From a virus (lineage: Duplodnaviria > Caudoviricetes): DNA of 34,528 nucleotides. The stretch spans positions 1 to 34,528 of IMG/VR virus record IMGVR_UViG_3300028030_000037. One strand, 5' to 3'. The notes beneath the pieces are model-generated. The model ran no database searches. It had not been told where the DNA came from and saw only the letters and a list, made by a program, of their open reading frames with translations. Positions 1 to 34,528 of this stretch are shown in pieces (positions within the stretch are counted from its first letter, which is position 1; the number at the start of each line of letters is the position of its first letter). The position numbers and the translations under genes are program-made.

Positions 1-121
1 ACATTGGTAAATTGGCAGCATTGGTTGGTTTGGCGTTAGCTGGATCATTACTATATTACCGGATTCTGGTTATCAGGAAACTGCAATTAGAGTTAAAACA
101 AAACGATTAACAACCGCTTGA
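1..121. repeat. Terminal direct repeat/assembly overlap, left copy
   Basis: Same as 34408-34528 except G18 vs T34425. Confidence 0.95.
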
Positions 122-128
122 GGCAAGC

Positions 129-422
129 ATGAAAACATTTAAAGACGATACGGTTCGGATTGAACTCGGGCCACAATTGATTGAGCTGGAAGCAACAGAC
201 GCTAATCTAGCTGATGAAGTGACAGCACCACACTACCACGAAGGCGCTATTGACGCACTTGGCAAACAGATTGTGAAAGGTCAGAAAATGACTTGTGTTG
301 ACTGGCGAGCAAAGCATGTCCCACATGTTCACAAAGTCTATCAGCATGACGGTAAGCGATTCCAACTTGTCGCAGAATATGAAAACGAAGATGACGCGAT
401 TGCATTTGCGGAGGGCTTGTAA
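129..422 (+). CDS. Hypothetical phage protein
   Basis: 97 aa ORF, stop overlaps the next start (TAATG). Confidence 0.75.
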   Translation: MKTFKDDTVRIELGPQLIELEATDANLADEVTAPHYHEGAIDALGKQIVKGQKMTCVDWRAKHVPHVHKVYQHDGKRFQLVAEYENEDDAIAFAEGL

Positions 423-793
423 TGCCTTATATTAACGACTCAGTTTTAGACAACCTATCGAGCCTGGCTGGTGCAACTGGTCGCCGTGTGGATATTAACT
501 ACACACAAGAGCCAACAACTTATACCGAAGCGACGAGTACTTATTCATGCGGGAACAAGACAGGGCTTACCATGACTGCGCTCGCAAACGGTGCGATTGA
601 TGGCCGGATGGTACAAACGCCAGCGATTACTGATGGAAGCGTAACAGCTACGCAAACGGCTGGGTGGTGGTCAATCACTGATGCTGCTTCGGTATTACAT
701 GCTGCTGGGGCATTAAGTACAACTCAAGGTGTCACAGACCTAAATACGTTCACACTCGATGCAATCTCAATCACTAACCGTGATGCGGCTTAA
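422..793 (+). CDS. Putative small virion structural protein
   Basis: Thr/Ala/Gly-rich 123 aa protein with beta-strand-like character; coupled to the upstream ORF and directly before a fibre-like gene. Confidence 0.6.
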   Translation: MPYINDSVLDNLSSLAGATGRRVDINYTQEPTTYTEATSTYSCGNKTGLTMTALANGAIDGRMVQTPAITDGSVTATQTAGWWSITDAASVLHAAGALSTTQGVTDLNTFTLDAISITNRDAA

Positions 794-805
794 TAACCGC
801 GCGAC

Positions 806-2617
806 ATGACAGGTACTGCGCTAACAGCGACTAACACCAGTGATCTTGAGTTATATTCAGGCAATACTGGTAAATCACGTCGCCTGACATGGTGGAATAG
901 TTATCAATCCCGTTGGGATGGACTGCTGCCTAAAGACGATGGTGGATCAGATGACCACTACATTTTTACAGGCATCGACGGAACGCCAGTTGATACGGGT
1001 ATCCAGCTGGAGGATCGTTCTACCGGCCAGCCCACTATTTACTGGGATGACGCAAACAAAAAGCTGCATTGCGTTTCTGCACATGACTCCAGTTTTCAGT
1101 ATTGGACGATAGATTATAACTCGACAACCGATATCTATAGTTTTGTTTCTGGCCAGGGGGTTGATGGAACGGGTGTTACAGTATCAGGGTTGACTCGTGG
1201 CTCTGCAAAACGTGATGAAGGTTTCGGGCTTACTAAAACCCCAAATGGTTATTTGTGGGTATTTAATTGTCAAAATGCCAGCAATCAAATCCAAATGGCA
1301 TATAGCACAGATTCTGGTGCGACATGGTCAACAGAAATAACACTTGGAACACTCTCTGATCGTGCGTGTGTAGATGCGACATGGTTTGCCAATGGCGGGA
1401 CAAATTATGTTTGTGTGTTTGTCTCAGAAAATGGCAATGGTGGTTCGGCAGGTAGAGAGCAGCGATTTTATTATATCGACGAGGGCAACGCATCACCAAC
1501 AACATCAGGTAATTGGACTAACGATAGTGCCAATATTCCTGCATTCGACACTAGCGCAGAGGCAGATGACCATTGCTGCATGGCGAAAGACTCGTCAGAA
1601 AATCTATACATCGTCTATAAACAGGAAGGCACTGGCGAAAACGACATTAAACTCATCACCCGCAGCCCAACCGGAACTTGGGGCGGCACTTATGAAGTTT
1701 GGAATGATACAGCTGGAAGAACTAGGCCGGTAGTAGGGATAAAGAAAAAGGATAGCTCGACAGATGAAGAACTGATTGTTGCAGCAAGTTTAACATACGC
1801 CCCGCGCGGTACAATTGTATATAAAACAACCGATCTGACTACAATCAGTTTTAGTGCTGAAACGACGCTATTTGAGGATACTGTTGGGTCAGACGATTTA
1901 AACGACACAATAATTTACCAGTCTGATTTTGTTGCTACGTCAGACAGCGGTGTTTTTGCAATAGCCCACGACGAAACAGATACAGATTATTGGCAAAATA
2001 GCGTCTCAATAACTGCGTCGGCTGGGGTAACGCTAGATGCTGTAGATATAGAATCCGCAAGTGAGGTCACTAACCCTGCAATTGGCCAAATCCACGCCCT
2101 TACCGCTATAGACATAGACTCAGCGAGTAATGTTAGTCAGCCTGTTATTGCTCAGATTCATGCGTTAACAAACGTATCTGTAGATTCATCCAGCGAAGTA
2201 ACCCAGCCAAACATAAGCCAGTCTCATATATTAGCAGCGACAAGTATCGAGTCGGCAAGTAATGTCAGCAATCCGGCTGTTACCGACGTATCAGGCACAG
2301 TGTTAGATGCAGTTGATATTGAGTCGGCGAGTGAAGTATCAAGCCCTACATTTGCGCAGGTTCATTTGCTAAACCCAACAGGGGCAGAGTCTGCAAGTGT
2401 CGTTAGCACGCCGGTAATCGGTCAAATCTATTTACTGCATCCTGTGTCGGTAGACTCAAGCAGTACAGTTAGTAGCCCAACACTAAATGGCACTCCAATT
2501 GTAACGCCTAGCAGTAGAGTAATATCAGTTATCGGAGATAGTAGATTGATAAGTATCGGACAAGCAAACAGGTCAATAGTTGTTAATCCGCAAACTAGGG
2601 ATATAATGGTTAACTAA
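806..2617 (+). CDS. Putative fibre/adhesin: N-terminal BNR/sialidase-like beta-propeller plus C-terminal 22-aa repeats
   Basis: Asp-box motif YSTDSGATWS; seven LxAxxIxSxSxVSxP repeats. Confidence 0.6.
   Translation: MTGTALTATNTSDLELYSGNTGKSRRLTWWNSYQSRWDGLLPKDDGGSDDHYIFTGIDGTPVDTGIQLEDRSTGQPTIYWDDANKKLHCVSAHDSSFQYWTIDYNSTTDIYSFVSGQGVDGTGVTVSGLTRGSAKRDEGFGLTKTPNGYLWVFNCQNASNQIQMAYSTDSGATWSTEITLGTLSDRACVDATWFANGGTNYVCVFVSENGNGGSAGREQRFYYIDEGNASPTTSGNWTNDSANIPAFDTSAEADDHCCMAKDSSENLYIVYKQEGTGENDIKLITRSPTGTWGGTYEVWNDTAGRTRPVVGIKKKDSSTDEELIVAASLTYAPRGTIVYKTTDLTTISFSAETTLFEDTVGSDDLNDTIIYQSDFVATSDSGVFAIAHDETDTDYWQNSVSITASAGVTLDAVDIESASEVTNPAIGQIHALTAIDIDSASNVSQPVIAQIHALTNVSVDSSSEVTQPNISQSHILAATSIESASNVSNPAVTDVSGTVLDAVDIESASEVSSPTFAQVHLLNPTGAESASVVSTPVIGQIYLLHPVSVDSSSTVSSPTLNGTPIVTPSSRVISVIGDSRLISIGQANRSIVVNPQTRDIMVN
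2033..2485 (+). repeat. Seven tandem ~22-aa protein repeats
   Basis: LDAVDIESASEVTNPAIGQIHA / LTAIDIDSASNVSQPVIAQIHA / LTNVSVDSSSEVTQPNISQSHI and four more. Confidence 0.85.
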
Positions 2618-2647
2618 TATGATAACAAATATCGGTAATATCAAAAA

Positions 2648-2935
2648 ATGAAGAGGTTTACTAAATCAAAGGATTCAGTATTAGACTACAAAATAAAGTG
2701 GACTAAATGGTTAGGCACGGACACAATTGCAACAAGCACATGGGATGCTGATTCAGGCATTACTGTAGATAGCGATACAAACGACATAACAAGCGCGACT
2801 GTTTGGCTATCTGGTGGCACAACTGGAGAAACTTATTGCGTTAAAAACACAATAACAACAAGTGGCGGCAGGACAGAGAAAAAAGCGTTTCACGTTGTAA
2901 TAGAAGACTGTGAAGATAGGGAGATAGACTACTAA
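2648..2935 (+). CDS. Putative fibre adaptor protein
   Basis: K-x-x-D-x-x-LDY...W...WL.GG...Y.V.N.ITT..GRT pattern, typical of small phage fibre-adaptor proteins. Confidence 0.6.
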   Translation: MKRFTKSKDSVLDYKIKWTKWLGTDTIATSTWDADSGITVDSDTNDITSATVWLSGGTTGETYCVKNTITTSGGRTEKKAFHVVIEDCEDREIDY

Positions 2936-3270
2936 TGGCGACAAGAAAACACCTAAGGCATGATGAAAAAACAAGAGCGAAAATTCAAGCAAGTCAGCTA
3001 ATAAATCGCTTAAAGAAACATATACTTGCAAAACCAGAAGAAATAAACGGGAAATGGGTTGTAAAAGACCTGATGACGCAAAGCCAAGTAACGGCGGCTT
3101 TAGGGTTGATAAAAAAAGTATTGCCAGATTTGCAGGCCATTGAAATGAAAGCAGAAGTAACTGAAACGAAGCGCATTATAAGCAGCGAGCCATTAACTAC
3201 AGATGAGTGGGAAAGAAAATACGGAGATAATCTGGAGGCCTCAAGCAGGCCCGCAAAAAGCCTTAATTGA
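2935..3270 (+). CDS. terS: Putative terminase small subunit
   Basis: 111 aa, overlaps the start of the large terminase; LIKKVLPDL motif. Confidence 0.65.
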   Translation: MATRKHLRHDEKTRAKIQASQLINRLKKHILAKPEEINGKWVVKDLMTQSQVTAALGLIKKVLPDLQAIEMKAEVTETKRIISSEPLTTDEWERKYGDNLEASSRPAKSLN

Positions 3271-4621
3271 TTGCCCAATACCAGAGATATTTTATGGAGG
3301 GGCAAGAGGAGGCGGGAAAACTGACGGCGTTCTAGGTAAATATGCCATAAAGGCAGAAACCTATGGCGAAGGATTTAACGCTATATTCTTTCGCAAAGAG
3401 TTACCAATGCTTGACGATGCCATAGAACGTAGTCGGTTTATTTTCGGATCAATTGGAGCAGTATGGCAAGACCAGAAAAAGACATGGCGGTTCCCCAGTG
3501 GTGGAAGGTTAAGGTTTAGACCATTAGAGAGGGTTCAAGATGCAGAAAAGTATCAAGGTCAGAATATTAGTGATGCGTGCGTTGAAGAAGCTGGCAACTA
3601 TCCTGACCCAGCGCCTATAGATAGGTTAAACGGTGTTTTAAGAAGTGTTTCAGGTGTCCCTACACAGTTAATAATGACAGGCAACCCCGGCGGGCCGGGG
3701 CAGAACTGGATAAGGTTAAGATATATAGACCCAGCACCACAAGGAATGAAGGTGCTAGAAAGAGCATTACCAAATGGTGAAGTACATAAATATGTATTTA
3801 TACCGTCGAAGCTAAAGAATAATAAGTTATTGGTGCAGCAAGACCCAGGATATGTAAACAGGCTGTATTTGGTAGGTTCAAAAGAGCTAGTGAAGGCATG
3901 GTTAGATGGTGACTGGAATGCAATTGAAGGTGCATATTTTGACTGCTGGTCTAAAGATATGGAGTTAAAGCCGTTTGAGATACCAGAACATTGGATGCGG
4001 TTTCGCTCATTTGATTGGGGAAGCGCAAAGCCATTTTCAGTTGGTTGGTGGGCGGTAGCTTCGGAAGACTATATCCACCCATCAGGCCGCATACCAAAGG
4101 GCGCTATGGTAAGATATCGTGAATGGTATGGGTCAAGTGGTCCTAACGTAGGATTAAAACTGACTGCTGAAAGTGTAGGAGCCGGAATAAAGGCAAAGGA
4201 ACACGGAGATAATATTAGCTATGGAGTTGCAGACCCGGCAATATTTACAAAGGATGGCGGGCCATCAATAGCTGACAGGATGGTTTTATATTGGCGTCAT
4301 GCTGATAACAAGCGCGTCGCGTCAAAAGGCCATGTAGGTGGATGGGATCAAATGAGGCAACGAATGCAAGGTGAAGACGGTAGGCCAATGATTTATTGCT
4401 TTACCACTTGTGTTGATTCAATTAGAACTATCCCAGTATTACAGCATGACGTTAACAAACCAGAAGATTTAGATTCAGACATGGAAGACCACGCAGCAGA
4501 TGAATGGCGTTATGCTTGCATGAGTAGGCCATATATCACAGAGAAGCCAGGCGAGAAAACCACGCCTAATGATTATGGTTTTGAAGACGATGATATTGAA
4601 GACGACTGGAAAACGGCATGA
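3203..4621 (+). CDS. terL: Terminase large subunit
   Basis: PQAGPQ, Walker A GGARGGGKT, Walker B-like CVEEA, TGNPGG coupling motif, nuclease DWG and EDHAADEWRY. Confidence 0.95.
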   Translation: MSGKENTEIIWRPQAGPQKALIDCPIPEIFYGGARGGGKTDGVLGKYAIKAETYGEGFNAIFFRKELPMLDDAIERSRFIFGSIGAVWQDQKKTWRFPSGGRLRFRPLERVQDAEKYQGQNISDACVEEAGNYPDPAPIDRLNGVLRSVSGVPTQLIMTGNPGGPGQNWIRLRYIDPAPQGMKVLERALPNGEVHKYVFIPSKLKNNKLLVQQDPGYVNRLYLVGSKELVKAWLDGDWNAIEGAYFDCWSKDMELKPFEIPEHWMRFRSFDWGSAKPFSVGWWAVASEDYIHPSGRIPKGAMVRYREWYGSSGPNVGLKLTAESVGAGIKAKEHGDNISYGVADPAIFTKDGGPSIADRMVLYWRHADNKRVASKGHVGGWDQMRQRMQGEDGRPMIYCFTTCVDSIRTIPVLQHDVNKPEDLDSDMEDHAADEWRYACMSRPYITEKPGEKTTPNDYGFEDDDIEDDWKTA

Positions 4622-6441
4622 TTGAAATCAACACAGTAAAGAAGAACATAGAGAAGTTTCTGACTGATACCGCTGACGCGCGTACAGCTTCGGAACGATG
4701 CCGTGATTATTACGACAACAAGCAATGGACGGAACAGGAAGCAAAAGTATTACAATCAAGGAAACAAGCCCCTATTGTTGTAAATCGAATTAAACCAAAG
4801 GTTGAGGGGTTAATCGGCCTTTATAATCTACGCAAGAACGATCCAAAAGCATACGCGAGAACGCAGAAACATGAAGAATCCAGCCATGTTATTACAGACG
4901 CCCTTCGATATGTAGCCGACAATACAGACTTTGACAACACTCGACTAGATATTGCGGATAACTTCTTCGTCGAGGGCTATGGAGGCGCGATTGTTGACGT
5001 AAAGCAAAAAGGCGACGATGTGGAAATTAGCGTAGATCATATCCCGTGGGATCGTATCTATTTTGACCCGCATAGCAGAAAAAAGGATTTCTCAGACGCA
5101 AGATATAAAGGAATTATCATGTGGATGTATGAGGACGAAGCGGAAGAAATGTTCCCAGATTCTGATATTGACGCATGTGTTAATCAGTATGCCGGTGCAG
5201 ATGAAACCTTTGAAGATAAACCTATTTGGACAGATTCAAGGAAGGGCCGCATTCGACTAGCTTTGCATTTTGAGGTACACAAATCTGTGTGGAATATGAG
5301 TATCAGCTGTGGTGATGTTTTTATCGTAGAGCCACAAGTATCAACATATCTCGATGATGACGGGCAGCCGACATGCCCGATTGAATTAATTAGCGCGAAT
5401 ATAGACCGAGATAATAACCGCTATGGCGAGGTTTCTGGGTTCCTTGACCAGCAAGACGAAATCAATCATAGGCGCTCTAAATTCCTTCATTACCTTAATT
5501 CTCGACAGACATTTGGCCGGAAGGGTTCACAGCCTGACATTAATAAACTCAAGAGAGAATTATCTAAGCCAGATGGTCATATTGAGTTTGAAGGCGACCA
5601 GTTTGGTAAAGACTTCGGAGTTATGCCGCAGAATCAAGGTGCGGAATCAGGGCAATTTACGTTATACCAAGATGCTAAAGCAGAGCTTGACGCTGTATCT
5701 ATAAATGCCCAGCTATCAGGAGATAGGCAGCAAGGTAACCTCTCTGGTGTTGCTATTGGGAAACTGCAACAAGCTGGAACAATGGAATTAAACCGGCAAT
5801 ATGCCTTGCTAGCTGGGTTTGAGAAAAGAATCTATCGGCAAATTTGGTGGAGAATTAAGCAGTTTTGGACTAAAGCCAAGTGGATACGCATAACAGATGA
5901 TCAGGACAACCTACGGTGGGTTGGGTTTAATACTGAAATCACTATGCAGGAAGCATTAGAAGAAAAGATAAATGACGAATCAGAGCCGTTGCACGTTAGA
6001 CGACAAGCAGCAATGTTCTATACACAAATGATTCAAACAAATGACCCTCAACTTCAATCTATTGTCGAAGTGAGAAACCCGGTTCCTGAACTTGATGTAG
6101 ATATCATCCTCAATCAGTCTTTTGATGTGGTTAATGCACAAGAAGAACAGTTCCAGATGCTTGCTCAATTTGCTAATGGAAGCGATGTTGATTTATTAGA
6201 CCTAATCGAGCTGTCCCAGCTTAAAGGGAAAGATGAACTAATTCAGAAGATCGAAAAGAGAAGAGAAGCCGCAGCTCAAGCAGCAGGCGGTAAAATCCAA
6301 TTAGAGCAGCAACAAATGGCTGCTAAAACAGAAAGCATACAAGCTAATACTGCTAAAACTTTCACAGAGGCGCAGCAAAAGCAGATAGAAAACGAACTAC
6401 TTATAACTGATCCTGCTCAAATAAATAGTATTAGTGTATAA
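4618..6441 (+). CDS. Portal protein (P22-like)
   Basis: Follows terL; DYYDNKQW, NRIKPKV and QDEINHRRSK motifs; C-terminal coiled coil. Confidence 0.9.
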   Translation: MIEINTVKKNIEKFLTDTADARTASERCRDYYDNKQWTEQEAKVLQSRKQAPIVVNRIKPKVEGLIGLYNLRKNDPKAYARTQKHEESSHVITDALRYVADNTDFDNTRLDIADNFFVEGYGGAIVDVKQKGDDVEISVDHIPWDRIYFDPHSRKKDFSDARYKGIIMWMYEDEAEEMFPDSDIDACVNQYAGADETFEDKPIWTDSRKGRIRLALHFEVHKSVWNMSISCGDVFIVEPQVSTYLDDDGQPTCPIELISANIDRDNNRYGEVSGFLDQQDEINHRRSKFLHYLNSRQTFGRKGSQPDINKLKRELSKPDGHIEFEGDQFGKDFGVMPQNQGAESGQFTLYQDAKAELDAVSINAQLSGDRQQGNLSGVAIGKLQQAGTMELNRQYALLAGFEKRIYRQIWWRIKQFWTKAKWIRITDDQDNLRWVGFNTEITMQEALEEKINDESEPLHVRRQAAMFYTQMIQTNDPQLQSIVEVRNPVPELDVDIILNQSFDVVNAQEEQFQMLAQFANGSDVDLLDLIELSQLKGKDELIQKIEKRREAAAQAAGGKIQLEQQQMAAKTESIQANTAKTFTEAQQKQIENELLITDPAQINSISV

Positions 6442-6517
6442 TATTTAGTTATACCCGCCGCCGGGGTTTTCGGGCGAAGTGGACGCCGCACAACGGGCGC
6501 TGTTAAAAGGTGAAGAC

Positions 6518-7276
6518 ATGACCGAACAAGCTGAAGAGCTGGAAGAAGTAGCCGAGGATATTATGTCCTTATCTGATACGTTCAACGACGATCTGGAAGA
6601 CGCTGAAGATAAATCAGAAGAAACCAGCGAAGTCGAAACGGGCGAAACGGAAGAAGTAGAAGAAACCGAAGCGAAAGCCGAGGAAGAAACTACCGAAACC
6701 GAAGTGGTGACGCCGACCACGGAACAGTCCGGTCTATATGCGGCACTACAAGCCGAGCGGAAGAAACGACAGGAAGCAGAAGAAAGACTGGCTAAAAAAG
6801 AACCAGAAGTCGTACCTGACCCAATGGATGACCCAGAAGGCTATGCTAAACACATAGAACAAAAGGCAGACAAAGGGTTGCTTGAAACCAGAATCTCCCT
6901 TTCACGGGATTTAATGATGGATAGCAAAGATGACTACCTTGAAAAAGAAAAGGTGTTCATGGGTATGATTATGGATGACGAAGGTAAGGTGATTGACAAA
7001 ACCTTGCATGAGAAATTTTTGGCAAGTTCTAACCCTGCGAAATTTACTTACGACACAGCTAAAGAACATCTCGAAATTCAGGAATTAAAGTCACCAGATT
7101 ACCGTGACAAGTTAAAAGCTGAAATCCGCGCTGAGTTACTTGCTGAAATGAAAGTACCTGAAATTAAATCTGTAAAGCCAACTGAAGTGCCTAACTTAAC
7201 CAAAGCCAGCGAGGCCGGATCAAATACTGAAAAGGCTGAATCGGAAATTACCGAAATGTCCGAATTGTTTGGCTAA
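6518..7276 (+). CDS. Capsid scaffolding protein
   Basis: Very acidic N-terminus, AL..ER.KRQ coiled coil, between portal and capsid; ATG at 6518 after AAGGTG. Confidence 0.8.
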   Translation: MTEQAEELEEVAEDIMSLSDTFNDDLEDAEDKSEETSEVETGETEEVEETEAKAEEETTETEVVTPTTEQSGLYAALQAERKKRQEAEERLAKKEPEVVPDPMDDPEGYAKHIEQKADKGLLETRISLSRDLMMDSKDDYLEKEKVFMGMIMDDEGKVIDKTLHEKFLASSNPAKFTYDTAKEHLEIQELKSPDYRDKLKAEIRAELLAEMKVPEIKSVKPTEVPNLTKASEAGSNTEKAESEITEMSELFG

Positions 7277-7294
7277 TTTTAGGAGTGCTATAAA

Positions 7295-8443
7295 ATGGCA
7301 TCATCAACAATTAGTACCGGGAACCTTACAACCCGGTTTCAAAACAAAGTAAAACGCGAGTATGTCCGTGGCGGTCGTTATGCACCGTACATTGGCAACA
7401 CTCAGGATGCAATCATCCAGGTTAATAATGACCTGAAGAAAGTATCTATCCCACTGATCGGCAAGCTATCCGGCGCAGGTGTAACTGGTTCTACAGCTCT
7501 TGGCGGTAATGAAGAGGCGCTGAATAACTACGATTTCACCATGCAGCCGACGTATAAGCGAAATGGCGTCCTGATCGACAATGAAGAGAATGAAAAGGCT
7601 GAATTCGATTTGTTCTCTGAAGCACGCCCAGCCTTGATGAACTGGGCAATGGAGTTAAAGCGCGACGAAATCACGCAGGCAATGGGCGCTGTTATCGCTG
7701 GAACTACCTATGCGAACTACGGTGGCACTACCGGAGCTTATGGCGCAGCAGCAGCTACAGCGGCGCAGATGGACACATGGAACACCAATAACTCAGATCG
7801 TATTCTTTACGGTGCTGCTGTTGGTAACTATGTTTCTGGTGATCATACTGCCTCTTTAGCTACCATTGACACAACCAATGACAAGTTGGACGCGGATATG
7901 GTCCGCCTACTGAAGCGCCGTGCTGAAGCAGCTGATCCTCTGATCCGTCCGGTGATGGTCAAAGGTGATGAGCCGTGGTATGTGTTCTTTGTCGGTACTT
8001 ATGCCTTCCGTGACCTGCAAGCTGATCTTGACACTAAGCACCAGAACGCAATGCCTCGTTCCGTTGATGGGAACCCATTGTGGACTGGTGGCGATCTGGT
8101 TATGGATGGCGTTATCATTAAGAAAGTGCCAGAGATCGACTCAGTATTCATTGATGGCTCAGGCGGTGCTTTTGGCGGTGTTTGGGGAGCAGGTGCAACT
8201 GGTGACAGTCTGGCAACTGGCGGTAATCTCGGAAGCCGTGTATCAGTCGGTTTCTTCTGCGGTGCGCAGGCAGTTGGTTTCGGCGTAGGCCGTCAAGCAT
8301 CATTTAAGCGCAAGAAAGAAGATGACTATGAGCATCAGTCAGGTGTTGGCATTACTATGAAGTCTGATATCAAAAAGACTTTTTACAACAACAAGCAGCA
8401 TGGCATGGTTACTTCATTCCATAGCTCAACCGGCGACGCTTAA
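7295..8443 (+). CDS. Major capsid protein (N4 gp56/DUF4043-like)
   Basis: 382 aa; L.G.GV.G...L.GNEE and C-terminal DDYE..G motifs; strong RBS AGGAG; terminator downstream. Confidence 0.88.
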   Translation: MASSTISTGNLTTRFQNKVKREYVRGGRYAPYIGNTQDAIIQVNNDLKKVSIPLIGKLSGAGVTGSTALGGNEEALNNYDFTMQPTYKRNGVLIDNEENEKAEFDLFSEARPALMNWAMELKRDEITQAMGAVIAGTTYANYGGTTGAYGAAAATAAQMDTWNTNNSDRILYGAAVGNYVSGDHTASLATIDTTNDKLDADMVRLLKRRAEAADPLIRPVMVKGDEPWYVFFVGTYAFRDLQADLDTKHQNAMPRSVDGNPLWTGGDLVMDGVIIKKVPEIDSVFIDGSGGAFGGVWGAGATGDSLATGGNLGSRVSVGFFCGAQAVGFGVGRQASFKRKKEDDYEHQSGVGITMKSDIKKTFYNNKQHGMVTSFHSSTGDA

Positions 8444-8449
8444 CAAATC

Positions 8450-8476
8450 GGGGCGGGGGAACTCGCCCCATTTTTT
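8450..8476 (+). terminator. Rho-independent terminator
   Basis: GGGGCGGG-GGAA-CTCGCCCC stem-loop followed by A and TTTTTT. Confidence 0.85.
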
Positions 8477-8485
8477 GAGGTTTAT

Positions 8486-8668
8486 ATGAAATTCAAATTA
8501 GTAAAGGAAGTTGATGGCAAGGTTCGTACTTATGACGGTTCGGAAATAGAAACAGGCGAAACAGTCGAATTGAACGAGCATTTCTCAGCTAAGGCACTAA
8601 ACAACCCAGATTACAAACAGGTGAAACCTCGTGGCAAGCAAAGCGGAAACAAAGCAACTAGCGGGTGA
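8486..8668 (+). CDS. Hypothetical small protein
   Basis: 60 aa, GAGG RBS, follows the capsid gene. Confidence 0.7.
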   Translation: MKFKLVKEVDGKVRTYDGSEIETGETVELNEHFSAKALNNPDYKQVKPRGKQSGNKATSG

Positions 8669-8987
8669 ACTGCTGCGGATAGTCCCTATCGGGCAGACAT
8701 TACAGTCTCACCACGACACCAGAATTGGCGAGGCTTACGATGAAGTGTATGCAGAATTGCAGTCTATGGGGCTTCCTGTATGGGATACTGACGAAGAAAT
8801 GCCGGACGAAATCACACCGCATTTTGTTGGACTAATGGCTTTTAACAAAGCCGATCTATTTGGAATTTCAGATAATCTTTATCAACGAATCCTTGTCAAG
8901 GTTGGAGATGAAGGAAATAAAGCGAAAGCCAAAATGAGAGAAATTTTAGCAAACAGCTATTATTCATCAGAAGCAACGGATTACTAA
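8631..8987 (+). CDS. Putative head-tail adaptor (P22 gp4 position)
   Basis: Helical 118 aa protein directly before the gp10-like gene. Confidence 0.55.
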   Translation: MASKAETKQLAGELLRIVPIGQTLQSHHDTRIGEAYDEVYAELQSMGLPVWDTDEEMPDEITPHFVGLMAFNKADLFGISDNLYQRILVKVGDEGNKAKAKMREILANSYYSSEATDY

Positions 8988-10396
8988 TGCTAATCCCAAT
9001 CAATTTAACTGGCGGTTCGTATCAATCAAGATCGAGGCCGCTATCCTCACAAGTCACCAAAAACTTCTATCCTGAACTCCAAGATGATCCTTTTGTGAAG
9101 GATAAATATGTACTCATGCCTTTTCCTGGTTATAAGCTGTTCGGTTCTTCTGCGGGACTTGATAGAGGAATGCTTGAGCATAAAGGCGTCTTGTATAAGA
9201 TAAGCGGGACTAACTTCTATTCCGTAGCAAGTAATGGAACACATACAGTCAAAGGAACTGTGTCAGGTTCCGGTCAGTGCGTGCTTACTGGAATGGGCGA
9301 TAATGTACTAATTGCCACGGATGCCGGTCTAGTTTATCAATATGATGGAACAGCTGTAACGCAGATTACTGATTCAGATTTAGAGACGCCAGTTAGTGTT
9401 GCTCATTTAAACAATCAGGCAATCTATGACGGCGATAACGGTCGATTCTGCACGTCATCGGTTGGTGATGCTACGGTTATAGATGGGCTTGATTATGCAG
9501 CAGCTGAATCTAATGCTGATGATATCGTTCGAGTCTATACATTTAATCAGAGACTGTTCTTGTTTGGTGAGAAAACTATCGAGCCGTGGTTCAACTCTGG
9601 TGTAGGCCGTCCGCCGTTTGATAAGATCGAAGGTGGCATAATTACAAAAGGACTCGCCGCTCGAATGTCTGTGGCAAACAATGATTCTTATATGTATTTC
9701 TTCGCAGATGATCGGAGAGTTTACCGGATTTCACAGGTAAGGGATGCGCAGCCGGTATCAAATATTGCCTTATCACATGAGTTTGAAGGTTACTCGACAG
9801 TATCTGATGCTATAGCCTTTTGTTTCACAATTGAAGGACAGAACTTCTATCATTTATCATTCCCAACCGAGGATAAAACGTGGTGCTATTCAGAATCAGT
9901 CGGGCAATGGTTTGAGTTATCTCGATCATCAACAAATGGCCGTGATTTGGCTAACTCTCATGCTTATGCTTATGGGAAAAATCTTGTAGCTGACTATAGA
10001 AATTCAAATATCTATGAATGGGATGTAAACACATACGACGAAAACGGACTACCAATGACAAGGGAAAGAGCTTCAGGAGTATTGCATGGAGGGTTAGCAG
10101 GCGCACCAGGTAAAGAACTGGAGTTGAATAGATTTGAGCTAATTTTAGAGACTGGTGTTGGGTTAGTAAGCGGGCAAGGCTCTGATCCAGTTATTATGCT
10201 GCAAATGTCATTAGACGGAGGACGGACATTTGGGACTGAACAATGGGCTAAAATCGGTAAATCAGCTGATTTCCTTCAAAATGTTGAATGGTTTGGATTA
10301 GGGCGGTTTAAAGAGGCTATCTTTAAGATCAAGACTTCAGACCCGGTTACTTACTCCATTCATTCAGCTAATGCGGATATTGAGGTCGGGATATGA
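8987..10396 (+). CDS. Packaged DNA stabilization/tail hub protein (P22 gp10-like)
   Basis: 469 aa beta-rich; AESNAD, FGEKTIEPW, KTWCY, SLDGGRTFG and W.GLG motifs. Confidence 0.88.
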   Translation: MLIPINLTGGSYQSRSRPLSSQVTKNFYPELQDDPFVKDKYVLMPFPGYKLFGSSAGLDRGMLEHKGVLYKISGTNFYSVASNGTHTVKGTVSGSGQCVLTGMGDNVLIATDAGLVYQYDGTAVTQITDSDLETPVSVAHLNNQAIYDGDNGRFCTSSVGDATVIDGLDYAAAESNADDIVRVYTFNQRLFLFGEKTIEPWFNSGVGRPPFDKIEGGIITKGLAARMSVANNDSYMYFFADDRRVYRISQVRDAQPVSNIALSHEFEGYSTVSDAIAFCFTIEGQNFYHLSFPTEDKTWCYSESVGQWFELSRSSTNGRDLANSHAYAYGKNLVADYRNSNIYEWDVNTYDENGLPMTRERASGVLHGGLAGAPGKELELNRFELILETGVGLVSGQGSDPVIMLQMSLDGGRTFGTEQWAKIGKSADFLQNVEWFGLGRFKEAIFKIKTSDPVTYSIHSANADIEVGI

Positions 10397-10848
10397 GTTT
10401 CCCGCCTCCACAGCTACTACCGGACACAATTAAAGAAATAACATTCTTTAACAATTTGATTCAGTCTGTTTATTCATTATGGTTTGAGTCAGACAAGCTA
10501 AATACTTTGCATGAATCAGAAGCGTTAACAACAACTGATGCAACAATAGCAACACTTGACCAGATCGAGCTAGAAGAAAACACAACAGCACACATACATT
10601 CAACTATAGTTGCTGTAGAGTCAGGAAGCGGTAATAGGGCGACTTACGAGATAATAGGCACGTTCTATAGGGTTTTAGGGCCGGCGGTGCAACAAGGCGT
10701 AACAACGTCATTACACAGCATTGAATCAGATGGTTCATGGGCTGTCAGTTATGATGTATCAGCCAATAGTGCTAGAATAAGGGTAACAGGCGCAGCGGCG
10801 TCAATAGATTGGCGGTCGTCCAGCCGAATTATGAGATTATCAAATTAG
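10393..10848 (+). CDS. Putative tail/needle structural protein
   Basis: Position after the gp10-like gene; beta-rich C-terminus. Confidence 0.5.
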   Translation: MSFPPPQLLPDTIKEITFFNNLIQSVYSLWFESDKLNTLHESEALTTTDATIATLDQIELEENTTAHIHSTIVAVESGSGNRATYEIIGTFYRVLGPAVQQGVTTSLHSIESDGSWAVSYDVSANSARIRVTGAAASIDWRSSSRIMRLSN

Positions 10849-10856
10849 GGTTAACA

Positions 10857-11750
10857 ATGAGTTTACTCGGCAAAGTATTAGGCACAGATCAGGCGGCTGA
10901 TAAGCAGTCCAAAGCGGCAACGCAAGCAGCACAGATTCAGGCTGATGCAACGACAAAAGCGGCTGAATTATCACGCCAGACAACGCAGGATGTTATCGCA
11001 TCGCAAGAGCAAGCAGCAGCGACGGCTAGAAGTGATCTACAGCCATTTCGTGATGCTGGGGCGGCACAGCTGCCTAACCTTAATACTGATCTACAGGGAA
11101 TCCGTGGGCTTGTAACAGACCTTAATCAACAAGCCAGCTTTGTACAAGATAACCCATTTTTCAAAGCATTAGCAGATGACGCACAACGTCGTATTTTTAA
11201 CAACCAGGCTGCTAAAGGTAAAGTAGGTTCAGGTGGTACTGCTGAAGCATTACAAAACAGCATTATGTTGCTTGGCAATGATTTGGTAAATCAAAACGTA
11301 AGCCAGCGGCAGGGTGTTTTAAGCTCTGGACTCAATATTGCATCACTGGGAAGTAACGCAGCAGCTGGACAGGCAAATATCACTCAAGGAGCTGCTACGA
11401 ATGCTGGAAACACAGCTATTAGCGGGAATAGAAGTATTACCGATCTTCTAACACAAGGCGCTAATGCTCAAGCTTCTGGTGTTGTTGGTTCAGCTAACGC
11501 ACAAGCAGCCGGTACACAAGCAGCTATTAATACTGCTCTACAGATTGGAACAATTGCTGCGCTATCAGATAAACGATATAAGGAAAATATCAAACCTGTA
11601 GGTAAATCTAAAGGAGTGCCTTATTACTTCTTCAAGTACAAAGATAGCTTGAAATTACAGTTCGGCACAATGGCGCATGAAGTCGAGCATATCAAAGATG
11701 CTGTTATTGATATCGGCGGTAAAAAATACGTTAACTATGGGGCTTTATAA
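10857..11750 (+). CDS. DNA transfer (ejection) protein, P22 gp7-like, with C-terminal peptidase S74-like domain
   Basis: Ala/Gln-rich, LQPFRDAG and NP.F motifs; C-terminal SDKRYKENI..VG...Y.FKY...G.MAHEV. Confidence 0.75.
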   Translation: MSLLGKVLGTDQAADKQSKAATQAAQIQADATTKAAELSRQTTQDVIASQEQAAATARSDLQPFRDAGAAQLPNLNTDLQGIRGLVTDLNQQASFVQDNPFFKALADDAQRRIFNNQAAKGKVGSGGTAEALQNSIMLLGNDLVNQNVSQRQGVLSSGLNIASLGSNAAAGQANITQGAATNAGNTAISGNRSITDLLTQGANAQASGVVGSANAQAAGTQAAINTALQIGTIAALSDKRYKENIKPVGKSKGVPYYFFKYKDSLKLQFGTMAHEVEHIKDAVIDIGGKKYVNYGAL

Positions 11751-12982
11751 TGGCTATTAATCCAAACATCCCATTACAAGCTAATGTCGTAGTTGACCCG
11801 TCTCAAGGAATTGCACAGCTGGCTAATGCTCTGCAAGTAAGAAAGCAGAACGACAGGCAGAAAGAGTTAGACGCTCAATCAGCTAAATCACAAGGCATTC
11901 AGGACGAAGCAAACAAATTGCAGATTGACGCTGCAAAACAGAAAATTGCTCAATCTGGAAAAGAAGGCGCATTGAAAGCATGGGGAGCTGATCTTGTGCG
12001 TATTAAGTCGTTGGCCGATGCTGGCCAATTACAGCAGGCCAGACACGAATTAATCCAGCGTAAAGCTAATCTAGTCGAACAGCAAATTAATGATCCTAGT
12101 GTTGATACAAATGACACTGATGAGCTTATTAATTTTATTGATCAAGGAAATTTAGAAGGGTTCAATGCTGTTGTAAATTCAGAGCTAAGCGGATTGCAGT
12201 CACTGGGATTGCTTGAAGGTGTAAGCGGCAAACAAGGGCTTGCATCGGCTAAAACAGAACTATTCACAAGCGGATCAATTCAGGCCATGCCAGATGGGTC
12301 TGTTATCGTAAAAGACCCTCAAGGGAATACTGTAACAGGCGAGGATAGGACGAAGGTATTAGCTGCAATACGTCAAGAATCAATCGACAAAGCCCAGTCA
12401 ATGGCTAATATTGAGGTTCAAAAGAATAGAGATATTGAACAAGTTAAATCCGCTGAGAAGAAAGCGACACAGGCTTTTGATATGGTGGATAAAATACGAG
12501 GCAATATCAGAAACCTTGAAGAAGCGGCTAGGCTATCAAAAGATGGAGCTAATACTGGGCCAATTGTTTCAATGTTCCCAAGTTTCAAAGAAGAATCAGT
12601 GCGGCTTGATAACATGCAGAAACGATTAGGTCTTGATGTTGTTGGTGCAGTTACTTTTGGCGCGTTATCTAAAGGTGAATTGGATTTAGCCAAAGATGTT
12701 GCTTTGCCGACTAATTTAACACCAGAAAAACTAGTGAAGTGGATTGAAGACAAAATAGCAGCGCAAAAGAAATTAGCAACATATCTTGAAGACCAGGCTA
12801 TTTATTTAAGCCAAGGACATACTAATGCAGAATGGAAGCAATACCAGAGAGAGCAAAAGAAAATTGCTGATTCTGTAATAAAATCCACAGGTGTGAGCGA
12901 GCAAGATATTAATGACACCATGAAAGAACTTGGGTGGACAAGGCAGCAAGTAATCAACGAATTGCAGAAAAGGGCTAAATAA
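11750..12982 (+). CDS. Putative DNA ejection protein
   Basis: Coiled-coil rich, second gene of the ejection trio, FGALSKGEL motif. Confidence 0.6.
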   Translation: MAINPNIPLQANVVVDPSQGIAQLANALQVRKQNDRQKELDAQSAKSQGIQDEANKLQIDAAKQKIAQSGKEGALKAWGADLVRIKSLADAGQLQQARHELIQRKANLVEQQINDPSVDTNDTDELINFIDQGNLEGFNAVVNSELSGLQSLGLLEGVSGKQGLASAKTELFTSGSIQAMPDGSVIVKDPQGNTVTGEDRTKVLAAIRQESIDKAQSMANIEVQKNRDIEQVKSAEKKATQAFDMVDKIRGNIRNLEEAARLSKDGANTGPIVSMFPSFKEESVRLDNMQKRLGLDVVGAVTFGALSKGELDLAKDVALPTNLTPEKLVKWIEDKIAAQKKLATYLEDQAIYLSQGHTNAEWKQYQREQKKIADSVIKSTGVSEQDINDTMKELGWTRQQVINELQKRAK

Positions 12983-14814
12983 TGCCTAACCTATTTCCTG
13001 ACCTTAAAGAAAAAGATAAACCGGTTAATACTGGAGGCGGCAATTTATTTCCTGACCTTGCGCCAAAACAAGAGCGTGCTACAAATCCTGATCAACCAGA
13101 GCAAGGTGGCCAGTCGTTCGCGGCAGGCGCAGGACAGCAATTATTGCAAGGCGCTACACTAAACACGGCTGATGAAATTCAATCAGTAATAGCTGCGGCT
13201 GTGGCAGCTCCTTTTATCTCTGATAAAACATTTTCCCAGCTAATGGTTGATGCTCGCAAGTCATTTAGAGAGCAAAACAAGAAGTTTGAAGAACAAAACC
13301 CTAAAACCGCATTAGGTCTGCAATTAGCTGGAGGGTTAGCAACTGGTGGAGCTGGTTTGGGTGCTACATCTACTATAAAAGGTGCTGCCGCTGTAGGTGG
13401 GACAATGGGTGCTATTGCTGGTGCAGGGACTTCAGATCAGCCAGAATTCTTGACTAAAGAAACTGCTATTGATGCTGGTATAGGTGCTGTTGGAGGTGCT
13501 GCTATCGGTGCTGCTATACCTGCTGCTGGCAAGGTTGTTAAGCCAATAGCAAAAGATATTGCTAAAATATTTACTAAACAATCTCCAACAAAGCAAAGAA
13601 TAGCAAAGCTGATTGAAAGCGGATCAGTTGATAATGAAACCGCGAGATTTAAGTTAAAAGAAGGCGTGCAACCAGCTGAAACAAAGTTAGGCGAATACTT
13701 AAGAGTAGGCGCACCAAAGGTTGAAGCTGATAATGTAGCGCGAGAAGCGATTAAACAGGGATATGATGAAGGCGTTATCGCTGCGATTAAAGGTGCAAGC
13801 AAAACAGACAAAGCAAAGATGCTGAAAATGGTCGAAATACTTGATAGAGGCCGAAAGAATCAACGGTTTTCAGTAGAGAATAGACCTTCTGACGTAGTAG
13901 GCGATACGTTATTGCAGAGGTTAAAAACAGTTAAATCAGCTAATCAAGCAGCTGGTCAACAGTTAGATATCGTTGCAAAATCTTTGAAGGGACAGCCTTT
14001 CGATGCTAAAGAGCCGGTTGGTAAGTTTGTGCAAGACCTTCATGATATGGGCATCACGTTTTCAAATAAAGGCGGGAAGATTAAGGCAAATTACAAAAAT
14101 TCTGATATACAAGGTTTGAAATCAATCGAAAACCTAATGACCCGAGTTATTAGTAGAATGAGCAATGTCGATAAAGTTGATGCTTTAGCAGCTCATAGAA
14201 TGAAAAGGTTTTTAGATCAGCAAGTTCCTTACGGGAAAACAAAGGGGTTAACAGGTAAAGCTCGAACGGTATTAAAAAAACTACGTCATAACTTAGATAA
14301 AACGCTCGATGATTCGTACCCTAAATATAACCAAGTTAATACGGTTTATTCAGATACTATAAACGCTATTGATTCTTTGCAGGATGTTTCAGGACAGAAA
14401 ATGGATTTATCTGGAAAAAATGCAGACAAGGCTGTTGGAACTCTACTTCGCAGGCTATTAAGCAAACAACAGTCTCGCGTTAGGCTTTTAGATGCTGTGA
14501 ATGAGGTTGAATCAGTCGCTAAAAAATACTCAGGCGATGGTAAAAAGCTCTTAACAGGAAAAGGAAATGGCGAGGATGATTTGTTAACACAAGTTATGTT
14601 TGCGGATGAGTTAGAATCAGTCTTTGGATCATCGGCAAAAACTTCATTTCAAGGCGACATTGAGAAGGCGATTAATAAAGGCGCAAATCTTGCGACCTCT
14701 CCGACTTCTGGTTTCGATGCAGGGGTATCAATTCTAGGGAAGGGCGCTGAAAAGATACGGGGTATTAATCCTGATAATGCAATCAAAGCAATTAAAGACT
14801 TATTGAGCGAATAA
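12982..14814 (+). CDS. Putative DNA ejection protein (gp16 position)
   Basis: Gly/Ala-rich hydrophobic N-terminal segment, QGATLNTADEI motif, third gene of the trio. Confidence 0.6.
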   Translation: MPNLFPDLKEKDKPVNTGGGNLFPDLAPKQERATNPDQPEQGGQSFAAGAGQQLLQGATLNTADEIQSVIAAAVAAPFISDKTFSQLMVDARKSFREQNKKFEEQNPKTALGLQLAGGLATGGAGLGATSTIKGAAAVGGTMGAIAGAGTSDQPEFLTKETAIDAGIGAVGGAAIGAAIPAAGKVVKPIAKDIAKIFTKQSPTKQRIAKLIESGSVDNETARFKLKEGVQPAETKLGEYLRVGAPKVEADNVAREAIKQGYDEGVIAAIKGASKTDKAKMLKMVEILDRGRKNQRFSVENRPSDVVGDTLLQRLKTVKSANQAAGQQLDIVAKSLKGQPFDAKEPVGKFVQDLHDMGITFSNKGGKIKANYKNSDIQGLKSIENLMTRVISRMSNVDKVDALAAHRMKRFLDQQVPYGKTKGLTGKARTVLKKLRHNLDKTLDDSYPKYNQVNTVYSDTINAIDSLQDVSGQKMDLSGKNADKAVGTLLRRLLSKQQSRVRLLDAVNEVESVAKKYSGDGKKLLTGKGNGEDDLLTQVMFADELESVFGSSAKTSFQGDIEKAINKGANLATSPTSGFDAGVSILGKGAEKIRGINPDNAIKAIKDLLSE

Positions 14815-14815
14815 C

Positions 14816-15793
14816 ATGGCCTGGCTACCAATAGCGCAAACTGTCCCGCAATACACCTCTTCTGGTGAGCCTGCTGCGGGTTATGTTTTAAAATTCTACG
14901 CAGCTGGAACTGCAACTAATATTGTCATTGCAACTGATAACACTGGTGGCACTACCGCAACTGACGCATTATTGAACGCAGATGGCTATCCAGAGGTTAC
15001 AGGATCAGTTTTTATCCCACACATAGACCAATCCTATAAAGTTGTTTTGTATCCATCACAGGCGGCAGCAGACAGCGATACAGGGTCTGTTTGGTCTGTA
15101 GATAACTTAACTCCTCCGGTTAATACGGTTAACTCAGTTGACGAAAAGGTAAAAGTATCAAGTAACGATACAACAGCAGACACGCTTGATAGCAAGGTCG
15201 TATCAGGAACAAACATCAATGTGACTGAAAACCTAGACGGCGCAAATGAGAATCTAAGCGTAGATTTAAAATTGACGGCTGATGTAGTACCGGAAACAAC
15301 GTCGGCAATTGATTTAGGAACAGTGACAAAACAATTTAAAGATGCGCAGTTCAGCGGGACTTTAACTGTAGACACTGCTTTTTCAGGGGCAGCATTCTTA
15401 GACGAAGATGATTTAATATCTGATAGCAATACAAAAGCAGCTAGTCAGCAATCTATAAAAGCATATATTGATTTGAAAACAGGCGGTCTTAACACAAAAA
15501 TAATTGATATTGGCGACTGGGATATGGATGCAACATTATCAGTATCAATACCTCATGGTTTAACATATTCTAAAATAAGGAGCGTCAAGGCGTTAATTCG
15601 TAATGATGCAGACTCGGCTGTATATGATTTTTCTTCAGTAAATAATGCAGTGACAGAAACAGCAGGAAACTTTGTTTATGCGACAGTAACAGACGTTGCA
15701 ATAACTAGGGCGACGACAGGATTTTTCGATTCAACAGGATTCGATAGTACATCTTATAATCGTGGCTGGATTGTAATAAGGCATATTAACTAA
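14816..15793 (+). CDS. Tail fibre/spike-related protein
   Basis: N-terminal ~100 aa paralogous to the next gene (virion-binding domain). Confidence 0.65.
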   Translation: MAWLPIAQTVPQYTSSGEPAAGYVLKFYAAGTATNIVIATDNTGGTTATDALLNADGYPEVTGSVFIPHIDQSYKVVLYPSQAAADSDTGSVWSVDNLTPPVNTVNSVDEKVKVSSNDTTADTLDSKVVSGTNINVTENLDGANENLSVDLKLTADVVPETTSAIDLGTVTKQFKDAQFSGTLTVDTAFSGAAFLDEDDLISDSNTKAASQQSIKAYIDLKTGGLNTKIIDIGDWDMDATLSVSIPHGLTYSKIRSVKALIRNDADSAVYDFSSVNNAVTETAGNFVYATVTDVAITRATTGFFDSTGFDSTSYNRGWIVIRHIN

Positions 15794-17943
15794 TGGCATA
15801 TCTACCAATAGCTCAAACAGTACCGCAATACTCTAATAACGGTGAGCCAGCTTCAGGCTATGTCCTGAAATTCTATGCCGCTGGAACATCGACCGTTATC
15901 AATTCAGCGACAGATAACACAGGAGCAACTCTGTTAAGCGATATAGTGCTAAATGCAGATGGCTATCCAGATCAGTCTGGCTCTATCTTCATTCCGCATA
16001 TAGACCAAGAGTACAAATTAGCATTATATCCTTCACAGTCTGCTGCTGACTCAAACACAGGCGCAACATGGTCTATCGATAATCTAGCTGCTGCGGTAAA
16101 TGCTGACACAAACAGCCAAGTTCAAGTATCAAGCAATGATGCGACACCAGGTTATTTGAACGGTAAACTCGTTGTAGGTTCAGGGATAGGGTTAACAGAG
16201 CAAAATGATGGCTCAGACGAAAGCCTTTTAATTACTAATCCGGTTAAAATTTATGACACTTTGGCTTTAATGGTCGCAGACGTTGCCAATATCTCTATTG
16301 GCGATTCTATAACACTGGATGGACGGAATACGAAAGGCGATGGCGGCGGGGCTACTTGGCGCGCAGTTGATGCTACCTTGGTTACGACTAATGGATATAA
16401 TATTGTAGCTGGAAATGCTACGGTTGCTTTTCAACTTTACACCAGTTTAATCCCATTCAGTCAGCATACCGTTATCCCCGCTCAGTGGGGCGCAGACGTA
16501 ACAGGTGCAACAGATTGCACTAGCGAAGTACACGCAGTTAGAGACTATGCAAAATCTTCTGGTGCTAACGTATATTTTACCAGAGGCACTTATCTCGGAA
16601 ACTTTGATTTTCAAGGCTTAAACGCTTCTCAATGGCAGAATCTTGTTATCTACGGTGACGGTATTAATACTGTGCTTAAACGTAATTCTGCACTGTCGCA
16701 GGTGCTTAGAGTTCGTGGTGAGTCATCTTCCGGTGATATGAGATACCCGCATGTATCTAACTTGATGATCGACGGTAACGGTAGCTCTACATCACCAGCT
16801 TTTGAAATCAATTATTGCCAAACCCCACAGGTAGAGAACGTCTATTTTCAGAATTGCCATAATGCAATGTTGATGGAAACTAAGGTTTATGATGGTTCTT
16901 TAACTCACGTCATATTCCGCGATCCAGACAGAACAGCGGCTGATGGCTACGCATTAAAACTTGGCGATAGCTGCAATTACATTACTATTGACGATTCTTA
17001 TTTCATCGGCCCAGGTGATGCTAATAAACACACATTGCTGTATTGCTCAGGACCGAATGATGCGCCAGGGTATCATCGGATTATAAATTCACAGTTTGAA
17101 AACTCGTCACATCCAATTACTTTAGAGGATGTTCGCGGCATCGTTCTTGATAACAATCATATCGAAGGACACGGGGCATTGACGACTGGCACGGCTGAGT
17201 TTCATGGAATTACAATTAAACCTGTTACCAATGGTGGCGCAAGTGCTTTCGGCTCTGGAATGGTTATCACTAATAATAAATTCTGGGGGAAATCATCCAC
17301 TACGGCTTTTGATGCGTTTATCAATATTGATCTCGATAGTGCTGGGCAGACTGAAACAGAGGATTTATTCGCTGGGTGGGTTGTTGAAGGCAACACTTTC
17401 GGAACGTCTGCGACGCAAGGCGGCGATGCTTATGGCACAAAGGCTGCTATCAGCTTAAAGGCATTTAGTGCTAAAGGACAAGTGTTGAGGTTAGGCAGTA
17501 ATAACTGGCACGCTAACGGCGCATCAGGTGGAGTGTTGAGAACAGATTTTATACTGACGCCTGCTAACACTGCTGGCAACTATGCCAGGTATACTCTTGA
17601 TAATGAGTCGCCTTTGTATGACCTATGGCTAAGTGGATCGAGAGAGATAGCAACACTTAACAAGGCTATGAGTGGTGGTATTATCACCACAGAGAACGCA
17701 ACTGCAAACGGATCACTGACCCTGCCTAGCGCATTGAAGAACATGGAGTACACTTTTATTGTGTCTGAGTCCTACTGGCTTGAGTTAGACCCGGCAACAG
17801 GTGAGAGATTTAGATTAGCTTCTGCTGCTGATAAATACATCCGTTCGTCAGGTTCTAGTGGCGATACGTTGAAGATATATTGCATCGAGGATGGAATATG
17901 GGATGTTGCATATTCACAAGGAACATGGACATATCAAGTCTAA
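15793..17943 (+). CDS. Tailspike with right-handed beta-helix (pectate lyase-like depolymerase)
   Basis: GDGGGA.W, WGADVTGATDCT, VYF.RGTY and IYGDG..TVL motifs followed by beta-helix repeats. Confidence 0.85.
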   Translation: MAYLPIAQTVPQYSNNGEPASGYVLKFYAAGTSTVINSATDNTGATLLSDIVLNADGYPDQSGSIFIPHIDQEYKLALYPSQSAADSNTGATWSIDNLAAAVNADTNSQVQVSSNDATPGYLNGKLVVGSGIGLTEQNDGSDESLLITNPVKIYDTLALMVADVANISIGDSITLDGRNTKGDGGGATWRAVDATLVTTNGYNIVAGNATVAFQLYTSLIPFSQHTVIPAQWGADVTGATDCTSEVHAVRDYAKSSGANVYFTRGTYLGNFDFQGLNASQWQNLVIYGDGINTVLKRNSALSQVLRVRGESSSGDMRYPHVSNLMIDGNGSSTSPAFEINYCQTPQVENVYFQNCHNAMLMETKVYDGSLTHVIFRDPDRTAADGYALKLGDSCNYITIDDSYFIGPGDANKHTLLYCSGPNDAPGYHRIINSQFENSSHPITLEDVRGIVLDNNHIEGHGALTTGTAEFHGITIKPVTNGGASAFGSGMVITNNKFWGKSSTTAFDAFINIDLDSAGQTETEDLFAGWVVEGNTFGTSATQGGDAYGTKAAISLKAFSAKGQVLRLGSNNWHANGASGGVLRTDFILTPANTAGNYARYTLDNESPLYDLWLSGSREIATLNKAMSGGIITTENATANGSLTLPSALKNMEYTFIVSESYWLELDPATGERFRLASAADKYIRSSGSSGDTLKIYCIEDGIWDVAYSQGTWTYQV

Positions 17944-19556
17944 GACTGCATTGACTTGCTTCTGTTTCGGTATCTGATGAATGAGTGAACCATATAGTTA
18001 TGCGCTTGTTCACTGTATCTTGATACTTGTTGTAAGCCTTTTGGAAATACACCGAACACTTCACGGAATTTGTGCGCCGCCATCCCTTTAGTGTTTACAG
18101 GCATCTTGCCCTGTTTCATTCTGCGCTGATTCAATTCCATAATCTCATGCAATAAACCGGAGTACATTTCTTGCTTGTCAGGTTTTTTCTTTTTATGCTT
18201 AGTTGATTTATTGTTAACAATCTCGACCATCTTCCCATGCTCAAATCTCATAACCTGTCCGTTAACGAATTGAGTATATTTCTCCGGCTTATATCCGCAA
18301 TAATTACACTGTCCGCCAGTAAAGAAGTGATGACACTCAGGGCATTCTGACTGCTTCACATCGCTTGCTTTTGGCTTATCGTCACGCTCTTTCTTTTTGC
18401 CATCACATAGCTCGGTGAACTCAGCTTCGTAAACGTCTGGATGCGAGTACCGCTCCCAGTTGCCGCCGTGGTCGTGGATAATTGCTACTTTGTCTGGGTT
18501 ATTTGGATCACTACGCCTTGCCCTGCCGTGTAACTGTATCCACCTTCCAAGTGCCGACGGGTGTCCATCCTTGTCCGGTGCGAACGCTGTGCATAAAAGG
18601 ATTGCTGACGCTTCTGGATAGTCAAAGCCCTCTATTAATTTAATGACTGAGAAAACACCGATTAACAAACCATCCTTTAATGATTTAAGCACCGCCTCGC
18701 AATCATCATGGCTCATTTTGCTGTGGACATAGCCTACATTATGTCCAGCGTTTTGAAACAGCTCTGCAAGGTGAACACAAGACTTGATTGATTTAGCGAA
18801 TCCAAGAAACGGTCGGCCTTCCATATCTGGATTGTTTTCGTACTCGGTTAGAACATCGCCGGTTAGTGACTCAACCTGCTTATCTTCGTCTCTGGTACTG
18901 TACTCACCAGTCGTTAGAACTTTCAGTTTTGAATGGTCTATTTGCTTCCTTGCCGCTAGAACCCGCATCGGAGTTATAACTCCCTGCTGTGCTAGTTTGT
19001 AGGCCGGTGTAGTCCTTACAAGGTCATCATATACGTTTGCTAGTCCTTTACTCATCGGTGTAGCAGAAAGACCGACAAGCCACTTAGTATCAATATTCTC
19101 TACTGCTTTGAACCGAAGGTGAGCCTCGTCAACAACCACACAATCGAAGTCTTTAAATAAATCTGGGTAGTCTCGAAGTCTATTACCGAGTGTTTGGATG
19201 GTCGCTATCTGTACTGCATAACTGAGATTAAAGCGTTCGTCATTTCCTTGAATAATCCCGACGTCAGTTTGCAGGATGTAGTTGAAGTCTTTGAGAATCT
19301 GGTTTATCAGAGTATTGCGAGGGACAACAAACATCAACCTGGCTTTGTTGTTTTTGCTGAGTATCCGGTGGAATAAAGTGGCTGCCCAAACAGATTTCCC
19401 TGAACCAGTTGGTGACATGCACATTTGCCGACGATATCCTGCTCGATACGATTTAATCATATTATCGAACAGTTTTATCTGAACATCCCTTAACTTTAAA
19501 TCTGCCGGTAATGGTTTTAAATCAACCGGCTTTATTATTATTTTATCATCGAACAT
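17940..19556 (-). CDS. Superfamily 2 DNA helicase (DEAH, RadD/ResIII-like) with C-terminal zinc ribbon
   Basis: LRDVQ, SPTGSGKS, VVDEAH, GLSATP, EGFDYP, QLHGRARR, CPEC..CNYC. Confidence 0.92.
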   Translation of the reverse strand: MFDDKIIIKPVDLKPLPADLKLRDVQIKLFDNMIKSYRAGYRRQMCMSPTGSGKSVWAATLFHRILSKNNKARLMFVVPRNTLINQILKDFNYILQTDVGIIQGNDERFNLSYAVQIATIQTLGNRLRDYPDLFKDFDCVVVDEAHLRFKAVENIDTKWLVGLSATPMSKGLANVYDDLVRTTPAYKLAQQGVITPMRVLAARKQIDHSKLKVLTTGEYSTRDEDKQVESLTGDVLTEYENNPDMEGRPFLGFAKSIKSCVHLAELFQNAGHNVGYVHSKMSHDDCEAVLKSLKDGLLIGVFSVIKLIEGFDYPEASAILLCTAFAPDKDGHPSALGRWIQLHGRARRSDPNNPDKVAIIHDHGGNWERYSHPDVYEAEFTELCDGKKKERDDKPKASDVKQSECPECHHFFTGGQCNYCGYKPEKYTQFVNGQVMRFEHGKMVEIVNNKSTKHKKKKPDKQEMYSGLLHEIMELNQRRMKQGKMPVNTKGMAAHKFREVFGVFPKGLQQVSRYSEQAHNYMVHSFIRYRNRSKSMQS

Positions 19557-19573
19557 AGTCACCTCTAACTATA

Positions 19574-19665
19574 TGGTAGTTGGGGCGAGACTCGAACTCG
19601 CATCAGCCGATTATCTGTCGTTACGGGTTATAAACCCGCTGCTCTACCAGTTAAGCTACCCAACC
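19574..19665 (-). tRNA. tRNA-Ile, anticodon UAU, long variable arm, encoded CCA
   Basis: Minus strand: acceptor GGTTGGG/CCCAACT-A-CCA, D arm GCTT..AGAGC, anticodon stem GCGGG-TTTATAA-CCCGT, T arm GCGAG-TTCGAGT-CTCGC. Confidence 0.85.
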
Positions 19666-19697
19666 ATTTTTGGTAATGAAACAGATTTCGCTACCAG

Positions 19698-19746
19698 ATA
19701 TAACAGGTCGATGAACCAGACGGAGCTGGCTATCTAGTTGTTAGAT
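19698..19746 (+). mobile_element. attC-like site (short, 49 bp)
   Basis: ATATAAC...GTTAGAT ends with an internal imperfect palindrome GATGAACCAG/CTGGCTATC. Confidence 0.65.
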
Positions 19747-19748
19747 TA

Positions 19749-20081
19749 CTAATCACGCCAATTATCACACCAACAATCAGGTGTTATCTCTTTTATGAAT
19801 TCAGTAGTGATATGCGTATGTATTACATCAGGTGATGATTCTTCCGATTCATCTGCAAAATAAATAAGTCTTACAGAATCTTTTTTACCATCTTCAATTA
19901 GCACCTTTTGTATGTCTTTATTAAAATCCTCAAGTGCTGAATATCTTTTTAACTCTGTATAACTAGCCCAGTAATCTCTATCGAAATCAATTAACCCATC
20001 ATATTTATCTGTAAACCATTTAGGCAATTCATCTTTCTTCATTACCATTGTGTCGCTTATTACTTGGTGTCTGTAACCCAT
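19749..20081 (-). CDS. Cassette-borne hypothetical protein
   Basis: 110 aa, AGGAG RBS, bounded by GTTAGAT (19740) and ACCTAAC (20109). Confidence 0.8.
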   Translation of the reverse strand: MGYRHQVISDTMVMKKDELPKWFTDKYDGLIDFDRDYWASYTELKRYSALEDFNKDIQKVLIEDGKKDSVRLIYFADESEESSPDVIHTHITTEFIKEITPDCWCDNWRD

Positions 20082-20108
20082 TTCATTCTCCTATAATTAT
20101 TAAAGTAA

Positions 20109-20154
20109 ACCTAACAATACGCGCAAGGCGCTATCGCTCGGACTCGCTGCGCTC
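20109..20154 (+). mobile_element. Truncated attC-like site
   Basis: From TAAC onward it matches the reverse complement of the 27787 site with one mismatch, but lacks the distal arm. Confidence 0.75.
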
Positions 20155-20365
20155 TAATCATTAAACCAAATAGTCCAAACACTCACTAACATAATCAGGC
20201 TGAAACGGTGTGGATTCCATCACATCAACCTTATGACCTATGTCAATTTGTATCCGAACCATAGAGAATAACAAACTTACAGCGATCAGTAAAAGCACTG
20301 TTACCGTTTTCGATGCTTGCGGTTCTTCCTCGCCTTCGTCTTTTCGTACTGTCTCCACGGGTGCA

Positions 20366-20524
20366 TCATCCAAAAATATAGCTGATGCCAAGACCTAGCA
20401 AGTAGATCATCACGCAGACTGGAACAAGGATTAGCGCTGAACGTGCAAACCATTCCCAGCGTTCAAGTTTTGCATCTTCAAACAGTTCGATTTGATCTTC
20501 GTCGATGTCTGTTGGTTGTTTCAT
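20366..20524 (-). CDS. Small membrane protein (52 aa, not in ORF track)
   Basis: MKQPTDIDEDQIELFEDAKLERWEWFARSALILVPVCVMIYLLGLGISYIFG; ATGA overlap with the upstream gene; GAGGTG RBS. Confidence 0.6.
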   Translation of the reverse strand: MKQPTDIDEDQIELFEDAKLERWEWFARSALILVPVCVMIYLLGLGISYIFG

Positions 20525-20730
20525 TTATCACCTCTATATTTCTTGTGTACTCGGATAACCTCATGTAGCATATCCCGAACCTTCATCATTCGAGCTGGAT
20601 CAGGGTTATGATACTTACCTTGCAGCATTTTCATAAACCAGCTAATAGGCACGCCGGATGCCTTAACGGTCATCGGATAGCTGTAGTTTGCTAACCGCAT
20701 CAAGCCTTTTAGTTCTTCTGGTGTAATCAT
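20521..20730 (-). CDS. Putative Cro/XRE-like HTH DNA-binding protein
   Basis: 69 aa with pattern LK.LM......V.ASGV..SWF.KM..G...NP. Confidence 0.55.
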   Translation of the reverse strand: MITPEELKGLMRLANYSYPMTVKASGVPISWFMKMLQGKYHNPDPARMMKVRDMLHEVIRVHKKYRGDK

Positions 20731-20750
20731 TGTTATTCCTTGTTTGGATT

Positions 20751-20800
20751 GTTTCTGTCTAATTCACCATCTAAAGATTCTGTCTAGTTAGATGTTATGT
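20751..20800 (+). mobile_element. attI-like site
   Basis: GTCTAGT-5 bp-GTTATGT simple site; TTCTGTCTA repeated directly at 20753 and 20778. Confidence 0.65.
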
Positions 20801-21031
20801 GTATTGCACTTTGCCGTTACCATTATCATCCAGAACGTAACGGAATGCGCCCCAGTTCATAGCCATCAATTCGCAGTCGTCATCAAATACCTCCAGGAAA
20901 TTTCGCAATTCTCCGACTGTTGCAGGATGTAGCAATTGGTGATCTGTGTGTATTGGATCACGCCTTTCGCAAATGCAATTAGAGCATCGATATTCGAATT
21001 CTTTATCATTTAATGGGCATTCATGTAACAT
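20795..21031 (-). CDS. Cassette-borne Cys-containing hypothetical protein
   Basis: 78 aa; stop lies in the att core; cassette ends GTTATGTGT/ACACATAAC are complementary. Confidence 0.8.
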   Translation of the reverse strand: MLHECPLNDKEFEYRCSNCICERRDPIHTDHQLLHPATVGELRNFLEVFDDDCELMAMNWGAFRYVLDDNGNGKVQYT

Positions 21032-21067
21032 ATTTCACCTATAAATTGTCGAGTAGTGATTTCAAAC

Positions 21068-21128
21068 ACATAACAATCAATTTCAACGGAGCGCAAAAAC
21101 CGCGCCCGCTGAATAATGGTCGTTATAA
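21068..21128 (+). mobile_element. attC-like site
   Basis: ACATAAC...GTTATAA with an internal hairpin (CGG-A-GCGC/GCGC-CCG). Confidence 0.8.
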
Positions 21129-21335
21129 TTTCAATAACCACAAATTAGCCATCCTTCGTCCAGCATTAGTTTTCTTCTGCTCGACCGGCTCAGACTCTTT
21201 CCCAACTCGCCATTGATCAATATAGCCTTTAAATATCTTGCTATGATCTGATGGGTTAAAGCGATTAAGCTGGTCATAGATAAATTCTCTATCTTCACGC
21301 TGTGGAAGCTTGTTTATGGCGTCTGTTAGGTTCAT
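21123..21335 (-). CDS. Hypothetical phage protein
   Basis: 70 aa coupled to ssb; C-terminal N.GRR.AN.WL motif. Confidence 0.75.
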   Translation of the reverse strand: MNLTDAINKLPQREDREFIYDQLNRFNPSDHSKIFKGYIDQWRVGKESEPVEQKKTNAGRRMANLWLLKL

Positions 21336-21772
21336 TAAAATGGTAGTTTGTCGAATCCTTCATTAGCAGGTGGCGCATCATTCTGGTTTTGAGCTGGCAC
21401 AGGTTCTTGCTGCTGATTTGTTTGACCGTTGTTTGACTGGCTACTACCGAGCATTTGCATTTCATGTGCAACAATCTGAGTTGAATAACGATCCTGTCCG
21501 TCTTGGCCTTGATATTTGTTTGTCTGAATCTTTCCCTCGAAGTAAGCTTGCTGTCCTTTCTTCAAATACTGAGCAGCAATCTCGCCTAACTTTCCGAACA
21601 TAACGACACGATGCCATTCAGTTTTCTCTACCTTTTCTCCAGTATTCTTGTCTTTCCATGATTCACTGGTCGCTATAGAGACTGTGCAAATAGCTGATCC
21701 ACTCGATGAATATTTAACGTCAGGGTCTTGCCCTAATGTTCCGACAATAATGGCCTTATTAACGCCTTTCAT
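21335..21772 (-). CDS. ssb: Single-stranded DNA-binding protein
   Basis: [31 protein letters not shown] and acidic tail DKLPF. Confidence 0.97.
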
Positions 21773-22168
21773 TTACATTAAACTCCTAATCTGTTTTTGA
21801 AGGTAATAAAATCTTTTTCTGTGCTGCAATAATTTATCTTGTTCTTTATCCGTCAACTTGCCTGCCTGCTCGTACATCATAATAATCCCATGCACTTCCT
21901 TTGCCTCGACTGATAGCTTTTCCAGTCTCCATTTGTCTTTGTCGAACTCTGACTGATTATCAAAGTACAGGTCTTTAACCTGCATCCCAACTGACAAACA
22001 AATGTCATCAATAGAGCAGCCAGCAAAGCAATGTAAACTAATCTTAACCTGGTTGGCAGAAATCATTAGCGAAGGTCGTCCATCTTCATGGGCTGGGCAT
22101 CTAGCCATGTACTTCCCGTTATGTAACTGTTTAACTTTTTCCAGCCGATCAAGGAAACTGTCGATCAT
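21773..22168 (-). CDS. Primase-type zinc-binding (CHC2-like) domain protein
   Basis: ARCPAHED..PSL...LHCFAGC; no catalytic domain follows; ATG at 22168 overlaps the upstream TGA. Confidence 0.8.
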   Translation of the reverse strand: MIDSFLDRLEKVKQLHNGKYMARCPAHEDGRPSLMISANQVKISLHCFAGCSIDDICLSVGMQVKDLYFDNQSEFDKDKWRLEKLSVEAKEVHGIIMMYEQAGKLTDKEQDKLLQHRKRFYYLQKQIRSLM

Positions 22169-22539
22169 ACCATCTTCCGTCCTATCCAAACATCAATCGG
22201 CGACAGCTTCACCTCTACCAGCTTAGGCCGTGACTTAGAATAATGCCTGCGCATCTTCATGCAATGAGGATCAACACAACTTACCCGACGATCATAGACA
22301 AACTGAGTCTCAAGCCGTCCATTGTCTTTACGCTGGCGCTCAATTCTCTTTCCGCATTCTGGGCAGTCTTTATAAACAAAGTTTCTTTCGGCTTCTGCAT
22401 CCAGATATGCCTGCCTGCAAGCGTTATCGCAGAACTTGCGGTTTTTGTAAATAATCGAGCTTTCTTTGCCGCCAGATGGAAATACTTTCCGAACTATCGG
22501 CTTGTCGCAGTTTAAGCAATTTCCTTGTTTGTCTGCCAT
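22165..22539 (-). CDS. Cys-rich zinc-finger repeat protein
   Basis: Two CxxCxK.I.R...R..C...C units. Confidence 0.7.
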   Translation of the reverse strand: MADKQGNCLNCDKPIVRKVFPSGGKESSIIYKNRKFCDNACRQAYLDAEAERNFVYKDCPECGKRIERQRKDNGRLETQFVYDRRVSCVDPHCMKMRRHYSKSRPKLVEVKLSPIDVWIGRKMV

Positions 22540-22589
22540 GTTTCTGTCTAATTCTTGATTTAAAGATTCGGCCTAGTCGGATGTTAGCC
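22540..22589 (+). mobile_element. attI-like site
   Basis: GTTTCTGTCTAATTC identical to 20751-20765; GCCTAGT-5 bp-GTTAGCC. Confidence 0.65.
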
Positions 22590-22623
22590 GCACATAGCTA
22601 AAACCTGTGCGGCGAAAAGAAAT

Positions 22624-22893
22624 TCAAAATAATAATTCATTAAGCCGTGAAATACGCTTACGGGCGTCTTCCGTTTTTTCCATAATAGCTCCGGCACCGC
22701 CATCTAGGATGTCTCTAAGAGTAGGAAGCGACTCTTTTTCTTTTGCGAATTCATGATCTGTTGGTGACGGCCCTTCGATTCTGTGTATTAGATCATCGAG
22801 TTGTTGTGAAATAGTGCCAATTTGTTGAATGGCATCATGTATTTCGATGTGTTTTTCTCTTCTTATTGCTTCGTTGCTAATTTGTTCAATCAT
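22624..22893 (-). CDS. Cassette-borne coiled-coil hypothetical protein
   Basis: 89 aa; cassette ends GTTAGCCGC/GCGGCTAAC. Confidence 0.8.
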   Translation of the reverse strand: MIEQISNEAIRREKHIEIHDAIQQIGTISQQLDDLIHRIEGPSPTDHEFAKEKESLPTLRDILDGGAGAIMEKTEDARKRISRLNELLF

Positions 22894-22919
22894 AATTATA
22901 CCTTTACTTTAATTGCAGC

Positions 22920-22988
22920 GGCTAACAAGTCATTTCACAGGACAGCGTTCCGCTGCGCTCCACTTGCCTGTAAATTCGGTCGTTAGCT
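22920..22988 (+). mobile_element. attC-like site
   Basis: GGCTAAC-AAGTC-ATTT[C]ACAGG...CCTGTAAAT-TCGGTC-GTTAGCT: 5/6-nt spacers and an unpaired base in L'' as in canonical attC. Confidence 0.88.
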
Positions 22989-23219
22989 AGTAATATCCCC
23001 AAAAGGTCTAAATATCTTATAGTGGCCTTTTTTATTTCTGGTTACTAATTTCTGTTTAACCATTTCTTTGCATACCGGAGAGCCAACTGAGCTGTGACCA
23101 CCATTTATTACCCGTCCAATCTCGGTTGGTGAAATCCAATCTCTACCCTCCCGCTGAGAAACACCATTCATGTATCGAATTGCTATATCTATTTTTTCTT
23201 GCATTTTCATTAAAATCAC
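22983..23219 (-). CDS. Cassette-borne winged-helix-like protein
   Basis: ISPTEIG...S.VCKEMV..KLVTR..KGHY; cassette ends GTTAGCTAG/CTAGCTAAC. Confidence 0.7.
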   Translation of the reverse strand: MILMKMQEKIDIAIRYMNGVSQREGRDWISPTEIGRVINGGHSSVGSPVCKEMVKQKLVTRNKKGHYKIFRPFGDITS

Positions 23220-23237
23220 CTATCTCGTTTAAATTCT

Positions 23238-23300
23238 AGCTAACAATACGCACCAGCGGAGCGCTAAAACCGCGCTCGCTGTTGTGCTCGGTCGTTATAC
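23238..23300 (+). mobile_element. attC-like site
   Basis: AGCTAAC-AATAC-GCACCAGCG...GTGC-TCGGTC-GTTATAC; homologous to the 27398 site. Confidence 0.85.
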
Positions 23301-23359
23301 ATTCAAAATACTCTCAACAATCTCCGGCACTTTAGCAACTACTCTATCATCCCGGTTGA

Positions 23360-24124
23360 TCATTTCTTACTTAAAATATCTGCCAGAATATTCTTGTATT
23401 GCCTTTTAGCACCTACTGGAATATCCGAGCCAAACATATTAATCACAGCAATATATTCATCGTTTGACAACCGCTTATACGCCTCATGGTACTTATCATA
23501 ATCTTCTGAATCAGAATCAATAAGACTTCTGAAATAAGCGTTGGCTTTTTGAATCTTTTTAACATCAAGCAACTCACCAGAAGTCTCACCAATAAGAATT
23601 GGTACTCTATTCCACTGAAACCGAACACGTCCGTTATAATCAGTTGCCTTAAGACTATCTAGTAAGCCGTCTTTAAAAGATGATTCCCAGCGCCACAAAT
23701 CAAGACGCAATTCCCATGATTGATGAAACTTGCCATTACGCTCTTGATACTCATTTTTGAACAATTTAACAGAGATTCGCGGGTAATCGTAAAGCTCAAG
23801 ACCGATCCCCCAGTTAAAACAGGCTCTCTTGAATGAATCGGATGCTAGACCTTTCTGAGCTTCAGCCATTGACTCTGTACCTGTATCCTCCTTAGAAACC
23901 CAATGCTTTCTATCTTCGTTCCAGATAGAAACTGTGCAATTGTGGTTATCCCTCGAATGCTCACGCTTCCATCCAAGTTGACCGCAAATATCATTAAGCC
24001 GATTAATGTCAACCCTGGCATCCTTGTACGCAAGGATAGTCGCATACCCGCCGTTATTGATAGACTGAATGCGGAAGTCTATTTGGTCGATTGTAAGCGG
24101 TTTAGTTAGATTCTTGATATCCAT
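23360..24124 (-). CDS. Rad52/Rad22-family (Sak-like) single-strand annealing protein
   Basis: AYKDARVD..RL, CTVSIW, WVSKEDTGTES and KG.ASDSFKRACFNWGIG motifs; likely start MDIKNL at 24124. Confidence 0.85.
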   Translation of the reverse strand: MDIKNLTKPLTIDQIDFRIQSINNGGYATILAYKDARVDINRLNDICGQLGWKREHSRDNHNCTVSIWNEDRKHWVSKEDTGTESMAEAQKGLASDSFKRACFNWGIGLELYDYPRISVKLFKNEYQERNGKFHQSWELRLDLWRWESSFKDGLLDSLKATDYNGRVRFQWNRVPILIGETSGELLDVKKIQKANAYFRSLIDSDSEDYDKYHEAYKRLSNDEYIAVINMFGSDIPVGAKRQYKNILADILSKK

Positions 24125-24205
24125 CTTCTTCCTCACTATACTCTGGTTCTGGTAACGCTTCGTCTGTTTCCGGTACATTCTCTAAGTACCACTCGCCCAT
24201 CTTGC

Positions 24206-24379
24206 TCACTTCTCACCTCGTCTATCGCGTCGATACGCTTCTACTTTTAGTTTGCACTGGTGGTTGTTCTTGCTGATCTCCACCATTCGATTATAAGCTG
24301 CTGTAAACTCAAGGTAATCATCGTCGATGATAACCATAGCTGGCAGCTTTACTATTCTCCATCTGTCGGGTCTGCTCAT
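24206..24379 (-). CDS. Small hypothetical protein (57 aa, not in ORF track)
   Basis: MSRPDRWRIVKLP...; AGGA RBS; fits the tightly packed leftward operon. Confidence 0.55.
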   Translation of the reverse strand: MSRPDRWRIVKLPAMVIIDDDYLEFTAAYNRMVEISKNNHQCKLKVEAYRRDRRGEK

Positions 24380-24384
24380 TGTTC

Positions 24385-24564
24385 CTACGCCTTAAACATA
24401 TCTATTAAAACATTGATAAACCCGTCGATCTTGTCTATCACGAAATCGCCGAAGCCTTTTTCTTGCCTTGTCTCAGGTATCATCATTTCTTCCTGCTTAC
24501 AATTCTTCTTATAATATTTAAGGTGCGCTATAGCTTCTTTTTCACTTAGTCCGAAGTTACACAT
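24385..24564 (-). CDS. Small hypothetical protein (59 aa, not in ORF track)
   Basis: MCNFGLSEKEAIAHLKYY...; same operon direction. Confidence 0.5.
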   Translation of the reverse strand: MCNFGLSEKEAIAHLKYYKKNCKQEEMMIPETRQEKGFGDFVIDKIDGFINVLIDMFKA

Positions 24565-24586
24565 TCTTTATATCTCGTTTAACATA

Positions 24587-24611
24587 GAATCTGTAGATAC
24601 CACTGTTAGCT
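24587..24611 (+). mobile_element. Weak attI-like site
   Basis: TCTGT-N9-TGTTAGCT, same spacing as the other attI-like sites, but no second repeat. Confidence 0.4.
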
Positions 24612-24902
24612 TTGTAAATCAGTTTCTTTTAAGTTCCTCACGATTTCAAGCATATTGCTAACATTCCGAATATTTTTTTCAGCCACCTCTATTGCTTTTT
24701 TATTATTGTCAAGTTTCTTTGTAAGCAATTCTACGAGCTTCATTCTCGCATCTTCAAAAATATCAAAATACCATTGCCAGTTTGTTTCTTTTCTTTCAGC
24801 TATTTTGTTTTTAAAATAAACTGTTTTTTCTGTTTCCCTTTCAACTTCTACCATTTTTATTTCATTTAAGTTAATAGTATTAACTTTATATTTCGTTATC
24901 AT
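24606..24902 (-). CDS. Probable cassette-borne hypothetical protein
   Basis: 98 aa, AT-rich, stop in the GTTAGCT core. Confidence 0.75.
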   Translation of the reverse strand: MITKYKVNTINLNEIKMVEVERETEKTVYFKNKIAERKETNWQWYFDIFEDARMKLVELLTKKLDNNKKAIEVAEKNIRNVSNMLEIVRNLKETDLQS

Positions 24903-24925
24903 TTCTTTTACCCTGTAAATTAAAG

Positions 24926-24965
24926 AGCTTCACTGCGTTACGCCTTTTTAATTCGGGCGTTAGCT
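24926..24965 (+). mobile_element. Truncated attC-like site (left arm lost)
   Basis: AGCT joined to ...CACTGCGTTACGCC...TTCGGGC-GTTAGCT. Confidence 0.55.
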
Positions 24966-25220
24966 GTCTTTAAACGATTCAATATGCTTGCCGAACTCAT
25001 GGCGTAACGTCTCTAACTGGCTGCGCTTAACCAGCCAATCCCTTACCCGTCCTGGTAGGCTTCTATAGCCTTTGTATGCTAGATTGCCGTCCATATATAA
25101 CCACACCGCTTCCATCTCAACATCATCGCCATCCATATAATATTCAACGGTAATTTGAGCATCGAAAGACTGGCCAAACACTTCAAAATCTTGATAGAAG
25201 TCGTAAGTATGGTAGATCAT
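24960..25220 (-). CDS. Hypothetical protein
   Basis: 86 aa, GGAGG RBS, ATGA coupling. Confidence 0.75.
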   Translation of the reverse strand: MIYHTYDFYQDFEVFGQSFDAQITVEYYMDGDDVEMEAVWLYMDGNLAYKGYRSLPGRVRDWLVKRSQLETLRHEFGKHIESFKDS

Positions 25221-25525
25221 TTTTCAACCTCCGATTTAAGAATCTTTTCTGCAATCTCTCGTGCAGCATCACTCAATGCGAGATCGAATTTGCTGGCCGC
25301 TTCGGAGTAGATAGCGCCATTGAAAGCCTGACGGGTGTATTCTTCCCATGCAGCAACACCTTCGTCGGATAGGTATCCAAGAACATCGTCCCATTTATAC
25401 CCTTTATATTCTTCGCCATTAGCAGTAGCTGTCAGAATATCATCCACCATACTGTTCAGATATTCTTCCTCTAGCTCTGCTTCCTTGCTATATCCACTGT
25501 CAGGGTCTTTTGTTGCGTTATACAT
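25217..25525 (-). CDS. Acidic hypothetical protein, first gene of the leftward operon
   Basis: Likely start MYNATKD at 25525 after GAGGTG. Confidence 0.75.
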   Translation of the reverse strand: MYNATKDPDSGYSKEAELEEEYLNSMVDDILTATANGEEYKGYKWDDVLGYLSDEGVAAWEEYTRQAFNGAIYSEAASKFDLALSDAAREIAEKILKSEVEK

Positions 25526-25554
25526 TTTGTCACCTCTTTTATTTAATTTATGGC

Positions 25555-25586
25555 TTGAAGTATACCACCAAAATGATATAATGCAA
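25555..25586. promoter_or_regulatory. Overlapping oppositely oriented sigma70-like promoters at the junction of the two early arms
   Basis: + strand TTGAAG-16-TATAAT with TG extension; - strand TTGCAT-16-TATACT with TG extension. Confidence 0.55.
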
Positions 25587-25710
25587 GACATAGAAACGAA
25601 AAATTATATAAAAATATTTGAGGTTAGAGATAATGCGCGTTAACATAAACCAACTTCGAGGCCGGCATCCGGTTTTCCAAGTCACCTCCTCACAGGATAT
25701 CCCCTGTATT

Positions 25711-25738
25711 CCCCTCCCGATTTTAGGAGGGGCTTTTT
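25711..25738 (+). terminator. Terminator-like hairpin containing the RBS of the next gene
   Basis: CCCCTCC-loop-GGAGGGG-CTTTTT immediately before ATG 25740. Confidence 0.65.
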
Positions 25739-25739
25739 A

Positions 25740-26033
25740 ATGCCTTCTCGCACCCCAAAACAAAACCGAGCATACTGGAAGTATCTGCGCTCTTTAGCGG
25801 ATGATCTGAATGATGCCGGTATCGACTTTAAAACGTCTGTACGACTTCCTGTGCGGTTTACTGCTGAGAACATGCACGAGTATATGTTCACGCCAGTTAT
25901 GCAGTCTTTATACCCTGAAAAGAAGTCAACGACTGAGCTATCAACTGTAGAGATGCAGGAAGTCTACGATACGTTTAATGCTGCTGTAGGTCAGCGGTTT
26001 GGAGTTAGCCGTAACTGGCCTAGTAATAGATAA
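25740..26033 (+). CDS. NinB/Orf-like recombination protein
   Basis: RT.KQN..YW and STT.LS..EM motifs. Confidence 0.65.
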   Translation: MPSRTPKQNRAYWKYLRSLADDLNDAGIDFKTSVRLPVRFTAENMHEYMFTPVMQSLYPEKKSTTELSTVEMQEVYDTFNAAVGQRFGVSRNWPSNR

Positions 26034-26101
26034 CGATTGAGCGTACTTGAAATTTATGGAGCGAAGCGGAATAAAATTTCCAGTAGCGCGACTTGTTAGC
26101 A
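26028..26101 (-). mobile_element. attC-like site
   Basis: Minus strand TGCTAAC-AAGTC-GCG[C]TACT...AGTACGC-TCAATC-GTTATCT. Confidence 0.85.
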
Positions 26102-26111
26102 AGATTTTAAT

Positions 26112-26359
26112 TTAGACGCTCTGCCGCTGCGGACACCGAAGATGGCAACACCGGCAACAGAGCTGAGCTGAGGGAAACAAGACGCGAAACCCATTGGATG
26201 CACAAGTAGCGATACGCGCCCGAATAGAACCGGGACTCCCGTTAGGCGGGGATAGCGAAAAATGCGGCAGGATGGGCAATTTGACTGTGACAGGTAATGC
26301 TGGCGACGAGCTTGACCGAATCAGAGGCGGTAACTAGGTTTACCGGGCAGAGCGTCTAA
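26112..26359 (+). ncRNA. Candidate structured ncRNA inside a cassette
   Basis: Perfect 14-bp inverted repeat TTAGACGCTCTGCC/GGCAGAGCGTCTAA around ~220 nt with no ORF of 60 aa or more; strand inferred from the operon. Confidence 0.5.
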
Positions 26360-26376
26360 CTTAGGAGAGAGCAAAT

Positions 26377-26517
26377 ATGAAAGAATTAGCCAAGAAAATA
26401 CTATGCTTGATTCGTCCACTAAAACCGTGCCGGGTTGATGATTGCTATGTGTACACTGCCCGCAGAGACAAAAACGGGCAGCCTTACTGCTCGGTTTGCA
26501 GAGATGAATCTTGCTAA
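26377..26517 (+). CDS. Small Cys-rich protein (46 aa, not in ORF track)
   Basis: AGGAG RBS; MKELAKKILCLIRPLKPCRVDDCYVY...YCSVCRDESC; stop in the att core. Confidence 0.7.
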   Translation: MKELAKKILCLIRPLKPCRVDDCYVYTARRDKNGQPYCSVCRDESC

Positions 26518-26599
26518 CTGACAGAGTTTAACGGGCGCATAGATATTGAGCTACGGAGCACGCTGGTTTAGCGCTCCGTTTTAGAACGCATTATTATAT
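26512..26599 (-). mobile_element. Degenerate attC-like site
   Basis: + strand TGCTAAC...ATTATAT (core G replaced by A); internal ACGGAGC/GCTCCGT stem. Confidence 0.6.
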
Positions 26600-26624
26600 T
26601 ACGATATTTTACGAGGAGTACAAA

Positions 26625-26843
26625 ATGAAAGATATTCTTACTGTTGTTTTTGGTGGTGTTGCGATTTCCGTACTAATAATCGCTCTGTTTTTAATTGGGC
26701 CTATTCTAGTTTTATGGGTGATCAACAGCCTTGCAGAGGCTGGCGGATTATCATTTTATATAGAGCACAATATGTGGAATTACTGGGTTGCTTTTATTCT
26801 ACTACTGTTAGTCAGGGGTGGCTCAAGTAGTAGCCGTAAGTAA
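26625..26843 (+). CDS. Cassette-borne small membrane protein (two hydrophobic helices)
   Basis: 72 aa, GAGGAG RBS. Confidence 0.8.
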   Translation: MKDILTVVFGGVAISVLIIALFLIGPILVLWVINSLAEAGGLSFYIEHNMWNYWVAFILLLLVRGGSSSSRK

Positions 26844-26914
26844 TATAACGCCAGAGCTGTGCTGACGACACGAAGCGCAGCGTAGTGGTGGTCAGAACGA
26901 GCGAATTGTTATAA
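26843..26914 (-). mobile_element. attC-like site
   Basis: Minus strand TTATAAC-AATTC-GCT[C]GTTC...GCACAGC-TCTGGC-GTTATAT. Confidence 0.85.
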
Positions 26915-26932
26915 CTACGTTTGGTAAGAATT

Positions 26933-27391
26933 ATGGGATATGCAGAAAATACAAGTGTAAGCACAGAAAAAAGTAGGGCTGAAATTGAACGAACTTTGCA
27001 GAGATACAATGCCGACCAGTTTATGTATGGCTGGGATGCGGATAAAGCTGTGGTGGGTTTTCGTATGGCCGGAAGACAGATTCGTTTCTTGCTGCCAATT
27101 CCAGACAAAGAAGATTGCCGGTTTACCCATACACCAACTGGCAAGGTACGAAAGCAGAACGCCGCATACAACGAATGGGAGCAAGCCTGCCGCCAAAAAT
27201 GGCGAGCACTGAGTCTTGTTATTAAAGCAAAACTGGAAGCTGTTGAAGCTGGTATTGCAATATTTGAAGATGAATTTATGGCAAACATCGTGCTACCGAA
27301 CGGTGATACAGTAAGCCAATTCATGCTGCCGCAGATCGCCGCAGCGTATGACCAGGGCGAAATGCCGAAGATGCTGCCAGATTTACGGTAG
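26933..27391 (+). CDS. Cassette-borne conserved phage hypothetical protein
   Basis: YA..T.VS..KS..EI...L and WRAL.L.IKAKLEAVE.GI..FE.EF motifs; cassette ends GTTATAACTAC/GTAGTTATAAC. Confidence 0.85.
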   Translation: MGYAENTSVSTEKSRAEIERTLQRYNADQFMYGWDADKAVVGFRMAGRQIRFLLPIPDKEDCRFTHTPTGKVRKQNAAYNEWEQACRQKWRALSLVIKAKLEAVEAGIAIFEDEFMANIVLPNGDTVSQFMLPQIAAAYDQGEMPKMLPDLR

Positions 27392-27397
27392 TAGTAG

Positions 27398-27457
27398 TTA
27401 TAACGACCCAGCACAGCGAGCGCGGTTTTAGCGCTCTGCTGGTACGTATTGTTATAA
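27398..27457 (-). mobile_element. attC-like site
   Basis: Minus strand TTATAAC-AATAC-GTAC[C]AGC...GCTGTGC-TGGGTC-GTTATAA. Confidence 0.85.
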
Positions 27458-27478
27458 CGATTTTAATTTGGAGAAACT

Positions 27479-27781
27479 ATGAGTTTATTTCAGTGTGAAA
27501 TCTGTGGATGTGTAGAGAATACAGCCACATCATCTCAAGGCTGTACAGGCGGAATGGAACGACTTTTCGACTGGACGGGCTTAGAAGATTTAAAAGGGAA
27601 AAAACTTTGTAGTGTTTGCGCGCCAAGAATTTATCGTGACGGTACGAGCACATGGTTTGGGAGGTGGCATGGAGAGTTTAAGCGAACGTTTTTACCGAAG
27701 GGAAAATTTAAAACAAACAGGCAAGGTAACCTTGAACACATTGAAACAGGTGAAACAGATTACAGAAAATATGCAATCTGA
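27479..27781 (+). CDS. Cassette-borne Cys-rich hypothetical protein
   Basis: MSLFQCEICGCVENTA...LCSVC...WH..F; cassette ends GTTATAACGA/TCGTTATAAC. Confidence 0.85.
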   Translation: MSLFQCEICGCVENTATSSQGCTGGMERLFDWTGLEDLKGKKLCSVCAPRIYRDGTSTWFGRWHGEFKRTFLPKGKFKTNRQGNLEHIETGETDYRKYAI

Positions 27782-27786
27782 TTTCG

Positions 27787-27856
27787 TTATAACGACCAGA
27801 GCGAAGCGGCGAGCGCAGCGAGTCCGAGCGATAGCGACTTGCGCGTATTGTTATGT
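27787..27856 (-). mobile_element. attC-like site
   Basis: Near-identical to 31299-31368; TAAC...GTTAT ends with GCG[C]AAG/CTTCGC arm. Confidence 0.85.
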
Positions 27857-27878
27857 GTATATTTTTGGAGATTAGGAA

Positions 27879-28148
27879 ATGACTAATTTTATTGGCTTAG
27901 TTTCTGAGTTAGCTGGACGCAATGACATATCAATGAAACCAGAAAAAGAGATTGATTTTGGAAATCTGAATATAGAAATGCTTGACAAACAAGCTCGCCG
28001 GTTAGCAGATAATGAAGTTTTCGTTTTTATTGATGGAGAAGAGTCAGAAAGTGACGAAATCACAGAAAAGCATGGCCTTGAAGAACTCAATAGAGTATTA
28101 AACAGAATTTTTGATGGTGAACTGTATGAAAAATTTTATTACACATAA
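27879..28148 (+). CDS. Cassette-borne acidic hypothetical protein
   Basis: 89 aa; cassette ends GTTATGTGTA/TACACATAAC. Confidence 0.8.
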   Translation: MTNFIGLVSELAGRNDISMKPEKEIDFGNLNIEMLDKQARRLADNEVFVFIDGEESESDEITEKHGLEELNRVLNRIFDGELYEKFYYT

Positions 28149-28192
28149 CATCTGGTTATACCGAATCACAAAATAGTGAAATAGACAGAAAC
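28143..28192 (-). mobile_element. attI-like site
   Basis: Minus strand GTTTCTGTCTA...GATTCG-GTATAAC-CAGAT-GTTATGT. Confidence 0.65.
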
Positions 28193-28211
28193 TACCTATC
28201 TAGGATATAAA

Positions 28212-28454
28212 ATGCCAAAATGGAACAAACCAGAAACAGCGCCTAGAAACGGCCATCTGGTCTTTGCCAACTTAGGATGGCCGTGGCCTATTACCGCCTG
28301 CTGGAACGAATACGAGCATAGATGGGTTTATGCTATGGCTCAGTTAAACATAGTGGATAGGCAGGAAGACCCATATTTTGAAAACGAGTATGCGGAAGAT
28401 AGCGAGCTATTGGGCTGGTTGCCGCTTCCAGATGTTAACGAGGTGAAGAAGTGA
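28212..28454 (+). CDS. DUF551-like phage protein
   Basis: W..PETAPRNG at the N-terminus and W.PLP at the C-terminus. Confidence 0.7.
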   Translation: MPKWNKPETAPRNGHLVFANLGWPWPITACWNEYEHRWVYAMAQLNIVDRQEDPYFENEYAEDSELLGWLPLPDVNEVKK

Positions 28455-28633
28455 GCATATTAGAACGATTAAATTATTATAATGGTCGTGTTCTTGAGCT
28501 AGATGTTTCTGTCGATAAAAAGACTGTTAATTTAATGGAGCAATGTGACCAATATTTTAGCGTCGATTTAACTAAAGAAGAATTTGGCAAACTGATAAAA
28601 GAACTAAATCAAATTTACGACAGCATGGAATAG
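28451..28633 (+). CDS. Hypothetical protein
   Basis: 60 aa, GTGA coupling, GAGGTG RBS. Confidence 0.7.
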   Translation: MSILERLNYYNGRVLELDVSVDKKTVNLMEQCDQYFSVDLTKEEFGKLIKELNQIYDSME

Positions 28634-28786
28634 AATGAAATATATCTGCTATCGCTGCCTACAGGTTATGGATATATCAGAACTTCGACCAGGTGCAAAG
28701 ATGAAAGGGCTTTCTGTAGAGTTAAGCAGAAAGATTAAAATGTGCAAGTCTTGCAAGTGCAGGACGTTTTATAAAATAGGTGATAT

Positions 28787-28978
28787 ATGAATGAAAATGA
28801 ACCGATCAGCATCCGACCAGTGGATAATGGGTTTATTGTTACAAAAATTTACGGTAATAGTAACGGTGAACTAATCTCTGACAAGAGTATTAAAGTTTTC
28901 AGGAGCATGAATGAGTTATGCAGATTTATTCAAGAACACTTTGAACATCGTGGGCTGTGTATTGAGAGTGACACATAA
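28787..28978 (+). CDS. Hypothetical protein
   Basis: 63 aa, I.I..V.NGFIV motif, AGGTG RBS. Confidence 0.75.
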   Translation: MNENEPISIRPVDNGFIVTKIYGNSNGELISDKSIKVFRSMNELCRFIQEHFEHRGLCIESDT

Positions 28979-29173
28979 ACATACCGCATAAAAAATAAAC
29001 CCCGACTTGATCGAAAAACCTAGTCGGGGTATTATTCAAGGGTCGGAGTTAGCAGCTCCTACAAAATCAGGTTTTAACGGAACCGATTCATAAGTTAAAT
29101 CTTATCAATCCCTCCAGAAAAATCAAGTTTTCTTATAGTTGCTGCTTTAATTTGTTACTTTTGTTAACACTTT

Positions 29174-29488
29174 CCGATTATCTCACTCTACCGCCAGCCG
29201 TCTAGCGAAAGCAAACCGGCAAAACATAGCCCAGGTTATGTGGATAAGAAGGGGCGGTCACATTGTCGCAACAATAGGCAATGGGGATAAACAGGCGTAA
29301 TGGTGATTTGGTGTTAATTGACTGCTGACCAGAACTCAAGCAGCACTGCAAACAAAGCAGATTAAAAAATAATCGGTCGCTTAGTAGCGAGAACGTCCGG
29401 CAAGACGGTGTAAACTGTGTCCTGATAAATAGAGTTAGATAACCAGTTGCATTGAATATGCAGGATTGGGTTTAGATCACCAAACCCT
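29174..29488 (+). ncRNA. Candidate structured non-coding element upstream of the HNH gene
   Basis: Nested stems CCGATTAT/ATAATCGG, ACCGCC/GGCGGT, ACATAGCC/GGTTATGT, TCGCT/AGCGA and GGGTTT/AAACCC in a 540-bp gap with no ORF. Confidence 0.4.
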
Positions 29489-29518
29489 TCAAGTGATTAG
29501 TATTGTCTGGAGAATTGT

Positions 29519-29983
29519 ATGAATAGAAAATTGATGCTTGCTAGAAGGTATTTCACAGCTTATCTGGATTTGAAGCCTAATGTATCCAACGCAGCAATGA
29601 TCCAGCAGCTTATATGTAAAGGGGTTATCCATGAATCAAAAACAAAGCGTAAATCTAGCAAAGTATTGATTGAGATTTACCGCGCATTAAGCAAAACACA
29701 TAAAATAGTGTTAAGCAAAAAGAAAGGATATGTTAAGCCATCTAGTGAATTTTACAGGTCTTCGCAATGGCGGAAATTACGGTACCAAGTTTTAAAGAAA
29801 TTTGATGGGTGCTGTTGTTTATGCGGGAGGTCAAAACGTGAGCATAATATTGTTATTCATGTAGATCATATTAAACCTAGGAGCAAGTATCCTGAGTTAG
29901 AATTAGAAGAAAGCAATCTCCAGCTTTTATGCGAGGATTGTAATTTAGGGAAGTCAAATCGGGATTCTATAGATTGGCGATAA
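29519..29983 (+). CDS. HNH endonuclease
   Basis: FY.S..WR.LR, CCLCG, HVDHIKP, NLQLLCEDCN.GK. Confidence 0.92.
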   Translation: MNRKLMLARRYFTAYLDLKPNVSNAAMIQQLICKGVIHESKTKRKSSKVLIEIYRALSKTHKIVLSKKKGYVKPSSEFYRSSQWRKLRYQVLKKFDGCCCLCGRSKREHNIVIHVDHIKPRSKYPELELEESNLQLLCEDCNLGKSNRDSIDWR

Positions 29984-30050
29984 TTGATAATCAGAGAGCG
30001 TTGCACTTCCTGCGGTAGATTAGACAAAAAGATAATTAAAGGTAAGTGGT

Positions 30051-30278
30051 ATGAACAAAATAACAGTTAAAATAAACGGTAAACTAAAAAAGTGTGACAA
30101 CCATTTTTCTGATCACAAAACCAGCTCTCAAGATATGCTTTCTGGTAATAAAATGGCGGATGAAATAGGAGATTTATATATTGATCATAGAATTAACTTG
30201 CCAGAAGTTCAATGGATGCAAGTTATGAAAGCGTTACGGATACATGGTTTTAAAATTACTTTTGTGAGGAACAAATGA
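30051..30278 (+). CDS. Hypothetical protein
   Basis: 75 aa in the operon direction. Confidence 0.65.
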   Translation: MNKITVKINGKLKKCDNHFSDHKTSSQDMLSGNKMADEIGDLYIDHRINLPEVQWMQVMKALRIHGFKITFVRNK

Positions 30279-30481
30279 GAAAATTAAAACAAGCAGGAAT
30301 TGCACTGGCCGAAGCTGCTGGCAGATATATTGGCGCTATAGCATACATTGATGATGTTCTTTACGATATCTATAAATACAGCCAAGAAGATTACGACAAA
30401 GCTGATAAAGAAGCAGATATAAGCAAAATAAATTTAATATCTGCAATCGAGAACTTTAACGAGGTATCTAGCAATGGCTGA
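30275..30481 (+). CDS. Hypothetical protein
   Basis: 68 aa, ATGA coupling, GAGG RBS. Confidence 0.7.
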   Translation: MRKLKQAGIALAEAAGRYIGAIAYIDDVLYDIYKYSQEDYDKADKEADISKINLISAIENFNEVSSNG

Positions 30482-30725
30482 TATAACAATGTGCAGCTCT
30501 CGGCTATGCCCAAGACGCGAGACTTGCTATCGGGTAAGTGCAAAGCATAGCTTATGGCAGGCATGGTCTGATTTCTTTCGGCCGGAATGTCAGTGCGATA
30601 TGTTTATCAAGGCAAAGGCTGAATGCGAGGAAACAGGCGTACACTGGCCGGTGTTTAATCCGACAGACAATCAAGACTATTGCGAGACGTGTGGGAAGCG
30701 GATGGTCGATATTAATGCTAAATAA
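30474..30725 (+). CDS. Cys-rich phage protein
   Basis: MADITMC....CP....CYR motif; stop in the att core. Confidence 0.75.
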   Translation: MADITMCSSRLCPRRETCYRVSAKHSLWQAWSDFFRPECQCDMFIKAKAECEETGVHWPVFNPTDNQDYCETCGKRMVDINAK

Positions 30726-30793
30726 CGATCAAGTGTCACCGGATTTCATGGAGCGCAGCGGAATGAAAATCCGTGTGTACGCGCTTGTTATGT
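30720..30793 (-). mobile_element. attC-like site
   Basis: AAATAAC...GTTATGT; shares the ATGGAGCG.AGCGGAAT core with the 26028 site. Confidence 0.8.
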
Positions 30794-30812
30794 TGTTTTT
30801 TGAAATTATCTC

Positions 30813-30850
30813 TTGAGTTATTAGTAACGCAGTGTATTATTACTAATAAC
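30813..30850 (+). promoter_or_regulatory. Cassette-internal promoter with operator-like inverted repeat
   Basis: TTGAGT-16-TATTAT overlapped by the perfect 11-bp inverted repeat GTTATTAGTAA/TTACTAATAAC. Confidence 0.6.
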
Positions 30851-30880
30851 AGTGATAAACACGCAAAAGGGGGTAAGGAA

Positions 30881-31147
30881 ATGTTTGAACAAGATTTTGA
30901 CAATATGTTTGCTGACGTTTGGTTTGATGAGCGTGATTGCGCATACGCCTATGAGGAAGGTATAGGTGAGTTTGATGCTGGGGCCAATACCATGCACTCC
31001 AATGATGCGGTTATCGCTGTTCGCAAGTATGACCGCGCCCTCCGTGGTACGCATTATGCAGGCAAGCGTAACCGCCTCCGCGCACAGCGGAATAGTTTGG
31101 TTACTGCCTTTGGGCCGGAAATGGTTGAGCGCGTTGGTTATGACTAA
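30881..31147 (+). CDS. Cassette-borne hypothetical protein (88 aa)
   Basis: Start MFEQDF after TAAGGA. Confidence 0.7.
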   Translation: MFEQDFDNMFADVWFDERDCAYAYEEGIGEFDAGANTMHSNDAVIAVRKYDRALRGTHYAGKRNRLRAQRNSLVTAFGPEMVERVGYD

Positions 31148-31304
31148 GCGAAAGACGGCAAGCACCAAAGATGGTGCTTGCCGTCAAGCGAAATTTAGAA
31201 AAGAACAAAAGAAACTTGGCAGGCGCGGAAGGCTGTATTACTTGACCGATGAGGAAAAAGAGATGGTGGATTCGTTTTTGTACAAGCTACGCGAATCGCC
31301 ATAA
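31140..31304 (+). CDS. Small basic putative DNA-binding protein (54 aa)
   Basis: MTKRKT...RQAKFR...GRRGRLYYLTDEEKEMV, RHH-like layout; stop in the att core. Confidence 0.6.
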   Translation: MTKRKTASTKDGACRQAKFRKEQKKLGRRGRLYYLTDEEKEMVDSFLYKLRESP

Positions 31305-31368
31305 CGACAAGAGCGAAGCGGCGAGCGCAGCGAGTCCGAGCGGTAGCGACTTGCGCGTATTGTTATGC
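31299..31368 (-). mobile_element. attC-like site
   Basis: Two internal mismatches relative to 27787-27856. Confidence 0.85.
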
Positions 31369-31393
31369 GTAATTTTTTACTTTAGAGGTAGAT

Positions 31394-31657
31394 ATGTGCA
31401 ACTGCAAAAACATGGCCGGCTACGGCGACGATAGCTGGGGAAAACACCACCACATAGCCTGCGAAAAATACGCCACAGAAAAGAACCCCTACCTGTTTTA
31501 TTACGAGGAAGGTGTTGAGGCATGGGTTCCCGTACCAGAAAAAACTGAACATTTAATTGTTGTCGACGATCAGCTAGATAATGATGAACGAATGCAACTT
31601 TATTTTAGACGAATAGACATGACCGACAAACAAATTGCAGAAATGCCTTGTGATTAA
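31394..31657 (+). CDS. Cassette-borne hypothetical protein
   Basis: 87 aa, GAGG RBS; cassette ends GTTATGCGT/ACACATAAC (8/9 complementary). Confidence 0.8.
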   Translation: MCNCKNMAGYGDDSWGKHHHIACEKYATEKNPYLFYYEEGVEAWVPVPEKTEHLIVVDDQLDNDERMQLYFRRIDMTDKQIAEMPCD

Positions 31658-31658
31658 C

Positions 31659-31683
31659 ACATAACATCTATTTAGACAGAAAT
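31659..31683 (-). mobile_element. attI-like site (single unit)
   Basis: Minus strand TTTCT-GTCTAAA-TAGAT-GTTATGT. Confidence 0.6.
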
Positions 31684-32236
31684 GCAAAAGCTGAAAACCT
31701 GTAGACTCTGCAAGTCGAAGTTCCGGCAGTTCAGCTCTATGGTTCCTGTGTGTTTGGACTGTGCGCCTGCTTATGCTTTGGAGAAAGCGAAGAAGAAGCG
31801 GAAGGCGAAACAGGTAGAAAAGAAGCGTGCGACTAAGCTCAATGATAGAGCATATCTTGTTAAAAGAGCACAATTCTACTGTAATAAATGGGTAAGATTG
31901 CGTGATGAAGGCAAGTCGTGTGTTTCATGTGGAACAACAGACGCCAAGTTCCATGCAGGACATTACAGGCCAACGTCAAGCAGCCCAGAACATAGGTTCA
32001 ATGAGTACAATCTTGCAGCGCAATGCCCACAATGCAATCTGTTTAAATCTGGGAATTTAACCGAGTATCGAAAGGAACTGATTAACCGGATCGGGCTTCA
32101 GCATGTAGAGCATCTTGAAAGCAAAACACCAACACAGAAGCTGGATTGTGCCGATTTGTTGGAGATAATCGAATATTACAAAGGGAAGATTAAGGCAAAA
32201 GAAAACCCGCTAGACCATAAAGGAAAGGCGGGCTAA
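31682..32236 (+). CDS. ninG: NinG/Rap-family endonuclease
   Basis: CRLC..C..C, N.WVRLRD...CVSCG, AGHYR, RF.E.N...QC..CN...SGN..EYR..LI.RIG. Confidence 0.9.
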   Translation: MQKLKTCRLCKSKFRQFSSMVPVCLDCAPAYALEKAKKKRKAKQVEKKRATKLNDRAYLVKRAQFYCNKWVRLRDEGKSCVSCGTTDAKFHAGHYRPTSSSPEHRFNEYNLAAQCPQCNLFKSGNLTEYRKELINRIGLQHVEHLESKTPTQKLDCADLLEIIEYYKGKIKAKENPLDHKGKAG

Positions 32237-32246
32237 TTCATAAGGT

Positions 32247-32414
32247 TTATTGTTGGTTAAGTTCCTGCAAAGCCTTTTTAACCTGAGCTTTCTCAAACTC
32301 ACTCAGATTTCGCTCAAGCAGCGTTAAATATGTTAATAGGTTGTTCGGGTACTCCTTAATCAGCCGTTTAATATTGCTGACCACTACGCCGACATAGAAA
32401 GTCTGCTCAGTCAT
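32247..32414 (-). CDS. Small hypothetical protein (55 aa, not in ORF track)
   Basis: GAGGTG RBS; overlaps the upstream minus-strand ORF. Confidence 0.5.
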   Translation of the reverse strand: MTEQTFYVGVVVSNIKRLIKEYPNNLLTYLTLLERNLSEFEKAQVKKALQELNQQ

Positions 32415-32604
32415 GGCGCACCTCTTTCTGGAACTTGTGGCCTTGTGTAAACACGTTCTTTGTGGATTTGCTGTACCACCATTCAGAAGGGATCATAACC
32501 GAGATAGTAGGCGCATCGAGGCCGATACACATCGGGACAAAGCTGTTAGCAGGTTTACCTACGTTAAACACTTTATAAGTGTTTCCATCCATAATAATGT
32601 TCAT
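32407..32604 (-). CDS. Hypothetical protein
   Basis: 65 aa, GGAGG RBS, ATGA coupling. Confidence 0.65.
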   Translation of the reverse strand: MNIIMDGNTYKVFNVGKPANSFVPMCIGLDAPTISVMIPSEWWYSKSTKNVFTQGHKFQKEVRHD

Positions 32605-32780
32605 TCTGTAACCCTCCGCACTTCTTTTTCGAGGTAGTCAATTAAGACCATCATGCTAGTTTTATCAGCAATCTGGATAGTATCGCCAAGATGTAGCGTA
32701 CCGACAACTCTCAGCTTGCCGCCAGTTACTAGCAGGCTAGGCTGGTCGCCGTGCTGGTTTTTCAATTTAATCACTTTCAT
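32601..32780 (-). CDS. Small hypothetical protein (59 aa, not in ORF track)
   Basis: GAGGAG RBS; MKVIKLKNQHGDQPSLLV... Confidence 0.65.
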   Translation of the reverse strand: MKVIKLKNQHGDQPSLLVTGGKLRVVGTLHLGDTIQIADKTSMMVLIDYLEKEVRRVTE

Positions 32781-32931
32781 TTTTCTCCTCGTTTGTTAGT
32801 TGATAGTTGAATTATGCGATATCAGGTTAAACTTGTGAAAGAACTTAAAACTATAAGCAATAGAAGAAAATCGTATATTAGCGAACAAGCATAAAATGCG
32901 GTAAAATGGCGTAAATTAACGCAGAAAAGTC

Positions 32932-33318
32932 ATGTTTTCACTATCTGAACGATCAAAACGCAACAGAGATGGAGTCGATAAACGGCTTATAGATATTTCT
33001 GACCGCGCAATTCAGATAACAAAAATTGACTTTGGTCATCCGTCAACTGGTGGAGTTAGGACGGACGAACAACAGAATGAACTGTACAAAGCAGGCAAAT
33101 CAAAAGCAGACGGCTACAATAATCGCAGTAAACATCAAGATGGACTAGCACTTGATTTTTACGCATACGTTAACGGGCGCGCCACATGGAAGCCTGAATA
33201 TCTAGCAGAGATAGCCTGTGCTTTCTACCATGCCGCCAATGAGTTAGGAATTAAAATAAAGTGGGGCGGCTTGTTTAAAGGGTTTTCAGATATGCCCCAT
33301 ATTCAATTAGAGGACTAA
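32932..33318 (+). CDS. Endolysin, peptidase M15 (L-Ala-D-Glu peptidase-like)
   Basis: G.RT..QQ..LY..GKS, SKH..G.ALD, WGG.F..F.DMPHIQL. Confidence 0.92.
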   Translation: MFSLSERSKRNRDGVDKRLIDISDRAIQITKIDFGHPSTGGVRTDEQQNELYKAGKSKADGYNNRSKHQDGLALDFYAYVNGRATWKPEYLAEIACAFYHAANELGIKIKWGGLFKGFSDMPHIQLED

Positions 33319-33320
33319 TT

Positions 33321-33683
33321 ATGGCTTTCTTTGATTTTCTAACTGGTGGTGTTGTTAAATCACTCGAAAACGTGGCTTCTGAATGGATCGAGACATCTAA
33401 AGAGGAAGCAGAGGCGAAAGCAGTAATGATTAAAGCGCTTGATCCTAACGGGAAGATGCGGCGTGACCTTTCCCGGGTAGCCTCACGGCTATATGTTTTC
33501 TACATGGTAGCCACTACAGCCCTTATTTTCCTACAATCATTCGGGATCGGTGACGTAGAAGGCGCAAAACTCGCAACTCAGGCTATGACTAAACTGTTTC
33601 TTCCTCTTACCACAGCTTGGGGCGGTATTGTTACAGCCTCATTCGGGATCAATCATTCAAATAACTGGAAAGACAAAAAATGA
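33321..33683 (+). CDS. Putative holin (3TM/GTA-holin-like)
   Basis: Follows the endolysin; amphipathic N-terminus, two hydrophobic helices, basic C-terminus. Confidence 0.65.
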   Translation: MAFFDFLTGGVVKSLENVASEWIETSKEEAEAKAVMIKALDPNGKMRRDLSRVASRLYVFYMVATTALIFLQSFGIGDVEGAKLATQAMTKLFLPLTTAWGGIVTASFGINHSNNWKDKK

Positions 33684-33817
33684 AGAAATCAAAAATAATC
33701 AAACGACTGAGACGCATTCAGAGCGAAGTTGACGAATTGCTGACTAAGCTGGAAATCGGCCAGATTGCACCAAAGGCAGGAGGCCGTACTCCACCGCCGA
33801 AAAAAGTAGAAAAATGA
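33680..33817 (+). CDS. Small basic protein (45 aa, not in ORF track)
   Basis: ATGA coupling on both sides. Confidence 0.5.
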   Translation: MKKSKIIKRLRRIQSEVDELLTKLEIGQIAPKAGGRTPPPKKVEK

Positions 33818-34263
33818 TAGTAACGATCCTTTTAGCTGGTTTGGCAGTATCTTCGATAATCGCCTATATTTTCAGGCAGGATAAGTTTTCGTTTTACGAT
33901 GCTGCCATTTTTGCAGGGCTGACTATACTTTGTGACGTATTGTTCAGTAATCAAACTGGATACACCTATTATTTGATTGCAGCAATATTTGATGTGTTGA
34001 TCCTATTCGGGATAATGCTATCAAGACCAATTACGGAATTAGGCGTAAAACTCGCACTATTAAGCATGTTTTCACTATCCCTGAATCTAATTGGTTCGCT
34101 GTTTTGGGAGTTAAATATTTATCAAAAATTCTATGAATTATCGTTCATAGCTGTTTATGGCATAGCGATTATAGAGATTCTAATCGGGTCGCATGATGCT
34201 AGAAATAATAAGAATAATCACCACAGTAATCGGGTTAATCACTCTTTTGCTAATTGGATATAG
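33814..34263 (+). CDS. Multi-pass membrane protein
   Basis: About five hydrophobic segments. Confidence 0.7.
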   Translation: MIVTILLAGLAVSSIIAYIFRQDKFSFYDAAIFAGLTILCDVLFSNQTGYTYYLIAAIFDVLILFGIMLSRPITELGVKLALLSMFSLSLNLIGSLFWELNIYQKFYELSFIAVYGIAIIEILIGSHDARNNKNNHHSNRVNHSFANWI

Positions 34264-34289
34264 TTTTTTTTTACGGATAATAGCAAGGC

Positions 34290-34517
34290 ATGAGCGAGAT
34301 TCTAAAAACCGTAGCAACAGCCGCGCCGACTAGCTGGGTCGTTTCAGGCACGACAACGGTGACAGGTGTTGCGGCAGAGTATAATTTATTTGACTGGATA
34401 CCTGACGACATTGGTAAATTGGCATCATTGGTTGGTTTGGCGTTAGCTGGATCATTACTATATTACCGGATTCTGGTTATCAGGAAACTGCAATTAGAGT
34501 TAAAACAAAACGATTAA
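34290..34517 (+). CDS. Small membrane protein, possibly holin-like
   Basis: 75 aa, hydrophobic segments and a basic tail. Confidence 0.6.
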   Translation: MSEILKTVATAAPTSWVVSGTTTVTGVAAEYNLFDWIPDDIGKLASLVGLALAGSLLYYRILVIRKLQLELKQND

Positions 34518-34528
34518 CAACCGCTTGA
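34408..34528. repeat. Terminal direct repeat/assembly overlap, right copy
   Basis: Matches 1-121 with one mismatch. Confidence 0.95.

Follow-up and report, generated by a model that had tools for sequence, protein, structure and literature searches.

The genes of the integron-type cassettes carried by a hydrothermal-vent phage are inverted relative to the polarity of their attC sites. In the 34,528-nucleotide stretch of DNA analysed (the window), a circular contig of this phage, the accessory load consists of 13 small genes in 12 integron-type cassettes, interspersed with replication genes; the backbone includes genes for an Erf-like annealing protein and NinG. We found 13 attC-type sites, of which nine are intact and four damaged (Z, A, F and H), as well as five attI-like sites. 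The cassettes fall into six small separate arrays, mirror-image between the left and right arms, and not into the single array implied by an earlier interpretation made from the letters alone (the sequence-only reading). We favor, with a probability of roughly 70%, a reading in which the genes of these six arrays lie on the recombinogenic (bottom) strand, are likely shuffled by a borrowed integron integrase, whose source would be the host or a co-infecting phage, and are likely expressed by read-through from two divergent early operons.

As a cluster of attC sites without a neighboring intI, the phage falls into the class of CALINs. A contig-wide search found no integrase or tyrosine recombinase, which sets it apart both from complete integrons, defined by their intI, and from inverted-integrase integrons, in which intI and attC share a strand. 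Its cassettes also depart from the canonical form, a top-strand ORF that ends at R'', since 13/13 ORFs are on the bottom strand, as the sequence-only reading had proposed. An Rfam search of the window returned tRNA only. The features are listed below; the strand of an attC is that of its top strand.

Left arm:
19698..19746, +: attC Z, shortened to 49 bp; core G|TTAGAT at 19740 opens c1; covariance 21.2 vs 9.6 bits, matrix 23.2 vs 8.9
19749..20081, -: c1 ORF, 110 aa, inverted; missing here in one relative (joint 19743-20170)
20109..20155, +: attC A, half site that has lost its right arm and is probably immobile; 94% complementary to K
20751..20800, +: attI-like I2, core G|TTATGT at 20794
20795..21031, -: c2 ORF, 78 aa, stop in core; core/R'' match 9 nt
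21068..21128, +: attC B, covariance 28 bits
22540..22589, +: attI-like I3, core at 22583; a relative's contig departs at 22591
22624..22893, -: c3 ORF, 89 aa; core/R'' match 9 nt
22920..22988, +: attC C, covariance 41.3 bits
22983..23219, -: c4 ORF, 78 aa, stop in core
23238..23300, +: attC D, covariance 27.3 bits
24562..24611, +: attI-like I4, degenerate, core at 24605; cassette exchange in a relative exactly here
24606..24902, -: c5 ORF, 98 aa, stop in core; 334 different bases in a relative
24906..24965, +: attC F, R'' destroyed, matrix undecided on strand; the relative's match restarts at 24958

Right arm:
26028..26101, -: attC G, covariance 21 bits
26377..26517, +: c10 ORF, 46 aa, stop in core; core/R'' match 12 nt; about 275 non-coding bases ahead of the ORF
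26512..26599, -: attC H, 88 bp; R'' mutated from AAC to AAT
26625..26843, +: c9 ORF, 72 aa, hydrophobic
26843..26914, -: attC I, covariance 46.2 bits
26921..27391, +: c8 ORF, likely start 26933, phrog_17260
27398..27457, -: attC J, covariance 26.4 bits
27479..27781, +: c7 ORF, 100 aa, phrog_11861
27787..27856, -: attC K, covariance 15.7 bits, matrix 20.2 vs 15.4
27879..28148, +: c6 ORF, 89 aa, stop in core
28143..28192, -: attI-like I5, core at 28149, at the head of a five-cassette array
30720..30793, -: attC L, matrix 19.0 vs 4.0, covariance weak at 9.1 bits
30881..31304, +: c12, two ORFs (30881-31147 and 31140-31304), the second with its stop in the core
31299..31368, -: attC M, 92% identity to K, covariance match
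31394..31657, +: c11 ORF, 87 aa; homologue without attC in a viral locus (L160)
31659..31686, -: attI-like I6, short form, core at 31665, adjoining the ninG start

The strand of each attC was assigned using models trained solely on intI-oriented bacterial integrons. A covariance model trained on 39 bacterial attCs, with intI giving their orientation, scored ten window sites best on the strand that the sequence-only reading had called top, + in the left arm (four sites) and - in the right (six sites), with scores from 46 down to 9 bits (weakest E 4.9). Opposite-strand matches occurred at two sites only, and both scored lower (11.7 vs 28 and 9.6 vs 21.2 bits). A weight matrix derived from 107 bacterial sites, correct for 102/107 when one locus at a time was left out, chose the same strand for 9/9 intact sites, by margins of about 5-26 bits. 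The called top strand is C-rich and the poorer-folding one in 11/11 sites, the skew reported for published top strands (PMC5027507), and the geometry of extra bases favors it in eight of 11 sites, with two ties and one against. Of the damaged sites, H gives the same strand after correction of its boundary and the half-site A was assigned from its 94% complementarity to K, while the weight matrix gives no decision for F. As a chance control, 10 hits were counted in the window and 0-2 in 20 shuffles. A model trained on sites of the window itself contained no base pairs and recovered those sites only, and the bacterial model was used instead.

The nine intact sites show the full attC anatomy: R''/R' cores, L''/L' boxes, an extrahelical base and a foldable bottom strand. 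Two of the 13 ORFs have PHROG matches, and the others are called from ORF length, RBS-like motifs and operon direction only. Six stop codons lie within the complement of a core, at precisely the positions the sequence-only reading had named (20795, 22983, 24606, 26515, 28146 and 31302); in the remaining six cassettes the stop is 6-41 bp away, and five backbone genes also end in cores. In 7/12 cassettes the core is perfectly complementary to the R'' of the same cassette over 9-12 nt, as expected if cassettes are former circles.

Related contigs, all from one run (X2) of another study and compared over their covered parts, differ from the window by whole cassettes, each difference resting on a single contig. 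In one, the match extends to the core at 24608, gives way to 334 other bases in place of c5, and resumes at 24958, with only about 4-5 bases kept per side at the G|TT points. Another joins 19743 directly to 20170, losing c1, and a third carries a K/M-type attC in place of G. Together with the core/R'' matches, this loss and replacement indicates G|TT-bounded units that are mobile as wholes. One relative has about 18-20 additional bases at attC Z, whose left-hand core we looked for and did not find, and relatives carry attC H with different neighbors (loose ends at 26520 and 26600). Two joints, 21121-19740 and 20099-23240, were considered as c1 moved elsewhere and dropped; they perhaps reflect other attCs flanking c1 in the same slot. 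Two further joints, on the opposite strand at 20802 and 20805, are too short for interpretation.

These differences bear on the strongest of the alternatives, which is nonetheless unlikely: the arrays could be fossils, former IntI substrates that now serve as repeats for the Erf-like and NinG proteins or as RNA hairpins, with cassettes varying by homologous recombination. The integrase is absent, 4/13 sites are damaged, near-identical site families exist (A/K/M and B/D/J), and the Erf-like and NinG genes are present. Yet homology-driven exchange would need more than the 4-5 bases shared on each side of the c5 swap, nine sites retain full attC anatomy, and neighboring attCs are mostly unlike in sequence (mean column identity 59%). 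Among relatives of the two backbone genes, attCs were found in none of 11 NinG-relative loci and in 2/49 Erf-relative loci besides the window's own contig. Whole-cassette differences located at the recombination point thus argue that genes are likely swapped from a phage-specific pool by a borrowed integrase.

A repeated attI-like site stands at the head of five arrays, directly upstream of the next backbone gene block, so that an incoming cassette would be placed within the operon with its genes uncut. The site is a non-palindromic repeat, with an L box, a 5-bp spacer and a core, and its attI function is putative. I2, I3, I5 and I6 share one 20-nt pattern with <=1 mismatch. An L-box motif present in 12/20 bacterial attI sites also occurs at these four, which are among the nine of 208 GTTA(G/T) positions in the window that carry it. 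In the 400 genomes searched, no bacterial attI fitting the I-site pattern was found; the pattern matched 5/400 other genomes, at loci with neither attC nor integrase. A motif scan of viral loci yielded noise (attC in 0/80 loci) and was set aside, as was a 14-bp piece at 26518-26531 considered as an attI remnant, which belongs to attC H as its right arm. At 19740, where the stretch named in the sequence-only reading begins, there is no attI: 19698-19746 is the shortened attC Z, and cassette 1 therefore has no attI start. Promoter-like consensus matches show no excess (24 vs 34 expected).

The inversion recurs in other phages. Bacterial arrays surveyed contained 116 canonical and 5 inverted cassettes, whereas viral contigs contained 6 canonical and 111 inverted. 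At 80 viral loci that include an IntI-like gene, 135/135 upstream attCs are directed away from intI, the usual geometry, and sites with inverted ORFs outnumber the others by 78 to 16; canonical polarity was seen in 5/40 called viral IntI loci. Complete phage integrons, with intI and attI, show the same ORF inversion. The viral IntI-type enzymes fall into two phage-rich groups, and six viral or prophage integrases exceed the TIGR02249 cut-off; phages with an IntI of their own had been missed in the sequence-only reading. Proteins of viral inverted cassettes are shorter than those of canonical ones (median 89 vs 148 aa).

Whether the cassettes form a phage-adapted pool, as also proposed from the letters, is supported by small numbers. 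The c7 and c8 proteins belong to phage gene families (phrog_11861 and phrog_17260), and inverted cassettes of the same families occur in three other elements (c8 in L405 and L409, c7 in L065). Homologue pairs were viral-viral in six cases and viral-bacterial in none, and no homologue was found among 111 bacterial cassette proteins. On the other side, PHROG match rates do not separate the pools (6/40 vs 4/40), and c7/c8 homologues mostly occur as ordinary phage genes, without attC. A Pfam search with 25 small proteins gave nothing above the cut-off; inverted cassettes of other phages include DNA methyltransferases and a Lar-like protein.

Insertion at secondary sites (attG) by integron integrases is a known phenomenon, and a second, rather improbable alternative builds on it: cassettes could insert either way at phage GTT sites, and survival would be limited to those with an expressed gene or with an attC that leaves the operon unblocked, with no dedicated pool or docking site. 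The many c7/c8 homologues lacking attC and the one canonical cassette in the L065 array fit this idea. However, the attCs of each arm are codirectional and stacked behind a repeated 50-bp site, and the same inversion occurs in complete phage integrons. Moreover, the gene is inverted relative to attC inside the cassette, and the direction of insertion is thus unable to produce the inversion.

A third possibility, that the called top strand is the one recombined here and polarity is canonical after all, is largely refuted and very improbable. TAAC starts and GTTA ends occur on both strands, stops lie in TAAC as in ordinary cassettes, and low-rate recombination of top strands is possible (PMC5027507). 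All strand tests nevertheless agree against it, attI-like sites and viral intI genes give the same direction, and for PH101 sites of like polarity the coding strand was the better recombining one (PMC9892861). Least probable of all is an origin as reversed rare host cassettes or a captured host integron fragment: the binned genome has three IntI genes, and 5/121 bacterial cassettes and 4/10 other bin sites are inverted, but here 12/12 cassettes are inverted and lie amid replication genes, c7 and c8 belong to phage families, the 111 bacterial cassette proteins include no homologue, and two of the four inverted bin sites are on another phage-like contig. No spacer match links the phage to this bin, and its contig is a composition outlier there.

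Phage-borne CALINs, attC clusters without an integrase, are known from virulent phages (Qi et al. 2023, PMC9892861). Among phage attC sites, recombination as a folded bottom strand by IntI is published only for those of other phages, where 5/6 tested recombined with IntI1, bottom strand better than top (PMC9892861). That study terms PH101 and TJE1 typical, and we found no mention in its text of ORFs antisense to attC. Checked here, PH101 and ctTUS972 are inverted and TJE1 is canonical, and the better-recombining strand of PH101 attC1/2 in the published assay is the strand of the annotated genes (PMC9892861). Our models found no site in three further phages of their Table S1, namely the phages 3/49 and jenny 12G5, scanned over the first 40 kb, and H188, scanned over the first 50 kb. 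Unlike these CALINs, our phage has several attI-like sites and mirror-image arrays. It shares with canonical integrons attC anatomy, the G|TT crossover, stacking behind an attI-like site and the bottom-strand skew (PMC4889954, PMC5027507), but its bottom-strand genes read toward attI, there is no intI, a Pc is not expected, and one replicon holds six arrays. IntI-bearing phages resemble the inverted-integrase integrons of Treponema and others (PMC4889954) in that intI and cassette genes are codirectional; there intI is flipped relative to attC, whereas in phages intI, attI and attC keep their usual arrangement (135/135) and only the ORFs are flipped. Delta-attI-type cassettes likewise place attI-derived sites within arrays, but are reported for normally oriented resistance cassettes of class 1/2 (PMC12901181).

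The top-strand order within each cassette is G|TT, reversed gene, attC; on the coding strand, an attC hairpin precedes the RBS and gene, with the stop at the next core. In the favored reading, operon read-through would be a reasonable mode of expression. A host-type cassette at the phage sites would be antisense and hence predicted silent, and phage cassettes under a host Pc would be silent for the same predicted reason. Cassettes likely derive from phage genes and likely pass between phages, presumably to selective advantage. Integrons have lately been viewed as anti-phage gene stores (bioRxiv 10.1101/2024.07.02.601686). We give even odds to a broader proposal, a mirror-image phage integron system. 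Its complete forms would co-transcribe a phage-lineage IntI with the cassettes; dependent forms, such as this phage, would keep docking sites only, five across both early operons, and borrow the enzyme. Polarity would then act as a self/non-self lock, with host cassettes, often anti-phage, silent in the phage and phage cassettes silent in the host. Ordinary phage genes would become cassettes and, if so, the formation of new cassettes would be observable.

Integrons have been treated as bacterial devices, and cassette orientation as fixed by the choice of attC strand. Clusters of attC in phages were known, and the gene inversion is apparently unpublished, as we found no report of it. A reversed ORF constrains models that add attC after the stop codon, and the finding of one gene family in two forms, plain phage gene and inverted cassette, the latter with different attCs, bears on how cassettes arise. 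PH101, a cultured phage with an inverted array, opens the inversion to testing, and polarity allows the mobile accessory genes of phages to be delimited precisely. If a reversed phage pool proves widespread, phages would run the same machinery as bacteria for accessory genes of their own, some of them likely counter-defence.

The window is a complete circular phage contig whose ends overlap by 121 nt, with genes for terminase, portal, capsid, endolysin, helicase, SSB, primase-like, Erf-like and NinG proteins. Its early genes diverge from ~25.6 kb, leftward on the - strand and rightward on the + strand, and it holds 13 attC-type sites (Z, A-D, F-M), five attI-like sites (I2-I6) and 12 cassettes (c1-c12) with 13 ORFs:

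Left arm, in top-strand order: Z, c1, half-site A, three genes; I2, c2, B, replication genes
Left arm, continued: I3, c3, C, c4, D, Erf block; I4, c5, F, two genes
Right arm, mirror image of the left: I5, c6, K, c7, J, c8, I, c9, H, c10, G
Right arm, second array: I6, c11, M, c12, L

The I-sites are non-palindromic and contain a core, a spacer of 5 bp and an L-box motif that is likewise present in 12/20 bacterial attI sites; ~50 bp are common to I2, I3 and I5, the last 28 of these recur in I6, and I4 is degenerate. The sequence-only reading had placed an attI-like site at 19740, which strand models, anatomy and a related contig identify instead as a shortened attC. No left-hand core was found for this site, Z. 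Other features of the window are:

19574-19665, - strand: tRNA-Ile of 92 nt (TAT anticodon, extra insertion), directly adjoining Z; may once have been cassette cargo
26102-26376: ~275 non-coding bases within c10, closed by a long stem beside the RBS (fold z-score -2.24, 7/200 shuffles equally good; no Rfam match)
28980-29518: 540 bp without genes, with several hairpins, lying before an HNH gene; may be an origin or a regulatory region
31154-31185: perfect 14-bp hairpin within the second c12 ORF, terminator-like on the - strand

Cassette polarity depends on which attC strand is top, defined in bacterial reference sites as the strand pointing away from intI. For reference, we used 40 stretches adjoining intI genes in bacteria of the class of G000, the bacterial genome binned with the window, and detected hairpins strand-blind. 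A weight matrix from 107 bacterial sites, correct in 102/107 under leave-one-locus-out testing, assigned a top strand to all nine intact window sites, + for those of the left arm and - for those of the right, and left F undecided. A covariance model (39 short bacterial sites) made the same call at 10 window sites. Skew and folding, by a rule taken from the available text of PMC5027507, agreed in 11/11 window sites (87 and 90 of 107 in bacteria), and extra-base geometry fitted the called strand better in 8/11. All cassette ORFs of the window lie on the opposite strand. Thus, the reversed polarity proposed from sequence alone holds, and the six stop-codon positions named with it (20795, 22983, 24606, 26515, 28146 and 31302) are correct.

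The same simple gene caller was applied to bacterial and viral arrays. Of 137 sites in bacterial arrays, 116 were canonical, 5 inverted and 16 uncalled. For viruses, we used 80 IMG/VR loci among the matches listed by a top-strand pattern scan, whose pattern derives from the window yet contains nothing about genes. Of their 157 sites, 111 were inverted, 6 canonical and 40 uncalled; by locus, 38 were inverted versus 3 canonical of 41 called. One inverted phage array holds a single canonical cassette (L065:4521-4814), antisense to its neighbours, whose gene is WYL-like by our reading. Other sites of the G000 bin were canonical in six cases and inverted in four, a phage-like contig accounting for two of the latter. 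Contig C635 of this bin (4.7 kb, phage-like, 52% GC) carries two or three attCs with inverted phage-type genes, and at C107:663-1310 a single gene lies between two mutually facing attC-like sites, accompanied by two reversed genes resembling a toxin-antitoxin module.

Phage arrays have also been assayed experimentally. According to the available text of Qi et al. 2023 (PMC9892861), phage attC bottom strands recombine better than top strands. We located the two assayed PH101 sites at 75919-75976 and 76529-76585; the Forward-oligo strand is the - strand, which carries all annotated flanking genes. By analogy with the aadA7 control we take this strand as bottom, which makes an experimentally assayed phage array inverted. 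The ctTUS972 array is inverted, as is P12002L attC1, for which the same text reports no recombination. TJE1, unlike PH101 and ctTUS972, is canonical.

Of the loci retrieved before the integrase scan, seven carry an IntI-like gene. All six full-length proteins tested pass TIGR02249, and the integron-specific insert is kept in five aligned proteins. A viral scan with this alignment, a query biased towards relatives of inverted-array integrases, gave 559 matches; in the best 80 of these, each of the 135 attCs lying upstream of intI is directed away from the gene, and over all 140 sites ORFs were inverted in 78, canonical in 16 and uncalled in 46 (by locus, 34, 5 and 40, with one tie). A quick tree was built from 86 proteins, with bacterial rows from a single class; in it, 35/37 inverted-array integrases fall within two groups (SH-aLRT 95 and 99), each including one canonical viral row. 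Seven viral or prophage contigs (L127, L142, L146, L179, L129, L145 and L409) and 34 of L450-L529 combine an IntI-like gene, closely preceded by an attI-like core, with inverted cassettes that share the direction of intI; these are apparent complete phage integrons. In L127, L146, L179 and others a predicted ORF overlaps or starts within attC, whereas ORF starts in the window lie beyond it.

None of 13 tyrosine recombinase matches lies on the window contig. G000, a co-assignment rather than an established host, carries three IntI genes that pass the TIGR02249 cut-off; a reading frame at C130:9360-10859 encodes an IntI of ~500 aa whose N terminus bears a long extension, and a similar form is split on C94. 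Segments of the tailspike-like gene (16468-17435) are common to the phage-like G000 contig C103, which suggests a common host.

In seven of 12 cassettes, core and R'' are complementary over 9-12 nt. DNA of the window occurs in two runs, both hydrothermal-vent metagenomes, of which X1 is a possible origin of the window. Related contigs in run X2, from another study, are mostly 90-99% alike, with one contig behind each joint: 334 other bases replace c5 (24608 to 24958), c1 and A are absent between 19743 and 20170, a different attC type occupies the position of G, and H has other neighbours.

The cassette ORFs had no Pfam match; c7 and c8 match PHROG families, and ten further ORFs do not (c10 lay outside the scan). 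The c7 matches comprise 39 phage and 5 plasmid records. Relatives of c8 in L405 (83%) and L409 (85%), and of c7 in L065 (61%), form inverted cassettes that carry different attCs; at the thresholds used, no directly flanking attC was found in the rest of the 64 c8 and 6 c7 loci. A comparison of cassette proteins (117 viral, 13 from the window, 111 bacterial) gave six viral-viral pairs, one bacterial-bacterial pair and no pair between the viral or window proteins and the bacterial ones. The idea of a phage-adapted cassette pool thus draws support from c7, c8 and these pairs, but not from PHROG rates (6/40 and 4/40 cassette proteins in the two pools); a phage pool is supported, its separation not proven.

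For most cassette ORFs an RBS-like motif lies shortly beyond attC, and promoter-like sites show no excess in the window, making read-through the simplest route of expression. IntI acting in trans would likely excise and insert units through the usual recombination of bottom strands. The I-sites are oriented opposite to transcription, so a cassette would be read only if its ORF is reversed.

Phage CALINs, attC clusters without intI, have been described; within our literature search, largely of open-access papers, neither systematic ORF inversion nor phage IntI lineages were found in print. Reversed-cassette arrays are a real feature, a variant of the integron not described before in the literature searched, to which the window genome adds a multi-slot mirror-image layout and evidence of swaps at two slots. 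From this geometry, host cassettes are predicted to be silent in the phage, and phage cassettes silent in the host.

Follow-up and report, generated by a model that had tools for sequence, protein, structure and literature searches.

Several attI-like sites in the 34,528-nt stretch of viral DNA analysed here (the window) are occupied by integron-type gene cassettes of reversed polarity, which are likely inserted and excised during infection by an integron integrase (IntI) of the host. The window, an entire contig of genome bin G000, has a 121-nt terminal repeat that marks it as a full circular genome of 34,407 bp. Genes for structure and packaging (terminase, P22-like portal, capsid) occur together with genes for a helicase, an SSB, a Rad52/Erf-like annealing protein (23360-24178), NinG, an endolysin, and a tRNA-Ile, and the early genes form divergent arms from ~25.6 kb. 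The DNA is present in two runs labelled hydrothermal vent metagenome, and no RNA data set is among those listed as containing it. Neither a serine recombinase/resolvase (PF00239) nor an integron integrase (TIGR02249) was matched on the phage contig, so that no intI lies beside the arrays, and none of the 13 tyrosine recombinase (PF00589) matches in the bin falls on it. Because the phage has no recognisable recombinase gene, IntI would likely be borrowed from the host. A promoter scan of the phage found 24 candidates compared to 34.1 in shuffles, which is below the shuffle level, and the cumulative GC skew merely tracks the coding strand.

The largest array (A) contains five cassettes in minus orientation with their reading frames on the plus strand. 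Cassette A-a (26034..26517) has an attC site at 26032-26097, ~280 nt of non-coding DNA, and a 47-codon ORF at 26377-26520. Cassette A-b (26518..26848) has a decayed attC (26516-26595), in which the GTT of R'' is changed to ATT, and an ORF for a 72-aa product (26625-26843) that is hydrophobic by inspection. Cassettes A-c (26849..27403; attC 26847-26910) and A-d (27404..27792; attC 27402-27453) carry a 151-aa gene of phrog_17260 (26936-27391) and a 100-aa gene of phrog_11861 (27479-27781), respectively. In cassette A-e (27793..28148; attC 27791-27852), the stop codon of an 89-aa gene (27879-28148) is the core TTA read backwards. Array B (30726..31664, minus) has two cassettes, 30726-31304 with two ORFs and 31305-31664, and attC sites at 30724-30789 and 31303-31364. 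In the plus orientation, with genes on the minus strand, are cassette C (20795..21122; 78-aa gene; attC 21072-21124), array D (22584..23294; cassettes 22584-22982 and 22983-23294; attC 22924-22984 and 23242-23296), cassette E (19741..20160; 110-aa gene; decayed attC 20113-20162), and cassette F (24606..24959; 98-aa gene; decayed attC). The three decayed attC sites are thus at 26516, 20113, and about 24905-24959. The hairpins at 27791 and 31303 are 92% alike, and none of the hairpins has an Rfam match.

The two ends of an individual cassette are complementary to each other. Given as the G of GTT and the C of AAC, the pairs in array A are at 26095/26518 (A-a, 12 bp), 26908/27404 (A-c, 11 bp), 27451/27793 (A-d, 10 bp), and 27850/28149 (A-e, 10 bp), all perfect complements, and at 26593/26849 (A-b), where 9 of 10 positions match and the first base is A, not G. 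Pairs of 9 bp each are found in C and D at 20794/21074, 22583/22926, and 22982/23244. An earlier sequence-only reading of this DNA had listed these eight pairs, and each is where it placed them. Matches are weaker in three further cassettes (30787/31305, 3 of 6; 31362/31665, 4 of 6; 19740/20115, 3 of 6). The expectation from the earlier reading that the pairing should exceed shuffled assignments was borne out by a permutation test of positions 5-10 of the ends, from which the invariant core was excluded. In the five-cassette array all 30 variable positions match (permutation mean 14.8), and this is equalled by one of 120 orders, the real one. Across 11 cassettes 55 of 66 positions match (mean 25.5), a value reached by none of 500,000 random assignments. 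Perfect pairs of at least 9 bp spaced 150–600 bp apart number eight between 19.5 and 32 kb, one of which is a by-product of a palindromic end, compared to a mean of 0.52 (maximum 3) in 300 dinucleotide shuffles; at the same spacing there are none in the structural region (1–18 kb). The ends of a single hairpin pair less well with each other (0, 2, 5, 2, 3, and 3 of 6), also as that reading had claimed. Matched ends are an ordinary trait of integron cassettes and are not special to this phage; the bin's own first cassette, on contig C615, has a 9-bp end match. For arrayed cassettes, PMC5371416 states that the variable R' bases need not match R''. Because matched ends are a normal cassette trait, the interest of the window lies in polarity, landing sites, and cargo.

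When the cassettes were circularised in silico, the junction gave a more stable fold than the integrated form in nine of ten, with the second cassette of array B (B-b) as the exception. The improvement also appears in the opposite polarity, and circle stability was dropped as an uninformative guide to polarity. End matching alone does not tell which strand recombines. The proposed G|TT crossover is on the non-coding strand, and in array A it is hence AA|C at the left end of each hairpin (26033|26034, 26517|26518, 26848|26849, 27403|27404, 27792|27793, and 28148|28149). The GTT ends that had been listed on the plus strand are R'' boxes, and a hairpin moves together with the gene that lies downstream of it.

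The hairpins have the anatomy of attC sites, with an imperfect hairpin, an AAC/GTT core, a 5-nt spacer, and strand asymmetry. Folding favours the coding strand at all ten hairpins, whichever arm they are in, and this strand is therefore identified as the attC bottom strand. On the antisense strand, five of ten sites show the bulged C in L'' that follows a 5-nt spacer; the simple bulge grammar is unclear at five, and at two (27791 and 31303) the coding strand fits better as the top strand. An attC model was built from nine of the phage sites; it has only eight base pairs and is mainly a sequence profile. The model has ten matches in the window, nine of them training sites, and with at least two attC sites and no nearby intI these are integron-type cassettes that constitute a CALIN by definition, though neither a complete integron nor of canonical polarity. 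Among 29 further genomes from the family of the bin, the model matches 14 (26 matches), and it found no other attC in the bin itself; a 20-mer attC pattern produced one genome match. The phage hairpins are of the attC family that occurs in relatives of the binned bacterium. These relatives were used as a control for polarity. Of the 26 bacterial matches, 23 were examined; an ORF ends beside R'' in 20 of them, and 18 of these ORFs are on the top strand. In the phage, genes are on the bottom strand in 11 of 11 cassettes and canonical polarity occurs in none. Cassette polarity is thus reversed relative to bacterial cassettes of the same attC family. Followed in the direction of its genes, each array starts with a full hairpin at the upstream end and terminates at a non-hairpin site downstream, which assigns each hairpin to the gene that follows it.

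The four hairpin-free array ends, A (28149..28192, minus), B (31665..31682, minus, a short form directly before the NinG gene), C (20751..20794, plus), and D (22540..22583, plus), align as one sequence family. In attI sites an inverse L box lies 5 bp upstream of G|TT. Site A has such an inverse box 5 bp before G|TT and a repeated box further upstream, and doubles as the 5' leader of gene 28212. Inverse boxes at this distance occur in all four sites (5–6 of 7 to RYYYAAC), which are homologous and hence not independent instances; as a background, 8% of 392 GTTA sites in the window score as well. Three of the sites have a second copy of the box ~25 bp upstream. The geometry of these putative landing sites is therefore attI-like in four of four related cases. 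The legend of Fig. 4 in PMC9892861 gives L, R, and direct repeats for attI1. Scores were lower at the site of cassette F (3 of 7) and at an attI candidate on contig C615 of the bin (only 1 of 7), and an attI candidate on its contig C130 has the same geometry as the phage sites. The genome has seven GATGTTA words; four of these are array ends of this sequence family with cassettes in place, and all four share one polarity relative to transcription. The cassette genes face the landing site, and no Pc-type promoter reading through the attI-like site into them was found. The resident gene at the far end of arrays A, B, and C has a stop codon that coincides with the core (26031-26033, 30723-30725, and 21123-21125). 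The landing-site motif was not found in the intI-upstream regions inspected at 18 loci of the bin's family, and across 30 genomes of that family it occurs at control level.

Contigs of related phages in run X2, which belongs to a second study, differ from the window by gain or loss of whole units at the core. In one, only six letters separate 19743 from 20170, the length to be expected if 19741-20160, the gene and hairpin of cassette E, were taken out. In another joint, 334 other letters replace 24609-24957, which is cassette F. On a contig with a depth of 12.7, the gene left of array A is followed by an intact attC, cassette E, and a further attC, so cassette E is in a different array there, and in another contig the attC at the far end of array A is not that of the window. 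All of these joints are on short contigs of one run compared at 80%–85% likeness, and several have sides of only 31–45 nt that are weak singly; the empty site (side of 127 nt) and the replacement (side of 219 nt) are firm. In these relatives one cassette is absent at the crossover, one is replaced, and one is in another array. Because one related contig lacks a unit precisely at the crossover and others have different units in the same places, the claim that the units behave as integron cassettes, and not as terminators or REPs, is upheld. Run X1, which may be the source sample, had no joints. Relatives of the gene left of array A were found at five loci besides its own record, and no arrays are present at the three that were viewed; of 23 capsid relatives, eight were searched with the attC model, without a match.

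Two of the cargo genes, phrog_17260 and phrog_11861, are ordinary phage genes elsewhere, which makes parent and cassette forms comparable. For the 151-aa phrog_17260 protein, matched ends of at least 8 bp were found in 0 of 77 viral homologues (of 78, with one partial left out). The 100-aa phrog_11861 protein is present in 39 cultured-phage records, with no cassette ends at the two flanks read (H1 and H7). Five of its six viral loci were read, and in one, L356, the gene is a cassette with 10-bp ends, part of a nine-cassette row that terminates at a hairpin-free GATG|TT site. Polarity at L356 was judged from end motifs read by eye, and folding energy favours the coding strand at only three of six sites. 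At loci L400 and L416, attC model matches are on the coding strands. A strict array detector found no array over 350 loci. A chain detector applied to 482 loci and the window flagged 20, including the window and its own record (L357), from which L356, L400, L416, and, more weakly, L244 were judged real. Scans of viral contigs with the landing-site pattern, the attC end pattern, and a 16-mer returned mostly chance matches and were set aside. The A-d protein was confirmed in none of 600 candidates from genome contigs, and the cassette E protein in none of 38 from viral contigs. Cassette proteins that were tested have no Pfam match and nothing over the cut-off in PADLOC or NCBIfam; in the Atlas they fall in unnamed, mostly viral clusters.

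Three IntI (TIGR02249) matches over the cut-off, one of them split in two frames, are present in bin G000, and IntI occurs in 16 of 30 genomes of its family. The phage contig and the other contigs have no 25-mers in common, and the link between the phage and G000 as host is a weak one provided by binning. The mechanism we propose is an inference, and neither an excised circle nor a recombination event was observed. The coding strand would fold into the recombining hairpin, and IntI supplied in trans by the host would cut at AA|C, releasing a circle composed of the hairpin, a ribosome-binding site, and the gene. The circle would re-enter at a double-stranded landing site, at G|TT on the non-coding strand. 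At three of four arrays the core of the empty site doubles as the stop codon of the resident upstream gene, and insertion there would spare that gene and put the new one in the phage operon. Transcription of the cassettes would then start from phage promoters. IntI prefers the bottom strand and thereby fixes cassette orientation (PMC5027507). As the landing sites face against transcription, reversed cassettes would enter in line with the phage operon and normal host cassettes would enter backwards. An alternative benefit of reversed polarity would be easier folding of the coding strand in replication or transcription; PMC8946536 describes a lagging-strand effect.

If host IntI does move these reversed cassettes, a host cassette in a phage site would face backwards and be silent, and a phage cassette in a host integron would face away from Pc. 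Phage and host would then share one enzyme and keep two separate gene pools, a separation that may be the reason for the reversed polarity. A bolder version, which we regard as speculative and less likely than not, is a mirror-image phage pool that runs on the host integrase, in which ordinary phage genes become cassettes where the stop codon is the core, and polarity silences anti-phage cassettes of the host in the phage and phage cassettes in the host. Arrays would then show cassettes made from recognisable parent genes, and cassette origin would be open to test; PMC5371416 describes de novo cassette formation as largely unknown.

Other explanations were weighed against movement by host IntI. 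IntI may have inserted the cassettes once, with present exchange due to homologous recombination of similar hairpins or landing sites through the Rad52/Erf-like protein. The phage encodes this protein, two of its hairpins (27791 and 31303) are closely alike, and three attC sites have decayed, but the empty site loses gene and hairpin at a 3-bp core without long homology, and eight cassettes retain matched ends of 9–12 bp that exchange within hairpins would tend to scramble; we consider this unlikely. A similarly small chance is given to cassettes at chance secondary sites (attG, GWT), with end sites that are a phage regulatory motif happening to contain GTT. Insertion by IntI at GWT sites genome-wide is reported (10.1101/2022.09.11.507474), the four landing sites lie in 5' leaders of resident genes, and the cassette F site scores 3 of 7. 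Against it, the four occupied GATGTTA array ends (of seven such words) are one family with one polarity and an attI-like inverse box.

A recombinase other than IntI, such as a Xer-like enzyme of the host or of a helper element, could act on the sites, and the intI loci inspected in the bin's family indeed lack the landing-site motif nearby. This is very improbable given that the hairpins match the attC family of genomes whose family has IntI in 16 of 30 members and that IntI1 recombined sites of phage H101 (PMC9892861). Repeated intergenic hairpins on the coding strand could also be read as terminators, REPs, or RNA processing signals between fixed genes. As a main explanation this was rejected, with hardly any probability left to it, on the grounds of cassette-specific end matching, content that varies in relatives, the lack of an Rfam match, and attC family identity; the hairpins may have a secondary effect on mRNA.

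Clusters of attC sites in phages are already published, and the window is well supported as a further case rather than a first sighting. Qi et al. 2023 (PMC9892861) report 17 attC clusters that lack an integrase among 10,705 phage genomes, and five of six tested phage attC sites recombined with IntI1; illegitimate or homologous capture is proposed. These phage CALINs are like the window in having attC arrays without intI. The text available from that study makes no mention of antisense or reversed genes and describes no repeated landing sites in virulent phages, unlike the reversed genes and repeated site family found here. No account of reversed polarity in phage cassettes was found in the literature covered, which largely leaves out subscription journals, and the parts consulted of PMC5737381, PMC8946536, and PMC13492144 contain nothing on polarity. 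Although not found in print, reversed polarity is evident in the H101 sequence, which we checked and in which attC bottom strands are on the coding strand. Its gp134 is a reversed cassette (record positions 76579-77314) with 10-bp matched ends beside a tested site; matched ends were not found in two intervals neighbouring it. According to the same study (PMC9892861), IntI1 recombined bottom strands of H101 attC sites with attI1. Cultured phage H101, with reversed sites already recombined by IntI1 (PMC9892861), is a possible model, and the window supplies natural empty, swapped, and moved alleles. Of the other two phages with sites tested by Qi et al., TJE1 has normal, canonical polarity, and the two tested attC sites of P12002L point opposite ways.

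Integrons are taken to insert cassettes for reading from the integron promoter (PMC5027507), and recent preprints present them as stores of anti-phage genes. If our reading is right, this phage, having multiple landing sites and oppositely oriented cassettes, turns a tool of host adaptation to its own use. In common with the window, bacterial integron arrays (intI, attI, Pc, attC; strand rule in Nivina et al. 2016, PMC5027507) have the attC anatomy, a 3-bp core, cassettes with matched ends that carry one gene and no promoter, and, read along the top strand, an attI-like site where the array starts. The phage differs in that the element lacks intI, its genes are on the bottom strand, landing sites number at least four and are spread over two divergent arms, and the cargo includes ordinary phage gene families. 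In the attG insertions and SALINs of Loot et al. (10.1101/2022.09.11.507474), as would be the case here, IntI acts in trans on cassettes that lie outside an integron. In contrast to those insertions, the phage targets are a conserved repeated family of one polarity that is reloaded with different cassettes.

The window carries a 121-nt terminal repeat (1–121 and 34408–34528), and the contig is therefore a complete circular phage genome, which was placed in a bacterial bin. A tail-region protein encoded at 15793–17943 has 74% identity over 563 aa with a gene on another contig of that bin, C103. The terminase, portal, and capsid of the window phage have no match on C103.

The non-coding part of cassette A-a (26110–26362) is closed at both ends by a 14-bp perfect inverted repeat and has a folding energy of −84.8 kcal/mol (z −2.4). 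No match to this stretch was identified in Rfam or among cultured phages. It is possible that the cassette carries RNA as its cargo. Cassette B-a contains a 54-aa ORF (31140–31304) whose likeness to UrfF (NF041430; E 6e-10) falls below the cut-off. Short contigs of related phages from a second study (run X2) have additional joints that leave out window positions 28447–29050, 30042–30275, and 30628–31680, and only the last of these stretches involves a cassette array.

A tRNA-Ile gene with a TAT anticodon (19574–19665, minus strand) lies just past cassette E. The site that receives this cassette (19698–19743) falls outside the family of four attI-like landing sites. It shows an inverse box at a distance of 5 bp, weakly resembles a hairpin, and is perhaps a decayed attC.

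Phage TJE1 (L485, record end and 1–1500) has a canonical array that also begins at a GATG|TT word, within a feature annotated as a terminator. A complete-looking chromosomal integron in the bin of the window contig (L087, G000 C615:14251–16353) has its first cassette in normal polarity, and from our reading of the sequence the product is likely an O-methyltransferase. At L009 (5657–6714), the top strand of a long attC carries a 939-nt ORF, which is the normal polarity, and this unit runs opposite to the adjoining phage genes.
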